This document shows, one piece after another, positions 1 to 64,000 of a DNA stretch of 64,000 nucleotides; position 1 is the stretch's first letter; each line of letters opens with the position of its first letter. This DNA comes from Deltaproteobacteria bacterium. GTDB lineage: Bacteria; Myxococcota; Kuafuiibacteriia; Kuafuiibacteriales; Kuafuiibacteriaceae. Location of the stretch: the NCBI GenBank assembly GCA_040218735.1, contig JAVJQW010000049.1, positions 209,016 to 273,015 on the forward strand. The letters are read 5' to 3'. The position numbers were made by a program, and so were the translations under genes. The notes under the pieces are model-generated. The model saw only the letters and a program-made list of their open reading frames with translations, searched no databases and had not been told where the DNA came from.

Positions 1-14
1 TATGGCGTGCCCCC

Positions 15-1109
15 GTGGACCCGCTGTACGCGTTGGCGCGCCCGCTGTTGTTCTCGCTCGACGCGGAGACCGCGCACAGCACGACCCTCGCGGGCGCTTC
101 CTTCGTCGCACGATCCCCCGCGCTGACGCGGGTCGCCGAGGCGACGTACGGTTTCGATGCGCCGGTGTCGTTGGCGACCCATGCGTTAGGTCTCGACTTT
201 CGACACCCCATCGGTCTCGCCGCGGGGCTCGACAAGAACGGCGAGGCGATCGACCTGTGGGCGGCGATCGGGTTCGCGTTCGTGGAGGTCGGCACCGTGA
301 CGCCCGGCGACGGGCAGCCGGGGAACGACAAACCGCGCCTGTATCGCGCGCGCGAAGATCGCGCGCTCGTGAACCGGATGGGGTTCAACAACCACGGCTC
401 TGCGGCGCTCGCGAAGAAGCTCGTCGCGCGGCGCACGCGGGTGCCGGTCGGCGCGAACCTCGGCAAGGCGAAGGTCACGCCGCTCGAGCAGGCGGCGGAC
501 GACTACGAGGCGACACTGCGCGACGTGTGGCTCGGCGCCGACTACATCGTGGTGAACGTATCGAGCCCGAACACGCCTGGGCTGCGCGACCTGCAGGCGG
601 TGACCGCGCTGGAGCCGCTGCTGACGCGCGTGGTTCGCGTGAACCGTGAGCTCGCCGACGAACACGGGGAGCTTCCCCGACCCATTCTCCTCAAGGTCGC
701 ACCGGATCTGGCCGAAGCAGACATCGATGCGGTCGCTCAGCTCGCAGTCGGTGTGGAGGTGGACGGCATCATCGCCACCAACACCACGAACCGGCACGCG
801 CTGCTGTCGAACCCGCCGCCGATCGGAGGTGGCGTCAGCGGTGCGCCGCTCGGACCGCGCGCGCTCGAGGTGTGTCGCCACCTGTTCCGGCGGCTCGACG
901 GGCGGCTCCCGATCGTCGGGGTGGGGGGCCTGATGACCGGCGAAGACGTGGCGGCGCGGATCGCGGCGGGGGCAACACTCGTTCAGGTCTATTCGGCGTT
1001 GATTTACGAAGGACCGGGATTGGTGTCATCAATGGTGCACGGGTTGGTGAACCGCATGAAAGATCTGGGCGTGGATTCGGTGTCGGATCTGGTGGGCCGA
1101 GACGCGTAA
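15..1109 (+). CDS. pyrD: Quinone-dependent dihydroorotate dehydrogenase (class 2)
   Basis: Motifs GLAAGLDKNG, EVGTVTP, NRMGFNN, VNVSSPNTPGLRDLQ, GGVSG, GVGG. Confidence 0.95.
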   Translation: MDPLYALARPLLFSLDAETAHSTTLAGASFVARSPALTRVAEATYGFDAPVSLATHALGLDFRHPIGLAAGLDKNGEAIDLWAAIGFAFVEVGTVTPGDGQPGNDKPRLYRAREDRALVNRMGFNNHGSAALAKKLVARRTRVPVGANLGKAKVTPLEQAADDYEATLRDVWLGADYIVVNVSSPNTPGLRDLQAVTALEPLLTRVVRVNRELADEHGELPRPILLKVAPDLAEADIDAVAQLAVGVEVDGIIATNTTNRHALLSNPPPIGGGVSGAPLGPRALEVCRHLFRRLDGRLPIVGVGGLMTGEDVAARIAAGATLVQVYSALIYEGPGLVSSMVHGLVNRMKDLGVDSVSDLVGRDA

Positions 1110-1142
1110 ATGCGGACACCGTAGGTTCAGGAGTAGGCGCGC

Positions 1143-1820
1143 GTGCAATTCAACACGAAGGACAAAGAGCTCACGCTCAAGATCGTCTACTACGGCCCGG
1201 CGCTCTCCGGGAAGACGACGAACATCCAGGCGTTGCACGCGATGCTCGACCCCGCGGCGCGCGGTCGGCTGATGACCCTCGACACCAAGGGCGACCGCAC
1301 CCTGTTCTTCGATCTCCTCCCCGTCCACTTCTCCACGCGCTCGGGTTTCAAGGTGAAGATCAAGCTCTTCACGGTCCCCGGCCAGGTGATGCACGAGTCG
1401 ACGCGCCGCATCGTCCTCGCGTCCACCGACACCGTGTGTTTCATCGCCGACGGCCAGCGCTCGCAGCGCGCCGCGAACAACGAGGCGTACGCGGGGATGC
1501 TGAGGAACCTCAAGTCGCAGGGGCTCGATCCCGGCGAGGTCCCGATCGTCATCCAATTCAACAAGATGGACCTCGGGGACGTCCTCACGGACGAGGAGCT
1601 CGCCGACTACGAGCGCCGCGGGTCGGAGCCGGTGTTCAAGGCGTCGGCGATCCGCGGAGAGGGCGTCGTGGAGACGCTCAAGGGCGGCATGTCGCTGCTG
1701 TGGCAACGCCTCGACGAAGTCCACGACCTCGCGCGCAAGCTCCAGATCACGCGCGAGGAGTTCATGAACGGCATCTTCCACTCCCTGCGTGACGACAAGC
1801 GCCTGGAGGCGCAGCCGTGA
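1143..1820 (+). CDS. MglA-family small Ras-like GTPase (paralog; no mglB adjacent)
   Basis: KIVYYGPALSGKTTN P-loop, DRTLFFDLLP, TVPGQV and NKMD motifs typical of MglA. Confidence 0.88.
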   Translation: MQFNTKDKELTLKIVYYGPALSGKTTNIQALHAMLDPAARGRLMTLDTKGDRTLFFDLLPVHFSTRSGFKVKIKLFTVPGQVMHESTRRIVLASTDTVCFIADGQRSQRAANNEAYAGMLRNLKSQGLDPGEVPIVIQFNKMDLGDVLTDEELADYERRGSEPVFKASAIRGEGVVETLKGGMSLLWQRLDEVHDLARKLQITREEFMNGIFHSLRDDKRLEAQP

Positions 1821-3322
1821 CGAGCGGCTCCATGGGTGGTCATCCTTCGCTGCCGGTCATGACGGATGACCTGGTCGCGGAGGGGACGCCGGTCGACGGG
1901 CCGACGGCGCCGAGTGTCCTCGACCGCCAGATCCACCTCGGGGAGCTGCTCGACGTCACCGCGTTCCGCGACGTCTGCGCGAGCTTCGTCGACCTCTACA
2001 AGATCGGCCTCAAGATCTTCGAGAAGGACGGCACCAAGCTCGTCGACATCCGCGTCGGCAACGGCGACTGGTGCGGTTACATCTTCAGCGACCCGAAGGG
2101 CCGCTCGCAGTGCACCGGTCTGGTCACGCGCATCAAACAGTTCGACTACCCCGAGCTGGGGACGGGGGAGGTCGTCGAGCAGACCTGCTTCTCCGGGCTG
2201 AAGTACGTGATCATGCCGATCACCTACGGCGGGGACCTGCTGGGGCGCGTGATCTACGGGCCCTTCATGCCGGCGGACCTCGCGCGCCCCGGCGACGACG
2301 TCTACCAGTACGGCGAGGACTTCGATCCCAACCGTCTGTGGTCGTACGGCGAGAAGATTCGCCGCGCCCCGGACGAGATGATCATGAAGATCCTCACCAA
2401 CTTCCGACGCGTGGTCGACACGGTGACCTTCATCGCGATGAAGGCGCACATGACGCAGCAGCTGCACCTGGAGTCGGTGACCGCGAGTTACAACGAGCTC
2501 GCGAACGCGAACAAACGGCTGCGCCGATCCTTCGAGAAGCTGAAGGAGCTCGACAAGCTCAAGTCGAACTTCCTCGCGATGATCAGCCACGAGCTGCGCA
2601 CGCCGCTCACGAGTGTCATCGGGTACTCGGAGATGTTGATCGAAGGCCTCGCGGGGCCGATGCCCGACGAGCAGTCGCAGTACGTCCAGACGATCAAGGA
2701 GAAGGGCGTTGCGCTCTTGGATCTGATCGGGTCGCTCCTCGACATGTCGAAGATCGAGGCGGGCGCGATGCAGCTGAAGGTCGCGGACGTCGAGCCGGTG
2801 ACGCTGCTGGAGGGGGCGAAGAGCTACGTCGTCCCGCAGGCGCAGAAGAAGCGCATCACGCTCGCGATCGACGTCGCGCCGGACGTCCCCGTCTTCAAGG
2901 GCGATCCCGACAAGCTGCGCCAGTGTTTGATCAACCTGGTGGGCAACGCGACGAAGTTCACGCCGGAGGGGGGCACGATCACCCTCGCGGCGGCGATGTG
3001 GACGGGGACGCGCAAGAACGCGCCGGACGCCGGCCGGTTCGGGCCGCCCGAGGAGACCTTCGTGCGGCTGGAGGTGCGGGACACCGGGATCGGGATCCCC
3101 GCCGACAAGCTGGAGCAGGTCTTCAGCAGCTTCTACCAGGTCGACAACTCGATCACCCGCGAGTACGGCGGTACGGGTCTGGGGCTGGCGATCGTCAAGC
3201 GCTTCGTGGAGGCCCACAAGGGTGAAGTGCGGGTCACGAGCGCAGAAGGGCAGGGCACGACCTTTGCGCTGCTCATCCCCGCGGACGCGAACCTCGGCGA
3301 GAGCGTCGACATCGTCATGTGA
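1817..3322 (+). CDS. Sensor histidine kinase with PocR-like cytoplasmic input domain
   Basis: H-box [10 protein letters not shown]-box [23 protein letters not shown]; N-terminal Cys pattern (WC..QC..TCFSGL..MPI) resembles PocR; GTGA overlap with upstream gene. Confidence 0.85.
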
Positions 3323-3384
3323 CACGGGGCGGGGGTTCATTCCCCTTGCCGGCTCCACCCTCCTTGGCTAGCGTCCCGGCCCCG

Positions 3385-4140
3385 ATGGGTTCGGCGGTCG
3401 GTGGCCTCGCGTACAAACGCGTCCTTCTGAAGCTCTCGGGCGAAGCGCTCCAGGGTGACGGCAAGACGATCAGCCCGTCGATCATCGGGCGCCTCTCCGA
3501 CGAAGTCGCGGAGGTGCACCGCGCCGGCGTCGAGATGGCGCTGGTGATCGGCGGCGGCAACATCTTCCGCGGCGTGTCGGCGGCCATCTCCGGGATGGAC
3601 CGCGCGACGGCGGACTACATGGGGATGCTCGCGACGAGCATCAACGCGCTGGCGCTCCAGGACGCGATGGAGAAGCGCGGGCTCGAGACGCGCGTGATGA
3701 GCGCGATCAAGATGGAGCAGATCGCGGAGCCGTACATCCGGCGGCGCGCGGTGCGGCACCTCGAGCAGGGCCGCGTCGTCATCTTCGCGGCCGGCACCGG
3801 CAACCCGTACTTCACGACGGACACCGCGGCGTCGCTGCGCGCGATGGAGATCAACGCGGAGGCGATCCTCAAGGGGACGAAGGTCGACGGCGTCTACGAC
3901 AAGGACCCGAAGGTCCACGACGACGCCAAGCGCTTCCGCACCGTGAGCTACCTCGACGCGTTGAACCGCGGGCTCAAGGTGATGGACGCGACGGCCATCT
4001 CCCTGTGCATGGACAACAAACTCCCGATCATCGTGTTCTCGGTCGAAGAGCCCGGGACGTTCAAGAAGCTCGTCCAGGGCGAGACGGTCGGGACCCTGGT
4101 CAGCGAGAAGGACAGCGAGCTGTTCGAGGGCATGCTCTAG
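3385..4140 (+). CDS. pyrH: UMP kinase
   Basis: [34 protein letters not shown]; start placed at ATG 3385 (ORF track starts at 3319). Confidence 0.96.
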
Positions 4141-4185
4141 GCGGCTTCGACGGCTTCGACGAACAACGGAAGGGATGACGTAGGG

Positions 4186-4746
4186 ATGAAAGACGACGTA
4201 ATCAACGAGCTGAAGTCCAAGGGTGACGACGCCATCGAGGCGCTCCGCGGCGCGCTCGCGCGGATCCGCACGGGGCGCGCGAACCTGTCGATCCTCGACA
4301 ACATCCGGGTCGAGTACTACGGCGCGAAGTCTCCGCTGAACCAGGTCGCGACGCTGACGGTCGCGGACCCGCGGCTCATCACGATCAAGCCGTTCGACAA
4401 GTCGCTGACCTCGGAGATCGAGAAGGTGCTGCGCTCGACCTCGGACCTCGGCATCTCGCCGCAGAACGACGGGGAGAAGATCCTGCTGCCGATCCCGCCG
4501 CTGACCGAGGAGCGCCGCAAGGAGTTCACGAAGATCGCGAAGTCGAAGGGCGAGGACGCGAAGATCTCGGTGCGCAACGCGCGTCGCGACGCGAACGAGA
4601 TGCTCAAGGGCCTCGAGAAGGACGGCGACCTCCCCGAGGACGACTCGAAGAAGGCGCAGTCCGAGGTCCAGAAGATCACCGACGACTTCGTGGCGAAGGT
4701 CGACGAGATCGTCGGCAAGAAGGAAAAGGAGATCATGGAAGTCTGA
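4186..4746 (+). CDS. frr: Ribosome recycling factor
   Basis: IRTGRAN, PPLTEERRKE, RNARRDA; follows pyrH. Confidence 0.97.
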   Translation: MKDDVINELKSKGDDAIEALRGALARIRTGRANLSILDNIRVEYYGAKSPLNQVATLTVADPRLITIKPFDKSLTSEIEKVLRSTSDLGISPQNDGEKILLPIPPLTEERRKEFTKIAKSKGEDAKISVRNARRDANEMLKGLEKDGDLPEDDSKKAQSEVQKITDDFVAKVDEIVGKKEKEIMEV

Positions 4747-5492
4747 TGCCGGACGTCTTGGCACCGGGTCCTCTGCCCCGGCACATCGCCATCATCATGG
4801 ATGGCAACGGCCGCTGGGCGGAGGCGCGCGGGCGCCCTCGCTGGGAGGGGCACGCCTACGGTGCGAAGTCCGTGCGTGAGATCGTCACGGCGGCTCGCGA
4901 GAACGGCATCGAGGCGCTGACGCTGTACGCGTTCTCGGTGCAGAACTGGGCCCGCCCCGACGTCGAGGTGGAGCGCCTGATGACGCTCTTGCTCGACTAC
5001 CTCGTCGACGAGCAGTCGACGATCATGGACAACGACATCCGGCTGCAGGGCATCGGCGAGACCGACCGTCTCCCGGCCCACGTGAAGAAGCAGCTCGACT
5101 ACCTGTCGAACCTCTCCAAGGACAACACCTCCATGGTCCTCACGCTGGCGCTGTCGTACGGCGGTCGCGAGGAGCTCACGGAGGCGGTGCGGGCACTCGC
5201 GACCGACGTCGCCGAGGGGCGCCTCGCGGCGGAGGACGTGACGGAGGAGGCGATCGAGTCGCGTCTGTTCACGGCGGGGCTCCCGGAGCTCGACCTCATC
5301 ATTCGAACGAGCGGGGAGATGCGCCTGTCGAACTTCCTGCTTTGGCAGTGCGCCTACGCGGAGATCGTCGTGACGGACGTGCTGTGGCCGGACTTCACGA
5401 AGGCGGAGTTCTTCGACTGCATCGAGCAGTACCGCGGGCGCCAGCGGCGCTACGGTAAGACCGGCGCCCAGATCGACGGTGCCGCTTGCTGA
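4746..5492 (+). CDS. uppS: Undecaprenyl diphosphate synthase
   Basis: HIAIIMDGNGRWA, RTSGEMRLSNFLLWQ, RRYG. Confidence 0.96.
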   Translation: MPDVLAPGPLPRHIAIIMDGNGRWAEARGRPRWEGHAYGAKSVREIVTAARENGIEALTLYAFSVQNWARPDVEVERLMTLLLDYLVDEQSTIMDNDIRLQGIGETDRLPAHVKKQLDYLSNLSKDNTSMVLTLALSYGGREELTEAVRALATDVAEGRLAAEDVTEEAIESRLFTAGLPELDLIIRTSGEMRLSNFLLWQCAYAEIVVTDVLWPDFTKAEFFDCIEQYRGRQRRYGKTGAQIDGAAC

Positions 5493-6310
5493 CGCGGATC
5501 CTCAGCGCCCTCATCGCGCTGCCGATCGCGGTCTTCCTCATCGAGATGGGGGGCTGGTGGTTCTTCGGACTCGTGCTCTTCGTCGGCGCGGTGAGCGTCA
5601 ACGAGTTCATGGGCATGGCGCACGGCGACGACAAGACGTCGAGCACGCTGCTGACGATCGTCGGCGTGTTGGTGATGGCGCTGCTGATGAGCGGCCAGCT
5701 GCGCGGCGACCAGGGCGTGGTGGTGATGGCCGCGCTGGTGATGTTCGTCTGGATCTACTTTCTGTTCCGGATCGGCGACCAGGCCACGGTCGCGGCGCGC
5801 GCCTCGTTGTCGGTGACCGGGGTGCTGTGGGCGGGGGCGCTGCTCGCCGCGACCGCCTCGCTGCGGCTGCTCCCCGGCGGGAGCGCCTGGCTGTACCTCG
5901 CGTGTGTCATCGCGTGGGGGAGCGACACCGGCGGCTACTTCGCGGGGCGATTCCTCGGCAAACACAAGCTCTACCCGGCGGTGAGCCCGAAGAAGACCTG
6001 GGAGGGCTCGATCGGTGGCGTCGTGGTCGCGACGGCCGGATCGTTTGCGCTCAATCACTTCTGGGGGCCGGGTATCGACCCGGTGCACCTCGCGATCCTC
6101 GCGCCGGTGGGGACGGTGCTCGGTCAGATCGGTGACCTCGCCGAGAGCCTGCTGAAGCGCTCCACCGGGGTGAAGGACTCGGGGCGGATCATGCCCGGGC
6201 ACGGCGGGCTGTTCGATCGGATCGACGCGCTGATCTTCGTGGGGCCGCTGCTGCTCGCCTACGCTGTCCTGATTCGAAACGATACGATCGCCTGGCTCGA
6301 TCTGATCTGA
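5486..6310 (+). CDS. cdsA: Phosphatidate cytidylyltransferase
   Basis: SPKKTWEG, GDLAESLLKR..GVKDSG..PGHGGLFDRID; multiple hydrophobic helices. Confidence 0.95.
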   Translation: MLTRILSALIALPIAVFLIEMGGWWFFGLVLFVGAVSVNEFMGMAHGDDKTSSTLLTIVGVLVMALLMSGQLRGDQGVVVMAALVMFVWIYFLFRIGDQATVAARASLSVTGVLWAGALLAATASLRLLPGGSAWLYLACVIAWGSDTGGYFAGRFLGKHKLYPAVSPKKTWEGSIGGVVVATAGSFALNHFWGPGIDPVHLAILAPVGTVLGQIGDLAESLLKRSTGVKDSGRIMPGHGGLFDRIDALIFVGPLLLAYAVLIRNDTIAWLDLI

Positions 6311-6357
6311 GGCAGCGCACTCCAACGCGCGAGTGGCGGTGCCGACACTCGCTACAG

Positions 6358-7968
6358 ATGCCCGCGTTTTTCGTTCGCGACGTGATGTCGCGCGGGGTTT
6401 GGTGTGTCCCTCGGGAGGCACCGCTCGCCGACGTCGTACGCCTCATGCGCGAGGAGGCGATCTCCTGCGTCGTGGTGGCGGACGAGGACGGCAAGGCGGT
6501 CGGGATCATCAGTGAGCGAGACCTCGTCCAGGAGCTCGACCGCGCGCTCGGCGCCCCCCACGAGCCTCGCCTCGCGCGGGACGTCATGTCGGCGCCGCTG
6601 GTCACGACGAGCCCGGACGCCACGTCGGAGTCCGCGACGCGCACGATGTTCGAGCGTCGGATTCGGCGCCTCCCCGTGTTGTCCTCGACCGGCACCCTCG
6701 TCGGCCTCGTGACCCAGACGGATCTGTTGCGTGGGCAGCTGACGGAGCTGGAGGCCCGGACCGACTCGCTGGAGGCGCAGGTCGAGAAACGCACGCGTGA
6801 GCTCGTCGCGACGGCGCGCCGGCTGGAGGCGTCGAACCGTCAGCGCGGTGAGTTCCTCGCGACGATGAGCCACGAGATTCGAACGCCGCTGTCCGGCATC
6901 CTCGGCACGGTCGAGCTGCTGCTGCAGGGCCCCGTCGATCCCGACTTCCGCGAGAACCTCGAGACCGTGGCGCAGTCGGGTATCGCGATGCTGCACATCG
7001 TCAACGACGTCCTCGACCTGTCGAAGATCGACGCCGGGGAGTTCAAGATCGCGGAGGCGCCGTTCGAGCCGCGGCTCCTCGTGCGCGACGTCGTGCGTCT
7101 GCTCGACGCACGCGCGCAGGCGCGCGGCAACACCCTCGGGTCGAGCGTCGCGGACGCGGTGCCGAAGGTGCTCGTCGGCGACAGTCATCGGCTGCGGCAG
7201 GTCCTATCGAACCTCGTGAGCAACGCGGTGAAGTTCACCGAGCACGGGTGGGTCGACGTCGTGGTTTCGTGTCAGGCGGTCATGCGCGATCGCGCCGCGG
7301 TGCGGGTCGAGGTGCGCGACACCGGCCTCGGGATGGAGACCGCCGACGTCGAGCGGATCTTCATGCCGTACACCCAGGCCGGTGACGACGCGGTGATGCA
7401 CGCGCAAGGGACGGGGCTCGGGCTCGCGATCTGCAAGCGGTTGATGGAGCTGATGGGCGGACGCATCGGCGTCGAGAGCAAACACGGATCGGGGTCGATG
7501 TTCTGGATGGAGCTCGAGCTCGCGATCGGCGTGGAGGACGACGCGGAGCCCACGGAGGAGATCTCGGCGTCGTTCGATCTCGAGGTGTTGGTGGTCGACG
7601 ACGACGCCGTGAGTCGGCGGGTCCTCGCGCGCCGGCTGGAGTCGCTCGGGTGCACCGTCGACACCGCGATCAACGGGCTCGATGCGGTGAGCAAGTGGTC
7701 GGATCGGCGCTACCCCGTGATCTTCATGGACTGCGAGATGCCGGTCTTCGACGGCGTCGAGGCGACGGCGGAGATTCGCCAGCGGGCGCGCGGGGAGGGG
7801 CCCTACATCTGTGCGCTGACGGGCCGCGCGCGCGACGCGGAGCGCGAGGCGTGCATCGAAGCGGGGATGAACGACTACGTGCTGAAGCCCGCGTCGCGTA
7901 AGGACCTGGTTCAGCGGCTGAATCGCTACGTCGAGGTTGCGGACGGCGTACGCATGGGTGCCGCATGA
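6358..7968 (+). CDS. Hybrid histidine kinase: CBS pair + HisKA/HATPase + receiver
   Basis: Two CBS repeats (GIISERDL, GLVTQTDL), MSHEIRTPL, GTGLGL, receiver motifs VLVVDDD, FMDCEMP, KP. Confidence 0.9.
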   Translation: MPAFFVRDVMSRGVWCVPREAPLADVVRLMREEAISCVVVADEDGKAVGIISERDLVQELDRALGAPHEPRLARDVMSAPLVTTSPDATSESATRTMFERRIRRLPVLSSTGTLVGLVTQTDLLRGQLTELEARTDSLEAQVEKRTRELVATARRLEASNRQRGEFLATMSHEIRTPLSGILGTVELLLQGPVDPDFRENLETVAQSGIAMLHIVNDVLDLSKIDAGEFKIAEAPFEPRLLVRDVVRLLDARAQARGNTLGSSVADAVPKVLVGDSHRLRQVLSNLVSNAVKFTEHGWVDVVVSCQAVMRDRAAVRVEVRDTGLGMETADVERIFMPYTQAGDDAVMHAQGTGLGLAICKRLMELMGGRIGVESKHGSGSMFWMELELAIGVEDDAEPTEEISASFDLEVLVVDDDAVSRRVLARRLESLGCTVDTAINGLDAVSKWSDRRYPVIFMDCEMPVFDGVEATAEIRQRARGEGPYICALTGRARDAEREACIEAGMNDYVLKPASRKDLVQRLNRYVEVADGVRMGAA

Positions 7969-8046
7969 ACCCTGACGGCTGATCGTTCTGGCCACCGTGA
8001 TCGCTCCGCCCGTGCTAGGCTTTGACCGAGCCTCCCTGGCGAGGTC

Positions 8047-9768
8047 GTGATGGGCGTTCCCTGGTCATTCGGTCCCTCGGCGGTCGCAGCGTTCATCGTC
8101 TTCATCGGGATCCTCATCTTCGTGCACGAGCTGGGGCACTTCCTGGCGGCGAAGTACTTCGACATCAAGGTCACCAAGTTCTCGCTCGGCTTCGGGCCGG
8201 CGCTGGTGCGCTTCCAGTACGGCGAGACGATCTATCAGATCGCGGCGATCCCGCTCGGCGGGTACGTGAAGATGGTCGGCGACAACCCGGGTGAGGAGGT
8301 CGAGCCGGAGGACCGCGATCGCGCGTTCACGACGGCGGCGCTCCATCAGCGTGCGATCGTCGCGCTGGCCGGACCGACCTTCAACCTCGTCTTCCCGATC
8401 GTCTGTTTCTTTGCCTACAACCTCCTCGGGCCGACGGTGCCGTCGCCGATCGTGGGGCAGATGGAGATCGGCGACCCCGCGGACGTCGCGGGGCTCGAGC
8501 CCGGTGATCGCATCATCGAGGTCGACGGCGAGCGCACCTGGAGCTTCCACCGGATCACCGAGCTGATCAGCGCACGCCCCGGTCAGAAGACCCCGATCAA
8601 GGTCGAGCGCGACGGTCAGGAGGTCGCGCTGGAGGTGACCCCGAAGACGATCCGCCGGCAGGACCCGTTCGGCGAGACGACGGACTGGGGGATCATCGGC
8701 GTGGTCGGGGCCTCGCACGGCACCGGGATCGGCGTGGCGTTCCCCGCGGCGAACCAGGGGGGCTTCGCGACCGGCGACGAGCTGATGAAGATCGGCGACG
8801 ACGAAGTGAAGCGCGGCGAGGAGCTCGCGCGTACGTTCAAGAAGTACGCGGGCCAGACGGTGCCGGTGGTGGTCGCGCGGCCCGAGCCGCTGGCGGCCGG
8901 GAGCCTGCTGTACGCGACGGCGCCCGTCCCGCGGACGCTTTCGGTGCCGGTGCCGGCGGAGTTCGCGCGGATCGAGGACGTCGGGATCGCGCAGTCGGAG
9001 ATGTTCCTGCGGCGCGTGATCGAGGACGGCGCGGCGGACCGCGCGGGGCTGGCGGCCGGGGATCAGATCCTGGAGGTCGACGGTCGGCGGGTGCAGCTGT
9101 TCTGGTCCTTCGTCGAAGCGGTGCGCGCGGCCGAGGATCGCCCGCTGCCGATCGTCGTGCGGCGCGGCGGCGAGCGTGTCGAAGTGACGCTGAAGAACGA
9201 CCGCCACGGCTGCACGCAGCAGGCGAAGGAAGAGGTGCAGGACTTCTGGGACCCGGGCGTCGGTCTGGGTTGGGAAGGGGAGTCGACGACCTGCGTGGCG
9301 ATGAACGATCGCATCCAGCTCATGAGCCACTGGACGAGTGCGATGCCGCCGCGGACCGAGGTCGCGCGGCTGACGATCGGCGAGGCGTTCGTCTCGGGCG
9401 TCGAGCAGACCGGTCAGGTGATCGGGTTCGTCGGGCTCGGGATCTACAAGCTGCTGTCCGGGCAGATCTCGAGCAAGAACGTCGGCGGGCCGATCGCGTT
9501 GTTCAAGTTCGCGGCGCAGGCGGCGGAGATCGGGATCTTCGCGTACCTGAGGTTGCTCGCGCTCATCTCGGTGAACCTCGGCCTGATCAACCTGCTGCCG
9601 ATCCCGATCTTCGACGGCGGACATCTGGCGTTCGTGGCGATCGAAGCGATCAAGCGGCGGCCGATATCCATGCGCACGCGGGAGATCGCGACGCTGGTCG
9701 GCTTCGTGCTGATCGCGGTGCTGTTCATCATCGCGACGCGCAACGACATCCTGAGCACGTGGGACTGA
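8047..9768 (+). CDS. rseP: RIP metalloprotease RseP with multiple PDZ domains
   Basis: HELGHF, IPLGGYV, AGP, NLLPIPIFDGGH; PDZ motifs AGLEPGDRI and AGLAAGDQI. Confidence 0.93.
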   Translation: MMGVPWSFGPSAVAAFIVFIGILIFVHELGHFLAAKYFDIKVTKFSLGFGPALVRFQYGETIYQIAAIPLGGYVKMVGDNPGEEVEPEDRDRAFTTAALHQRAIVALAGPTFNLVFPIVCFFAYNLLGPTVPSPIVGQMEIGDPADVAGLEPGDRIIEVDGERTWSFHRITELISARPGQKTPIKVERDGQEVALEVTPKTIRRQDPFGETTDWGIIGVVGASHGTGIGVAFPAANQGGFATGDELMKIGDDEVKRGEELARTFKKYAGQTVPVVVARPEPLAAGSLLYATAPVPRTLSVPVPAEFARIEDVGIAQSEMFLRRVIEDGAADRAGLAAGDQILEVDGRRVQLFWSFVEAVRAAEDRPLPIVVRRGGERVEVTLKNDRHGCTQQAKEEVQDFWDPGVGLGWEGESTTCVAMNDRIQLMSHWTSAMPPRTEVARLTIGEAFVSGVEQTGQVIGFVGLGIYKLLSGQISSKNVGGPIALFKFAAQAAEIGIFAYLRLLALISVNLGLINLLPIPIFDGGHLAFVAIEAIKRRPISMRTREIATLVGFVLIAVLFIIATRNDILSTWD

Positions 9769-10439
9769 TCCTCGCGATCGAGACGGCCACGGCGGACGGC
9801 TCCGTCGCGGTGCACGACGGCGACGTCGTCGAGGTGCGCGAGCTCGGGGAGCAGCGCAACCACGCCAAGAACCTCGCGACCACGGTGCAGACGCTGATCG
9901 CCGGGCGCTTCGAAGACATCGACGGTTATGCGCTGAGCATCGGGCCGGGGTCGTTCACCGGGCTCCGCGTCGGCCTCGCGTTCCTCAAGGGCCTCGCAGC
10001 GGTGGTGCCGCGACCGGTCGTCCCCGTCTCGACGCTGGAGGTGATGGCGGCGGGCATCTTCCACCATCACCCCTACGCACAGCTCGCGCTCCCGGTGCTC
10101 GACGCGCGGCGCGACGAGGTGTTCGCGGGGCTCTTCACGCCGAGCGGCGCCGACCCGCGGCTGCCGGTCTCGATCGTCTCCGCGACGTCGCTCTCGCAAC
10201 GGATGCACGGCGTCGGCGAGGGGATGTACGCGGGCGGCGATGGGACGCGTCTGGACCTCGGTCCGAATGCGCCCTGGGCGATCGCCCGCGAGGAAGCGCA
10301 CGTGCCCTCCGCGGCGATCCTGGCCTCGCTGGGCGCGGCGCGCTTGCACGAAGAGGGGCGAGACGTGGACACCGTGGCGCCGGTGTACCTCCAGGTGTCC
10401 GCGGCGGAGCAGAACCTCGGCATACGCGCGGGGGTCTGA
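9759..10439 (+). CDS. tsaB: tRNA threonylcarbamoyladenosine biosynthesis protein TsaB
   Basis: ILAIETAT, GPGSFTGLRVG, DARRDEVF; GTG start at 9759 within ORF 9270-10439. Confidence 0.92.
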   Translation: MGLILAIETATADGSVAVHDGDVVEVRELGEQRNHAKNLATTVQTLIAGRFEDIDGYALSIGPGSFTGLRVGLAFLKGLAAVVPRPVVPVSTLEVMAAGIFHHHPYAQLALPVLDARRDEVFAGLFTPSGADPRLPVSIVSATSLSQRMHGVGEGMYAGGDGTRLDLGPNAPWAIAREEAHVPSAAILASLGAARLHEEGRDVDTVAPVYLQVSAAEQNLGIRAGV

Positions 10440-10480
10440 GCGCCGAGGGTCGACTCGGACGAACGGCCGACCCCGGCGGT

Positions 10481-10509
10481 TTGACTCGCTGTCGGCGCCT
10501 TCTTAGAGT
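10481..10509 (+). promoter_or_regulatory. Sigma70-type promoter candidate
   Basis: TTGACT-17 nt-TAGAGT in the intergenic region upstream of the small coiled-coil gene. Confidence 0.55.
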
Positions 10510-10613
10510 TTTCGTGATGGTCTGCACAACGCATCGTTCAGCCATCGAAACCTCAACAGAACGTCACGAACCACCGAACGCGAGCGCCGCGTTTGGATCG
10601 GAGACCCACACGC

Positions 10614-10850
10614 ATGATGGAACAAGTGAGAGCGGTCGACACCGAACAGCCCCGTAACGTGGGCCTCGATCTTTCACAGGAGATCGAGCGCCTCAAACGA
10701 GAGCACCGCGAGCTGAAGGCCCGCCTCTCCGAGCTGAACAGTCGACTTCACCTCTCCATCGACGAAGAGATCGAGCGCAAGAAGATCCAGAAGCTGAAGC
10801 TCCTCAAGAAGGACCAGCTCCTGATGCTCGAAGCCAAGCTGCACAACTAA
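10614..10850 (+). CDS. YdcH/DUF465-like small coiled-coil protein
   Basis: EH.EL..RL.EL...KKIQKLKLLKKDQL pattern; start ATG 10614 inferred. Confidence 0.75.
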   Translation: MMEQVRAVDTEQPRNVGLDLSQEIERLKREHRELKARLSELNSRLHLSIDEEIERKKIQKLKLLKKDQLLMLEAKLHN

Positions 10851-10905
10851 CCCCCGACGGAAACGTTCTTGCCGGCCGGCGCCTCGGTGTGCTGAGTGCG
10901 CCGGC

Positions 10906-11856
10906 ATGGCGAAGACCGTGGCCGTACTGGGCGCCCACTCCGCGATCGGAGAGGCGCTCCTCACCGCCCTCGACGATCGAGCTCTGGACGCCGCCATCGT
11001 CGCGGCGACGACGACCGAGCACGTCGACGCGGGGCACGTCCTCATCGACGCCGATCTCATCTCGCGCGGCGACCTGTTCGTGATCGCGTTCGGCGGCAAG
11101 GTCGCCGAGGGCGTCGCGGCGGGGCTCATCGCTCAGGGCAAGCCGGTGCTGGACCTCGCGGGGGTCACCGAGGCGCCGTTTGTGTTCCCGACCCTCACCG
11201 AGGAGGTCTTTGCGCCCGCGCGGATCGCGGTGGGGCTCGCGGAGCCCGTCGCCGCGATCGTCCGGGCGTTGTCGCCGTTTTCGCCGTCGGCGGTGGACGT
11301 CACCACGTTCGAGTCGGCGGCGACGTTCGATCGCCCAGGGATGGACGAGCTGTCCGCGCAGACGCGGGCGGTGTTCACGATGCAGGACGCGCCGGCGGAG
11401 GTCTTCGCCGCGACGCTCGCCTTCGACGTCATCCCCACGGTGACCGGGCCGGACGGCGAGTGGGATCTGGCGGACGCCGCGCTCGCGACGGCGGTGACGG
11501 CGGCGTGTGGTGTTCCCGCCGATGCGACGCGGATCTTGGTGCCGTCCTTTTCGGCGGAGGGGGCGGTCGTCCGCCTCACCGTGGAGGGGACGCCGGACTT
11601 CGAGACCGTCGAGACGGCTTTGGCGGGGGGCAAGGGGATGCGGTACCTCCCGGACGAGCCGCCGCCGACGGTCGACGTCGTGGATCGCGACGACGCGCTG
11701 GTGGGGCGGCTCGTCATTCGCGCGGGGCGGATCACGCTGTGGCTCGCGGCGGACCGGCTGCGGCGCGGGGGTGCGAGCCAGGCTGCGCTGTGGGTCGAGC
11801 GTTGGCTGAGTGGGAAAATCGGTGCTAGCGTCCCAGCGCCCCGAACGGACGCGTAA
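10906..11856 (+). CDS. Aspartate-semialdehyde dehydrogenase-like (Usg-type) protein
   Basis: VAVLGA Rossmann start, GMDELSAQT, LAFDVIP, LWLAADRLRRGGA; catalytic NPNC motif absent; lies near truA. Confidence 0.75.
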   Translation: MAKTVAVLGAHSAIGEALLTALDDRALDAAIVAATTTEHVDAGHVLIDADLISRGDLFVIAFGGKVAEGVAAGLIAQGKPVLDLAGVTEAPFVFPTLTEEVFAPARIAVGLAEPVAAIVRALSPFSPSAVDVTTFESAATFDRPGMDELSAQTRAVFTMQDAPAEVFAATLAFDVIPTVTGPDGEWDLADAALATAVTAACGVPADATRILVPSFSAEGAVVRLTVEGTPDFETVETALAGGKGMRYLPDEPPPTVDVVDRDDALVGRLVIRAGRITLWLAADRLRRGGASQAALWVERWLSGKIGASVPAPRTDA

Positions 11857-11859
11857 CAG

Positions 11860-13827
11860 ATGCGAAATGCTTGGTTGATTGCAGCAGGGGTCGTGGCGGC
11901 GGCGGGTTGGACGCGGGCCGCCGAGGCCCAAAAACCCACGATCGTGCCGGACCCGCTCCCCGAGGCGTCGAAGCGCCTCAACATCGCGGAGATCGAGGCC
12001 AACGCGCGTATCCCCCTGTCGTGGATCGCGACGTTCAACGCGGGTGTCATCCCGGGGACGGGCGAGAGTTACTCGTACCAGCTCACGTACGACAACTTCG
12101 TGACCGCAGAGCGGGCGGAGCTTCGGCTGATCACGGTCGAGGACGTGGAGTTCGGCGCCGAGGCCGAGGACCGCCAGGACAACGGCGCGCGCGTCACCGT
12201 GTACGTGCTGCCGCAGGATCTCGTCGCGGGGTTCGACCGCGAGGACGCTTCGGACCTCCCGCCGCCGCTCGGCACGGGCGCCGACAACATGGAGCGCGAG
12301 GTCTTCTTGAAGGTCTACGCGGACGCGGACGAGACCGACGAGTTCCGGTACCAGACCTTCACGTGGCAGTTCGAGTACGACACGCGGCCGCCGCCGCAGC
12401 CGACCGTGACCAAGGTCGAGCCCGGCGAGAACCGCCTTCAGCTTTCGTGGGAGATCTCGGACGACGCCGACGTCGCGACCTACAACATCGTCTACTGCCC
12501 GGACATCAGCGCGCTCGACGTCGACGAGGAGATGCTGATGGCCGACACCGCCACGACCGGCGGGGTGCTCCCGTGCGCGCAGCCGACGGTCGGCGGGACG
12601 ATCGACGGGATGTTCGGCAGCGCAGGCGTTCAGGCGGGCCTCGCGGTCGGCGTGAAGGCCGCGCTCGCGGTGCGCGCGGTGGACGAGGCCGGCAACGTCG
12701 GACCGCTGTCGAACGTGGTGATCGCCGAGCCGGTGCCGGTGAGTGACTTCTGGGAGCTGTACAAGGAGAGCGGCGGCGCCGAGGAGGGTGGCTTCTGCTT
12801 CATCGCGACCGCGGCGCACGGCTCGTACGCGCACCCCGCGGTGCAGGTGCTGCGCTGGTTCCGGGACGCGGTGTTGATCCCGGCGCCGGGCGGGCGCGCG
12901 ATCGTCGACACGTACTACCGCTGGTCGCCGCCGATGGCGCGCCGAGTCGCGGCCGACGAGGATCTCGCGGCGGCGACGCGCGTCGCGCTGGTGTTCGGCG
13001 TGCTGCTCGCGCTCGCGGCGCTCGCGATGCTCGGCTTCGGCGCTGGGTTCGTGGTGGTGGCCGTCGCGCGGCGCGTGAAGCTCGCGTGGGCGGCGGCGCT
13101 GCTCGTGCTGCTGATCGGATCCACCGCGGAGGCCCGACGCCCGGACTCGACGATCGAGTCGTTCGGGCTCGGCTACGAGTTCAAGGGCGGGCCGTACCTG
13201 CCGGACCTCGGCAACACCGGCGGCGGGACCGAGGGCAACACGGCCTTCCAGGACATCTTCGAGTCGAACCCCAATGAGTTGTTCACGATCGGCCTCGACG
13301 TACAGCTCTACCGCGGCATCGGCACGGCGGGGGTGGGCGCGAGCTTCGGCTTCATGCAGTTCGTCGGGCGCGGGCGTTACGCGAGCGGCGAGAACGTGGG
13401 GGAGATCGCGCAGGACACCACGGTCTTCAACATCGCGCCGCTGACGCTCACCGGCTTCTATCGCTTCGACTGGTTGGCCGACCAGATACCGCTTCCGTTC
13501 GTGCCGTACGTGAAGGGCGGGCTCGCCTACTACGTCTGGTGGGTGACCACCGGGACGGGCGACGTCGCGCGCTTCGAGCAGCCGGGCAACGGCGCGGACG
13601 ACCTCGCGGGGCGCGGCGGCAAGTTCGGCCTCACGGGGACGGTGGGCATGGCGATCATGCTGAACGTGTTCGAGCCGGCGTCGGCGCAGAGCCTCCACGC
13701 GGCCACCGGCGTGCGCGGGACGTACCTGTTCGGCGAGCTGCAGGCGAACAAGATCGATGGGTTCGGCTCGGCCGGGTTCGACTTGTCGGACGTGACCTGG
13801 AACATCGGTCTGTACCTCGAAATGTAG
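11860..13827 (+). CDS. Exported Fn3-like protein + CFI-box sorting domain + outer-membrane beta-barrel (fusion)
   Basis: Signal peptide; Fn3-like motif AVRAVDEAGNVGPLS; GGFCFIATAAHGS..LRWFRD..YYRWSPP; TM helix; C-terminal amphipathic strands ending IGLYLEM. Confidence 0.75.
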   Translation: MRNAWLIAAGVVAAAGWTRAAEAQKPTIVPDPLPEASKRLNIAEIEANARIPLSWIATFNAGVIPGTGESYSYQLTYDNFVTAERAELRLITVEDVEFGAEAEDRQDNGARVTVYVLPQDLVAGFDREDASDLPPPLGTGADNMEREVFLKVYADADETDEFRYQTFTWQFEYDTRPPPQPTVTKVEPGENRLQLSWEISDDADVATYNIVYCPDISALDVDEEMLMADTATTGGVLPCAQPTVGGTIDGMFGSAGVQAGLAVGVKAALAVRAVDEAGNVGPLSNVVIAEPVPVSDFWELYKESGGAEEGGFCFIATAAHGSYAHPAVQVLRWFRDAVLIPAPGGRAIVDTYYRWSPPMARRVAADEDLAAATRVALVFGVLLALAALAMLGFGAGFVVVAVARRVKLAWAAALLVLLIGSTAEARRPDSTIESFGLGYEFKGGPYLPDLGNTGGGTEGNTAFQDIFESNPNELFTIGLDVQLYRGIGTAGVGASFGFMQFVGRGRYASGENVGEIAQDTTVFNIAPLTLTGFYRFDWLADQIPLPFVPYVKGGLAYYVWWVTTGTGDVARFEQPGNGADDLAGRGGKFGLTGTVGMAIMLNVFEPASAQSLHAATGVRGTYLFGELQANKIDGFGSAGFDLSDVTWNIGLYLEM

Positions 13828-14636
13828 TGCGGACGATTCGACTGATCGTCGAGTACGACGGGACGGCCTTCGCGGGCTGGCAGATCCAAAAGGGGCACAA
13901 GGCACCGACGGTGCAGGGTGCGCTCGAACGTGCGATTTCGAAGATGACGCAGACGCCGGTGAGCGTACGCGGCGCTTCGCGGACCGACGCGGGGGTGCAC
14001 GCACGCGGGCAGGTCGCGGTGTTCAAGACCGACAAGGACATCCCGTGCATCGGGTTCGAGCGGGGCCTCGGGCAGTTCATGCCGCGGGGGATCTCGATCC
14101 GGCGTGCGGAGGAGGTCGAGGACGGCTGGGACCCGCGACGTACGTCGCGCGGGAAGCGGTACCGCTACACCTACTGGAACGATCGCACGCCGAGCGCGCT
14201 GGAGCGTGACCGGGCGTGGTGGGTGAAGGTCGGGCGCCTCGAGGTCGCGCCGATGCACGAGGCGGCGCAGGTGTTCCTCGGGACGCACGACTTCGAGGCG
14301 TTCCGCAGCGCGGGCTGCTCGGCGCGGCACGCGGTGCGGACGATGTACTCGGCGCGGGTGTTCGAGGGGGAGCACGAGCGGGTGATCTTCGAGATCGTCG
14401 GGAACGCGTTCGTGCGGAACATGGTGCGGATCATGGCTGGGAACCTGTGCGACGTGGGGCTCGGGCGCATGACGAAGGACCAGCTCGTCGACGTGCTCGC
14501 TTCGAAGGATCGCACGCGCGGTGGGATGACGGCGCCGCCGCACGGGCTGTGCCTGGAGGAGGTCATCTACGACGACCGCCTGCCGCCGCGTCCGAAGGAC
14601 GGCGTGGACCTGACCGAGGCGGATGCGGGAGAGTAG
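13827..14636 (+). CDS. truA: tRNA pseudouridine(38-40) synthase
   Basis: EYDGTAFAGWQIQ, ASRTDAGVHARGQV, GTHDF, NMVRIMAG, TAPPHGL; GTG start overlaps the upstream TAG. Confidence 0.95.
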   Translation: MRTIRLIVEYDGTAFAGWQIQKGHKAPTVQGALERAISKMTQTPVSVRGASRTDAGVHARGQVAVFKTDKDIPCIGFERGLGQFMPRGISIRRAEEVEDGWDPRRTSRGKRYRYTYWNDRTPSALERDRAWWVKVGRLEVAPMHEAAQVFLGTHDFEAFRSAGCSARHAVRTMYSARVFEGEHERVIFEIVGNAFVRNMVRIMAGNLCDVGLGRMTKDQLVDVLASKDRTRGGMTAPPHGLCLEEVIYDDRLPPRPKDGVDLTEADAGE

Positions 14637-14639
14637 GGC

Positions 14640-15338
14640 GTGCGCGCGGTCTTCAACGCGTTGGTCCTCGGGGTCCTGACCGGGTTCTGGTCGGCGGTGG
14701 CCATCCTGGCCGTGCCGTTCATGCGGTGGGGTTCGACGACCTGGGTGGCGCAGACCTGGTCGAAGCAGGTGACCTGGCTGTGCAGCGTGGACGTGACGCT
14801 CGAGGGCGAGGTGCCGACTACGGGGTCCTACGTGGTGCTGGCGAACCACACGAGCCACTTCGACGTGCTGTCGCTGTACTCGAAGATCCGCCTCGACATG
14901 CGGCCGGTGGCGAAGCGCGAGCTGGGGTTCATCCCGCTGTTCGGCTGGGTGCTGGCGCTGGGGGCGGCGATCATGATCGACCGCAAGAGCCGGGCGCGGG
15001 CGGTGGCGTCGATCGAGCGGGCGGCGAAGACCATCCGCGGCGGGCGCTCGGTGCTGATGTTCCCGGAGGGGACGCGCACGCCGCCGAACACGGTGGGCCC
15101 GATGAAGAAGGGCGCGTTTCACCTGGCGCTGGCGGCGCAGGTGCCGGTGCTCCCGGTGGGGGTGATCGGTACGGGCGATATTCTGCTCCCGGGCGACTGG
15201 AAGATCCGCGGCGGGGCGGTGACGGTGCGGGTCGGCGCGCCGATCGCGACGGCCGGGCGGGGGGACGACGCGGAGGATCGGGCGTGGTTGATGGCGGAGG
15301 TGGAGAAGGCGCTCGTCGACCTCACGAAAGGTGGTTGA
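14640..15338 (+). CDS. plsC: 1-acyl-sn-glycerol-3-phosphate acyltransferase
   Basis: NHTSHFD, FPEGTR, KKGAF. Confidence 0.88.
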   Translation: MRAVFNALVLGVLTGFWSAVAILAVPFMRWGSTTWVAQTWSKQVTWLCSVDVTLEGEVPTTGSYVVLANHTSHFDVLSLYSKIRLDMRPVAKRELGFIPLFGWVLALGAAIMIDRKSRARAVASIERAAKTIRGGRSVLMFPEGTRTPPNTVGPMKKGAFHLALAAQVPVLPVGVIGTGDILLPGDWKIRGGAVTVRVGAPIATAGRGDDAEDRAWLMAEVEKALVDLTKGG

Positions 15339-15363
15339 CAGGTCCTATCCTCACCCATAGAAG
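15335..15363 (+). promoter_or_regulatory. Sigma70 promoter candidate for rplM-rpsI
   Basis: Perfect TTGACA, 17-nt spacer, TAGAAG. Confidence 0.5.
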
Positions 15364-15373
15364 CGACCGTCCC

Positions 15374-15883
15374 ATGGCCGAGGAAACTTCGAACGGCGCC
15401 GAGAAGCGGGGTATGGAACCGCTCGTCAACGTGCGTCCCACCAAGCATTTCAATCGCGACGACGCGGAGCGCAAGTGGCTCCTGATCGACGCGGAAGGCC
15501 AGACGGTTGGCCGCTTGGCGACGCAGATCGCCACGCTCCTGCGCGGCAAGCACAAGCCGAACTACACGCCCCACACGGACTCCGGTGACTTCGTCGTCGT
15601 CGTGAACGCCGAGAAGGTCGTGTTCCGCGGGAACAACAAGGTCTCCAAGAAGCGGTACTACAAACACACCGGCTACGTGGGGCACCTGAAGGAGCGCACG
15701 GGCGTCGAGATGCTCGATCGCGCGCCGCACAAGGTCATCGAGCTCGCGGTGAAGGGGATGATTCCTCGCGGCGCGCTCGCCAACCAGCTGATGAAGAAGC
15801 TCAAGGTCTATGCGGGTCCCGAGCACCCCCACAAGGCCCAGAAGCCGGAAGCCTACGCCGTCGGCACGGACGCGAAGGCCTGA
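15374..15883 (+). CDS. rplM: 50S ribosomal protein L13
   Basis: [39 protein letters not shown]; ATG 15374 lies within ORF 14216-15883 (a later ATG is also possible). Confidence 0.96.
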
Positions 15884-15894
15884 GGTCCAACGAG

Positions 15895-16281
15895 ATGGAA
15901 CAGTTTTACGCCACGGGTCGTCGTAAGGAAGCCGTCGCGCGCGTTTACCTGCGCCCCGGCAGCGGCAAGATCACCGTCAACCGCCGCGACGTCGAGCGCT
16001 ACTTCCCGCGCGAGACGCTCAAGATGATCCTCCGTCAGCCCCTCGAGGTTGCCGAGCAGGTCGCCAAGTGGGACGTCCTCGTGAACGTCTGCGGCGGCGG
16101 CCTCTCCGGTCAGGCCGGCGCGATCCGCCACGGGATCACCCGCGCGCTGATCGCCTCGGACCCGGCGCTGCGCCCCCCGCTCAAGAAGGCGGGCTTCGTG
16201 ACCCGCGACCCGCGTCGCGTGGAGCGCAAGAAGTACGGCCAGCCCGGCGCCCGCAAGCGCTTCCAGTTCTCGAAGCGCTAA
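15895..16281 (+). CDS. rpsI: 30S ribosomal protein S9
   Basis: [41 protein letters not shown]. Confidence 0.98.
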
Positions 16282-16292
16282 ACAGAGCGCCC

Positions 16293-16425
16293 TGCGGGAC
16301 CCGGCCTTCGGCCACCCGCCTACGCACGCCTTCGGCGGGCTGCGCACTACGCTTCGCTCCGTTTGCGGATGCGGGACCCGGCCTTCGGCCACCCGCCTAC
16401 GCACGCCTTCGGCGGGCTGCGCACT
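16293..16425. repeat. Two identical 56-bp direct repeats (REP-like) with CTTCGG hairpins
   Basis: TGCGGGACCCGGCCTTCGGCCACCCGCCTACGCACGCCTTCGGCGGGCTGCGCACT at 16293-16348 and 16370-16425, separated by a 21-bp spacer. Confidence 0.85.
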
Positions 16426-16485
16426 TGTGCGGCCTCCCCACTGAATTTCGGGTGCTGACTCCGCGTTTTACGTGGTGAGGGCCTT

Positions 16486-18213
16486 TTGTTATCCGTGTTC
16501 CACCCCGTGCGGCGCGAAAGCTCGGTGGCGATCGCGCTGATCGCCGGCTGTGTGTGCTCGGTGCCGGGATCGGTCCTGGCGGGGGACGTGGGTGGCTTCG
16601 CGGCGTTCACGCCGCTGTCGGCCTCCGAGCTGTTCGAGAAGCGGATGCGTTTCTCCTCGGGGGAGCCGATCGTCTCCGTCGGCATCATGACCGGGCAGCG
16701 CGGCGTCGCGCTCGAAGGGGGCGGACCGCTGCGCCTGATGTTCGAAGAGCGGCGCCTCCCCAAGACGGTGTACGCGCCCGAGAAGACGCGGTTCTCGTTT
16801 TCGGTAAAGCGCGGGCGGGCCGCCGAGGTGCGCACCTGGGTCGTCGTCGACACGCTGCCCTACCTCGACGTGAAGGGCGCCGCGGCGGCGCGCGCGAAGT
16901 GGGCGAAGGAGAAGCTCGCCGCGCACGTCTTCGACGTCGGCACCGTCGTGGGGGTGTCCGGGAACGTCCTCGACACGCGCGAGAAGAAGGTCGCGGTCGG
17001 CGGGTTCCTACGTCGCGCGCAGGCGGAGGCGCTCGCGGCGAAGCTCTTCTCCGAGCGAGGCCTCCGCACGACGCTGTTCGAAGAGCTGGTGAAGAAACCC
17101 AGCGGCACCATCCTCGTCCGCGACGCGCAACGACGTGTCATCCACCGTGCGACCAACAGCGTCTTCATCGGCACGCTCGACGACGAGGCGATCACGATCT
17201 TCGACGTCGAACACTCCAAGGGCTACGCGTCACACGGTCGACAGACACGCCGGTACTGGGGCGGCGTCTACGTGGTGATCGATCGCGACGGTAAGCTCGC
17301 CGTCGTCAACTCCGTCGGCGCCGAGCGGCTCCTCGGGGGGCTCGTGCCGGCGGAGATCTTCGCGACGGCGCCGGCGGGCGCGCTCCGCGCTCAGGCGGTG
17401 ACCGCGCGCGGGGAGATCTTCTCGAAGCTCGCCCACCGCCACTTCGCCGAGCCGTACCACCTGTGCAGCGCGCAGCACTGTCAGGTGTACGCGGGGGCCG
17501 GGCGGGAGCAGCCGGCGACCAACGCCGCCGTCGATGCGACGCGCGGCCTCTTGGCGGTGCGTCCGCGTAAGGACGACAAGGCGCCGCTCGAGCTCGTCGA
17601 CTCGGTGTACGCGTCGACGTGCGGCGGGTTCTCGGAGGCGAACGAGGTGGTGTGGGATCAGACCGCGAGCCCCAGCCTGCGACCGCGCCTCGACGGGCCG
17701 GCGAACGACCCCGCGCTGAAGCCGTTCGCGAACGGGCTGAACGCTTCGAACATGGCGAACTGGGTGCGCTCGTACCCGCCGACCTACTGCGCGCGGTCGT
17801 CATTCGCGAAGGCCAGCAAGGTGCGCTGGAAGACCGTGGTCCCCGCGGATCGCCTCACACGCTACGTCGACAAACTCGGCGTTGGGCGTGTCACGGATGT
17901 CGCCATTCTGGGGCGCGGCAAGGGTGGCCGCATCACCGGCCTGCGCATCCTCGGCTCCGAAGGGAAGGCCGACGTGTTGCGCGAGCTCCCGGTGCGCCGA
18001 CTCTTCGGGAACCTCAATAGCGGCGCCTTCGTCCTGACCGTGGACAAGGACGACGCCGGCTTCGTCGAGCGGCTGACGTTCGAGGGCGGTGGCTGGGGAC
18101 ACGGCGTCGGCATGTGCCAGATGGGCGCGATCGGTCGCGCCGAAGCCGGGCAGACGTTCAAGGAGATCCTGTCGCACTACTACGGCGGAGCTGTCGTCGA
18201 GCGGATCTACTGA
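16486..18213 (+). CDS. SpoIID/LytB-domain protein (putative lytic transglycosylase)
   Basis: VPAEI, ALRAQAVTAR, HCQVY, TCGG, GGGWGHGVGMCQMGA, ILSHYY; exact start uncertain. Confidence 0.88.
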   Translation: MLSVFHPVRRESSVAIALIAGCVCSVPGSVLAGDVGGFAAFTPLSASELFEKRMRFSSGEPIVSVGIMTGQRGVALEGGGPLRLMFEERRLPKTVYAPEKTRFSFSVKRGRAAEVRTWVVVDTLPYLDVKGAAAARAKWAKEKLAAHVFDVGTVVGVSGNVLDTREKKVAVGGFLRRAQAEALAAKLFSERGLRTTLFEELVKKPSGTILVRDAQRRVIHRATNSVFIGTLDDEAITIFDVEHSKGYASHGRQTRRYWGGVYVVIDRDGKLAVVNSVGAERLLGGLVPAEIFATAPAGALRAQAVTARGEIFSKLAHRHFAEPYHLCSAQHCQVYAGAGREQPATNAAVDATRGLLAVRPRKDDKAPLELVDSVYASTCGGFSEANEVVWDQTASPSLRPRLDGPANDPALKPFANGLNASNMANWVRSYPPTYCARSSFAKASKVRWKTVVPADRLTRYVDKLGVGRVTDVAILGRGKGGRITGLRILGSEGKADVLRELPVRRLFGNLNSGAFVLTVDKDDAGFVERLTFEGGGWGHGVGMCQMGAIGRAEAGQTFKEILSHYYGGAVVERIY

Positions 18214-18378
18214 AGTGTCCTAAAGCGAAGCCGGACCTCGGCACGCCGGCTATCCGGTACACTTTCCTAGCTCATGCCTGAATGAGCGGAGGATGGACGG
18301 CCGGGACTCGGCACCCTACGCTCACGAGGAGCCCGCCGATCGCAAACCTGCGTTCTCCGGCGCGGCCGCTTCGAGACC

Positions 18379-19593
18379 ATGCGCCGGGCCACCATCCTCA
18401 CCGCGCTCCTTGCGGTCGCCTGCTCGGGCGAGACCCCGCGGGTGTTCCCACCCGCGGCGGAGCTTCCGCTGCGCGAGGCGCTCCCGGATTCGTTCGTCAC
18501 GTTCTTCGGCGAGGCGCGCATCGAATCCGCCGATGACTGGCGCGACGCTCGACGGCCGGAGCTCATCGAGCTCTTCGAGCACTACGTCTACGGCGTTGCG
18601 CCCGAGGCGCCCGCGATCACCGCCCGCGTGGAGACACCCGACGTCGAGATCGCCCCCGGCGTCGTGCACCGCGGCGTCGAGATCACGCTGAGCCCCGACG
18701 CGCCGCAGATACACCTCGGGCTGTTCCTCCCCGCCGGCGTCTCGGACCCGCCGGTGCTCCTGGCGCTCAACCCCTGCGGGAACCAGTCCCTCGTCGCGTC
18801 GGAGGCGGTGCGGTTCAGCGAGTCCTTCCGGGCGCTCGGCTGCGGCGCGGATCGAGGCTCGCGGCAGGAGCGGTGGCCGGTCTTCGAGATCGTCGGGCGC
18901 GGCTACGCGCTCGCGACGTTCCACGAGAGCGACGTCGATCCCGACGACCCGGACGACGAGCGCAGCCTCGACGGCGTGCACCCGCACTTCGACTCGGGCG
19001 AAGGCTTCCGCACGGCGTGGGGGCGCCTCGCCGCGTGGGCCTGGGGCCTCTCCCGGGCGGTCGACTACCTCGTCACGGACGCCAGCGTCGACGCGACGCG
19101 CATCGCGGTCGTCGGACACTCGCGCCGCGGGAAGACGGCGCTCCTCGCGGCGGCCCTCGACGAACGCATCGCCATCGCGATCCCCCACCAGTCGGGAACC
19201 GGCGGTGCGTCGCTCTCGCGCGACAACACCGGCGAGTCCGTCGGCGTGATCACCACCTTGTTCCCGAACTGGTTCGACGACGTCTTCGCGACCTTCGCCG
19301 ACCAAGAGGCGCGGCTCCCCGTCGACCAGCACCTCCTCATCGCGCTCGTCGCGCCGCGCCCCGTGCTGGTGACCAACGGCGTCGAAGACCTGCGCGCCGA
19401 TCCGCCGGGTGCGCTGAAGGCCGTGGAGGCCGCCGCGCCGGTCTACACGCTCCTCGGATCGCGGGGGCTCGTGCTCGAAGACGGACGACCGAGCCTCGAC
19501 GGACCGCTCTCGTGGCACGAGCGCACCGGCGGCCACAGCCTCGAGCCGCGGGACTGGTACACGTTCATGGACTTCGCCGACCGTCAGTGGTGA
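18379..19593 (+). CDS. Lipoprotein alpha/beta-hydrolase, CE15 glucuronoyl-esterase-like
   Basis: Lipobox LAVAC; AWAWGLSRAVDYL, GHSRRGKTAL, SGTGG, LPVDQHLLIALVAPRP. Confidence 0.82.
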   Translation: MRRATILTALLAVACSGETPRVFPPAAELPLREALPDSFVTFFGEARIESADDWRDARRPELIELFEHYVYGVAPEAPAITARVETPDVEIAPGVVHRGVEITLSPDAPQIHLGLFLPAGVSDPPVLLALNPCGNQSLVASEAVRFSESFRALGCGADRGSRQERWPVFEIVGRGYALATFHESDVDPDDPDDERSLDGVHPHFDSGEGFRTAWGRLAAWAWGLSRAVDYLVTDASVDATRIAVVGHSRRGKTALLAAALDERIAIAIPHQSGTGGASLSRDNTGESVGVITTLFPNWFDDVFATFADQEARLPVDQHLLIALVAPRPVLVTNGVEDLRADPPGALKAVEAAAPVYTLLGSRGLVLEDGRPSLDGPLSWHERTGGHSLEPRDWYTFMDFADRQW

Positions 19594-19600
19594 CGACGCA

Positions 19601-20521
19601 TCAGACCGCGGTCGTGCCGCGCAGGTGCTTCTCCACGAACAGCTCACCGGCGCGGTAGGACGAACGCACCAGCGGCCCGGAGGCGACGTAGCCGAACCCC
19701 AACGCCTTCGCGACCTCGGCGTAGCGATCGAACGTCGCGGGCGGGACGTACTCCACCACCGGCAGGTGCTTCGAAGAGGGGCGGAGGTACTGGCCGAGCG
19801 TGACGATGTCGACGTCGTTCTCGCGGAGGTCCTCGAGCGTCTTCACGACCTCGTCCTCCGTCTCCCCGAGGCCGATCATGATCGAGCTCTTCGTCAGCAG
19901 GCCGGGGGCGTTGCGTTTGCTGAACGCGAGCACGTCCAGCGATTGCGCATAGGACGCACGCGGGTCGCGGACCCGCGAGGTCAGACGCTCCACACACTCC
20001 ACGTTGTGCGCGAGGACCGCGAGCGGCGACGCGAGCATCTCCCAGATCGCGGCTTCGTTGCCCTCGAAGTCGGGGATGAGCATCTCCAGCAGCACGTCGG
20101 GGCAACGCGCTCGGATCGCCTCCAGGCACCGGCGCAGGTGTCCGGCGCCGCCGTCGGGCAGCTCGTCGCGGTTCACGGAGGTGAGCACGACGTACGACAG
20201 GCCCATCGCGTCGACGGCCTCCGCGACGTGGTTCGGCTCTTCCTCGTCGAGCGGCGGAGGGATCCGCGCGGTGTTGATGGCGCAGAAGCGGCAGCCGCGG
20301 GTGCAGGTGTCACCCATCAGCATGAACGTGGCCGTGCCGCCGCCCCAGCACTCGGAGAGGTTCGGGCACTGCGCTTCCTCGCAGACCGTGGCGAGCTTCA
20401 GGTTGCGCGCGCTCTTCTTGAGCGCGGCGTAGGCCGGCCCGCCCGGGGGGCGAATCTTGAGCCACTCGGGCTTGCGGACGCGCTCGACGCCGTCCTGCAC
20501 GATGGGGAGGCTCCTCCGCAC
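19601..20521 (-). CDS. lipA: Lipoyl synthase
   Basis: KPEWLK, CEEAQCPNLSECW, CTRGCRFC, GQYLRPS, GPLVRSSY; GTG start near 20521. Confidence 0.96.
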   Translation of the reverse strand: MRRSLPIVQDGVERVRKPEWLKIRPPGGPAYAALKKSARNLKLATVCEEAQCPNLSECWGGGTATFMLMGDTCTRGCRFCAINTARIPPPLDEEEPNHVAEAVDAMGLSYVVLTSVNRDELPDGGAGHLRRCLEAIRARCPDVLLEMLIPDFEGNEAAIWEMLASPLAVLAHNVECVERLTSRVRDPRASYAQSLDVLAFSKRNAPGLLTKSSIMIGLGETEDEVVKTLEDLRENDVDIVTLGQYLRPSSKHLPVVEYVPPATFDRYAEVAKALGFGYVASGPLVRSSYRAGELFVEKHLRGTTAV

Positions 20522-20531
20522 GACCTCGGAG

Positions 20532-22838
20532 TTAACACCCGAGCCTCGTCGCCGCCAACCACGCGATCGCGTAGACGGCCGCACCCGCGAGGAGAACCCC
20601 GGTGAAGCCCACGCTGCTCGCGCCGATGATCGCGAGGACCGTCCCCGCGACCGACAGCAGGCCGTTGGTCGCAAACGCCCAGGGCACCAGCGCGGGTGCG
20701 TCTTCGAGGCGCGACAGGCCCGCGGGGAACGCGAGGCCCAACGCCGCGCCGGTAGGCAGCACCACCGCGAGCGCGAGCGCGACGCGCACCGGCTCCGCGC
20801 CCGGCGCCCCCGCGCCGAGGACGAACGGCAACGAGAGCGCGAGCGCGACCGCCGCCCCCACCGCGAACGCGGGCGCGTGCTCGGGGCGCGGAAGGCGCTT
20901 CGACAGCGCGCTCCCCGCGCCGGCGCCGACGAGCAAGCCGAAGAACACCGTCGCGAGGGTCAGCGCCGGAGCGCCGAGCAGGAGCCCGAGGCGCTGCACC
21001 AGCGCGATCTCCACGAGCATGAACCCCAGCCCGAGCGCCGCGAAGTAAGCGAACACCGCGACCGTGCGCCGCCGCGAGACGGTCAGGCGGCGGCGACCGA
21101 AGAACAACGGGAGCAGCAGCGCGAGCGCGCCGACGAGGGTCGTCTCGACGAGGAGGAGCACCGCGGCGATCTCCGCGAACGGTCGATCCTCCAGCGCCAT
21201 CCGCGCGCCGCTTCGAATCCCCAGCGTGCGCTCGAAGTCCGCCCACGACAGATCCGAGAAGCGCCGACGCTGGTGAAAGAACGGGCGGTCGTCGGTCGCC
21301 GGGTCCAGGCGCGAGCCGACCACGTCCTCGAACCGCGCGAGGTCTTGGCCGGCGAGGATCGCTTCGAACACCGGGTCCGTCGGCGCCTTCGCGTTCGTCA
21401 GGCCCGGCGGGGTGAACAACATCCTCAGCCCGGGCCGCGATGCGATTCGGGCGACGATCGTCGCGTGCGCCGCTTCGCTCGGGCGCTGCTTGAAGATCAG
21501 GAGCGCGCCGTAGAACGAGGGCCCCGCCGCACGCTCCGACCACGCGTAGACGTGCACGTCCTTGGGGAGGGAAGCGAGGAGGCGGTAGAGCTGCGCCTCG
21601 GGGCGCGTAAGGAACAGGGTCCCGTCGGCCGAGAGGCGGTTCACGAGCAGCGCGAGCGCCTCCTCGGTGAGCAGGAAGTCCTCGGCGAGGTGCATCGCAC
21701 CCGCCGAGGTCGCGGCGTTGCTGATCGTGTGGATCATGACGATCGCGTCGTAGGCCTCCTCGGCGCGCTCGAGGACGCTGCGTGCTTCGTCGACGATCCA
21801 GGTGACGCGCGGATCCTCCCGCAGGCGCGCTGGCGCGTGCGCCGCGACGAGCGCGTTGACCTCGACGGCGTCGACGTGACCCGCGCCGAACGCGAGCGCT
21901 TCTTCGACCTCCCACCCGGCGCCGGCGCCGACGATCATGACGCGCCCGCCGGGGTGGAGTGTGTAGGGGAGGGTGGCGTCGCTCTCGACGGGCGCTGCGC
22001 CCGTGGGGATCCGAACGGCGGCGACGCCCGCGTCGATCATCAGACGCTCCAGGCCGGGCCGGAAGGCGACGTGGTCGACGCGCGCCAGGCTGTTCCAGGC
22101 GGTCGACTTCGTGCGGGACGGGTCGGCGAGGAGCTTCGAGAAGGGCTCACCGCTGCGGGTGACCTTGGACTGGGTGATGTGCAGCGGGAGCACGGCGTCC
22201 GCGAACGGCGTCAACGCCGCGAGCGCGACGGCGCTGCACAGGCCGGCGACGCGCAGGCGCGGACCGCCGAGGCACGCGGCGCCGAGCGCGGCGATAGCGG
22301 CGCCCGTGACGATTGCGCCGACGCCCCCGACCGCGCTCAGCGCAAGCAGGGTTGCGAACGAACCCACGCCCGCGCCGAACAGGTCCGCGGCGTAGAGCCG
22401 GTGCGCGTCCGCGACGTAGCGCTCGAGCGTCACGGCGATCGCGAGGCCGCTGCCGAAGAACGGGACCCCGAGGAGCACGTACACGACGGCGAGCTTCACG
22501 AGCTCCGCGAAGGACGTCGCGAGCGCGAGCGGCTCCAGCGCGAGGCTCTGCGTGACCGCGAAGCAGACGGGGAGGCCGAGCGCGAGCAGGAGCGCGCCAC
22601 CCCCGCCGAGCGCGTCCGCGCTCTGCCGGGTGAGCCACCCCGAGGCGCTGGAGTACGCCCCCGCGACCGAGGTTCCGAGGAGCGCCGTCGACACCACCAG
22701 GAACGCGAAGTGGTGGTACAGCGAGACGGACAGCACCCGGGTCAGCGCGACCTCGGCGAGGAGGGTGCCGCCCGCGATGCAGGCGAGGCCGACGGCGCGA
22801 CGCCATCGCGGCGCGGCGGAGGCCGACGGTGCGCTCAC
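20532..22838 (-). CDS. Polytopic membrane protein with spermidine-synthase-like SAM-binding domain
   Basis: TM arrays with LYAADLFGAG; IVGAGAG..DAVEVN; ATDDRPFF; LGLGFMLVEI; C-terminal part of ORF 20532-24194. Confidence 0.78.
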   Translation of the reverse strand: MSAPSASAAPRWRRAVGLACIAGGTLLAEVALTRVLSVSLYHHFAFLVVSTALLGTSVAGAYSSASGWLTRQSADALGGGGALLLALGLPVCFAVTQSLALEPLALATSFAELVKLAVVYVLLGVPFFGSGLAIAVTLERYVADAHRLYAADLFGAGVGSFATLLALSAVGGVGAIVTGAAIAALGAACLGGPRLRVAGLCSAVALAALTPFADAVLPLHITQSKVTRSGEPFSKLLADPSRTKSTAWNSLARVDHVAFRPGLERLMIDAGVAAVRIPTGAAPVESDATLPYTLHPGGRVMIVGAGAGWEVEEALAFGAGHVDAVEVNALVAAHAPARLREDPRVTWIVDEARSVLERAEEAYDAIVMIHTISNAATSAGAMHLAEDFLLTEEALALLVNRLSADGTLFLTRPEAQLYRLLASLPKDVHVYAWSERAAGPSFYGALLIFKQRPSEAAHATIVARIASRPGLRMLFTPPGLTNAKAPTDPVFEAILAGQDLARFEDVVGSRLDPATDDRPFFHQRRRFSDLSWADFERTLGIRSGARMALEDRPFAEIAAVLLLVETTLVGALALLLPLFFGRRRLTVSRRRTVAVFAYFAALGLGFMLVEIALVQRLGLLLGAPALTLATVFFGLLVGAGAGSALSKRLPRPEHAPAFAVGAAVALALSLPFVLGAGAPGAEPVRVALALAVVLPTGAALGLAFPAGLSRLEDAPALVPWAFATNGLLSVAGTVLAIIGASSVGFTGVLLAGAAVYAIAWLAATRLGC

Positions 22839-23006
22839 CGGCGAAGGCTCGCACGTGCGGCGCGTGATGTCGCGCCGACGGCCGATCGTGGGCGGTCGGG
22901 GCGGTCCCTGCACACCGCGAAGGGCAGGGTCGGGGCTCAGTGCACACTCGAGCGCTCCGGATCGACCGGCGCTCGTTGGAACGGCGCGTGCTCTAGACGA
23001 GCGTTC

Positions 23007-24380
23007 ATGGCGGAAGTCACCAGCCAACAGGCCATCACCACCACTCACATCTGGTTCTCGTCGGAACGACGCGAGTCGGACGACGGCACGACCTACACCG
23101 TGCAGGTCAAACACCAGGAGACGAAGACCGAGATCAAGATCGTCGTTCGCCGCGTGCCGGATCCGCCGAGCGAAGAGCAGGTCCAGGCTGCGGCGGATCG
23201 GCTCGCGGAGCAGGGCGTCGAGCCGGAGGCGATCGAACGGGTCCTCACGGAGATGATCGAGTCGGGCGCGCTCACCGGATCGAACGGTGACGCCGTCGCC
23301 GGGGACTGGATCGGGTTCACGGGGGGCGCCGTCGAGCCGAACGCCTCGAACCTGATCGCGGAGTCGGCCGCCAGCGCGCCGCCGCCGCCCGCGGGCGACC
23401 TCGACGGAACGACCGACGTCACCCAGGCCGCCGAAGCCCACTTCGACGACTGGGACGCCAACGCCGACGGCGTGCTCAGCGAGGACGAGCTCCTCGACGC
23501 GATCGCCGACCCCGCGTACACCGGCGAGGACGCGGCCGCGCTCGTCGCGCTCTACCGGCGCTACGACGAGGTCAAGAGCGCGAGCAACGACCAGGTCTTC
23601 GGCGAGACGGGCATCTCGGTGAACGACCTGTTGGTGGTCGAAGCGGCCGCCGCCAACGGCGACGACTTCGCGCGGCTCGGCGTCTACTTCGACGCCGCGA
23701 AGGATCGCGCCGACAACGCGTCGGCGGTGCTCTTCGGTGCGGGCGGGCCCGACCCGTACGCGGTTCAGCAGGGCGGGTTCGCGGACTGCACGTTCCACGC
23801 AGCGTTGGCTGCGCTCGCGCTCCAACGCCCCGACGACATCACCAACATGATCCAGGCAAACGCCGACGGCTCCTTCACGGTCACCTTCCCCGGTGAGGAT
23901 CCCGTGAACGTTCCGCCGCTGACCGACGGGCAGCTCGGCATCGGCGGGACGGCCGGCGCCAACGGGCAGTGGGTCACGGTGCTCGAGATCGCGTACCGCG
24001 AGGTCACCGGGAACCGTGAGGGAGCGCTGACGGGCGCGGGGATCCGGACGCTCACGGGCAACGGCACCATCCCGTGGCTCCCGGGGCTGGATTCGCCCGA
24101 CAGCATCCTCGCGAGCGTCGAAGCGTCGCTCGACGCGGACGGGATCGTCACGGTCAGCAACAACTTCGGCTCGGAGAACCTGCCGGAGTGGCACATCTAC
24201 AGCGTCCTCGACTACGACACCGCGAACGGCACCATCACCATCCGCAACCCGTGGGGTCGCGGTGAGCTCGAAGACGCCAGCGGCGCCCCGCTCGACGGGA
24301 CGGACGACGGCGTCTTCACGGTGACGGAGGAGGAGTTCCTGGAGCTGTTCGAGAGTGTGTCCGTCGAGAACGTCGACTGA
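23007..24380 (+). CDS. Calpain-like (C2 family) cysteine protease with EF-hand-like loop
   Basis: QGGFADC (Cys), WHIYSV (His), IRNPWG (Asn); DWDANADGVLSEDEL loop; C-terminal part of ORF 20457-24380. Confidence 0.83.
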   Translation: MAEVTSQQAITTTHIWFSSERRESDDGTTYTVQVKHQETKTEIKIVVRRVPDPPSEEQVQAAADRLAEQGVEPEAIERVLTEMIESGALTGSNGDAVAGDWIGFTGGAVEPNASNLIAESAASAPPPPAGDLDGTTDVTQAAEAHFDDWDANADGVLSEDELLDAIADPAYTGEDAAALVALYRRYDEVKSASNDQVFGETGISVNDLLVVEAAAANGDDFARLGVYFDAAKDRADNASAVLFGAGGPDPYAVQQGGFADCTFHAALAALALQRPDDITNMIQANADGSFTVTFPGEDPVNVPPLTDGQLGIGGTAGANGQWVTVLEIAYREVTGNREGALTGAGIRTLTGNGTIPWLPGLDSPDSILASVEASLDADGIVTVSNNFGSENLPEWHIYSVLDYDTANGTITIRNPWGRGELEDASGAPLDGTDDGVFTVTEEEFLELFESVSVENVD

Positions 24381-24389
24381 GGCGGAGGA

Positions 24390-24417
24390 GCTTGGCGCCG
24401 GGAGAGCGGCGCCAAGC
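24390..24417. terminator. Hairpin between convergent genes
   Basis: GCTTGGCGCCG-GGAGAG-CGGCGCCAAGC, 11-bp perfect stem; no U-tract. Confidence 0.55.
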
Positions 24418-24421
24418 CGGG

Positions 24422-26353
<1,932 letters not shown>

Positions 26354-26455
26354 GCTCGAGGTCTGCTCCCTAGAGGAAAATTTCGGTGCGAGGGTCCCCC
26401 GCGACAGGGGCGTGGGATAACCGCACGCGCGACGCTAGTCACGCGCAATTTGCCG

Positions 26456-29400
26456 TCAACTCACGTTCCGGCGGCGCCGACGGAGGCCGATCAGCAGGGC
26501 CAGCCCGAAGGCGGCGAGCGCCGACCGGGGGGTCTCGGAGGGCCCGGGGCGTTTCGCCACGGAACACCCACACCCGCCGTCCTCCTCGGCCTGCGTGACC
26601 GGCGTCCGGGGCGGCGGGACGATCGTGAACGACGACCCCACCACCGGCGCCCCGACGGTCGAGACGTCCCCGGTCGCCATACCCGTCGCGCGCAGGTCGT
26701 CGTTGCTCTCCAGGGCGAGCCGTAGCGTCCCGCCGGTGGCCGCGTCGGCGGCGATCTCCACCTCCGCGACCAGCGTGACGCTCGTGTCGGAGGGGATGTT
26801 CACGGCCAGGGACGGCAGCACGACGCGGCCGTCGTCGCCGTCGACGGGGGCGTTGGCGAGGATCATGTCCGTCTCGGAGGCCTCGCCGTCTTCGTCGCCG
26901 TCTACGTAGAGGCGGACCATGGCGATGGCAGAGGCGTCGTCGGCCGTACCGGAGGTGGTCAGGACCAGCTGATCCAAGGTCACGGTCTCGCCGCGCGTGA
27001 AGATCTCGAGCTGAAGCGCGGTGACGCGCTCCTCGGCGCGAACCCCACGTCCGGCGGGGGACAACACGCCGATTCGGACGTTCAGGGCCCCGACGAGGGA
27101 CACCCGGGCCCCCTCCACCGGCGCGCCGGTGGCGGCGATGGCGCCCGACAGCGCACCGAATGCGGACACGTCGGCGTCGCTCTCGAGGCTGAAGGTGACC
27201 TCCTCGCCGGCCTGACCGATCCCGGACAGATCGATCGCCACCAAGAAGTGCGCCGTGGTGTTCCGGGTGACGCGCTCCGCGATCGGGCCAAACGTCGCCT
27301 TGCCGTCGTCGCCCGCTACGCGCGCGACCGGCGCGACCTCCACGTCGCCGGGATCGATCCGCCCGTCGGCGTTGGCGTCGAGGAAGAGGTGGACGTCGTC
27401 GATGCCCGTGGTGTCGTCGAGCGATCCCGAGGCCGAGACCGACAGGCGCGACAGCGTCACGTCCTCGTTGAACGCCGACGCCGCGAGCTGCAGCACCGGG
27501 ACGAGCTCCGCGTTGGCCGCGACGATCTGATCCATCGGCGCCGCCGGGCCCGCCGCGATCTGGAGCGAGCCGCCGACCGTGAGCGTAGGTCCGAGGATCG
27601 GCGCGCCGACCGGGGAGGTCAGCCCCACGCTGTCACCCTCCGCGAGGACGTCGACGTTCGCGGCGATCGACACCGCGATCGACTCGTCGACGGTCGCGAC
27701 CCCGTCGAGGTCCAGCACCACCAGGAGGCGACGCGGCGAGGCGGGATCCACGACCTCGTCGAGGCCCGCGATGACGGTGCGCCGGCTGTTCTCCGGGAAC
27801 GTGACGCGCTCGGCGATGCGGCGGTCGGTGCCGGAGACGAGGCCGTCGTCGTCGTCGTCCGAGATCAGCGTGACCGCACCGACCGAGGCGGAGGGTGACA
27901 TCGAGCCTTGCGTGGTGAGCGTGAGGCTGCGCAGGCGGAACGTCTCCCAGGTCGCCGAGACCGCGAGGTCGAGCGCGACCAAGCCGGCGTCGTCGTTCTG
28001 CACGGTCTGGTTCATCGGCGTGGAGGCCGCGCCGATGTTGAGGTGCCCCGCGACGGTCATCGTGTTGCTCACGACCGGTGCGCCGGTGACGAGCGGGTTG
28101 CCGAACGCGGAGGTCGCCGCGACATCGCTGTCGTTCGCGATGCCGACCGTGAACGTGGTGCCGGGCGTCGCGCCCGCCGCGATGTTCACCGTCGCGATCA
28201 AGAACTGCGCCTCCGTGGTGGGGACGGGGAGGGCGAGCCCGGCGAACGGAACCAGCCCGTTCGCGTCCGGAGCGGTGCCGGACGCGAGCAGCACGTCGGT
28301 GCGGTCGAGGACGCCGTCCTGGTTCACGTCGCGGAACAGATCGATCTGCGCGACGACGTCCGACGCTGCACCCGCCGAGACGCCGGTGGTCAGCGTAAGG
28401 CCCTGCAGCGTGAGCGGCTGCACCGTGGCGCCGACGCGGATCTGCAGCACCGCCGCGCGCACCGTGCCCTCCGCGACGAAGAGCCCCGGCGGGGACTGCG
28501 CGCCGCGCGAGACGACCATCGCGCCGTCCTCCTGAATGGAGAAGGAGGCGGAGTCGATCGGCGCGCCGGTCGGCGTGACGGGGCCGGAGACCGCGCAGGC
28601 GACGTCGAGGTCGAGGTTGTCCTCCAGGCGGACCGAGAAGGTCTCGAGGTTGGAGGCCGATCCGGAGAGGTCGTAGACGACGAGCCACCGCTGCGAGGCG
28701 TTGGTGCCGAGCATCCGGGCGAGGTTCGTGAAGGTCACGACGCCGTCGTCGTTCGGGAACGTCGCGGCCGCGGAGATGTCGACGTCGTTGAAGTCGACGA
28801 GGCCGTTTTCGTTGAGGTCGTGGACGAGGCGCACGCCGGCGACGTCGGCGCTGTCGTCGATGCTCCCGACGCCGCGAAGGACGAGGCCATTCACGGTGCA
28901 AGCCTCGTTGACGGCGCGCAAGTTGAGTTGCAGCACCGCCGCATTCTGCTGTGACTGGTTCACGGCGCCGCCGAGGCTGCTCTGGGCGCCGAGCGCGACC
29001 TCGAACCCGCCGCCCGCGGTGAGCAGCGCGCCGGTGAGGGGCACGCCGGTGACGCTGACCGCGCCGCTCGCGCTCGTGATCGCGACGTCCTGCGCGGGGT
29101 CGACCGAGAGCGTGAACGTCTCGCCGCCGACGGGCGACGCGGTCATCGCGACGCGCGCGAGCAGATGCACCGCGGGGCCGACCTGGATGGCCTGCGTGAG
29201 GGCGAAGGTCACGGTGCCGTCGTTTGCGTTGAACGTGCCGGAGCCGAGCTGCGGCTCCCCCGCGCCGACCAGGCCGTTGCCGTCGCCGTCGAGGTAGAGG
29301 TCGACAGCGGCGATCCCGGTTGCGTCGTTGCCGGTGCCGCTCGCGTTCAGCGTGAGCGAAGTGATCGTGACCGGCTCGGTGTCCGCGACGAGGCGGAGCT

Positions 29401-32400
29401 GCATGGCGCCGATGCCGACCTCGTTCGGCCGCACTACGCGCGCGATCGGGGAGGCGACGCCCAGACCGACCTCCAGCGTGCCGCCCACCGTGAGGGGGTT
29501 GGCGGAGATCGGGAGGCCCGCGGCGTCGGTGATGTTCCGCCCCGCAAAGCCGGTCGCGGTGACGTAGGAGGCGTCCGGCATGTTGATGCGCAGCGTCGTC
29601 CCGCCCTCCGCGCTGCCCGCGAAGTCGACGACGAACAAGACGTTGCGCGTCGTGCCGGCGGGGAGGCTCAACGACAGGCCCGAGAACGTGACGACGCCGT
29701 CGTCCCCCGAGAAGGTGGACGGCGTGGACAGCGCGGTGTCGCCGGTGGTGAGCGCGCCGTCGCCGTCGTTGTCGAGGTACAGCGTCACGCCGGTGATGTC
29801 GGACTGGTCGTCGACGCTCCCCGCGGCGACGAACGACAGGCCCGTGACCGTGAACGCCTCGCCGACGCCGGTCAGCGCGACCTGCAGCACCGGCACGCCG
29901 CCCGCGGTGCGCGGGACCGTGGTCGAGGCCATCGATTGCGCGCCGCGCGCGACCATGAGCTGACCGAGCACGGTCTTCGTGCCGCCCGCCACCGGTGCGC
30001 CGCTCGTCCGCGGCACCATCCCGCTCGGGGCCATCGCGGTGAACGCGGTGTCGTTGACGATCGACAGCCCGAACGTGTTGCCCGCGACGGCGGTCCCCGC
30101 GAAGTCATAGGCGACGATCCACGACTCGTTCGCGCCGGCCGGGAGTGTCCGGCCCGGGAAGGTGAACGTGACGGTGCCGTCGTTCTGCGTGAACGACTGC
30201 GGCGTGCCGAGCGCGACGTCGCCCACCGTCTCGAGGACGCCGTTGTTGTTGGTGTCGATCCACAGCGTCGCGTTCGCGACGTCCGTGAGCTCGTTGCCGT
30301 TTCCGTTCGCGGTGAACGTCACGGAGGTGACGGTGACCGGCTCCAACACCGCGGTGAGGCGCGCCTGCATCATCACCACGTTGGCCGCGCTCGGCGTGAC
30401 GGAGCCGCCGGCGGGGTTCGCGGGCCCCGCGGTGATCGTGAGCGCGCCGCCGATCGCGTGGTCGCTGCCCGCGACGGGGAGGCCGCTCGCGGTGGTCGCG
30501 CCGGAGAGGGACCCGGTCGCCGTGAAGTCGGCGGCCGAAGCGATCGACGCGCGGAACGTCTGGCCGGGCGTGGACAGCAGCGACAGGTCGTAGACGAACA
30601 ACCAGCGCTCGTTGGCGCCCGCGCTCACCGTGACCGCGGGGGTGAAGTTGAAGATCGCGACGCCGTCGTCCGCGGCGAAGCTGCTGGTGCCGAGGAGGGT
30701 GTCGGTGCCGTCGACCACGCCGAACGGCGCGGTGTCACGGAGCAAGCGAACTTGCGCGACGCCCGCGTCGTCGAGCATCGATCCGGCGGCCGACAGACGG
30801 AGGCTCGACACGGTGAAGGTCTCGCCCTGCGCCGCGACCGCGACCTGGAGCACCGAGACGTCCGTGGAGCCGGGCTGGCGGTTCGTCGCGGGCGGGTTCT
30901 CCGGGCCGGTCGTGATCGAGAGACCGCCGAGGGTGGTGAGGGTGTTGCCCTGGATCGGGAACATGCCCATCGCCGTGATGGGCGCGCCCGAGGCGCCGCC
31001 CTGTGCGCCGACGTCGCCGCTCGCGTTCAGGCGGATCGCGAACGTCTCGCCGCCGGTCGGCGCGGCGGAGAAGTCGTAGGTCACGAGGTACGTGCGCGTC
31101 GCGGCGGCGGGGACGGACTCGCCGCCGGTGCTGAACGTGACGATGCCGTCGTTGGTCGCGAAGGTCTGCGGGAGGCCGACCGCGACGTCGCCGCCGTCCA
31201 CCGTGCCGTTGGCGTTCACGTCGCGGTACAGGCGCACGCGTGCGACGTGCGTGGTTTCGTTGCCGCTGCCGCTCGCCGTGAAGGTGAGGGTGTCGAGGTC
31301 CACCGCCTCGGCCTGCGCCGAGAACTGCACCTGGAGCATCGGGACGTTCGTGGCGTTGGGCTGCGCGGTCCCCGCGGGGTTGCTCGCCGCGCCGAGCGCC
31401 GCGGTGAGCGCGCCGCCGACGGTGCCGTCGTTGCCGATGACCGGGGCGCCGGTGAGCGCGCGCTGGCCGGTGGGGGGGACGGCGCCGGACGCGATGCCGG
31501 TCGCGACGATGTCGCCGGGGCTCGCGAAGATGGTGCGGAAGGTCGCGCCGCCGTTCGCGGTGCCGGCGAGATCGTAGACCACGATGAAGTCGCGCCACGT
31601 GCTCGCGGGGATGTTCTGCGCCGCGAAGGTGAACGTGATGCGGCCGTCGTTCTGCGTGAAGGTCTGCGCGCCGCCGAGCTGCGTGTCGGTGGCCTGGTAG
31701 ACGCCGTCGCCGTTGTTGTCGCGGTACAGGCGCGCGGCGTTGATCTGCGTGACGTCGTTCAGCGTGCCGCCCGCCGTGAACGACAGGCTCGTGAGGTCGA
31801 AGGTCTCGTTCACCGCGGTGACGCGGAGCTGGAGCGTCGCGAGGTTCGAAGCACCCGCGGGGATCACGGACGGCGCCATGCTGTTCGGGCCGAGGCCCAC
31901 GGCGAGGCGCCCGGCGATCGTGACGGTGTCGCCGAGGAACCCACCGGTGCCGTTCGTCGTGCCGGACACGTACGGGGCGCCGACGTTCGAGCCGACGTCC
32001 GAGGCCTGCTGGATGCGCGCGGTGAACGTCTCGCCGCCGACCGGGGACGTGTTGAAGTCGTAGACGACGAGCCACTCCTCGGTGGTGCCGACGGTGAGCG
32101 TTCGGTTCGGCGAGAGGATCACCGCGCCGTCGTTGCCGTTGTAGGTGCCGGTCGCGATCACCGGCTCACCGGCGTCGGCGACGCCGTCCTGGTCCTGGTC
32201 GACGACGAGCCGCACCGTCTGCACGTCGAGGAAGTCGTCGCCGGTGCCGCTCGCGCGCACGGTGAGCGGGCCGACGGTGGTGTTCGTGGTGCCGCCGCGG
32301 ATGCGGAACGCGAGCATCGTAACGTTGGACGCGCCCGCGACCTGGAAGGTGTCGCCCGGGTTGCTGTCCGCGAGCTTGAGGAAGAACACCGGCTGCACGT

Positions 32401-33091
32401 TCACGCGCATGCCGACGTTGCCGATCGTCCAGATCGAGCTTCGCGTCGCGAAGTTGTCGTTGGTGAAGATGCTCGTCCCGACGGGGCTCAGCGCGGACTC
32501 GTCGACCGCGAAGTTCATGAACGCGTCCCAGTAGATGTACTTGATCGCGTAGAAGACCCGGCCCGGTGCGTCGAAGATCGTGCCGGCGGGGAGCGTCCAC
32601 TGGTCCGGGAACAGCGTCCACGGCGGCGACGTGTACGTGGAGCCGGACCCGCTGAAGTTCACGTCGGGGAGCACGGAGTAGCGCTGGTTCTGGACCGGCA
32701 CCGTGTACGTGATGGCACCCTGTGCGAAGACGGGGTTGGCGAGGTCGGGGGTGAGGCCGCCGGCGTCGACGGTGAGGTTCGCGGGGGCGATGACGCGCGC
32801 GTCCCAGTCGGGGGACGCGGTGCAAGTCGTGTTGCAAGGCTGCGTCTGACAGCAGAACTCGTCGACGTAGTACATCGTTGCGCTCGTCACCGCGAACGGG
32901 AACTCGTACGGCGGCGTGTACGCGACGCCGATCCAGTCGCCGTCTCCGGCGTTGGGCGCGGTGAGGGACCACATGCTGTCGAAGGTGCCGTCGTCGGCCT
33001 GGAGCGTGACGTTCTGGGCGACGGCGTTCGTAGCGGAGCCGAAGGTGAGGAGCGCGAGGAGGGGGATGTGAATTCGGTCCATGACAATCAC
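26456..33091 (-). CDS. Giant surface protein (2211 aa) with about 12 beta-rich repeats and MYXO-CTERM-like anchor
   Basis: Signal peptide; about 160-aa repeats with L-x-x-D-x-D/N-x-D/N-G loops; C-terminus GGCGCSV..TM helix..RRRRR. Confidence 0.85.
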   Translation of the reverse strand: MIVMDRIHIPLLALLTFGSATNAVAQNVTLQADDGTFDSMWSLTAPNAGDGDWIGVAYTPPYEFPFAVTSATMYYVDEFCCQTQPCNTTCTASPDWDARVIAPANLTVDAGGLTPDLANPVFAQGAITYTVPVQNQRYSVLPDVNFSGSGSTYTSPPWTLFPDQWTLPAGTIFDAPGRVFYAIKYIYWDAFMNFAVDESALSPVGTSIFTNDNFATRSSIWTIGNVGMRVNVQPVFFLKLADSNPGDTFQVAGASNVTMLAFRIRGGTTNTTVGPLTVRASGTGDDFLDVQTVRLVVDQDQDGVADAGEPVIATGTYNGNDGAVILSPNRTLTVGTTEEWLVVYDFNTSPVGGETFTARIQQASDVGSNVGAPYVSGTTNGTGGFLGDTVTIAGRLAVGLGPNSMAPSVIPAGASNLATLQLRVTAVNETFDLTSLSFTAGGTLNDVTQINAARLYRDNNGDGVYQATDTQLGGAQTFTQNDGRITFTFAAQNIPASTWRDFIVVYDLAGTANGGATFRTIFASPGDIVATGIASGAVPPTGQRALTGAPVIGNDGTVGGALTAALGAASNPAGTAQPNATNVPMLQVQFSAQAEAVDLDTLTFTASGSGNETTHVARVRLYRDVNANGTVDGGDVAVGLPQTFATNDGIVTFSTGGESVPAAATRTYLVTYDFSAAPTGGETFAIRLNASGDVGAQGGASGAPITAMGMFPIQGNTLTTLGGLSITTGPENPPATNRQPGSTDVSVLQVAVAAQGETFTVSSLRLSAAGSMLDDAGVAQVRLLRDTAPFGVVDGTDTLLGTSSFAADDGVAIFNFTPAVTVSAGANERWLFVYDLSLLSTPGQTFRASIASAADFTATGSLSGATTASGLPVAGSDHAIGGALTITAGPANPAGGSVTPSAANVVMMQARLTAVLEPVTVTSVTFTANGNGNELTDVANATLWIDTNNNGVLETVGDVALGTPQSFTQNDGTVTFTFPGRTLPAGANESWIVAYDFAGTAVAGNTFGLSIVNDTAFTAMAPSGMVPRTSGAPVAGGTKTVLGQLMVARGAQSMASTTVPRTAGGVPVLQVALTGVGEAFTVTGLSFVAAGSVDDQSDITGVTLYLDNDGDGALTTGDTALSTPSTFSGDDGVVTFSGLSLSLPAGTTRNVLFVVDFAGSAEGGTTLRINMPDASYVTATGFAGRNITDAAGLPISANPLTVGGTLEVGLGVASPIARVVRPNEVGIGAMQLRLVADTEPVTITSLTLNASGTGNDATGIAAVDLYLDGDGNGLVGAGEPQLGSGTFNANDGTVTFALTQAIQVGPAVHLLARVAMTASPVGGETFTLSVDPAQDVAITSASGAVSVTGVPLTGALLTAGGGFEVALGAQSSLGGAVNQSQQNAAVLQLNLRAVNEACTVNGLVLRGVGSIDDSADVAGVRLVHDLNENGLVDFNDVDISAAATFPNDDGVVTFTNLARMLGTNASQRWLVVYDLSGSASNLETFSVRLEDNLDLDVACAVSGPVTPTGAPIDSASFSIQEDGAMVVSRGAQSPPGLFVAEGTVRAAVLQIRVGATVQPLTLQGLTLTTGVSAGAASDVVAQIDLFRDVNQDGVLDRTDVLLASGTAPDANGLVPFAGLALPVPTTEAQFLIATVNIAAGATPGTTFTVGIANDSDVAATSAFGNPLVTGAPVVSNTMTVAGHLNIGAASTPMNQTVQNDDAGLVALDLAVSATWETFRLRSLTLTTQGSMSPSASVGAVTLISDDDDDGLVSGTDRRIAERVTFPENSRRTVIAGLDEVVDPASPRRLLVVLDLDGVATVDESIAVSIAANVDVLAEGDSVGLTSPVGAPILGPTLTVGGSLQIAAGPAAPMDQIVAANAELVPVLQLAASAFNEDVTLSRLSVSASGSLDDTTGIDDVHLFLDANADGRIDPGDVEVAPVARVAGDDGKATFGPIAERVTRNTTAHFLVAIDLSGIGQAGEEVTFSLESDADVSAFGALSGAIAATGAPVEGARVSLVGALNVRIGVLSPAGRGVRAEERVTALQLEIFTRGETVTLDQLVLTTSGTADDASAIAMVRLYVDGDEDGEASETDMILANAPVDGDDGRVVLPSLAVNIPSDTSVTLVAEVEIAADAATGGTLRLALESNDDLRATGMATGDVSTVGAPVVGSSFTIVPPPRTPVTQAEEDGGCGCSVAKRPGPSETPRSALAAFGLALLIGLRRRRRNVS

Positions 33092-34701
33092 CGGATCGTG
33101 TCGAGGCGGGTGAGGAGGCCCTCGGGCCAGGAGAGGGTGGCGACGTCCCAGGTCTCGGCCGACACCGGGATCGTCGCGGGGTACACGGCGATCTGGACGT
33201 CGCCGAGGAAGACCTCCAGCGTCGCGCCGGTCGGGCCTTCGGGCGAGGCCGCGACGACGTTCACCTGCAGCGTGTAGACGCCGCCCGCGGGGGCGGTGAC
33301 CGCGACGGACTCTTCGGCGCCGTTCGCGGTGAACGCGGGATCACCGCCGGGTCCCGGCGGGGCCCAGTCGGGCGTGGGGTTGTCGAAGAAGCAGTCGCCG
33401 AGCGAGCCGAGCGCGGCGCCGGGGGAGACGACGTGCAGGTCGAGGTCGGTGCCGGGGCGATCCCAGGTCAGCACGACGCGGACGTCCTCGCCCGCCTCCG
33501 CGGTGACCTCGGCGCGTGCGTCGTTCGTGGAGGCGAGGCCCTGGGCGTCGCGGACCTCGAGGCCTGCGACGTAGCGACCCGGGCGATCGACGACGAACGC
33601 GGTGACTTCGGCGGTGGGATCCTCGAACGCGGCGCGGCTGCCTTCGGGGCGCGAGACGAAGCGCCAGCGGTAGGTGATGGCGTCGCCCTCGGGATCGTTC
33701 GAGCCCACGCCGCTCACGTCGATCCGCGTGCCGGGGAGGATCGGGGGCGTGGGCGCGGGATCGAGGTTCACGACCGCGACGGGCGGGAGGTTGTCGGGTC
33801 GTCCGAGGATCGGGACGACGACCGCGGGGCGCTCGAGGTCGTTCGACTCGATGACGAGCTGCGCGCTTCCGCGGTCGGTGACGCCCGGGGCGTAGTCGAT
33901 GTCGATCACCGCGGTCCCGCCCGGGAGGAGCGGATCGATCCGCGCGTCGGAGACGACGGCGAAGCCGCGTCGCTCGAGCGGGGGCGAGGTGTCGACGTCC
34001 TCGCGGCACGCCATGTAGCCGGTGGTGTCGGTGGTACAGACGTACCCCGCGGGGCAGTCCGAGGCGCCGGTGCAGGCCTCGGCGCAGATCAGCCCGGAGA
34101 GCGATGGGGTGCAGCGGCCCTCCTGGCAGTCGCCGTCGCGGAAGCAGGCCTCGCCGGCGAAGCCTCCGGTCCGCAACGAGATGCGATCCACGACGAGGGT
34201 CGCGTCGCCCGCGCTCTCGATCCGGACCGATCCCGACACCCGTCCGCCGCTCTCGATGTTGCCGAGCTCGAGCGTCGCGGGGGCGACGGCGATGCGGGCG
34301 AAGGTGCGCTCGCTGGAGAGGGGGACGCCGACGTACGGGTTGTCGAGCGCGTCGGTCTCGATCTCGAGGAGGCCCGCGTCGGGATCGGCGTCGTTGGGGG
34401 TGTAGGTGACGCGCACGGTCGCGGAAGTACCCGCGGCGATCTCGGTCGGGAGCTCCCCGAGCGTGAAGACGGGCGCGGAGCCGTCCGAGAAAGCGATCCG
34501 ATCGACGCGGAGCGTCGCGGACGGGGCGTCGTTGGTGAGGACGAGGTCGACGCTGCGCGACTGGCCCGTCGGGACCTTACCGAACGCGATCTGTTCGGGC
34601 GCGACGGTCATCGTCGCGCGCGCGCTGAGGACCTCCGGCTCGCAGCTCGTGAGGGCCCAGGCCGCGAGGAGAGTAGGTCCGAGAACCCGTGCGTCGTACA
34701 C
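33088..34701 (-). CDS. Lipoprotein with Ig-like (choice-of-anchor D/ASH-like) domains, Cys-rich insert and PKD-like domain
   Basis: Lipobox-like ALTSC; IAFGKVPTG..LEIETD; SNDPEGDAITYRWRF; LTWDRPGTDLDLHV; start uncertain (ORF track gives 34842). Confidence 0.7.
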   Translation of the reverse strand: MYDARVLGPTLLAAWALTSCEPEVLSARATMTVAPEQIAFGKVPTGQSRSVDLVLTNDAPSATLRVDRIAFSDGSAPVFTLGELPTEIAAGTSATVRVTYTPNDADPDAGLLEIETDALDNPYVGVPLSSERTFARIAVAPATLELGNIESGGRVSGSVRIESAGDATLVVDRISLRTGGFAGEACFRDGDCQEGRCTPSLSGLICAEACTGASDCPAGYVCTTDTTGYMACREDVDTSPPLERRGFAVVSDARIDPLLPGGTAVIDIDYAPGVTDRGSAQLVIESNDLERPAVVVPILGRPDNLPPVAVVNLDPAPTPPILPGTRIDVSGVGSNDPEGDAITYRWRFVSRPEGSRAAFEDPTAEVTAFVVDRPGRYVAGLEVRDAQGLASTNDARAEVTAEAGEDVRVVLTWDRPGTDLDLHVVSPGAALGSLGDCFFDNPTPDWAPPGPGGDPAFTANGAEESVAVTAPAGGVYTLQVNVVAASPEGPTGATLEVFLGDVQIAVYPATIPVSAETWDVATLSWPEGLLTRLDTIR

Positions 34702-34927
34702 CCTCGGTGGTGTACCCCGTCCGTCGACGGGGTCAACGGACACGGGGCGGATGCGTCCTTCAGGCCACAGGGGGACGGGCCGGGATTGAATCGAGCCCGG
34801 TAGACGTTGTCGCCCACCGAGCCGCCCTGCGATTTCCGGCATCCGCCCCGCGTCGTTGACAGGGGTGGCGAGGTAGGGCTAAGCGGCCTCCCCATTAGGA
34901 TCTCCGCGTCCAAGGAGCTTTGATTAG

Positions 34928-36859
34928 ATGAAGACCGGTGCTGCATTCGTAGGTTTCCTCTTTTCCGCAGGAGTCGGATTTGCCGTCGGCTGGGCCGTCG
35001 GCTCCGGTTCGGGCGGCCCGTCCGGTGGTGGCGGCGGTACGATGGCGCCCGGCGCCAAGGCCGCAGACGCCTCGGCCCTCCCGGTCGGTGACTCCTACGT
35101 CAAGGGTCCCAACGACGCCCTCGTGACGCTGATCGAGTTCTCGGACTTCGAGTGCCCGTTCTGCTCGCGCGTGAACCCCACGATCAAGCAGATCCAGGAC
35201 ACGTACGGCAAAGACGTCCGGATCGTGTTCAAGCACAACCCCCTGCCGTTCCATAAGAACGCGCCGCTCGCGTCCGAGTACGCGCTCGCCGCGGGTGAGC
35301 AGGGCAAGTTCTGGGAGATGCACGACAAGCTGTTCGCCAACCAAAAGGCGCTGCTCGAGCCGCAGCTCAAGGAGTACGCGGCGCAGCTCGGCCTCGACCA
35401 GGCCAAGATCGACGCGTTCATCGCGAGCGGGAAGGGCAAGAAGGCCATCGCGGATGACCAGGCTCTCGCGTCGAAGGTCGGCGCGCGCGGTACGCCGAAC
35501 TTCTTCGTCAACGGTGCGCAGGTCACGGGCGCGCAGCCCTTCGACAACTTCAAGAAGGTGATCGACGAGCAGATCGCGATCGCGAAGAAGAAGGTCGCCG
35601 CCGGCACGCCGCGCGACAAGGTCTACGCGGCCGTCCTCGCGGAGAACCCGCCGAAACCCGCGCCGCCGCCGCAGCGCCCGCAGGCCCCGCCGGCGACCCG
35701 TCAGAAGGTCTCGCTCTCGGACGCGACGCCCCAAAAGGGCGGCAAGATGCCGCTCGTCACGATCGTGGAGTTCTCGGACTTCGAGTGCCCCTTCTGCTCT
35801 CGGGTGAACCCGACGCTCGCGCAGGTGATGAAGGAGTACGGCGACAAGGTGCAGATTCGCTTCCGTCACCAGCCGCTGCCGTTCCACAAGCGCGCGATGC
35901 CCGCCGCCAAGGCGTCCCTCGCGGCGCACAAGCAGGGCAAGTTCTGGGAGATGCACGACAAGCTGTTCGCCAACCAGAAGGCGCTCCAGGACGCGGACCT
36001 CGAGAAGTACGCCAAGGAGATCGGCCTCAACGTCACGCGCTTCAAGGCGGACATGAACAGCGACGCGATCACCAAGCAGGTCGCGGCCGACCAGGCCGAC
36101 GCCGGCAAGTGGGGCGCGCGCGGTACGCCGACGCTCTTCGTCAACGGCGTCCCGGTGCGCGGCGCGCAGCCGTTCGCGGCGTTCAAGACGGTCATCGACA
36201 AGGAGATCGAGCTCGCCAACAAGCTCCTCAAGGAGGGTGTGAAGAAGGCGGACCTGCACGCGGAGATCATCAAGCGTGAGGCCGGCAAGGAGGTCGCGGG
36301 CGCCGCGCCCGGCGCCGCGAAGCCGGCCGCCCCGGCGAAGCCGCAGGACGTGAAGCTCGGCCGCGCGCCGATCGTCGGCAACAAGAACGCGCCGGTGAAG
36401 GTCGTCCTCTGGTCGGACTTCGAGTGCCCCTTCTGTGGCCGCGTGAACCCCTCGATCGAGCAGATCAAGAAGGAGTACGGCAACAAGGTGGTCGTCGCGT
36501 TCAAGCACTTCCCGCTGCCGTTCCACAAGAACGCGACCCCGGCGGCCGTGGCGTCCCTCGCGGCGCACCGTCAGGGCAAGTTCTGGGAGATGCACGACAA
36601 GCTCTTCGAGAACCAGCGTGCGCTGCAGCGCACCGACCTCGAGCGCTACGCCGAGGAGCTCGGGCTGGACATGGCCAAGTTCAAGAAGGACATGGACGAT
36701 CCGGAGCTCGAGGCCTGGGTGAAGGCCGATATGGCCGAGGGCTCCAAGGTGGGTGTGAACGGCACGCCGGCCACGTACATCAACGGCCGCAAGGTCTCCG
36801 GCGCCCAGCCGTTCCCGGCCTTCAAGGCCATCATCGACGAAGAGCTCAAGAAGGGCTGA
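34928..36859 (+). CDS. DsbA-family protein with three thioredoxin-fold domains
   Basis: Three SDFECPFC motifs, each followed by QGKFWEMHD and a GTP cis-Pro loop; N-terminal TM segment. Confidence 0.92.
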   Translation: MKTGAAFVGFLFSAGVGFAVGWAVGSGSGGPSGGGGGTMAPGAKAADASALPVGDSYVKGPNDALVTLIEFSDFECPFCSRVNPTIKQIQDTYGKDVRIVFKHNPLPFHKNAPLASEYALAAGEQGKFWEMHDKLFANQKALLEPQLKEYAAQLGLDQAKIDAFIASGKGKKAIADDQALASKVGARGTPNFFVNGAQVTGAQPFDNFKKVIDEQIAIAKKKVAAGTPRDKVYAAVLAENPPKPAPPPQRPQAPPATRQKVSLSDATPQKGGKMPLVTIVEFSDFECPFCSRVNPTLAQVMKEYGDKVQIRFRHQPLPFHKRAMPAAKASLAAHKQGKFWEMHDKLFANQKALQDADLEKYAKEIGLNVTRFKADMNSDAITKQVAADQADAGKWGARGTPTLFVNGVPVRGAQPFAAFKTVIDKEIELANKLLKEGVKKADLHAEIIKREAGKEVAGAAPGAAKPAAPAKPQDVKLGRAPIVGNKNAPVKVVLWSDFECPFCGRVNPSIEQIKKEYGNKVVVAFKHFPLPFHKNATPAAVASLAAHRQGKFWEMHDKLFENQRALQRTDLERYAEELGLDMAKFKKDMDDPELEAWVKADMAEGSKVGVNGTPATYINGRKVSGAQPFPAFKAIIDEELKKG

Positions 36860-36928
36860 ATCGTCGGTCCCCCCGACATGTGACCGAGCCCCCCTTGTTC
36901 ATCGGGGGCGCGCGCCGATAGAGTAACG

Positions 36929-37303
36929 TTGCGGATGTCTCGGCAGCGCGCTTGGTTCTTGTCGCCGTCCATCGCGACGGCGGTCTTCTTCGTCGCTCAG
37001 GCCGTCGCCTCGTTCTCATCGAACGAGGCGTCGTCGACCATCGCCGCGGCCGCCGCGGACGCGCCGACCGCTGCGCCGGTCGAGGTGCGCGTCGTCGCCG
37101 AGATTCACGCGCTGGAGCACGTGACGCAGGCGGCGAGGGCGGTGCCGGCGACGGAAGAGGCCCTGTTCGAGATGATCGAGCGGGACGGCGCCGTCATCTT
37201 CGACTCGGAGGAGGTCGACGTCGTCGCGATCCCCGAGCAGCAGTTCGGCTCCGACGAGGCCTTGGTCATCCGCGCGCGTGCGCGGCTCGTCGATCCCCGC
37301 TGA
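36929..37303 (+). CDS. Hypothetical membrane-anchored protein
   Basis: 124-aa ORF with N-terminal hydrophobic segment filling the gap before the tRNA. Confidence 0.5.
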   Translation: MRMSRQRAWFLSPSIATAVFFVAQAVASFSSNEASSTIAAAAADAPTAAPVEVRVVAEIHALEHVTQAARAVPATEEALFEMIERDGAVIFDSEEVDVVAIPEQQFGSDEALVIRARARLVDPR

Positions 37304-37364
37304 CGGTTGACCGCGCGGAGTCTTGACCGCGCCCCAAAAATCGGTGCACGAGAGCGACACCCGA

Positions 37365-37447
37365 GCCCGGGTGGCGGAATGGTAGACGCGGCGGATTCAA
37401 AATCCGCTTTTCGAAAGGGAGTGTGGGTTCAAGTCCCTCCCCGGGCA
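37365..37447 (+). tRNA. tRNA-Leu (anticodon CAA)
   Basis: Acceptor stem GCCCGGG/CCCGGGC, D-loop GGAATGGTAGAC, anticodon arm GCGGA-TTCAAAA-TCCGC, long variable arm, GGTTCAAGTCC; CCA not encoded. Confidence 0.95.
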
Positions 37448-37461
37448 TCAAGCCGAGGCGG

Positions 37462-41192
<3,731 letters not shown>

Positions 41193-41196
<4 letters not shown>

Positions 41197-42146
41197 GTTC
41201 GGGTCCTCTTGCGGGTGGCGTAGAGCGTGATCACGTCGAAGTGCGGAGCACGTCTCTCGGTGTGGCTCACCGCGAGGTGCTCGACTTCGAAATCGGCTGC
41301 GGCGAGGAGAGTTTCGAGCGCTTCGGGCTCGAATCCCAGATTTTGGTGATCGTAGGCCGCGACGGCGCTGGTGTGCGCGTGCGCCGCGAGGGTGACGGCG
41401 ACGAGGCGGGCCCCGTCGCGGGCGACGCGCGCGCACTCGGCGAGCACACGCGCGGGTTCGGTGGCGTAGGTGAGCGCGTTGAGCGCGAGGACTTGGTCGA
41501 AGCTCGCGTCTTCGAAGGGGAGGGCGTGCATGTCGCCCTTCACGAAGCGGACGTGGTCGAAGCGCGCGAGGCGCCGCGTGCCGGCCTGGGTGACCTCTTC
41601 GCTCATGTCGAGGCAGGTCAGCGATCGTGCGCGCGGCGCGACGAGCTCGGCGAGGGCGCCGTCGCCCGAGGCGAGATCGAGGACGTCGCCGAGCTGCGCG
41701 AGCCCGATGAACGCCCGCGCGGTCGACTGCCAGGTGCGGCCGGGGGAGTAGTGCCGCTCCATGTGGCCGGCGACGGTGTCCGCCCACGTGCCGCCCCGCT
41801 CGCGCGCCGCGAGGGCCTCCTCGAGGCGCCGCTGGTCGACGGCGAGCAGCGGGTCGTCGAGCCGATCGCGAATCGAGCGCCAGAACTGGCGCGTGTCCTC
41901 GGCCATCCTCTCTTCGCTCGCGGCGTACAGCGTGACCGACTTGCTCTTGCGCGCCTGCACGAGGCCGGCGTCCTTCAGGCGGCCCAGGTGCGTCGAGACC
42001 CGCGACTGCGTGAGCCCCGTGATCCGCACGAGCTCGGCGACGGTCAGCGGCGTGGCCGTCAGCAGGTGCAGCAGCCGCACGCGCGAAGTGTCCGAGAGCG
42101 CGCGGCAGAGCGCGTTGGTGGCTTCGAGCGTGGGCATCGGACGCAT
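41193..42146 (-). CDS. ArsR-HTH/SAM-methyltransferase-domain regulator (SahR/SamR-like)
   Basis: N-terminal ArsR HTH ([15 protein letters not shown]), [25 protein letters not shown]; coupled to metH. Confidence 0.85.
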
Positions 42147-42172
42147 AATCTGCTTATCCGGATAAGCAGATT
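42147..42172. promoter_or_regulatory. Perfect 26-bp palindrome; probable operator of the SahR-like regulator
   Basis: AATCTGCTTATCCGGATAAGCAGATT is its own reverse complement, is AT-rich and abuts the start codon. Confidence 0.75.
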
Positions 42173-42220
42173 CGAAGAGTAGGCCACCGACGGCGCCCTG
42201 CGTCAAGGGGGGGGCGGATC

Positions 42221-43953
42221 TCAGCGTTGGAGCGCGCGGCGCACGGCGGCGACGAGGTCGTCCGGCGCGCCGGAGAGGACGGTGGGGCCGTCGCCGTCGC
42301 GGTCGAAGATCCACAGCACGGGGAGCTGCCGCGCGGACGCGAGGTGCTCACGCGCGACGGGGTGGTCGAAGCTCGGGACCTCCACCCGCTTCACGAGCAG
42401 GTCGGCGTTCGAATCCGCGAGGGCTCGCAGCCGTCGGTCGAGGTCGTGGCAGGGCGCGCACCACTCCGCCCAGAAGTCGACGACGGTGACACGCGCGCGG
42501 ACGGCGACGGTCGCGCGGTCGAAGGTGGCGCCGCCGATTGTGAGGTCGCAGACCCCACGGGAGCCGCAGGCCACCGGCCGGGGCTCCCGCCCGGTCCGGG
42601 TCCCGGTTCCGGTCCGGGTCCCGGAACTGGATCTGGGCACGGACTTCGAACCGGACGCGGACGCGGGCCGCGCATCGGGCTCGAGCTCGGCACCGGAACC
42701 GGGCACGGGCTTCGACCCGGACTCGGATGCGGACTCGGCCTCGGATGCGGACTCGGGCGCGGACTCGGCCTCGGATGCGGACTCGGATGCGGCCTCGGAT
42801 GCGGACTCGGCTGCGGACTCGGACGCGGCCGCGGATGCGGACTCGGCCTCGGATGCGGACTCGGCCTCGGACTCGGACTCGGACTCGGATGCGGACCCGG
42901 AGTCGGATGGGGCGCCGCGATGGGGAATCACATCCCCATGCTCATGCGCGTCCCCATGCTCATGCGCGTCCCCATGGTCATGGTCATGCCCGTGCTCGTC
43001 CGCCTCCGCGCCCCCGAAGGCCACCACCACCGCGGCGCCCACCGTGAAGCGCTCCGACACCTGCGGCCCGTTCACGTCGCGCCACATCGGGAGGCGTCCG
43101 TTCACGGCCACGGTCACCCGCTCGTGCACGCGCTGGCTCACGCCGGCGGCGAGCGCCACGATCGTGCCGCCCGAGCGCAGCACCGTGCCGACCTCCAGCT
43201 CCACGGCGCGGCCGCGCGTGGTGCCGTTGATGTCGAGGGACAGCGCCGTGTCGCCGAGGAGCACCAGGCCGCCGGCGCCGTAGCTGAAGCTGCTCGGGAG
43301 CTGCAGCGCGCCCGCCGTCGCGGTCAGCGGCGCGCGCAGGGCGACGTTGCCGCGCAGCGCGAAGCGTTTGTGGACGAACTGCGTCGCGAACAGCCCGGCG
43401 TCCGCCGAGAACGTGCCCGTCCCGACGGAGAGCTGGCTCGGCGCGACGCCGAGGACCCGCAGGGTCTCGGTTCGCCCCGTCGGCAGCCCGACGCCGAGCG
43501 CGAGCGTGACGCTCGGCGTGTACCCGCCGGGCCCCAGCAGCGCCGCGAAGTCGTACCGCCCCGACAGGCGCAGGTCCCCGAAGCCCGTCGAGCGCGCGGC
43601 CGGCGTTCGGTTCGCGCGATAGCGCACCATCCCCGCCGGGAGCTCGGCCTCGACCGACCAGCCCTCGCCGAAGAAGTGCCGCACGCCCAAGACCGCCACC
43701 GAGGACACGACGTTGGCGTTCGCCGGGTCGTCCACGCGAGACGAGCCGTCGAACGAGTCGGGCAGGGTGGAGTAGGCCCACCGCAACCCAACTTGCGTCA
43801 GATCCTCGGGCAGCGCCTTACGCGTGCCGAGCGCGAGATCGAATGCGGACCCCCCGACCGGGAGGTTGGGGTTCGTTCACGACGCTCACTGGCCGAACGC
43901 CACCGTGGACCACACGAGGAACCACGGCAGCGTCAGCCCGAGAAGGAGCCACC

Positions 43954-43957
<4 letters not shown>
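42221..43957 (-). CDS. Predicted UxxU selenoprotein: signal peptide + beta-barrel (transporter-like) + His-rich/low-complexity linker + thioredoxin
   Basis: TTG 43957 gives MRWLLLGLTLPWFLVWSTVAFG-Q-TGA-A-S-TGA-TNPNLP, in frame with ORF 42221-43786; barrel motifs TGFGDL and LGVGLPTG; HGHDHDHGDAHEH; DFWAEWCAPC. Confidence 0.75.
42716..42900. repeat. Intragenic 6/18-bp tandem repeats encoding an Ala/Ser/Glu linker
   Basis: Arrays of GCGGAC/TCGGAT/TCGGCC units; minus strand reads ASESESESEAESASEAES...; boundaries approximate. Confidence 0.8.
43849..43866 (-). promoter_or_regulatory. Putative bacterial SECIS element
   Basis: mRNA ACCUCCC-GGUC-GGGGGGU: 7-bp stem including one G-U pair, GGUC loop; stem begins after a 10-nt spacer 3' of the second UGA. 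Confidence 0.7.
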
Positions 43958-45314
<1,357 letters not shown>

Positions 45315-45318
<4 letters not shown>

Positions 45319-45755
45319 CGCGCGGGGTCTAGCACGAGGACACGTTCGAGGCACTCGCGCATCGACGCGCCGAGCGGTTTGGGACGGCGCGTCACGCGGT
45401 CGACGTAGACGTGGATGAAACGCCCGTCCGCCGCCGCCGTATCCGCGCCGGCGCGGAACACACCGACCTCGTAATGCACGCTGCTGTTCCCGATCCGCGT
45501 GACCCGCACGCCGACGTCCACGGATTCGGGGAACGCGACGGGTTCGTGGTAGCGGCACGACGTCTCGACCACGAGCCCGATCGAATCCCCCTCGTGGATG
45601 TCGAGCACCCCCTCCTCGATCAGGTAGCGGTTCACCGCCGTGTCGAAGAACGCGTAGTACACGACGTTGTTGACGTGCCCGTAGACGTCGTTGTCGGCCC
45701 ACCGCGTCGCGACGGTCGTGAACCAGCGGTAGCTGTCCCGCGTCGGTCGCATCAC
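45315..45755 (-). CDS. Acyl-CoA thioesterase (4HBT/hotdog family)
   Basis: [27 protein letters not shown]. Confidence 0.9.
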
Positions 45756-47041
45756 CAGATCCTCATGGCCGCTTCGAACAGCTCAGCGAGGGTGTCGGCC
45801 GTGACCTCGATCGGCGCGTTGTCGAGGAGGCGGCGCTGCACGATCGCGCCGTTCGTCAGCGCGGGGACGTCGTCCGTCGCGTAGCCGAGCGCCCCGAGGC
45901 CGTTCGGCATCGCCGCGTCGCGCATCAGCTCGCCCAACCGCGCGGCGAGCGCGGCCCCGGCGTCGTCGTCGTCGCTCGCGACGCCGCCCAACAGACGCGC
46001 GGCTTCGCGGTGACGATCGGGGGAGGTCACGGCGGTGCTCGCGAAGGTCGCCGGAGCGTTCACCACCACGGAGATCCCGTGCGGCACCATCGCCTCGTCG
46101 GCGTCGTAGTCCGGCGGCCGGTAGTCGCGCACCAGACCCGCGACGGCGTAGGCCATTCCGTGCGGGATGTGCACGCCCGCGTTCCCGAACGCGATGCCCG
46201 CGAGCGTCGCCGCCCACATCATCTGCGCGCGTGCTTCGACGTCGTTCCCGTCGCGCACCGCCCGCACGAGGTACGCGCCCGTGAGCCGCAGCGCTTCGCG
46301 CGCGCCGACGTCGCTCCACGGGTTGGCGCCCTGGCTCATCGGCCGTGCGCCCTTCTTGCGCGCGGTGAACGGACGTGCCGTGAACGACTCGAGCGCGTGG
46401 CACAACACGTCGAAGCCGCTCGCCGCCACGACCGTCGCGGGGAGCGTCCGCGTCGTGTCGGGGTCCACCAACGCGCGGTTCGGTTTGAGGAACCGCGACG
46501 CGATTCCGGTCTTCGCCTCCAGCGGGAGGTGATCGAACACCGCGATCCCCGTGCACTCGCTCCCCGTGCCGCTCGTGGTCGGGCAGGCGAGGTGCGGCTT
46601 CAGCGGGCCGGGCACCGCGCGGCCCTCACCGACCGGCGCGTTCACGTACGCCTCGAAGGGCGCGGGGTGCGTCGCGTAGAGGTTGGCGGCCTTGGCGGTG
46701 TCGATCACCGAGCCGCCGCCGACCGAGACGAAGCCGTCGAAGCGCCCCTCGGTCGCGAACTCGGCGGCCCGCACGAACGACGTGTTCGTGGGCTCGACGC
46801 GGACCTCGTCGTAGACCACCGCGTCGACGCCGGCGCTTCGCAAGCTGGCTTGCACCTTGTCGACGTGCGGGGTGTCGACGAGGCGGACGTCCGTGAACAG
46901 CGCGACCCGGGTCATGCCGAGCGCACGGGCGACGTCACCGGCTTCGCCGAGCGCGCCGTGGCCGAAGGTGAGGGCGTTGGTGTCGACGGAGAACGCGTTT
47001 TCGTTCCCGTCGACGAGGTCGTAGGCGTGGCAGCAGGCCAT
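45752..47041 (-). CDS. Iron-containing alcohol dehydrogenase, hydroxyacid-oxoacid transhydrogenase-like
   Basis: [50 protein letters not shown]. Confidence 0.88.
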
Positions 47042-47068
47042 GCGCCCGACTGTAGCGCTACGGAGGGC

Positions 47069-48292
47069 TCAGCGGGGGCGGACGATCTGATCGAGGTGGT
47101 TCGAGAAGCCCGCGATTCCGCCGTTCTGGAAGCGGTAGAGCGTGCCGTTCGCCGGGTTGCGGTACCAGGACGTGCTCATGCCGTCCATGACACGCGGGCC
47201 CTGACCGACCGTGTGCAGCAGGTCGAACTTTTCGTTCGTGGTCTTGTCGAACGGGTGCCCCTGCGCGTCCGTCCCGATCTTCGCGCGCTCCTCGTTGGTC
47301 GCGTTGTCGATCTTGCGGTAGCCGCGGAAGCCGCCGAACGGGTTCACACCCTGCGGGAGGAAGCCGCCGTTGGAGCCGTACCACACCTTGTCGGCGCCCT
47401 GGTCGACGACGAAAAGCTGCGCGGGCTCGTCGGCGATACGCGGGTCGTCCCACGAGAACACCTTCATGTCCTTGCCCTGCGCGTCGGTGAACTTCTCACC
47501 GTCGAACTTCGGCTCGCCGGCGCTCTGGTTCGTCACACCGGACAGGCCGATGACGTAGGCGCCGATGTTCGTCACGCGACCGTGCTCGATCTTGTCGAGG
47601 CGGCCGGTGAGCTTCACGACGTCGCCCGGCTTCACGTTCGCGCGGCCGACGTAGACGGCGCGGTGGTCCTCGCCGCCGACCTTGATGGGCTGGTCCAGGA
47701 TCAGGTAGTTGCCGGACGGAGGCGCCTCGCCGCCGATGGCGAGCGGGTTGCGCTGTTCGATGCGGCCGGCGAACTCGTGGTAGCCGCCGAACGGGAAGCC
47801 GTCGGTCGCTTCGACCTCGGCGCGCTCGATGCGGCCCACGGTGTCGGAGGTCTTGAAGATCGTCCCGGAGATCTCCACGTCCTGACCGTTCACCGCGGCG
47901 GCCTTTTCGGCGGAGAGGTCGAGCTCGAAGAAGACCTCGTTGCGCTGCCCGCGGTTCGCCGTGACGAGGACGGGCTTGTCGACGAGCTCGGCGATGCCGA
48001 AGTTCACGACGCCGCGCTTCTTCATCATCACGGTGCCCGCGAGGTGGCCGGGCCCCGAGATCCCCGCGCCGCCGACCCCGGCGACCTCCCTCAGCTGCGC
48101 GCCGGTCAGCTCCTTCTGCGGCGCCGGACCCTTCGGGCCGGGGAGCAACGGACCGCTCGGCCCGGGCGTGATCGGCAGGCCCTGCTGGCCGATGGCCGGC
48201 GCCGCCTGCGAGGTGTTCCCCGTTTGGGCGGAGATGGGGGCGCCGTAGGGGCCGAGGAGTTGGGGCTTCTGCTGAAGTCGGACGTTGCTCAT
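47069..48292 (-). CDS. Hypothetical protein
   Basis: 407-aa ORF with Pro/Gly/Gln-rich N-terminus; no recognised motif. Confidence 0.65.
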   Translation of the reverse strand: MSNVRLQQKPQLLGPYGAPISAQTGNTSQAAPAIGQQGLPITPGPSGPLLPGPKGPAPQKELTGAQLREVAGVGGAGISGPGHLAGTVMMKKRGVVNFGIAELVDKPVLVTANRGQRNEVFFELDLSAEKAAAVNGQDVEISGTIFKTSDTVGRIERAEVEATDGFPFGGYHEFAGRIEQRNPLAIGGEAPPSGNYLILDQPIKVGGEDHRAVYVGRANVKPGDVVKLTGRLDKIEHGRVTNIGAYVIGLSGVTNQSAGEPKFDGEKFTDAQGKDMKVFSWDDPRIADEPAQLFVVDQGADKVWYGSNGGFLPQGVNPFGGFRGYRKIDNATNEERAKIGTDAQGHPFDKTTNEKFDLLHTVGQGPRVMDGMSTSWYRNPANGTLYRFQNGGIAGFSNHLDQIVRPR

Positions 48293-48347
48293 GCTGGATA
48301 GATCCCTATTGTGCGGTATTATCGGATGAGCCCCGACATTTGGTGCT

Positions 48348-49004
48348 TCAATTCGACGGGCGGCGCCCGCGGAGCACGGCGGTGATCTCGGCGACGATCG
48401 AGGTCGCGATCTCCGCGGGGGACTTCGCGCCGATGTCGAGGCCGATCGGGCCGTGGATGCGCCCGATGGTCGCGGCGTCGAAGCCGCGCGCCTCGAACCG
48501 CTCCGTCCGACTCGCGTGCGTGCGCTTGCTCCCGAGCGCGCCGATGTAGAAGGCGTCGCTCTTCAGCGCGACGGCCAACGCCGGGTCGTCGATCTTCGGA
48601 TCGTGCGACAGCAACACCACCGCCGTCCGGTGGTCGGGCGCCAGCCGCTCCAGCGCCTCGTCTGGCCAGTCGTCGGTCCGCTCGACGTCCGCGAACCGCT
48701 CCGCGCGCAGGAAGGCGCCGCGCGGATCGATCACCGTCACCGCGTACCCCAGCTCCTTCGCCATCACGGTCAGGATCTGCGCGACGTGCACCGCGCCGAT
48801 GATCAACATCCGTAGCGGAGGGTTGAACGGGTGCACGAACGTCCCGTCCTCGACCGACGCCCGGTCGCTGTCCAACGCCGCCGACGCCGCCGCGTCCTCG
48901 CGCGCGGCGATACGCTCGGCGCCCGACTCCAGGTCCACGATCCGACACACCGCACGTTTGTCGGCGGCCGCGGCGAGCAGGGCATCCAGCGTCGAGCGTT
49001 TCAC
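48348..49004 (-). CDS. XdhC-family protein, C-terminal Rossmann part
   Basis: IIGAVHVAQ, SHDPKID, FYIGALGS, GPIGLDIGAKSPAEIA; GTG start at 49004. Confidence 0.87.
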   Translation of the reverse strand: MKRSTLDALLAAAADKRAVCRIVDLESGAERIAAREDAAASAALDSDRASVEDGTFVHPFNPPLRMLIIGAVHVAQILTVMAKELGYAVTVIDPRGAFLRAERFADVERTDDWPDEALERLAPDHRTAVVLLSHDPKIDDPALAVALKSDAFYIGALGSKRTHASRTERFEARGFDAATIGRIHGPIGLDIGAKSPAEIATSIVAEITAVLRGRRPSN

Positions 49005-49315
49005 GTCAGGGCCTCCACGTAGACCTCGATGGTCCCGCCGCACGCGAGGCCGACGTCCCACGCTTCCTCGTCGCTCACCCCGAACCGCAGCAGCTTCGGC
49101 GCCTTCGACGCCATGATCTGCGCCGCTTCGTCCACGACCCGCCCCTCCACACACCCCCCCGACACGGAGCCGACGAACAAAAGATCGTCGCGCACGATCA
49201 GGAGGCTCCCGGCGGGGCGGGGGGAGCTCCCCCAGGTGCGGACGACGGTGGCGATGGCGACCGCGTGTCCTGCGTCGTGCCATTCACGTGCGGTCTCGAG
49301 CAGCTCGGTGGACAT
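49001..49315 (-). CDS. XdhC/CoxI N-terminal domain protein
   Basis: ATVVRTWGSSPRPAG, GSVSGGCVEG, GLACGGTIEV. Confidence 0.88.
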   Translation of the reverse strand: MSTELLETAREWHDAGHAVAIATVVRTWGSSPRPAGSLLIVRDDLLFVGSVSGGCVEGRVVDEAAQIMASKAPKLLRFGVSDEEAWDVGLACGGTIEVYVEALT

Positions 49316-49387
49316 GCTCCGCGCAGGCTACCCAATTCACGCCACGACGTCTCGGCGGGTGTGCGCCCGGCGGGTTAACGTCCCGCC

Positions 49388-50143
49388 ATGACCGAAGGCC
49401 GCTTCTCGGACCACTTCTCCAACGACTCCGCCGAGTACCGTCGCGCGCGTCCGCGTTACCCGATGGCGCTGTTCGAGCACGTCGTCTCGCTCGCGCCGGG
49501 GCGCTCCCTCGCGTGGGACTGCGCGACCGGGAACGGCCAAGCCGCGCTGTCCGTCGCGGAGCACTTCGACCGCGTCGTCGCGACCGACGCGAGCAAGGAG
49601 CAGCTGAGCCACGCTGCGCCGCACCCGAAGGTCGAGTACCGCAACGCCCTCGCACACGAGAGCGGCCTCGACGCCGACAGCGTTGACCTCCTCACCATCG
49701 CGGCCGCGCTGCACTGGTTCGCCAAGGACGACTTCTTCGCCGAGGTGCGTCGCGTCCTGAAGCCGGGCGGCGTCATCGCCGCGTGGTCCTACGGCGCGCG
49801 CATCGAAGTCGACCCGAAGGTCGACGAGGCCATCCTCCGCTTCGGCGCCGAGGTCCTCGGCCCGTACTGGCCGCCGGAGTTCCAGTACAACGTGAGCGGC
49901 TACCGAGACCTGCCGTTCCCGTTCGAAGAGATCGATCCGCCGAGCGTCGACGTCGCCGTCGACTGGACGATCGAAGACCTCATCAGCAACGTCCGCACCT
50001 GGTCCGGCTACTCCGGCTTCACGAAGCAGAACGGACGCGAGCCGCTCGAAGAGCTCGAGTCGCGTTTACGACCCGCGTGGGGTGAGCACACCACCCGGAC
50101 CGTGCGGTGGCCGCTCCACTTCAAGATCGGCCGGGTGACCTGA
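49388..50143 (+). CDS. Class I SAM-dependent methyltransferase
   Basis: FSDHFS, RPRYP, WDCATGNGQ, ALHWF, VLKPGG. Confidence 0.88.
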   Translation: MTEGRFSDHFSNDSAEYRRARPRYPMALFEHVVSLAPGRSLAWDCATGNGQAALSVAEHFDRVVATDASKEQLSHAAPHPKVEYRNALAHESGLDADSVDLLTIAAALHWFAKDDFFAEVRRVLKPGGVIAAWSYGARIEVDPKVDEAILRFGAEVLGPYWPPEFQYNVSGYRDLPFPFEEIDPPSVDVAVDWTIEDLISNVRTWSGYSGFTKQNGREPLEELESRLRPAWGEHTTRTVRWPLHFKIGRVT

Positions 50144-50144
50144 C

Positions 50145-52130
50145 GTGGCTCGGCGGACGCTCCGGCTCGGCGCCGAGACGATCACGTTGCCGCGCGGCAC
50201 CCGCGTCGTGCTGCGCGTCGACGTCCCCGGCGACGGTTTCCTCCACCGCCAGGCCTCGATCGCCACCGTGCAGGACGTCCACAAGAACACGTACTCGCTC
50301 GTCACCCCCAGCGGTCGGACGCTGACTGCGCAGCGCGACCAGATCGCCGTGCAGCGCCAGGACCTCCTCGCGGACCTCGGGCAGCGCAAGGCGGACTTCG
50401 AGAGCCTCGCCGAGCACGTCGTCTACGCGGCCGTGGTCGGGAGTCAGGCATGGGGCCTCGCCGGGCCCGACTCCGACGAGGACGTGCGCGGCGCGTTCGT
50501 CCTCCCGTTCGACAGCTACACCTCGCTGTGGGACGCACCCGACGAAATCCAGGACCCGGCCGGTGACCGTGCGTTCTGGGAGATCGAGAAGCTCCTGCAC
50601 CAGGGCCTGCGCGGCGACGCCAACACCCTCGAGTGCCTGTGGACGCCGCTCGTGAAGTCCGCGACGCCGATCGGCGAGCGGCTCCGCGGCGAGCGACGGA
50701 TGTTCGTCTCGATGAACGTCCTCGGCAGCTTCGGCCGCTACGCGCAGAGTCAGTTCAAGAAGATCGAGCGGTCGCTGGAGCGCAACGCCGCGCTCACGCA
50801 CCTGCTCGCCGGGATCAAGGCGGGCATCGACTCGATCGACGGCGCCGCCGCGCACCTTACGGACGGCGACGACAAGACCCGCCGCCGCGAGATCACCGCG
50901 ATGGTGCGGTCGACGTTCGACCGTGGCCTGATCGATCGCGCGGACTTCGGCGCGATGGTCGAAGCGGTGCGCACGGGGCGGCGCGCCGAGCTCGAGCCTG
51001 GCCCCCACCGGCCGAAGAACGCCTACAACCTGCTGCGGCTGTTGCACTCGTGCCTGTCCTGGCTCCGCACGGGCGAGCCGTTGATCGAGGTGACCGGCGA
51101 GCTGCACGCGACGCTCCTCGCGATCAAGCAGCAGCGGACGCCGATCGAGGACACCCTCGCGCGCGCGCAGGCGGTCGCGGCCGAGATCGACGAAGCCGCC
51201 CACGAAGCGAAGCTCCCCGAGTCCCCCGACTACGACGCGGCCGACCGGCTCCTCCGCGACGCACGTCGTGCTCAGGCGCGCGTCGCGCTGGCGGTGCCGG
51301 GCCCCATCGCCACCGACGCGCTCGCACCGACGCTCCTCCCGGTGGCGTTGCCGCCGGACGTGGACGTCGACTCGATGCGCCGGTTCCTCACCGAACGCGG
51401 ACAGCCGGAACGCGGGCGCACGATGTGGATCGCACTTTCAGGAGCGCATGCGTACGGCTTCCCGTCGGTGGACTCCGACCTGGACGTGAAGGGCACCTTC
51501 GTCGCGCCCTCGCGCGACGCGATCGGCTTCGCGGGTGTGCCGCCCGCCACCGACTTCCTCGGTGACTTCGCCGGCCGCGAGTACGACCTCACGCTCAACG
51601 AGATCGATCGCACCGCGCGTTCGATCCTCACGGGCAACGGCAACTACATCGAGCGTTTCCTCGGGCCGCTCCCGCTCCTGACCACGGAGCTCGGCCGGCG
51701 CTTCGGTGCGCTCGTCGCGAAGAACCTCAGCCGTCAGGTGTACGGACACTACCGCGGCTTCTCGGCGCAGGTGCGCAAGCGCTACGAGGCGGAAGCCGCC
51801 GAGGACAAGCGGATCGCCAAGCGGTTGCTCTACGTGTACCGCACCGCGCTCACCGGGCTGCACCTGTTGAAGACCGGCGAGGTCGAGACCGACGCGACGA
51901 AGATCGCGAGCACCTACGGGTTCGATAGCGTCCACGCCCTCGCGCGGATCAAGGCGTCCGAAGAGAGACGATCGCTGTCGGCCGAAGAGGCCGCGCCGTA
52001 CGTCGCCGACCTCGACGCGTTGGACGCCGCGCTCGCGGCCGCCCACGAAGCGAGCATCCTGCCCGAGGCCCCCGCCGAGGCGGACGCCCTGGAGGACTTC
52101 GTCGTGTCGCTGCGCCTCGGGTCGATCTGA
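50145..52130 (+). CDS. Protein with two Pol-beta-like nucleotidyltransferase (RlaP/YcgL-like) domains
   Basis: GSQAWGLAGPDSDEDVRG and SGAHAYGFPSVDSDLDVKG motifs; KNAYNLLRLL and KRLLYVYR helices. Confidence 0.8.
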   Translation: MARRTLRLGAETITLPRGTRVVLRVDVPGDGFLHRQASIATVQDVHKNTYSLVTPSGRTLTAQRDQIAVQRQDLLADLGQRKADFESLAEHVVYAAVVGSQAWGLAGPDSDEDVRGAFVLPFDSYTSLWDAPDEIQDPAGDRAFWEIEKLLHQGLRGDANTLECLWTPLVKSATPIGERLRGERRMFVSMNVLGSFGRYAQSQFKKIERSLERNAALTHLLAGIKAGIDSIDGAAAHLTDGDDKTRRREITAMVRSTFDRGLIDRADFGAMVEAVRTGRRAELEPGPHRPKNAYNLLRLLHSCLSWLRTGEPLIEVTGELHATLLAIKQQRTPIEDTLARAQAVAAEIDEAAHEAKLPESPDYDAADRLLRDARRAQARVALAVPGPIATDALAPTLLPVALPPDVDVDSMRRFLTERGQPERGRTMWIALSGAHAYGFPSVDSDLDVKGTFVAPSRDAIGFAGVPPATDFLGDFAGREYDLTLNEIDRTARSILTGNGNYIERFLGPLPLLTTELGRRFGALVAKNLSRQVYGHYRGFSAQVRKRYEAEAAEDKRIAKRLLYVYRTALTGLHLLKTGEVETDATKIASTYGFDSVHALARIKASEERRSLSAEEAAPYVADLDALDAALAAAHEASILPEAPAEADALEDFVVSLRLGSI

Positions 52131-52153
52131 AAACGTGATAGCGTCCGGTCGGC

Positions 52154-54250
52154 GTGCGCAACCGGTGGTTCCATCGGCCGCTGTACCACGCGGCGTCGAC
52201 CGGCGCTCCGAAGCGCTCCGGGTGGTTGGAGCTGTTCTTCGACCTCGTCTTCGTCGCGGCCTTCCTGCAGCTCGGAGGCGGCCTCGCGAAGGAGGTGTCG
52301 TTCGAACGCGCCGCGGTGTTCGCGGCGGTGTTCGTCGCGCTGTGGGTCGCGTGGAGCGGGCTGACGTTCGTCAAGAACCGCTACACGGTCGACGACTTCC
52401 TGCACCGCGCGTTGGTGTTCCTGCAGATCCTCGCGGTGGGGGCGATGGCGCTCGCCGCACCGGACGTGCTCGTCGGGGACGTTCGTGCCTTCGCGATCGC
52501 GTCGGGCGTCGCTCAGCTGCTCGTCGCCGTCATGTACGGGCGCGCGTATGTGCAGGTCGAGGACGGGCGCCCGTACGCGCGTTACTGGGGGCTCATCTTC
52601 GCGCTCGGCGGCGTCCTGTGGGTGGGCTCCGCGTGGATCCCGGCGCCGTACTACGCGGCCCCGTGGGCGATCGCGACGCTCGTGCTGCTGGGGGCGCCGC
52701 TGTCGCGTCAGTCGCGCGCCGTCACGGAGCGTGACCCGATCGATCACGGTCACCTCGCGGAGCGCTACGGGCTGCTGACGATCATCGTCCTCGGTGAGTC
52801 GTTCGTGAAGGCGCTGATGGCCCTCGCGGAGTCGGACATGGGGGCGATCGCGTTCGCGCGGGTCGGTGTGGTGCTGATCGTGACCTACGCGTTGTGGTGG
52901 ATCTACTTCGACGACGTCGCAGGAGCGAAGCTGAGGGGCGGCGCGGCGGCGTTCGTCGTCTGGCTGTACGCGCACGTGACGCTACCGCTCGGCATCACGG
53001 CGGTGGGCGTCGGGCTGCAACACCTGGTGACGTTCTCCTGGTCGACTCCGGCCGCGCCCGAGCACCGCTACTTGATCGCGGGGGCGCTCGCGCTGACGTT
53101 CATGTCGGTCGCGGCGATCGACTCGGTGTGCGAGCGCAAGGTCGCGGAGCTCTCCGACCGCGCACGCGTCAACGTGCGCTGGATGTCGGGGGTCTTCCTG
53201 CTCGTCCTCGCGGCGGCGGGCGACGCGATGTCCGGCGGGATGTTCATGGTCCTCGTCACCGCGGTGTGCGTCGCGCACGTCGTCTTCGACATGGCGATGG
53301 CGCCCTTCGAGGAGGCCGAGCACCTCGAGATCGGCCACCGCCCGATCGCCGAGCTCGCGAAGTCCGGCGAGGAACCCGAGGAGGCGCCGCGCCGGTGGGA
53401 CGTCTCCGACGCAGTGCGCGTGGGGACGCCCAGCTCCGTGCGGAGCGACCTGTACTTCTACTTCATGCACGGGAGCTGGACGCGGGTGTTCGTCGCGTTT
53501 GCGTTGGTGTTCCTCGTCGCGAACCTGTTCTTCGCCGCGCTGTTCCTCCTCGAGCCGGGCGCGGTGGCCAACGCGGAGCCGCGCTCGTTCGCGGACGCGT
53601 TCTTCTTCTCGGTGCAGACGATGTCGACGATCGGGTACGGCACGCTCTCGCCCGCGACGCCCTACGCCGATGCGATCGTCACGGTGGAGGCGGCGGTCGC
53701 GATCGTCGGCACCGCGGTCATCACGGGTTTGGTGTTCGCCAAGGCGAGCCGCGCGAAGTCGAGCGTGCTGTTCTCGAACCCCATCGTGGTCACGAGGGTC
53801 GACGGTCAGGACGTCCTGATGATCAGGGCGGGCAACGCGCGCGGGAACGAGGTCGTCGACGCGTCGATGGACTTCACGGTGATCCTCGACGAGACCTCGA
53901 AGGAGGGCCGACACCTGCGGCGCCTCCACGCGCTGAAGCTCGCCCGGAACCGCTCGCCGATGTTCGTGCTGTCGTGGCTGGTGATGCACACGATCGACGA
54001 GGACAGCCCGTTGTACGGCATCGAGTGGGACGGCCCGCAGATGAAGAACGCGATCTTCGTGGCGACGTTGATCGGGCACGACGGCACGTACGGTCAGACG
54101 ATCTACGCTCGGAAGGTCTACTACTACGAGGACCTGCGGTGTGACGCGCACTTCGTCGACATCATGAGTCAGCTCGAGGACGGGCGCCTGATGATCGACT
54201 TCGCGCACTTCCACGACACCGAGGCCGACGAGTTGCCGTCCGACGCGTGA
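52154..54250 (+). CDS. LtrA (low temperature requirement A) domain fused to KirBac-type potassium channel
   Basis: WLELFFDLVFV, HLAERYGLLTIIVLGES, WWIYF; then FFFSVQTMSTIGYG, RAGNARGN, WLVMHTIDEDSPLYG. Confidence 0.85.
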   Translation: MRNRWFHRPLYHAASTGAPKRSGWLELFFDLVFVAAFLQLGGGLAKEVSFERAAVFAAVFVALWVAWSGLTFVKNRYTVDDFLHRALVFLQILAVGAMALAAPDVLVGDVRAFAIASGVAQLLVAVMYGRAYVQVEDGRPYARYWGLIFALGGVLWVGSAWIPAPYYAAPWAIATLVLLGAPLSRQSRAVTERDPIDHGHLAERYGLLTIIVLGESFVKALMALAESDMGAIAFARVGVVLIVTYALWWIYFDDVAGAKLRGGAAAFVVWLYAHVTLPLGITAVGVGLQHLVTFSWSTPAAPEHRYLIAGALALTFMSVAAIDSVCERKVAELSDRARVNVRWMSGVFLLVLAAAGDAMSGGMFMVLVTAVCVAHVVFDMAMAPFEEAEHLEIGHRPIAELAKSGEEPEEAPRRWDVSDAVRVGTPSSVRSDLYFYFMHGSWTRVFVAFALVFLVANLFFAALFLLEPGAVANAEPRSFADAFFFSVQTMSTIGYGTLSPATPYADAIVTVEAAVAIVGTAVITGLVFAKASRAKSSVLFSNPIVVTRVDGQDVLMIRAGNARGNEVVDASMDFTVILDETSKEGRHLRRLHALKLARNRSPMFVLSWLVMHTIDEDSPLYGIEWDGPQMKNAIFVATLIGHDGTYGQTIYARKVYYYEDLRCDAHFVDIMSQLEDGRLMIDFAHFHDTEADELPSDA

Positions 54251-54268
54251 TTCGCGAGGCTCTCGGAC

Positions 54269-54868
54269 ATGAACGACGCCCAAGCGGTCCTCGACTTCTG
54301 GTTCGGCGAGCTCGACGCGGAAGGTCACGCGGACGCGGCCCACAAGAAACGCTGGTGGATGAAGGACCCGGCGTTCGACGAAGAGATCCGCACGCGGTTC
54401 CTCGCGCTCTACGAACGCATCGTGGCGGGGGAGCACGAGGACTGGCGCGACACGGCGCGGGGCGCGCTCGCGTACATCATCGTGCTCGATCAGTTCTCGA
54501 GAAACATGTTCCGCGACACCGGCCGCATGTACGCCGCGGACGACCGCGCCGTCGCGGCGACGAAGGGCGCCGTGGAGCGCGGCCTCGACCGTGAGCTCGG
54601 TCCCGCGGAGCGGACGTTCCTCTACATGCCGCTGATGCACAGCGAACAGCTCGGCGATCAGGAGGACTGCGTGAGCCTCTTCGAGCGCCTCGAGGCCGAG
54701 CTGGAGGGGGCCGCGGCGCAGGCGGTCGCGCAGAACGTGGACTACGCGAAGCGTCACCGGGACATCGTCGCGCGGTTCTCACGTTTCCCGCACCGGAACC
54801 ACCTCGTGGACCGCCCGACGACGGACGAGGAAGCGGAGTTCCTGAAGCAGCCCGGCTCGTCGTTCTGA
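54269..54868 (+). CDS. DUF924-family protein
   Basis: VLDFWF, IIVLDQFSRNMFR, FLYMPLMHSE, RFPHRN, FLKQPGSSF. Confidence 0.88.
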   Translation: MNDAQAVLDFWFGELDAEGHADAAHKKRWWMKDPAFDEEIRTRFLALYERIVAGEHEDWRDTARGALAYIIVLDQFSRNMFRDTGRMYAADDRAVAATKGAVERGLDRELGPAERTFLYMPLMHSEQLGDQEDCVSLFERLEAELEGAAAQAVAQNVDYAKRHRDIVARFSRFPHRNHLVDRPTTDEEAEFLKQPGSSF

Positions 54869-54921
54869 GCGCGCCGCACCCCTATTGTCAGCGGGCGGAA
54901 GATCGCCGATCAACCGCACTC

Positions 54922-55617
54922 ATGAACCTCGACTTGCTCTCGACGATCGCCGGCACCCTCGGCGGCTCCACCCTGGACGATCTCTCGAATCAGATCGGCG
55001 CGCCGAAGGAGAAGACGCAGTCCGCGCTCTCCGCTGCGCTGCCGATGTTGCTCGGCGGGCTCGCGAAGAACACGCAGTCCGACGAAGGCGCGGCGTCGCT
55101 CGCCGCGGCGGTCGAACGTGATCACGACGGCTCGATCCTCGACCAGGTCGGCGGCCTCCTCGGTGGAGGAGGCGGCGGCGGTGGGGGCCTCGGCGCGCTC
55201 GCCGGCCTCGCGGGTGGCCTCCTCGGTGGCGGCGGCGGTGGCGGCGCGAAGGCGCTCGACGGCGGCGCGATCCTCGGACACATCCTGGGCGCGAAGCGGC
55301 CCGCGGTGGAGCAGGGCGTCGCGAAGGCGAGCGGCCTCGACCTCGGGCAGGCGGCGAAGCTCCTCACGCTCCTCGCGCCGATCATCATGGGCGCGATCGG
55401 GAAGATGAAGCAGTCCGGCGGCCTCGACGCGGGTGGCCTCGCGGGCCTGCTGCAGAGCGCGGCCGGTGGGCTCGAGCCGACGCAGCCCGGCAACGAGGGC
55501 GCGGGGCTGCTCGGATCGTTGCTCGACCAGGACGACGACGGCCAGGTCGCCGACGACATCGCCGCCCTCGGCGCCAAGGTCTTCTCGAACGGCGGCCTCG
55601 GCGGCCTCTTCGGGTAG
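54922..55617 (+). CDS. DUF937-family Gly-rich protein
   Basis: HDGSILD, DGGAILGHILG, LAPIIMG, LLDQDDDG. Confidence 0.8.
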   Translation: MNLDLLSTIAGTLGGSTLDDLSNQIGAPKEKTQSALSAALPMLLGGLAKNTQSDEGAASLAAAVERDHDGSILDQVGGLLGGGGGGGGGLGALAGLAGGLLGGGGGGGAKALDGGAILGHILGAKRPAVEQGVAKASGLDLGQAAKLLTLLAPIIMGAIGKMKQSGGLDAGGLAGLLQSAAGGLEPTQPGNEGAGLLGSLLDQDDDGQVADDIAALGAKVFSNGGLGGLFG

Positions 55618-55620
55618 GCG

Positions 55621-56316
55621 CTAGAGGTCCGACAGCGACAGCTGGACGCTCGGCGCCTCCGTGAGGCGCTGGATGCGTTCGCGGATGTGATCGTTGGTCG
55701 GGTCGAACTCGAACTGCACGCCGATCCACCGGACGTCGTCGCCTTCCCCCGCCAGCGGCTTGCACTGCCGCACGATCCCTCGCACCGCCGTGAAGCGCTG
55801 CTCGTTCGGGAGCTGCACCATGACTTCGACCGTCGTGCCGGCTTCGACGTGGTACGTCGGGTTCGTCACGCGCATCCCGCAGCCGCCGGAGGAGATGTCG
55901 CGGATCTGCACCATCTCCCGGCGGTCCTCATCGAGCCGAAGGACGCCGCGCAGGTTGATGCGCACGCGATCCTCGCGGCGGCGCGCGAACTCCTGAATGA
56001 GCTCGGGCGGCGCGACGAAGAGGAGGTCGGCCGGGGTGTGCTGCGTGTGGAGCACCGTCGTCGAAAAGCCCATCACGCGGTCCCCTTCGAGGTAGCGCGC
56101 AATGCAACGACTCGAGACGGGCGGCTCGACGGTTCGACCGTCGACGCTCGGCGACTCGAACAGCAGGAAACGGTCTGCCTTGTGGCCGACCAGGGTCACG
56201 ACGGCGGTGTGATAGTCGCCGTCGTGACGAACCGTCAGCTGCATCTGCGTCCCGACCCGAACCGCCCGCTTCGCGGTCGCCGCTTGCAGGCCGGGGATCG
56301 GAGCGGTCGAGAGCAT
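55621..56316 (-). CDS. YcgR-like (flagellar brake) PilZ-domain protein
   Basis: c-di-GMP-binding motifs RREDR (RxxxR) and DISSGG (DxSxxG); N-terminal YcgR-like beta domain. Confidence 0.8.
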   Translation of the reverse strand: MLSTAPIPGLQAATAKRAVRVGTQMQLTVRHDGDYHTAVVTLVGHKADRFLLFESPSVDGRTVEPPVSSRCIARYLEGDRVMGFSTTVLHTQHTPADLLFVAPPELIQEFARRREDRVRINLRGVLRLDEDRREMVQIRDISSGGCGMRVTNPTYHVEAGTTVEVMVQLPNEQRFTAVRGIVRQCKPLAGEGDDVRWIGVQFEFDPTNDHIRERIQRLTEAPSVQLSLSDL

Positions 56317-56327
56317 CGGTAACCTCC

Positions 56328-56354
56328 GTATCGGCCGCTACCGGCGCGACTTGA
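56328..56354 (-). promoter_or_regulatory. Sigma28 (FliA)-type promoter candidate
   Basis: TCAAG-N14-GCCGATAC followed by GGAGG RBS and the ATG of the PilZ gene. Confidence 0.6.
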
Positions 56355-56363
56355 GGCCACCGC

Positions 56364-56669
56364 TCAGCGTCGCGCGATGCGCTGATCGTGCAGGTGTCGA
56401 AGCTGACGCTCCACCAACTGGAAGGTGTCCCGCACCGAGCTCTCCATCGTGGCGTCCGGGGATTCGGCGGTCGCGTGGGAGATGACGATCGGCTCGTGGT
56501 GGGGGACGTTGACGACGACCTTCACCGACGGCCCGGACTCCAGCACCACACGGCAGCTCTGGACGCGGTCGTAGAAGTGCGGGAGGCGCTCGACGCGCTC
56601 ACGCACGAGCGTCTCGACGTGGTTCTCATGAGGAATGCCGTGGAACGTGATTTCGTGTTCGAGGGTCAT
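56364..56669 (-). CDS. HPF/RaiA-family ribosome-associated protein
   Basis: ITFHGI..VRERVERL..CRVVLE..VRDTFQLVERQL pattern; ATG at 56669. Confidence 0.7.
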   Translation of the reverse strand: MTLEHEITFHGIPHENHVETLVRERVERLPHFYDRVQSCRVVLESGPSVKVVVNVPHHEPIVISHATAESPDATMESSVRDTFQLVERQLRHLHDQRIARR

Positions 56670-56764
56670 GCCTCGAAGCATTCCAAGAACGGTGCCAGCG
56701 CCCGGTAACGTCGCGAAATCGCCCGTGTGTTACCGATGCGTGACGCCAGCACCGTTCCTGTCAC

Positions 56765-59578
56765 CTACCGGCTGACGGTGGAGTTGTCCGCCTGTCGGAT
56801 CGGCGCGACGAGGAGCTCATCGAGGGCCTCCGCCTCCGGACCGTCCCGCGTAGGCGTCGCGTCGAGCGCCGCCGCGGCGCGGACGACCCACGGACCGTCG
56901 ACGCCGAGCTGTTGCGCCTTCGCCACCGCGAGCTCGTAGGCCTCCAGCGCGCGCGCGGCGAGCGCTGCGACCTCCGTCGCGATCTGCGCCCGGTAGATCT
57001 CGACCTGCTCCGCGGTGAGGTTGCGGGGCGGCGGCGCCGCGTCGATCGCGTCGGCCGTCGCCTGGTAGCTGTCGCCGATGCGGGTCAGCGCGGCGATCGC
57101 GTACTCGGCGTCACCGTACTCGAGGATCTCGACGTAGCGCCCGGGGCGCTCACACGTCGTCGCGCTCGGCGAGCACACGAGGCTGCCGAGGAGCTTCATC
57201 TTCTTCCGCAGGCGGCGAACGCTCCGTCCGATCGGCTCGCGCTGGAGCGTCGAGAAGTCACGCTCCGCACGCGCGAACGCAGCGGCCGCCGTGACGCTCC
57301 GAACGAGGGGGTCCGAGCGCGTCGTCGCGTCGAGCTTCGCCCACCGCTTCAGCAGCCCGGCGTGGATCCGCGCCGCGCGCTTCGCTCGCCCCGCGCCTTC
57401 GAGCGCTTCGGCTTCGGCGCCCTTCGCCGCGAGCCGCAGCGCCTCCGGGGCCTCGGGCCACCGCCGCTCGAAGCGCGAGAGGCACTTCGCGGCGGCCTTC
57501 GCAGCGTAGGTCGCGCACAGGTCCAGGTACACGTCGGGGGCGTCCGGCGCATCGGCGTGACGATCGACGTACGCGGTGAACGCGCTGCGCGCCGCTTCGG
57601 TTTCGTCGAGCGCGATGAAGTACCGCCCCGCGTTGAAGAGCGCGTCGGGCGCCTTGGGGTGCTTCGGGTAGTCGTTCGCGAACTGCGCGAACAGCCTCGC
57701 GGCGGTGGCGAAGTCCGCGACCCGCTCGTGCAACTCGGCTTGCAGGAGGAACGCACGGGCGGCGTGCTCGGAGTCCGCGTGGCGCTCCAGCAGGAGGCTC
57801 GCCGTCTCGACCGCGCGCGGCGTGCGCCCGAGGCCGGAGTAGAGGAGGGCGGCGCTCAGGAGCGCCTCGTCGGCGAAGCCGGACCCGGAGTTTTCGTCGG
57901 CGAAGCGCACGAAGTCGTCGGCCACCTCCAGACGAGCGAGCTCCTGCGCGGCGCCCGACAGCGCACCCGCGCGCTCTTCTTTCGCTTGAATGGATTTGTA
58001 GTCTGCCCCCGCGACATCGCGGACGAGAACGTTGTCGGACCGACCGAGCGCGGCGATGAACTGTCGCCCGACGCGCGCCGCGTCGGCCCAGCGCGCCTCG
58101 CCGAGCAGTCGCGACGTCACGCGACGGGCCGCCGTCTTGGCGAGCTCGTGTCGCGGGTGGTCCTTCGCGAGCGCGATGAAGCGTTCGGTCGCGGCGTGGC
58201 GATCGGTGGCGTCGAGCGCCTGCGCGGCGCGGTAGCGGACCTCGGCCACGTCGTCGGCCTCCGGGGCGAGGCGGACGTAGCGGTCACAGGCCTCGACGAG
58301 CCCTTCCCCCGTCTTCTCGTGGGCGAGCACCGCACCCCGAGCGGCGGGTACGACGAAGCGCCCCGAGCCGTCGGCCACGACGTCGTAGGCGCGGGCGGCT
58401 TTCGCGGGATCGCCGAGGATCATCGCGATCTCCGCTCCGTAGAAGCGCGCTTCGTCCGCGTGCGCTTCGAACAGCGCGAGGTGCGCGTCGTAGACCGCTG
58501 CGGCCGCGGCGAGGACCTCATTGCGCTCCGGCTGAATGCCGCGCCGGTGGAGCTCCGTGGCGACGCCGTAGATGGCCTCGCTGGCGTCCGCGGGTGCCTT
58601 CATCCCGGCGAGCTTCTTCGCCTCGGTGACGATCTCCGCGTAGTGCTCGACCTCGAACAGCGAGGCGATCAGCGCCGCGCGGACGTCGGCACGTTCCGGG
58701 TGACGGTCGAGGATCTTCTTGTACGCGGCGACGGCGAGCGGCCACTTGTATTGCTCGTCGAGCAGCCCGGCGTACTGAATCGCTTCGCGCGTCGCCCCGT
58801 GCCGTTCGAAGTACGCGAGCGCGCCGGCGACGTCGTCGACCTGCGCGAAGAACCGGACGAGATCGCGCATGGCCTCGGAGGCGAGGTCGTCCCCCTCCGC
58901 CACCACCTGCTTCAGCTTGTCGATGCCGGCGCCGAACGCCTGCGTGTTGAAGTCACACCACGCCAACTTGTGCAGCGCGACGCGACGGTCGATCCCGGAC
59001 CCCAGCTCGTACGCCCGTTGGTAGGCACGGCGCGCGGGCTCGAGGTCGTTCGCCGTGAAGTAGATCTCGCCCAGTCGCAGATACGCGGCCGGCACGAGCC
59101 GACTCTTCGGGTGACGCCGGACCAGCGTCGCGTAGTGTGCGGCGTCGCTTCGCCCGAGCGCCTCCGCGGTCTGCGCGAGCAGGAACAGCACCTCGTCGTT
59201 CTTCTCGTAGGTCGGGTAGTCGTCGAGGACCCGCTTCGTCAGCGCGGCGATGTTCCGGAGGACGGCGTTCGTTTCGCCCATGAACGCCTCCACCTTCGGT
59301 GCCTCGCCGCGTTGTCCGCCGTCGATCCAGCGTACGTACGCGGTGTCGTGCGCGAACATGGCTTCGGCCTTCAACAGCGCCGCCTTGTTGCTGTAGAGCT
59401 CGGCGAGCCGGAAGATGAGCTCCGGCTTTCGAGCTTCGTCGGCGCCGCTGATGACGGGTGGAAGCGCGCGTATCGCGCGATCCAACGCCGCCGCGGCGTC
59501 CGGGTTGGAGGCCTCCGTGATCGCCGGAGCGGCGACCAGCAGGCCTATGAGGAACGGAAGAGCGTGCGTGCTTTTCAT
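56765..59578 (-). CDS. Exported TPR-repeat protein, gliding-motility (Glt/Nfs)-like
   Basis: Signal peptide; FRLAELY; many TPR helices; C-terminal AALTRIG..APPPRNL..YRAQI..ALEAYELAV motif. Confidence 0.75.
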   Translation of the reverse strand: MKSTHALPFLIGLLVAAPAITEASNPDAAAALDRAIRALPPVISGADEARKPELIFRLAELYSNKAALLKAEAMFAHDTAYVRWIDGGQRGEAPKVEAFMGETNAVLRNIAALTKRVLDDYPTYEKNDEVLFLLAQTAEALGRSDAAHYATLVRRHPKSRLVPAAYLRLGEIYFTANDLEPARRAYQRAYELGSGIDRRVALHKLAWCDFNTQAFGAGIDKLKQVVAEGDDLASEAMRDLVRFFAQVDDVAGALAYFERHGATREAIQYAGLLDEQYKWPLAVAAYKKILDRHPERADVRAALIASLFEVEHYAEIVTEAKKLAGMKAPADASEAIYGVATELHRRGIQPERNEVLAAAAAVYDAHLALFEAHADEARFYGAEIAMILGDPAKAARAYDVVADGSGRFVVPAARGAVLAHEKTGEGLVEACDRYVRLAPEADDVAEVRYRAAQALDATDRHAATERFIALAKDHPRHELAKTAARRVTSRLLGEARWADAARVGRQFIAALGRSDNVLVRDVAGADYKSIQAKEERAGALSGAAQELARLEVADDFVRFADENSGSGFADEALLSAALLYSGLGRTPRAVETASLLLERHADSEHAARAFLLQAELHERVADFATAARLFAQFANDYPKHPKAPDALFNAGRYFIALDETEAARSAFTAYVDRHADAPDAPDVYLDLCATYAAKAAAKCLSRFERRWPEAPEALRLAAKGAEAEALEGAGRAKRAARIHAGLLKRWAKLDATTRSDPLVRSVTAAAAFARAERDFSTLQREPIGRSVRRLRKKMKLLGSLVCSPSATTCERPGRYVEILEYGDAEYAIAALTRIGDSYQATADAIDAAPPPRNLTAEQVEIYRAQIATEVAALAARALEAYELAVAKAQQLGVDGPWVVRAAAALDATPTRDGPEAEALDELLVAPIRQADNSTVSR

Positions 59579-59778
59579 TATCGGATCACCCTGCGGGATG
59601 GCGCGTACCTCGCGGTACGGGACATCTGTCCGAGGGGCGTTCCGAGCGGTGACGAGGTGCGACCGCCCCGCACCGACCGCGGATGTCGGCGTACTGTCCG
59701 CGGACAGTCCGTCCGATCGCGATGACCGCGCGTCGGGTGTCGCGTGGGTTGGAACGCCGGTTGCGATGGCGCCGCCTC

Positions 59779-60438
59779 ATGAGAACCACACTGATGGCGG
59801 CGGTGCTGCTGGCGACGGCCTGCACCGCGCAACGACCCGAACCCCACGAACATGAAGTCAAAGAGACCGCGGCGACGAAGGACGTCGTGACGCACGAAGA
59901 GCTGGAGGAGCTCTGCACGACGGACGACGTCGAAGCGCCGACCGCGCTGTTTCGGTGGGAGGAGCCCACGGACGGGCTGCTCTCGTTCCACTTGATCAAC
60001 CCGTCCGAGAAGCCCGCGACGATGCGCGTGAAGGCCACGCTCGGGCGCACGCAGGTGCTCCTCGACAAGACACTCGCGATCAACGGCGACGACGATCGGC
60101 GCCTGGACCTCAGCCTCCGCGAGCACCTCGAAGCGCTCGGGAAGGCCGCGTTCGCCGAGCAGATCTGGGTCACGGCCGACGTGACCATCGATGACAAGTA
60201 CCTCGGCACGGCCTCCGCGAGCCCCCGGTTCGCGATCGTCGAAGGCGGGCGTCTGTCGATCGTCGACGTCGACACCCTCCGCGCGAAGTACCGCGGCGGT
60301 GACCTCACGGGTCGCTTCTTCGCGGACGTCGAGCCGCACGAGATCGGCGGCGCCTCGTCGGCGTTCGTCGCTACGAAGGCCGACCTCGTCGGCGATCCCA
60401 CGGACAGCGCGATGTTCGAAGCGGAGGTGGTCCGATGA
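59779..60438 (+). CDS. Hypothetical lipoprotein
   Basis: MRTTLMAAVLLATAC lipobox; ATGA overlap with the next gene. Confidence 0.65.
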   Translation: MRTTLMAAVLLATACTAQRPEPHEHEVKETAATKDVVTHEELEELCTTDDVEAPTALFRWEEPTDGLLSFHLINPSEKPATMRVKATLGRTQVLLDKTLAINGDDDRRLDLSLREHLEALGKAAFAEQIWVTADVTIDDKYLGTASASPRFAIVEGGRLSIVDVDTLRAKYRGGDLTGRFFADVEPHEIGGASSAFVATKADLVGDPTDSAMFEAEVVR

Positions 60439-61619
60439 AACGCACGATCTTCTTCGCGGCGCTCGGCGCGCTGCTCTACACGACCAACGCGGAGGCGGTG
60501 GACCACACCGTCTGCCTGCGCATCCCCGTCACGATCGGCGACACGACCGGCCAGGCGAACGACATCGGTACCAGCGGTAACTGGAAGGCACGCGGAATCG
60601 AGATGCGTGTTTTGAATGGATCGACGGCGGCGCAGATCCTCCCGTGGACGTTCGCGAATGCGTCGAGCGGCTGCGTGTCGTTCTGGTCGACGAACAACGG
60701 GCCGTTCAACATCCAGTTCCGGCCGCGCGGGCGCCTCGCGGCGAGCAACGAGCTGGAGGTTCGGAACGACTCGAACAACCTGCCGATCTACTCGGCCGGC
60801 TCGCAGACGTTCCGCTCCGGCGGCACCCACGTCGTGGTCGTGGGGAGCGAGTGGATCCTCCCTCGCATGTACGCGATCCTCGCGTACGCGATTCAGGATG
60901 GCTTCCGCGGGCGATTCGACGACGAGAAGATCGTCGTGCACTGGAACGCGGGCGCGCCGTGTAGCTGCGACAACACCTCCTGCGGCAACTGCGCTTGCAG
61001 CAGCGGCGGGGTCGGGCACATCGCGGTGTGCGACTGGGCGTCGGACAACAAGTTCCTACTCGGGCACGAGTACGGGCACCTGAACCTGAGCCTCGGCGCG
61101 GGCGGCTACACCAACGACTGCGACTACGGGACGAGCTCCCACGGCATGACCACGTTGGAGTTCGACTCGTGCGCGGCGATGGAGGGCTGGGCGCACTTCG
61201 TCTCGGCGGACATCTGGAACGGCGGCGTGCACGCGGGCGGCGATCCGGTCGGCTGGTTCCGCTACTGGGGCCCCTCCGACACCATCAACATGGAGTCGGG
61301 CGGTAGCGGCTGCTCGAACTACCAGCGGCGCTACGCGCACGAGTGTGAGTGCAACGCAGATTGCGCGACGACCAGCACGGAGCTCGACTGGATGCGCATG
61401 TGGTGGGACTACCACACGGACGATTCGCCGGGCGACCCGGGCAGCCCGCCGTCGCACCACCAGCTGCACAGCGAGATCAAGGAGGGCCTCGGCTGGGGCT
61501 CGACGAACGCGTGCTCGAGCATCCGCAACGGCGTCGGCGCGGAGAGTGGATCGGCGCAAGAGGATCGGATCGTCGAGATGCTGTGGTGGAACGGCGCGAA
61601 CACCACGACGTGTAACTGA
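60435..61619 (+). CDS. Secreted Cys-rich zinc metallopeptidase-like protein
   Basis: Signal peptide ending AEA; HEYGH and downstream EGWAHF; 16 Cys. Confidence 0.7.
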   Translation: MKRTIFFAALGALLYTTNAEAVDHTVCLRIPVTIGDTTGQANDIGTSGNWKARGIEMRVLNGSTAAQILPWTFANASSGCVSFWSTNNGPFNIQFRPRGRLAASNELEVRNDSNNLPIYSAGSQTFRSGGTHVVVVGSEWILPRMYAILAYAIQDGFRGRFDDEKIVVHWNAGAPCSCDNTSCGNCACSSGGVGHIAVCDWASDNKFLLGHEYGHLNLSLGAGGYTNDCDYGTSSHGMTTLEFDSCAAMEGWAHFVSADIWNGGVHAGGDPVGWFRYWGPSDTINMESGGSGCSNYQRRYAHECECNADCATTSTELDWMRMWWDYHTDDSPGDPGSPPSHHQLHSEIKEGLGWGSTNACSSIRNGVGAESGSAQEDRIVEMLWWNGANTTTCN

Positions 61620-61724
61620 ACGGCGTCGCCTTCGCCCGCGAGGAGCGCCCTCCCGAGGATCAATCGGGTGCGGAGCGCCTCGCGGGCGTCGACGTGCGCC
61701 CGTCGACTTGGGTAGAGAGGGCGG

Positions 61725-63350
61725 ATGGGCCAGGACCCGAAGCAGCCAGAGCTCATGCTGGTGCACGACGACGAAGGCATCGAGTGGCTCGGCGGGATCG
61801 CTTCGCTCCCCGAGCTCGTTCGCGATGAGGTTCCCTATCACCCATCGGTCCTGATGTGGCTCGGCCCGTCCGATCTGATCCTGGGCTCGGTGATCGACCA
61901 CCCGGATCGGATCTGGGATCGGGTCGTCGAGAGCTTTCGTCAGGCGATCGACGCGCCGCTCGCGGGAGAGCCGGGAGCGCCGAGCCAGGTGCGCGTCGCG
62001 TCGAGGCCGCTCGCTGCGATGCTCCGCGAAGCGTTCCCGGACGTGCGGGTCGTGCGCGCGCCGACGCCCGAGCTCGACGCCGTCTTCGCGGGGATGTTCG
62101 AGCACATGACGGCGCAAACCGCTGAAGAAGTGGAGGCGAGTTATCTCGACGGCGGTCTGGAGGCGGAGCTCATCGAGCGCTTCTTCGAGGTCTCGGCCGC
62201 GCTGTACAGGACGAAGCCGTGGACGGTCGCGCGGGACGAGGACTGCCCGTTCCTCCTGGGCGTCGATGCGCTCGGGATCGAGGACGCGTTCGTCACGGTG
62301 CTCGGCGGACAAGGCGAGGCGTACGGGCTGCTGATCTTCGAAAGCGCCGACGACTTCGACGCGTTCGCCGATGCGGCGAGCGGGGTGATGGCGGGCGGAG
62401 AGCCCGGCCCGCTGCCTCCGTACATGGCACTGAACTTCGAGCGCGGCGCGGACATGCCCAAGTCCCTGCGCGAGGAGATCGCAAGACACGGATGGGGGGT
62501 CGCGGGCGCCAAGGCGTACCCGTGGCTCGCGGTGACCGACGAAGGCGGTTCTCCGGTACCGCCGACGGATGCCGACGTCACGTTGGCGATGGCGGCCGCG
62601 CGGGCGGTGACGGACGCGATGAAGGACCCGGCCGCGCTGCGCGTCGCGTGGGACGGTGGTACGCCGGCTCAGGGGACGCTCGGTCGTCAGGTCGGCGCCC
62701 GAGTGCGCTGGCGCGCGGTGGATCCGGCGGAGCTCTTCGATGAACCGTTCGACCCGCTGCTCGTCCTCGACACCCTCGAAGCGGAGGGCCAGCTCGATTC
62801 TGAGGTGCGCACCGAGGTCGAGATGGCGTTGGTGGCGGCGTTTGCGTCGTCGCCCGAGGCCAAGAAGTGCACGCGTGTAGCCTTCGCCGGGACGTTCATG
62901 GACATCGCCGCGCGGGTCCTCGAACAGACCGTCGTCTCGATGGACGCGGCCACCGTCGCCGAGGTCCTCGAGGAGGGCTTCGCGCGCCACGTCACCGTCC
63001 AGCCCACGGAAGCCGCCGCGATCGTGGCCGAAATGCGCGCGTTCTACCGCTACCTCGGACGGGCGTACGACCTCGAGCAGGCGGACGCCTGCGTGCGCAA
63101 GCTCCAGAGGATGAAGAAGCGGTTGGAGGTGGCCCTCGCCGACACGTCGAAGTACGCACCCTCCAAGGCGGCGGTGATGCGCGGCTTCGCCGCCGGCTAC
63201 GACGTGAGCACCCCCGAGGGAGCCGCCGCCTGGATGGAGAAGATTACGGCGCGGCCATCGAAGGGGAGCCGGTCGCCTTCGAAGAACGCGAAGGCGAAGG
63301 CGAAGAGCAAGCGCAAGGCGAGCCGCAAGGCGCGGAAGAAGGGCCGGTAG
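61725..63350 (+). CDS. Hypothetical protein with basic C-terminal tail
   Basis: 541-aa ORF; LYRTKPW, VTVLGGQGEAYGL; Lys/Arg-rich tail. Confidence 0.7.
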   Translation: MGQDPKQPELMLVHDDEGIEWLGGIASLPELVRDEVPYHPSVLMWLGPSDLILGSVIDHPDRIWDRVVESFRQAIDAPLAGEPGAPSQVRVASRPLAAMLREAFPDVRVVRAPTPELDAVFAGMFEHMTAQTAEEVEASYLDGGLEAELIERFFEVSAALYRTKPWTVARDEDCPFLLGVDALGIEDAFVTVLGGQGEAYGLLIFESADDFDAFADAASGVMAGGEPGPLPPYMALNFERGADMPKSLREEIARHGWGVAGAKAYPWLAVTDEGGSPVPPTDADVTLAMAAARAVTDAMKDPAALRVAWDGGTPAQGTLGRQVGARVRWRAVDPAELFDEPFDPLLVLDTLEAEGQLDSEVRTEVEMALVAAFASSPEAKKCTRVAFAGTFMDIAARVLEQTVVSMDAATVAEVLEEGFARHVTVQPTEAAAIVAEMRAFYRYLGRAYDLEQADACVRKLQRMKKRLEVALADTSKYAPSKAAVMRGFAAGYDVSTPEGAAAWMEKITARPSKGSRSPSKNAKAKAKSKRKASRKARKKGR

Positions 63351-63598
63351 GCTGGCTGTCCCCGAGTCCAGGTTTCTAGTCATCGGTGAATCTAGGCTCA
63401 ATGCCGTTCACTTAGCGGACGGGCCTGGCTCGAACCTCCATCAGGCGGCGAAGGGCGCCTCGACGTAGGGCAGCGCGCCGGCGCCGCGGAGCGACTCGTC
63501 CATCGGCCGCCGTTTCGCCGGGCTGGTGAAGGAGGGGGGCCGTGGACGGCAGTGCTCCGAACGAGGGCCGCGCTCTCGAACGTCGGCTGGTATCGCTC

Positions 63599-64000
63599 TC
63601 ACGAGCTGCCCTCCGCGCGTGCCCGTGGCGTCGGATGCCCTTCAAGCCGAGGACGCTCGTGACACACGTCTTGCCTGGGCTGGGTAGACCGCCGCTCGTG
63701 AATCCTTCGAGCGATGAGGGCGTGACCCAACACCTCCCGCGCCGCGTGAAGGTTGTGCGCGCGACACAGCAAGCGGAGCTCGCCGACTACGCTCCTGGCG
63801 CCCAGCGTACGCCCGCCCACGTGATCGAATTCGAGGTTCGACCGTTCGCTGCATCGCCGACCGTCCGGGCTCACGTACGTGCACTGCGCGCCGTCGCGCT
63901 CGACCACTGCACGCCGCGTTGCCGCCGGGACGTACGCTGCGCCCGCCGGCGCATCCTCGGCGGGTTTCGATCGCGGACGACTCGTCTTTCCGTTCTTCCG
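63599..64000 (-). CDS. HNH endonuclease C-terminal domain (5'-truncated by window edge)
   Basis: YVPAATRRAVVERDGAQCTY..RRC..LEFDH..LRLLCRAHN; frame open to 64000. Confidence 0.8.
   Translation of the reverse strand, partial: RKNGKTSRPRSKPAEDAPAGAAYVPAATRRAVVERDGAQCTYVSPDGRRCSERSNLEFDHVGGRTLGARSVVGELRLLCRAHNLHAAREVLGHALIARRIHERRSTQPRQDVCHERPRLEGHPTPRARAEGSS

Follow-up and report, generated by a model that had tools for sequence, protein, structure and literature searches.

A candidate channel–thioredoxin selenoprotein of Myxococcota with one SECIS-like hairpin placed for two UGA codons

Can one SECIS-like hairpin serve two closely spaced UGA codons, and do such codons belong to a real gene? 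The question is raised by a short segment of a 64-kb window (the whole stretch of DNA that was analyzed), whose minus strand reads TGA GCG TCG TGA ACGAACCCCA ACCTCCC GGTC GGGGGGT at 43888..43849. The initial annotation had reported this sequence in its RNA form without naming the strand and had placed the apical loop 26 nt from the first UGA (UGA1) and 17 nt from the second (UGA2); the sequence matched exactly, and remeasurement gave the same distances. Judged by comparison with related genes, the two in-frame stops and the hairpin form the start of an unannotated putative selenoprotein, a predicted fusion of an outer-membrane channel with a thioredoxin domain.

The gene, delineated by translation, Pfam matches, homologs, and a structure model, occupies 42221..43957 of the minus strand and comprises 578 codons plus a TGA stop, with TGA probably read as selenocysteine (Sec) at codons 24 (UGA1, 43886..43888) and 27 (UGA2, 43877..43879, from which the hairpin stem begins 10 nt downstream). 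Its TTG start codon (43955..43957) shares the sequence TTGA with the TGA stop of the upstream neighbor on the same strand, a cystathionine beta-synthase-like (CBS) gene (43954..45300) with Pfam matches to the PLP-dependent PALP family (E 9e-73) and to CBS domains (E 2.5e-18). UGA1 and UGA2 lie in one frame with this TTG, preceded by the signal-peptide-like N-terminus MRWLLLGLTLPWFLVWSTVAFGQ (43889..43957), in which an A-x-G/A-type cleavage motif is found immediately before Q-U, and followed by the remaining open reading frame. TGA is an ordinary stop in this DNA, with 24 of the 29 Pfam-supported ORFs in the window ending in it.

The encoded protein starts with the signal peptide and the sequence Q-U-A-S-U; next come a 12-stranded outer-membrane barrel and a His-rich linker, with a thioredoxin domain at the C-terminus. 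The UxxU motif is at residues 24-27 and hence before the barrel (residues 53-315; 43013..43801, minus strand), for which the structure model has block-mean pLDDT values of 79-96, with most blocks above 90. A Foldseek search matched the barrel to the COG4313 channel 4rl8 (E 2.6e-13, TM 0.83) and to FapF (TM 0.70-0.79; 5o67 with E 5.7e-15), and the ten top-ranked chains gave target-normalized TM values of 0.70-0.83 and E values of 5.7e-15 to 9.4e-13 at only 15-17% identity. The predicted barrel thus superposes with the COG4313 channel and with FapF (5o65, 5o67; Pfam PF13557). At the sequence level, the protein from the window had no match to PF13557 at E <= 0.1, and this model matched its relative P0003 (E 4.2e-7), with precomputed annotation of the same family for P0003 and P0007. 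Unlike COG4313 channels and FapF, the protein adds an N-terminal Sec/Cys pair, the His-rich linker, and the fused thioredoxin domain. The linker (EHGHDHDHGDAHEHGDAHEHGD…, 42902..43000) is followed by a Ser/Glu/Ala-rich region of low complexity up to about 42557, and in the Sec-type clade at least one His is present in the linker of 54 of 65 rows, with a median of 5. The C-terminal thioredoxin domain (42224..42556, minus strand; PF00085, E 3.9e-7; pLDDT 94-97) retains cysteines in its WCAPC motif at 42463-42449. As the pLDDT of the N-terminal arm is below 50, structural statements on the Sec pair are precluded.

Five full-length relatives (L001-L005), all from Polyangia/Myxococcales MAGs and 37-41% identical, were found among the 80 loci retained from a contig scan, which contained no other full-length match. 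In each of them, one frame runs through a signal peptide, TGA-NNN-NNN-TGA, and then x-(N/S)-P-N-L-P-(V/G)-G-G-S, so that both TGAs are flanked by a signal peptide and the conserved N-P-N-L-P-V-G-G-S segment in six of six orthologs, and all six genes seen as DNA carry a hairpin at the same place. The putative signal peptides of the five relatives end in AHA, AFA, ARA, or TAA. Between UGA2 and the TTG at 43786, the protein sequence encoded by the 34 codons is conserved, most of the differences being synonymous. The codon directly following UGA2 is ACG in the window, GTC in L003, and ATC in L004; as none of these is a start codon, initiation downstream of the TGAs cannot account for the conserved peptide after UGA2. 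A sequencing error can be ruled out, because the pattern is common to all six independent MAG or genome sequences.

An exhaustive protein search over 1.84 billion representatives yielded 144 matches, 11 of which are more distant members with Q-CxxC-x-N/S-P after their signal peptide, in alignment with the UxxU motif. While the observed Sec-type N-termini retain L-P-V-G-G, this sequence occurs in none of these 11 Cys-type proteins. At the DNA level, the Cys-type control was a single gene (L008), the sole tblastn match obtained with 10 Cys-type barrels among the 80 loci. This gene reads TGC CCC GGC TGC at the corresponding position and has no comparable hairpin, the best one reaching -3.2 kcal/mol. 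Of the 74 close relatives in the databases (local phmmer, E <= 1e-20), 71 are annotated with an N-terminus too short to accommodate a signal peptide, and at least 13 start with the codon right after UGA2 (xNPNLPVGGS). In public protein sets, dozens of clusters of this family appear as N-terminally short "thioredoxin" or "hypothetical" entries without signal peptide, and recognition of the two putative Sec codons would restore the export signal together with the correct start of the gene. One short record, P0085, has W-S-A-W at the two Sec positions. In a phylogenetic tree, the six genes with confirmed TGAs all fall into one clade of 68 rows (SH-aLRT 97%), together with 11 of the 13 rows whose annotated start directly follows UGA2. 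The tree says little on the direction of the Sec/Cys change, because its label "truncated_noSP" is a catch-all that also covers distant rows with signal peptides, and because six Cys-type rows (P0078, P0083, P0095, P0109, P0124, and P0139) had fewer than 200 aligned columns and were filtered out.

The hairpin itself (43849..43866, minus strand) is made up of the 5' arm ACCUCCC (43866-43860), the loop GGUC (43859-43856), and the 3' arm GGGGGGU (43855-43849), and it encodes part of N-L-P-V-G-G-S. It sits inside the coding sequence directly after an in-frame UGA. In its simple form, it has an energy of -11.1 kcal/mol in the window gene and of -8.8 to -11.1 kcal/mol over the six genes. The stem has 7 bp in all six, and the loop has 4 nt, except for 5 nt in L004, where the hairpin requires a register shifted by one base; the loop reads GGUC in five genes and CGGGU in L004. 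GGUC is likewise the sequence of the apical loop in E. coli fdhF. Across the six genes, the spacing of the hairpin amounts to 16-17 nt for UGA2 and to 25-26 nt for UGA1. The published model of bacterial SECIS elements has a loop of 3-9 nt with at least one G within the first two positions, a stem of 4-16 bp, a spacing of 16-37 nt, and an energy of at most -7.5 kcal/mol (PMC13188914, Fig. 2 legend), and one hairpin falls within every one of these geometry and energy limits for both UGAs in six of six genes. The claim that a single SECIS-like hairpin is placed for two UGAs is thus supported by comparison, with both TGAs in all six genes, CxxC in the Cys-type homologs, and a geometry that agrees with the model for either codon. 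A lower stem formed by CGAA (43875-43872) and UUCG (43843-43840), which had also been suggested (together 43840..43875), belongs to the structure of minimum free energy for the surrounding 61 nt (-25 kcal/mol); it is not consistently conserved among the six genes, and the lower helix of the alifold consensus pairs other columns, with five of its seven pairs broken in one or two sequences.

How readily would such a hairpin arise by chance? RNA folding, which the initial annotation had named as a check, gave a z-score of -1.31 for the 61-nt stretch, with a fold at least as stable in 20 of 200 shuffles that preserved dinucleotides. Counting both strands and any frame, the window has 1351 TGA triplets, and 59 of them (4.4%) precede a SECIS-like simple hairpin of equal or better quality. 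When the 22 codons after UGA2 were recoded synonymously, a hairpin as good was obtained in 122-733 of 3000 trials per sequence (4-24%). This control is suggestive only, and it follows that the peptide L-P-V-G-G itself favors the hairpin. In the stem alignment of the six genes, 95.2% of the cells are paired. Five of the seven stem pairs are invariant across the six sequences, and one pair is doubly changed in L003 and L005, where two synonymous substitutions turn C-G into U-A. Conservation of the hairpin among homologs that contain the TGAs, which had been named as a check, was thus found in six of six genes, but the covariation among these six sequences is not significant, with a score equalled in 100 of 500 shuffles. 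At the codon level, GGC is absent from the two Gly codons of the 3' arm (0 of 12); over the six genes, it accounts for 199 of 360 Gly codons and occurs at least once in every one of the 18 remaining invariant Gly columns. No SECIS family was found with Rfam, neither in a scan of the whole window at the gathering threshold nor in a permissive scan of 43750-44000, in which the sole match was Proteo-phage-1 at chance level (E 9.7). Taken alone, the hairpin would not be rare; by sequence comparison, it is the relatives that appear to raise it above chance, because six of six genes keep the TGAs together with the hairpin while the one Cys-type gene has no comparable hairpin.

The hairpin resembles that of E. 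coli fdhF, as had been pointed out initially, in some respects but not in all. For fdhF, PMC8659212 names G23 and U24 as nucleotides of the apical loop and describes a bulged U in the upper stem and a distance of 11 nt from the UGA. In agreement with this description, the hairpin at our locus lies inside the coding sequence just past a UGA, has G and U in its loop, and is spaced from UGA2 by 10 nt, close to the 11 nt of fdhF. Unlike in fdhF, however, the bulged U has no counterpart, the stem being a perfect 7-bp helix with one U-G pair, and the other UGA is located 9 nt further upstream, which results in a spacer of 19 nt that departs from the fdhF-type distance as given there.

On these grounds, we consider it likely that both TGAs are recoded within a real gene, most probably as Sec, and that the GGUC hairpin acts as the sole SECIS for both, a reading that is supported by the comparison of the six genes. 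An alternative would be that the hairpin serves UGA2 alone and that UGA1 is passed by a different fold, by near-cognate read-through, or by an unseen element. The 19-nt spacer at UGA1, set against the 11 nt between the UGA and the upper stem-loop in fdhF (PMC8659212), speaks for this view, whereas the distance of 26 nt from UGA1 to the loop is within the 16-37 nt consensus range (PMC13188914). Moreover, no second conserved hairpin is present in the range of UGA1 in the six genes: the best one is the same hairpin or its sub-registers, and all others are no better than -3.9 kcal/mol, so that the alternative fold for the first UGA that the initial annotation had offered gains no support. The lower helix is poorly conserved, and the homologs have Cys rather than Trp in the column of UGA1. 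Altogether, a separate solution for UGA1 is improbable. We regard it as similarly improbable that the same hairpin and SelB are used, with one or both UGAs being read as Cys by a SelC*-type tRNA (tRNA-ReC), which would give a CxxC, CxxU, or UxxC product. According to PMC13582414, tRNA-ReC-like genes occur in about 56% of the genomes with UXXU-type hydrogenases compared to about 2.3% of other Sec-type genomes, and it is cautioned there that Cys reading is possible at either UGA when such a gene is present; the Cys-type homologs of the channel family also indicate that Cys functions at both positions. No tRNA-ReC-like tRNA was found in the window or the five loci, which are small parts of their genomes, and a Cys product would be encoded more cheaply by TGC or TGT, yet both TGAs are kept by all six genes despite their divergence (37-41% identity).

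A further alternative is that no recoding takes place, the TGAs ending a small upstream ORF or marking a dead gene, and that the barrel protein starts later, as annotated. Gene callers indeed place the starts of the relatives downstream, and in the window the first in-frame start codon that follows is the TTG at 43786. Components of Sec synthesis were likewise absent from the DNA covered: ARAGORN found only a tRNA-Leu and no tRNA-Sec in the 64-kb window, SelA, SelB, and SelD were absent among the 39 window ORFs (GC3-chosen) that were scanned against Pfam, and the five loci L001-L005 also have no tRNA-Sec. Nevertheless, an outer-membrane barrel requires a signal peptide, and the sole one is upstream of the TGAs in six of six genes; the conservation of the 34 codons up to TTG 43786 as protein also argues against a later start, as do the Cys-type homologs, which read continuously through the same columns. 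We therefore hold the absence of recoding to be very improbable. A crude scan of the window revealed no further read-through candidates; its two matches were boundaries of adjacent genes in the same frame.

Under the preferred reading, in which one hairpin serves both UGAs, SelB with Sec-tRNA(Sec) would bind the apical loop and deliver Sec while UGA1 is in the A site, with the stem beginning 19 nt downstream and hence clear of the ribosome. The subsequent advance of the ribosome by three codons would leave the hairpin unmelted, and UGA2 would then be decoded by a second SelB complex on the same hairpin, at a spacing similar to that of fdhF (10 versus 11 nt to the stem). Failure at either codon would yield only a short signal-peptide fragment, which is why we propose that the output depends steeply on the selenium supply. 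The literature searched contained no bacterial experiment demonstrating that SelB acts twice on a single hairpin over a distance of three codons. The mature protein would start with X-Sec-x-x-Sec after signal peptide cleavage, so that the N-terminal arm of a COG4313/FapF-type channel would bear the Sec pair, with a periplasmic thioredoxin domain tethered by the His-rich linker. It is a guess that the CxxC motif of the thioredoxin domain may cycle an N-terminal diselenide or selenolates and that this role is tied to metal or metalloid handling. More tentatively than the decoding itself, and with more doubt than confidence, we suggest that the gene could be the founding example of a widespread, hitherto unannotated extracytoplasmic double-Sec channel family of Polyangia and related Myxococcota, in which X-Sec-x-x-Sec forms the mature N-terminus, the tethered thioredoxin and the His-rich linker serve a Sec pair that acts as a diselenide/selenolate gate or a metal/metalloid trap, and one SECIS is used twice within three codons, making synthesis steeply dependent on selenium, approximately in second order.

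Bacterial SelL is said to use a single SECIS, as reportedly stated by Shchedrina and colleagues in 2007. UxxU families tabulated in PMC13188914 include the SelL/Prx-like thiol:disulfide oxidoreductases, a UxxU metal-binding protein (NF041115), and an FmdB-family UxxU protein, and Prx-like UxxU sequences have been reported from GOS (PMC2398784). Like these UxxU selenoproteins, the gene described here has two putative Sec codons two codons apart, one hairpin past the second, and CxxC in its Cys homologs. It has no sequence relationship to them, and its UxxU motif is placed in an N-terminal arm right after the cleavage site of an outer-membrane barrel, outside any thioredoxin-fold, HMA, or hydrogenase active site and thus, in contrast to the SelL/Prx-like family, not within a peroxiredoxin/thioredoxin active site. 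The NCBIfam selenoprotein models gave no match, with only TsoB hitting the thioredoxin domain far below its cut-off (E 0.0014). Selenoproteins with outer-membrane barrels are on record as a TonB-dependent receptor of the FCYXU motif type (NF049945) and the MtrB/PioB-family barrel GSU2204 (NF041027; both in the table of PMC13188914). The predicted location in the outer membrane is shared with these two; the channel-thioredoxin protein differs in having two Sec instead of one and a different barrel, and neither NCBIfam model matched it.

The channel-thioredoxin family appears to be an unreported selenoprotein and, if true, would add an outer-membrane protein with two Sec residues to the Myxococcota, for which our full-text literature search found no paper on selenoproteins. 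The use of one bacterial SECIS for two UGAs nine bases apart was in 2026 still raised only as a possibility (PMC13582414), for UXXU-type Group 4 [NiFeSe] hydrogenases, in which a single downstream SECIS possibly decodes both. The gene is a compact test case: the first 120 nt from the start codon contain the two UGAs as well as the hairpin, and natural Cys-type relatives are usable as controls.

The genes next to the five Sec-type loci share nothing with those of the window or with one another, so that a conserved operon with the CBS, ArsR-methyltransferase, and MetH neighbors of the window can be ruled out. A hint at function comes from the Cys-type locus L008, where the start of the barrel gene is overlapped (GTGA) by a gene for a thioredoxin lipoprotein and a CusA/CzcA pump gene adjoins the two.

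The two UGA codons and the hairpin named in the initial annotation are present exactly as described, on the minus strand at 43888..43849 (TGA GCG TCG TGA ACGAACCCCA ACCTCCC GGTC GGGGGGT). The loop starts 17 nt past the second UGA (UGA2, 43879-43877) and 26 nt past the first (UGA1, 43888-43886), both distances being as given there, and the lower CGAA/UUCG pairing that was thought possible also forms in the minimum-free-energy fold of a 61-nt stretch (-25 kcal/mol). By itself, the hairpin is unremarkable in DNA of 69% G+C: the fold had a z of -1.31, 20 of 200 shuffled sequences were equally stable, and an equally good SECIS-like simple hairpin followed 59 of the 1351 TGA triplets in the window. 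TGA is the usual stop in the window, ending 24 of 29 Pfam-supported ORFs.

Both TGAs share the frame of a 521-codon ORF (42221..43786, minus strand) and of a TTG farther upstream (43957-43955); this TTG and the stop of a cystathionine beta-synthase-like gene overlap as TTGA. With TGA read as U, the product begins MRWLLLGLTLPWFLVWSTVAFGQ-U-A-S-U-TNPNLPVGGSAFDL..., so that a signal-peptide-like segment is predicted to precede UxxU. Residues 53-315 form a beta-barrel in a confident structure model, for which structure comparisons gave matches to the FapF secretion channel (E 5.7e-15) and to 4rl8, the COG4313 channel (E 2.6e-13, TM 0.83), and residues 468-578 form a thioredoxin domain with a WCAPC motif according to both a Pfam search and a confident structure model. 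The linker between them is disordered in the model, His-rich at first and then rich in Ser, Glu, and Ala; the latter part of about 100 residues (42557-42900, minus strand; SESESEAESASEAESAS...) is unique to the window's protein and yields spurious NCBIfam matches to serine-rich adhesins.

As the contig scan for relatives used a thioredoxin-motif pattern, the 80 loci kept consist mostly of unrelated thioredoxins, and five (L001-L005, 37-41% identical, from Polyangiaceae, Polyangia and Myxococcales MAGs) are full-length relatives. All five encode, in one frame, a signal peptide with an AxA-like end, one residue, TGA, two codons, and TGA, followed in the same frame by x-(N/S)-P-N-L-P-(V/G)-G-G-S. 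UGA2 is followed by ACG, GTC or ATC in the window, L003, and L004, and a downstream start therefore cannot explain the conserved peptide there.

A word-based protein search gave seven matches, none of which had a signal peptide and two of which start at xNPNLPVGGS. An exhaustive HMMER search with residues 1-322 against 1.84 billion representatives gave 144 matches. Fewer than 12 residues precede the residue-28 position in 71 of the 74 proteins that we treated as close database relatives (local phmmer E <= 1e-20), which leaves no room for a signal peptide, and at least 13 database relatives begin exactly after UGA2, the trace that gene callers leave when they meet a TGA in the reading frame. 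Q-CxxC-x-(N/S)-P follows a signal peptide in eleven more distant members (for example QCAACSNPNL or QCATCGNPA); these are the Cys counterparts of UxxU. As still more distant members have CxC or CC immediately after the signal peptide, an N-terminal Cys pair looks like a family trait. The 149-aa protein P0085, from a 1253-base contig, reads AYGA-W-SA-W-GNSSLPVGG at the UxxU positions, with Trp at both probably being a gene caller's reading of TGA; as its composition suggests a lower G+C content, UxxU may also occur outside Polyangia. In the tree, P0046 and P0072, a pair with signal peptides, lie inside the otherwise signal-peptide-less (Sec-type) clade; P0046 carries CAVC and P0072 is devoid of Cys, and the pair may reflect a Sec-to-Cys change and subsequent motif loss.

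The hairpin, whose absence from TGA-containing homologs would have counted against the initial annotation, is kept in all six genes, each of which has a single one with a 7-bp stem and a GGUC loop (CGGGU in L004, where the register has slid by one base), an energy of -8.8 to -11.1 kcal/mol, and a spacing of 16-17 nt from UGA2 and 25-26 nt from UGA1. The bacterial SECIS model in the Fig. 2 legend of a 2026 review (PMC13188914) has a loop of 3-9 nt, a stem of 4-16 bp, an energy of <= -7.5 kcal/mol, a G in the first two loop positions, and a spacing of 16-37 nt, and the hairpin fits it for both UGAs, in agreement with the proposal of one element placed for two codons. The alternative that UGA1 uses another fold found no support, as no second hairpin of any quality lies in range of UGA1 in the six genes.

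In L003 and L005, a pair of synonymous changes converts one stem pair from C-G to U-A; with these six sequences, the covariation score was matched by 100 of 500 shuffles. None of the 12 Gly codons of the 3' arm (two per gene) is GGC, compared with 199 of 360 Gly codons across these genes, and GGC is present in 18/18 of the other invariant Gly columns. Per sequence, 4-24% of the synonymous recoding trials still gave an equally good hairpin. The L-P-V-G-G segment is invariant among those Sec-type N-termini that were seen and present in 0/11 Cys-type proteins, a pattern that fits an added RNA constraint in Sec forms. The sole Cys-type gene available as DNA (at locus L008; TGC CCC GGC TGC CAG AAC CCG AAC CTG CCG ATG...) has no comparable hairpin, the best reaching -3.2 kcal/mol. 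RNA-level selection on the hairpin is thus suggested, not proven.

These data show that the gene is continuous through both TGAs, that homologues have Cys where the TGAs stand, and that the geometry of one conserved hairpin is that of a SECIS for both. The two-UGA and hairpin arrangement is a real feature, the interpretation of the initial annotation is supported, and we consider it quite likely that this one hairpin directs Sec insertion at both UGAs. In E. coli fdhF, the stem starts after 11 nt, compared with 10 nt from UGA2 here, and G23 and U24 are in the loop, as described in PMC8659212. By analogy with E. coli, SelB with Sec-tRNA(Sec) would bind the loop and decode UGA1, with the stem starting 19 nt downstream; three translocations later, the stem would be 10 nt from UGA2 with the hairpin still intact, and a second SelB complex would have to bind this same, intact hairpin. 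Termination at either UGA would free only a 23- or 26-residue fragment, so that expression is predicted to depend steeply on selenium.

Shchedrina et al. are said to have proposed in 2007 that bacterial SelL likewise has a single SECIS for UxxU. UxxU motifs are listed for Prx-like proteins, the metal-binding protein NF041115, and an FmdB-family protein in a table of PMC13188914, appear also in PMC9312934, and were described for Prx-like GOS sequences (PMC2398784); PMC13582414 (2026) raises the possibility that, in UXXU-type Group 4 [NiFeSe] hydrogenases, one SECIS downstream of the two UGAs suffices to decode them both, and contains a warning that tRNA-ReC may insert Cys. Given such earlier proposals, the two-UGA, one-hairpin arrangement belongs to a known type. 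As far as full-text terms go, this protein family appears to be a new one among selenoproteins, and supplements of papers may list further families: a full-text literature search found no paper combining selenoprotein, selenocysteine and Myxococcota, and in the 2026 review (PMC13188914), PF13557, phenol, Myxococc, Polyangi, and signal peptide are all absent and the sole outer-membrane barrel entry is a different family. None of the NCBIfam selenoprotein models matches, and the source names of database relatives are only "hypothetical protein" or "thiol-disulfide isomerase/thioredoxin".

Barrels with an even strand number are expected to have both termini in the periplasm; as the strand number is even here, both termini of the selenoprotein should be periplasmic; the structure model gives no information on the N-terminal arm. 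Our guess is that electrons could pass between the thioredoxin domain and the Sec pair at the N-terminus. In the Sec-type clade, the linker contains at least one His in 54 of 65 rows (median 5), and the Cys-type fusions seen have no His in it. Within 3487-8316 of L008, the Cys-type barrel gene (AWA-CPGC-QNPNLP) has its start in a GTGA overlap with a gene whose product is a lipoprotein that combines a thioredoxin domain with two Cys-rich motifs (C-x-H-x-x-P-x-x-x-C-x-x-C-x-P), and a convergent CusA/CzcA heavy-metal RND pump gene (TIGR00914, 1199 bits) adjoins; in L003, TolC-like and RND genes lie 2-5 kb away. Together with the His-rich linker, these neighbors hint at metal or metalloid handling, a role at which we can only guess.

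Upstream of the selenoprotein gene lies the cystathionine beta-synthase gene; directly downstream on the same strand are an ArsR-type HTH fused to a SAM methyltransferase (41196-42347, minus strand) and then the B12-dependent methionine synthase MetH (37465-41100, minus strand). The five related loci do not share this sulfur/selenium amino-acid gene context. Elsewhere in the window, a 2294-codon ORF (26459-33340, minus strand) shows a GC3 (0.94) strongly typical of coding sequence and matches no Pfam family at E <= 1e-5, and at 20433-24461 two ORFs of about 1300 codons are opposed on opposite strands, both with coding-like GC3; of the two, only the one on the plus strand has a match, a weak one to a calpain-type peptidase. 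An XdhC-like gene (48351-49327, minus strand) is apparently split across two overlapping frames: ORF 49004-49327 matches the XdhC_CoxI N-terminal domain in Pfam and ORF 48351-49283 the XdhC_C Rossmann domain (both minus strand). A frameshift or an assembly error could account for the split, or the gene could be a pseudogene. A 643-residue secreted-looking protein (34928-36856, plus strand) consists of three DsbA-like thioredoxin domains.

Follow-up and report, generated by a model that had tools for sequence, protein, structure and literature searches.

Two in-frame TGA codons that almost certainly encode selenocysteine at the N-terminus of an exported outer-membrane barrel protein with a tethered thioredoxin domain

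Several described systems resemble parts of the protein studied here. Selenoprotein L (SelL) is a eukaryotic and marine selenoprotein with two selenocysteine (Sec) residues in a UxxU arrangement, and the 12-stranded barrel of FapF has an N-terminal plug. In COG4313 channels, according to the structural passages of PMC4493636, approximately 14 N-terminal residues are folded into the lumen from the periplasmic side (PDB 4rl8); the same passages tie these channels to hydrophobic or amphipathic substrates, not ions, and give no settled transport mechanism (PMC4493636). Bacterial outer-membrane selenoproteins are rare and double-Sec proteins constitute a small subset; the table of a 2026 review contains two barrel families among 119 selenoprotein families (PMC13188914).

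In the window (the whole stretch of 64,000 nt that was analysed) we have identified a minus-strand gene whose two in-frame TGAs, judging from the sequence and its relatives, are almost certainly selenocysteine codons, located at the N-terminus of a barrel protein that is exported to the outer membrane. Its product is very probably a double-Sec barrel of the COG4313 type with a tethered thioredoxin, both UGAs being recoded by one SECIS-like hairpin. The gene and its start region comprise the following features.

42224-43957, minus strand: double-Sec gene, 578 aa when read from TTG 43957-43955 through both TGAs
42221-42223, minus strand: stop TGA of the double-Sec gene
43892..43957, minus strand: signal peptide MRWLLLGLTLPWFLVWSTVAFG, 22 codons, from translation; probable cleavage between AFG and Q
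43886..43888, minus strand: UGA-1, codon 24, first position of U-x-x-U, read as selenocysteine; TGA or Cys in aligned relatives
43877..43879, minus strand: UGA-2, codon 27, second and more conserved position, read as selenocysteine
43954..45318, minus strand: upstream cystathionine beta-synthase (CBS) gene, PALP match at 1.8e-72 and two CBS domains, ATG at 45318

Translation of the minus strand reproduces the gene structure proposed in the earlier note. The two in-frame TGAs are located exactly at 43888-43886 and 43879-43877, a signal peptide of 22 aa precedes Q-U-A-S-U in the frame from TTG 43957, and the read-through product of 578 aa starts with MRWLLLGLTLPWFLVWSTVAFG-Q-U-A-S-U-TNPNLPVGGS, the predicted mature N-terminal peptide being Q-U-A-S-U-TNPNLPVGGSAFDLALGTR. 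Standard gene calling (table 11) yields, as had also been reported, a 521-aa ORF with a TTG start at 42221..43786 and without the signal peptide; in the alignment with relatives, the conserved NPNLPVGGS lies upstream of the called start 43786. As TGA terminates both the upstream CBS gene and the double-Sec gene, it is an ordinary stop here, in line with the earlier claim. Similar calling is seen in the family: among the best 150 representatives, 15 are called exactly after the motif (MNPNLPVGGS...) and only 19 with the signal peptide and CxxC, so that current databases do not show these proteins as exported and redox-active. If the reading is true, most database entries of the family are mis-called as truncated, signal-less proteins.

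Independent strain DNA keeps the same frame. Contigs from four runs of four studies span the site with both TGAs unchanged and no indel; hence both codons are TGA, rather than TGC or TGG, in independent assemblies as well. In the read-through frame, all six strain differences within the gene fall on third codon positions and leave the protein unchanged, two of them upstream of the TGAs (codons 8 and 19) and two between UGA-2 and the called start 43786.

The motif is retained in 27 out of 28 related loci (orthologous or paralogous) from other genomes, where a signal peptide is directly followed by the TGA/Cys motif and then by xNPxLP; with the same two positions occupied by TGA or Cys, this pattern is far beyond chance. 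Homologues with CxxC, CxxU and UxxU were recovered: five loci have UxxU, one has UU, 11 have CxxU and ten have CxxC, and all 27 have an in-frame signal peptide ahead of the motif. In the ten CxxC loci Cys stands opposite both TGAs, and in the 11 CxxU loci opposite the first; the CxxU type is found in numerous genomes of family f9. The second Cys is invariant in the Cys-form proteins (20 of 20; C28 in alignment A6), and the first is found in 18 of 20. The spacing also varies: in L023 the two U residues and in P0130 the two Cys are adjacent, and P0143 has only one Cys. Beyond the N-terminal pair and WCxxC, the alignment of Cys forms has no further conserved Cys column.

The earlier note had made its reading depend on the presence of Sec machinery, and the source genome encodes all four components: selA (493 bits), selB (341 bits) and selD (326 bits), each above its curated cut-off, and a tRNA-Sec with anticodon tca (C39:357204-357300). 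Moreover, selD of this genome is itself of the selenoprotein type, with one in-frame TGA (SGG-U-AAK). A search for selA detected it in 15 of 16 further genomes with Sec forms, the exception being G342, which is 89% complete, and in none of the six from the CxxC-only clade; G309, with a CxxC form, does carry selA.

Immediately downstream of the TGAs, the transcript can form a hairpin.

43840..43875, minus strand: SECIS-like element with lower stem CGAA/UUCG, internal loop, apical stem and loop, from folds and pair counts
43849-43866, minus strand: apical stem ACCUCCC/GGGGGGU with loop GGUC, part of the SECIS-like element

The G-U of the loop is located 22–23 nt past the U of UGA-2 and 31–32 nt past the U of UGA-1. 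For 14 out of 15 Sec-form sequences, the minimum-free-energy fold of nt 10–36 past the second-position codon is a hairpin of 6–7 bp in one register; the same hairpin, judged by eye, is present in L156 and L157 (17 Sec forms in total). The loops are GGUC in the majority, which we take to be the loop of E. coli fdhF, and AGUU, GGC, GUC or GGU in others, and the stem shows compensatory changes (ACCUCCC/GGGGGGU, AUCUCCC/GGGGGAU, UCUUCC/GGAAGA). In nine sequences 87% of cells are paired, compared to 75.6% in shuffles, none of 500 shuffles reaching this value, with the structure derived from those same nine sequences; six of 12 pairs are changed on both sides, and slid controls have at most 54.6% paired. 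Stability alone does not discriminate, as it is no greater than in shuffles in this 69% G+C context (z –0.81), and three of seven Cys-form genes likewise fold, at roughly this position, into GC-rich hairpins of comparable energy that differ in loop and register. The Rfam scan of 43760-43960 at E <= 10 produced nothing relevant, only a single chance match (E 7.8), and the hairpin has no Rfam model. In E. coli, the spacing between UGA and SECIS is said to be strict; with UGA-1 approximately 31 nt from the loop G-U, its efficient decoding is thus only putative. Still, in the UGA-UGA orthologue L023 both codons lie 31–35 nt from the hairpin loop, and comparison with it suggests that spacing like that of UGA-1 may be tolerated.

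The remainder of the protein consists of an arm, a barrel, a linker and a C-terminal domain.

43802..43891, minus strand: mature N-terminal arm, residues 23-52 (Q-U-A-S-U-TNPNLPVGGS, short helix), preceding the first barrel strand
43010..43801, minus strand: 12-stranded outer-membrane beta-barrel of the COG4313 / PF13557 type, residues 53-316, from the AF2 model and structure match
42566..43009, minus strand: disordered linker, residues 317-464, pLDDT <50
42932..43000, minus strand: His/Asp-rich tract DEHGHDHDHGDAHEHGDAHEHGD, residues 320-342, at the linker start
42713-42907, minus strand: Ser/Glu/Ala low-complexity insert in the linker, only in this protein and not in relatives (alignment A1)
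42224..42565, minus strand: C-terminal thioredoxin domain, residues 465-578, PF00085, pLDDT >90
42449-42463, minus strand: WCAPC active site, residues 499-503, in the thioredoxin domain

The beta-barrel of the earlier note is confirmed and can be specified as COG4313-type by the AF2 model, Foldseek and superposition on 4rl8. It is modelled with pLDDT >90 (pTM 0.85 when modelled alone), and 4rl8_C aligns with the model over 256 of 268 residues with Z 27.8 and rmsd 2.1 A, while FapF gives Z 24.5; Foldseek E-values of the barrel matches are 1e-13 to 1e-14. No Pfam family, including PF13557, matches the barrel at E <= 1, and no NCBIfam model covers it; the homologue P0004 has a precomputed PF13557 match, and the nearest Atlas clusters carry PF13557. 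Its fold makes the barrel a distant relative of COG4313 / PF13557; the curated Pfam model does not include it as a member. In the arm, pLDDT is <50 for the first 14 mature residues and 54–79 for the next 16, and in the VIA-align superposition model residue 8 falls on residue 1 of 4rl8. By analogy with COG4313 channels, where an N-terminal plug has structural precedent, the arm may act as such a plug, with the Sec residues here at pLDDT <50; the Sec pair itself may form a diselenide or bind metal.

His/Asp tracts similar to that of the linker are found in relatives from the UxxU clade (L024, L025, L030, L031, P0003, P0005) and are absent from the CxxU and CxxC clades among the related loci read. 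The C-terminal domain matches PF00085 over residues 478-564 (E 3.9e-7; 30.5 bits at a cut-off of 23.5) and is below every NCBIfam equivalog cut-off, with weak similarity to TlpA, DsbE, ResA and StoA, all far below the family cut-offs. By these profile matches, it is a thioredoxin fold, but not TrxA, TrxC or TlpA. WCxxC is observed past residue 200 in 115 of the best 150 family representatives. As some members (L042, L155-L157) have no thioredoxin domain, a relay in cis cannot be universal. Complex prediction for the Cys-form orthologue L026, arm and barrel against its own thioredoxin domain, gave a score of 0.00; it had no controls and counts neither way.

The gene neighbourhood is not conserved. 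The TTG start of the double-Sec gene overlaps the stop of the upstream CBS gene (43956-43954) as TTGA, as had been noted, and the ArsR-methyltransferase/MetH junction overlaps as GTGA; the claim that this matches the other junctions of the operon holds only partly, as not all of them overlap. Downstream, the ArsR-methyltransferase gene starts from a separate ATG at 42146, preceded by a palindromic operator-like site, and between the Fe-ADH gene and the CBS start at 45318 there is a gap of approximately 430 nt. None of nine proteins encoded next to the double-Sec gene, CBS included, was found by tblastn in 14 orthologous loci; all-against-all clustering gave no conserved neighbour in the UxxU clade, and ten neighbours of the UxxU-clade orthologues in G003, G127 and G010 have mutually unrelated functions (Pfam). 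The CBS/MetH context is therefore uninformative. In the CxxU clade, the next gene encodes a redoxin-like lipoprotein with UxxC, or CxxC in G309; tblastn at E <= 0.01 did not find this lipoprotein in the source genome.

The preferred reading combines these elements, of which the Sec/Cys correspondence, the hairpin, the Sec machinery, the fold and the domain order are established by comparison. The protein would be exported via a Sec-type signal peptide and then inserted into the outer membrane as a 12-stranded COG4313-type barrel. Both ends of the barrel would face the periplasm, with the flexible Q-U-A-S-U arm at the N-terminus and the WCAPC thioredoxin on the His/Asp-rich C-terminal tether. 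The single SECIS-like hairpin, lying 4 nt past the second UGA, would recode both UGAs, 9 nt apart. Whether the selenol pair is also the working site of the protein, recycled in cis by the tethered thioredoxin, we consider about evenly balanced. The pair would then have as its reaction partner or ligand a soft electrophile, met at the periplasmic mouth or in the lumen of the channel; candidates are oxidants, soft metal ions, and disulfide or chalcogen species. The pair would form a diselenide or an adduct, from which the thioredoxin domain would restore the reduced state, and the second position of the pair would be the essential one. Reducing a diselenide is more difficult than reducing a disulfide, which speaks against simple thioredoxin recycling of a U-U bond. 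It is conceivable, if somewhat doubtful, that the protein is the first known case of a fairly widespread selenoprotein family that has so far gone unrecognised: a channel of the outer membrane with one hairpin for two UGAs and with a complete redox module, whose two-selenol arm would be located at one periplasmic end and whose thioredoxin at the other.

Other explanations concern either the decoding of the TGAs or the function of the residues they encode. That the TGAs are true stops, the gene being a pseudogene or an assembly error, or else starting at TTG 43786 behind an accidental upstream "signal peptide", is extremely improbable: the 521-aa ORF from 43786 is what standard gene calling offers, but TGA or Cys occupies the same two codons in 27 of 28 loci from many genera, each with an in-frame signal peptide, and a barrel lacking a signal peptide would have no route to the outer membrane. 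Moreover, the contigs of four independent studies keep both TGAs without an indel, no strain difference upstream of the TGAs or between UGA-2 and 43786 alters the encoded residue, and the conserved NPNLPVGGS is found upstream of 43786. Read-through by non-Sec means, that is, by near-cognate insertion of Trp, Cys or Arg or by a local recoding signal unrelated to SelB, could in principle be stimulated by the hairpin, yet we regard it as very improbable. TGA forms are found in genomes with selA (15 of 16) and the selA-less clade (none of six) has Cys at both positions, the residue aligned in non-TGA forms is always Cys, and the position of the hairpin and its G-containing loop are as expected of a bacterial SECIS.

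With the TGAs read as Sec, the pair could be chiefly a ligand of soft metals (Cu(I), Hg(II), Zn, Cd, Ni) and not a catalytic redox pair, which is possible but rather unlikely. The His/Asp linker would gather metal, the thioredoxin would only keep the pair reduced for binding despite the oxidising periplasm, and the barrel would pass or sequester the metal. The His/Asp tract directly after the barrel in this protein and six UxxU-clade relatives and the lack of structure in the arm (AF2) agree with this; the altered spacings of L023 and P0130 and the lone Cys of P0143 fit ligands better than a fixed CxxC redox helix; and the 2026 review table contains metal-handling UxxU, UxxC or UxC selenoproteins, namely the HMA-type (UxxU), MerT-like, P-type ATPase and SO_0444 Cu/Zn efflux transporter families (PMC13188914). 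On the other hand, the His-rich tract is missing in the CxxU and CxxC clades, the search of orthologous loci revealed no recurrent metal-resistance or transport genes beside the gene, Pfam and NCBIfam yielded no match to an HMA-type or other metal-binding family, and the substrates linked to COG4313 channels in the relevant passages of PMC4493636 are hydrophobic or amphipathic, not ions. Less probable still is a role of the Sec pair as a redox latch on the N-terminal plug, with the thioredoxin opening a diselenide or selenenylsulfide lock of a redox-gated outer-membrane channel. The fold is COG4313- and FapF-like, a fold in which, as described in the passages on COG4313 structures, the N-terminal segment occludes the lumen (PMC4493636), and the Sec pair is located at the extreme N-terminus of that segment (model residue 8 = 4rl8 residue 1). 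However, such a latch would require either a barrel Cys to pair with or a fixed conformation, while there is no other conserved Cys and the arm is modelled as disordered; moreover, some members are barrels without thioredoxin.

The reading as an exported double-Sec barrel with a tethered thioredoxin differs from all systems compared. Pput2725 of Pseudomonas putida F1 (PDB 4rl8) has the same 12-stranded barrel with a segment before strand 1, but is only 15% identical to the double-Sec barrel; in the passages of PMC4493636 devoted to the COG4313 proteins Pput2725, TcpY and SphA, none is described with an N-terminal Cys/Sec pair, thioredoxin or selenocysteine. FapF (PDB 5o65, 5o67) is the best Foldseek match (E 1.7e-14) and the only solved structure found by the sequence profile (E 0.003); it lacks the redox motif, the thioredoxin domain and Sec, and is encoded in a fap operon, while no fap genes are present here.

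Among selenoproteins, the TonB-dependent receptors of the FCYXU type (NF049945, CxxU) and the GSU2204-family MtrB/PioB proteins (NF041027) are likewise outer-membrane barrels; judging from their rows in the review table, they belong to other barrel families (22-stranded in the case of the TonB receptor), with a single Sec each and no thioredoxin fusion (PMC13188914). The models NF049945, NF041027 and NF041115 give no match to the double-Sec protein at E <= 0.1. Two Sec residues spaced as in CxxC are also known from SelL and, according to the same table, from the Prx-like thiol:disulfide oxidoreductase, HMA-type NF041115 and FmdB-family proteins (PMC13188914). SelL and the Prx-like proteins have UxxU as their active site, embedded in a thioredoxin fold. 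We rejected a SelL-type identity, as UxxU at residues 24-27 is outside any fold and the thioredoxin domain (465-578) keeps a CxxC approximately 440 residues away, and also membership in the HMA-type family, as NF041115 is absent among NCBIfam matches at E <= 0.1.

Pfam and NCBIfam matches to the double-Sec protein are limited to the thioredoxin domain, and the double-Sec barrel-thioredoxin architecture is absent from the 119 prokaryotic selenoprotein families in Table 1 of the 2026 review (PMC13188914). Literature searches on Myxococcota and Myxococcus selenoproteins and on outer-membrane or barrel and thioredoxin selenoproteins turned up nothing on the family, which survey supplements might list under another name. 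As far as Pfam, NCBIfam and Table 1 go, the earlier impression of a family not yet described thus holds (PMC13188914).

The combination of a Sec pair, a COG4313 barrel and a tethered thioredoxin is a new architecture, and one hairpin serving two UGAs raises the question of recoding, including how the tandem UGA-UGA is read. If the reading as a new family is true, the protein would be a natural test bed for the stretch limits of SelB/SECIS spacing. It would also be the first channel of the COG4313 type to have chalcogen chemistry built in, its pore perhaps being redox-gated or able to transform substrates. A reactive group on a COG4313-type N-terminus also offers a handle on what the lumen-facing segment does. 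The C-terminal domain has its own counterparts in TlpA, ResA, CcmG and DsbD, periplasmic thioredoxin-like reductases with which it shares the WCxPC-type site and the principle that a Cys pair in the envelope is kept reduced; TlpA, for example, reduces the copper chaperone ScoI. Unlike those, this reductase is part of one polypeptide with its presumed target and the barrel, and the target pair is Sec.

The called gene is part of a longer frame. Retranslation of the minus strand reproduced exactly the frame, signal peptide, two TGA positions and 578-aa length given in an earlier note made from the sequence alone:

42221–43786, minus strand: standard ORF, TTG start (gene call), product without signal peptide
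from TTG 43957, minus strand: read-through frame, MRWLLLGLTLPWFLVWSTVAFG-Q-U-A-S-U-TNPNLPVGGS (U, selenocysteine, Sec), running on into the called ORF; 578 aa
43888–43886, minus strand: UGA-1 (codon 24), in-frame TGA in the read-through translation
43879–43877, minus strand: UGA-2 (codon 27), in-frame TGA in the read-through translation

The TTG start overlaps, as TTGA, with the TGA that ends the gene upstream, a cystathionine beta-synthase (CBS; PALP and two CBS domains in the domain search), as the note had described. Since TGA terminates both the CBS gene and the read-through gene, there is no general code change, and TGA is an ordinary stop here, as had been claimed. The proposed check in independent reads left the TGAs in place: in contigs of four runs, each from a different study and all covering the TGA site, both are unaltered, with 1–7 differences from the window each and zero indels; three of the four span all of 43600–44200, two at depths 15 and 29. 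All six in-gene strain differences are synonymous and at third positions of the proposed frame (codons 8 and 19 within the signal peptide, codons 30 and 39 in the stretch from UGA-2 to the previously called start, and codons 73 and 87), the pattern, in a small number, that purifying selection on one continuous frame would predict.

With the N-terminal 320 aa of the read-through product as query, 41 related genomes searched in six frames yielded full-length relatives at 42–43% identity, each with two TGAs, and one relative at 25% identity with zero TGAs. Codons at the pair are, for example:

relative: GQ-TGA-AT-TGA-ANPNLPVGGS
relative: GQ-TGA-FT-TGA-VNPNLPVGGS
relative: AQ-TGT-AT-TGT-GNPALTAGAS
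L023, a locus in genome G009: A-TGA-TGA-VVGVNSNSPVGGS

A phylum-wide profile search gave some match at E <= 1e-5 in 90 of 401 genomes, mostly partial and to generic barrel relatives. In 27 of the 28 full-length loci read at the N-terminus an in-frame signal peptide is followed at once by the pair (CxxU in 11, CxxC in 10, UxxU in 5, UU in 1), so that homologues with Cys or TGA at the same positions exist as expected; L043 is the sole locus without it. Cys-form proteins (n = 20) retain the second Cys in 20/20 and the first in 18/20; database protein P0130 has adjacent CC, and P0143 the second Cys alone. Judged from these alignments, the pattern is a classical Sec/Cys signature, with the second position predicted to be the essential one. 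Genomes G222 and G345 carry a CxxC paralogue (G222:C245:6971-7906, L153, and G345:C108:8809-9744, L154; AQA-C-AS-C-TPLALP, thioredoxin site WCEAC) as well as a CxxU copy; hence Sec and Cys versions coexist within one genome. Members of a barrel-only subfamily, which lack the thioredoxin domain (L156 in G366, L157 in G254, L155 in G327, L042 in G073), have the pair A-C-AG-U-SNPNLPVGG, CxxC in G327; L155–L157 share an additional conserved motif, CPDIGPIC...EPPQLHDQ.

The Sec machinery proposed for confirmation was found in the window's genome (G000; 11.6 Mb, 70 contigs, 96% complete): selA (493 bits), selB (341 bits) and selD (326 bits), each above the curated cut-off, and tRNA-Sec on contig 39. 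Two further genes contain in-frame TGAs:

G000:C18:152317-153240, minus strand: selD (L010), SGG-U-AAKLGPG
G000:C55:398376-399125, minus strand: formate-dehydrogenase-like gene (L145), one in-frame TGA

A hairpin, GGUC-CGGGU-GACC, lies 3' of the selD UGA. Together with the channel gene, this brings the selenoprotein genes of the organism to at least three. Among the other Sec-form genomes selA was found in 15 of 16 (the exception, G342, is 89% complete), and in 0 of 6 genomes of the CxxC clade; G309 has the CxxC form, yet selA is present. In the UxxU-bearing G003, selA occurs as several pieces in different frames (C16:99439-100205 and C22:13-564), one beginning at the C22 end. This may reflect frameshifts or an assembly break; if the breakage is real, Sec decoding in this genome would be questionable. 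Given the homologue pattern and the machinery, the interpretation as a putative double-Sec envelope selenoprotein stands.

Downstream of the second TGA lies a candidate decoding signal:

43840–43875, minus strand: SECIS-like element; lower stem CGAA/UUCG, internal loop, apical stem ACCUCCC/GGGGGGU, loop GGUC

It begins four nt 3' of UGA-2, and the G-U of the hairpin loop is 22–23 nt from the U of UGA-2 and 31–32 nt from that of UGA-1. Minimum-energy folds of nt 10–36 contain a 6–7 bp hairpin in the same register in 14 of 15 Sec-form sequences, that of L039 being a shifted alternative; the barrel-only L156 and L157 have the same hairpin, CCUCCC-GGUC-GGGGGG. Stems vary but keep their pairing:

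L025: AUCUCCC/GGGGGAU
L042: UCUUCC/GGAAGA, loop GGUC retained
CxxU clade: GCUCCC/GGGAGC, 3-nt loop

The 3' arm in the CxxU clade is displaced against the reading frame by one base, hence conservation of the encoded amino acids does not account for the hairpin. In nine sequences 87% of cells are paired vs 75.6% in shuffles (0/500 reach 87%), slid controls give at most 54.6%, and both sides change in 6 of 12 stem pairs, all scored on a structure derived from the very same nine sequences. Stability shows no excess over shuffled sequence in this 69% G+C DNA (z –0.81), nearby GC-rich hairpins of similar energy with other loops occur in 3 of 7 Cys-form genes, and no Rfam model matches the hairpin. 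L023:1501-2994(+), in the selA-containing G009, has its two adjacent TGAs 31–35 nt 5' of the loop of CUCCCC-AGUU-GGGGGG and is a possible tandem Sec-Sec candidate with unusually long spacing; this equals the UGA-1 spacing, suggesting that such spacing works in these organisms.

Pfam and NCBIfam recognize the C-terminal thioredoxin domain only (PF00085, 30.5 bits vs cut-off 23.5, WCAPC), also in CxxU and CxxC relatives. Between barrel and thioredoxin domain, the linker contains:

linker start: DEHGHDHDHGDAHEHGDAHEHGD, His/Asp tract
42713–42907, minus strand: Ser/Glu/Ala low-complexity insert, 65 residues (SESESESEAESASEAES...)

Similar His/Asp tracts occur in UxxU-clade relatives and are absent from the CxxU and CxxC clades. 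The insert is peculiar to this protein, absent from all aligned relatives, and produces spurious NCBIfam matches to Sdr/Clf adhesins. The Cys-form alignment has no conserved Cys columns besides the N-terminal pair and the thioredoxin WCxxC. AlphaFold2 with a 25-sequence alignment models a barrel (50–316) and a thioredoxin fold (465–578), each with pLDDT > 90, while residues 14–39 and 338–460 are < 50; for the mature barrel alone (55 sequences, pTM 0.85) pLDDT drops below 50 only in the first 14 residues (QUASUTNPNLPVGG). The model matches Pput2725 (4rl8_C; Z 27.8, rmsd 2.1 Å, 256/268 residues aligned, model residue 8 on chain residue 1), FapF (Z 24.5; also detected by sequence profile, E 0.003) and autotransporter barrels (Z about 21), and the nearest Atlas clusters bear PF13557. 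The proposed beta-barrel is thus of COG4313 type by model and structure match. Both termini of a 12-stranded barrel are periplasmic, therefore the arm and the tethered thioredoxin share one side. According to the portion of PMC4493636 consulted, Pput2725 has 12 barrel strands, its first ~14 residues enter the lumen at the periplasmic end and lie folded inside, and its relatives TcpY and SphA have N-termini twice as long; by that description the 30-residue arm here is of the same longer kind, with the Sec pair at its tip.

Searching 1.84 billion cluster representatives with a profile gave 193 proteins at E <= 1e-30. In the best 150 of these 193, WCxxC follows residue 200 in 115; 19 have a signal peptide and CxxC, in 15 the called start falls immediately behind the motif (MNPNLPVGGS and similar), and the remaining 116 mostly lack a signal peptide, their start lying inside the mature domain. 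Gene calls for the three closest database proteins are truncated in every case. Most signal-less members are likely putative Sec forms.

The window gene order (minus strand) is XdhC-like, unknown, Fe-ADH, CBS, the studied gene, ArsR-HTH/SAM-methyltransferase, MetH. In the neighbour-protein search, no neighbour of the studied gene turned up next to any of 14 orthologous loci, and the genes that flank UxxU-clade orthologues show no relation to one another; the sulfur-amino-acid setting is therefore specific to this lineage, and was left out of functional inference. A perfect 26-nt palindrome, AATCTGCTTATCC/GGATAAGCAGATT (42147–42172), ends one base before ATG 42146, which opens the ArsR-type HTH fused to a SAM methyltransferase (41193–42146, minus strand), and looks like a putative operator of this regulator itself; the regulator's stop overlaps the MetH GTG start (GTGA, about 41193). 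In two other clades a lipoprotein gene adjoins the channel gene:

L056:8731-9396, L057:8607-9293, L058:8037-8777, minus strand: CxxU-clade lipoprotein, TGA form
L062:9387-10049, plus strand: CxxU-clade lipoprotein, TGA form
L064:4662-5336, plus strand: lipoprotein of G309, Cys form, EGFCTFCRS
L054:9123-9548, L055:8965-9507, L059:5547-5978, L060:9270-9677, plus strand: CxxC-clade lipoprotein

The CxxU-clade gene, directly downstream, has an in-frame TGA (...LVVVLLEGF-TGA-TVCRSQAG...) and looks like a second, UxxC selenoprotein in a putative two-gene unit with the channel. Its G309 form matches Redoxin (PF08534) at E 3e-5, below cut-off; the window's own genome has no homologue at E <= 0.01. The CxxC-clade gene (selA not found in this clade), directly upstream on the same strand, encodes a small Cys-rich lipoprotein of no Pfam family (mature part about 110 aa, 8–10 Cys).

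The exported protein joins a Cys/Sec pair, placed where the mature chain begins, to a COG4313-type barrel and a C-terminal thioredoxin domain. We prefer, at roughly even confidence, a reading in which the work would be done at the pair, with the thioredoxin domain acting in cis as its dedicated reductant, because the fusion is kept in most of the best-matching representatives, pair and domain share a compartment, the second position acts like an essential nucleophile, and the CxxU clade adds another thiol/selenol oxidoreductase. Against such a relay being universal stand the barrel-only members, the low redox potential of diselenides and the failure to find an electron source for the thioredoxin domain.

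The main alternative, rather unlikely, is that the pair is a metal ligand; it is favoured by the His/Asp tract, by the modelled arm being disordered and by the fact that CC, UU and single-Cys variants are tolerated. That the pair latches the plug by redox chemistry is less likely still. Metal binding and recycling by the tethered thioredoxin are not mutually exclusive, since a reductase would be required for any soft-metal site in the oxidising periplasm.

The protein belongs to no curated family: PF13557 gives no match in the Pfam search, and thioredoxin-type NCBIfam matches are all far below their cut-offs. Neither Pfam, NCBIfam nor the family table of a 2026 review (PMC13188914), as far as drawn on here together with PMC9312934, holds a matching family, in line with the earlier note, which had recognized none. 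The UxxU families in that review material (Prx-like, HMA-type NF041115, FmdB) and its outer-membrane entries (the FCYXU-type TonB receptor and the GSU2204 barrel) differ, by their descriptions, in fold and motif position. Compared on this basis, the protein would represent a new selenoprotein family with two predicted Sec residues and an unusual architecture, within which the putative principle is a known one, Sec in place of Cys in a CxxC-type pair; its working may be likened to that of a redox or metal site of CxxC, CxxU or UxxU type coupled to a thioredoxin, here placed on a COG4313 barrel.
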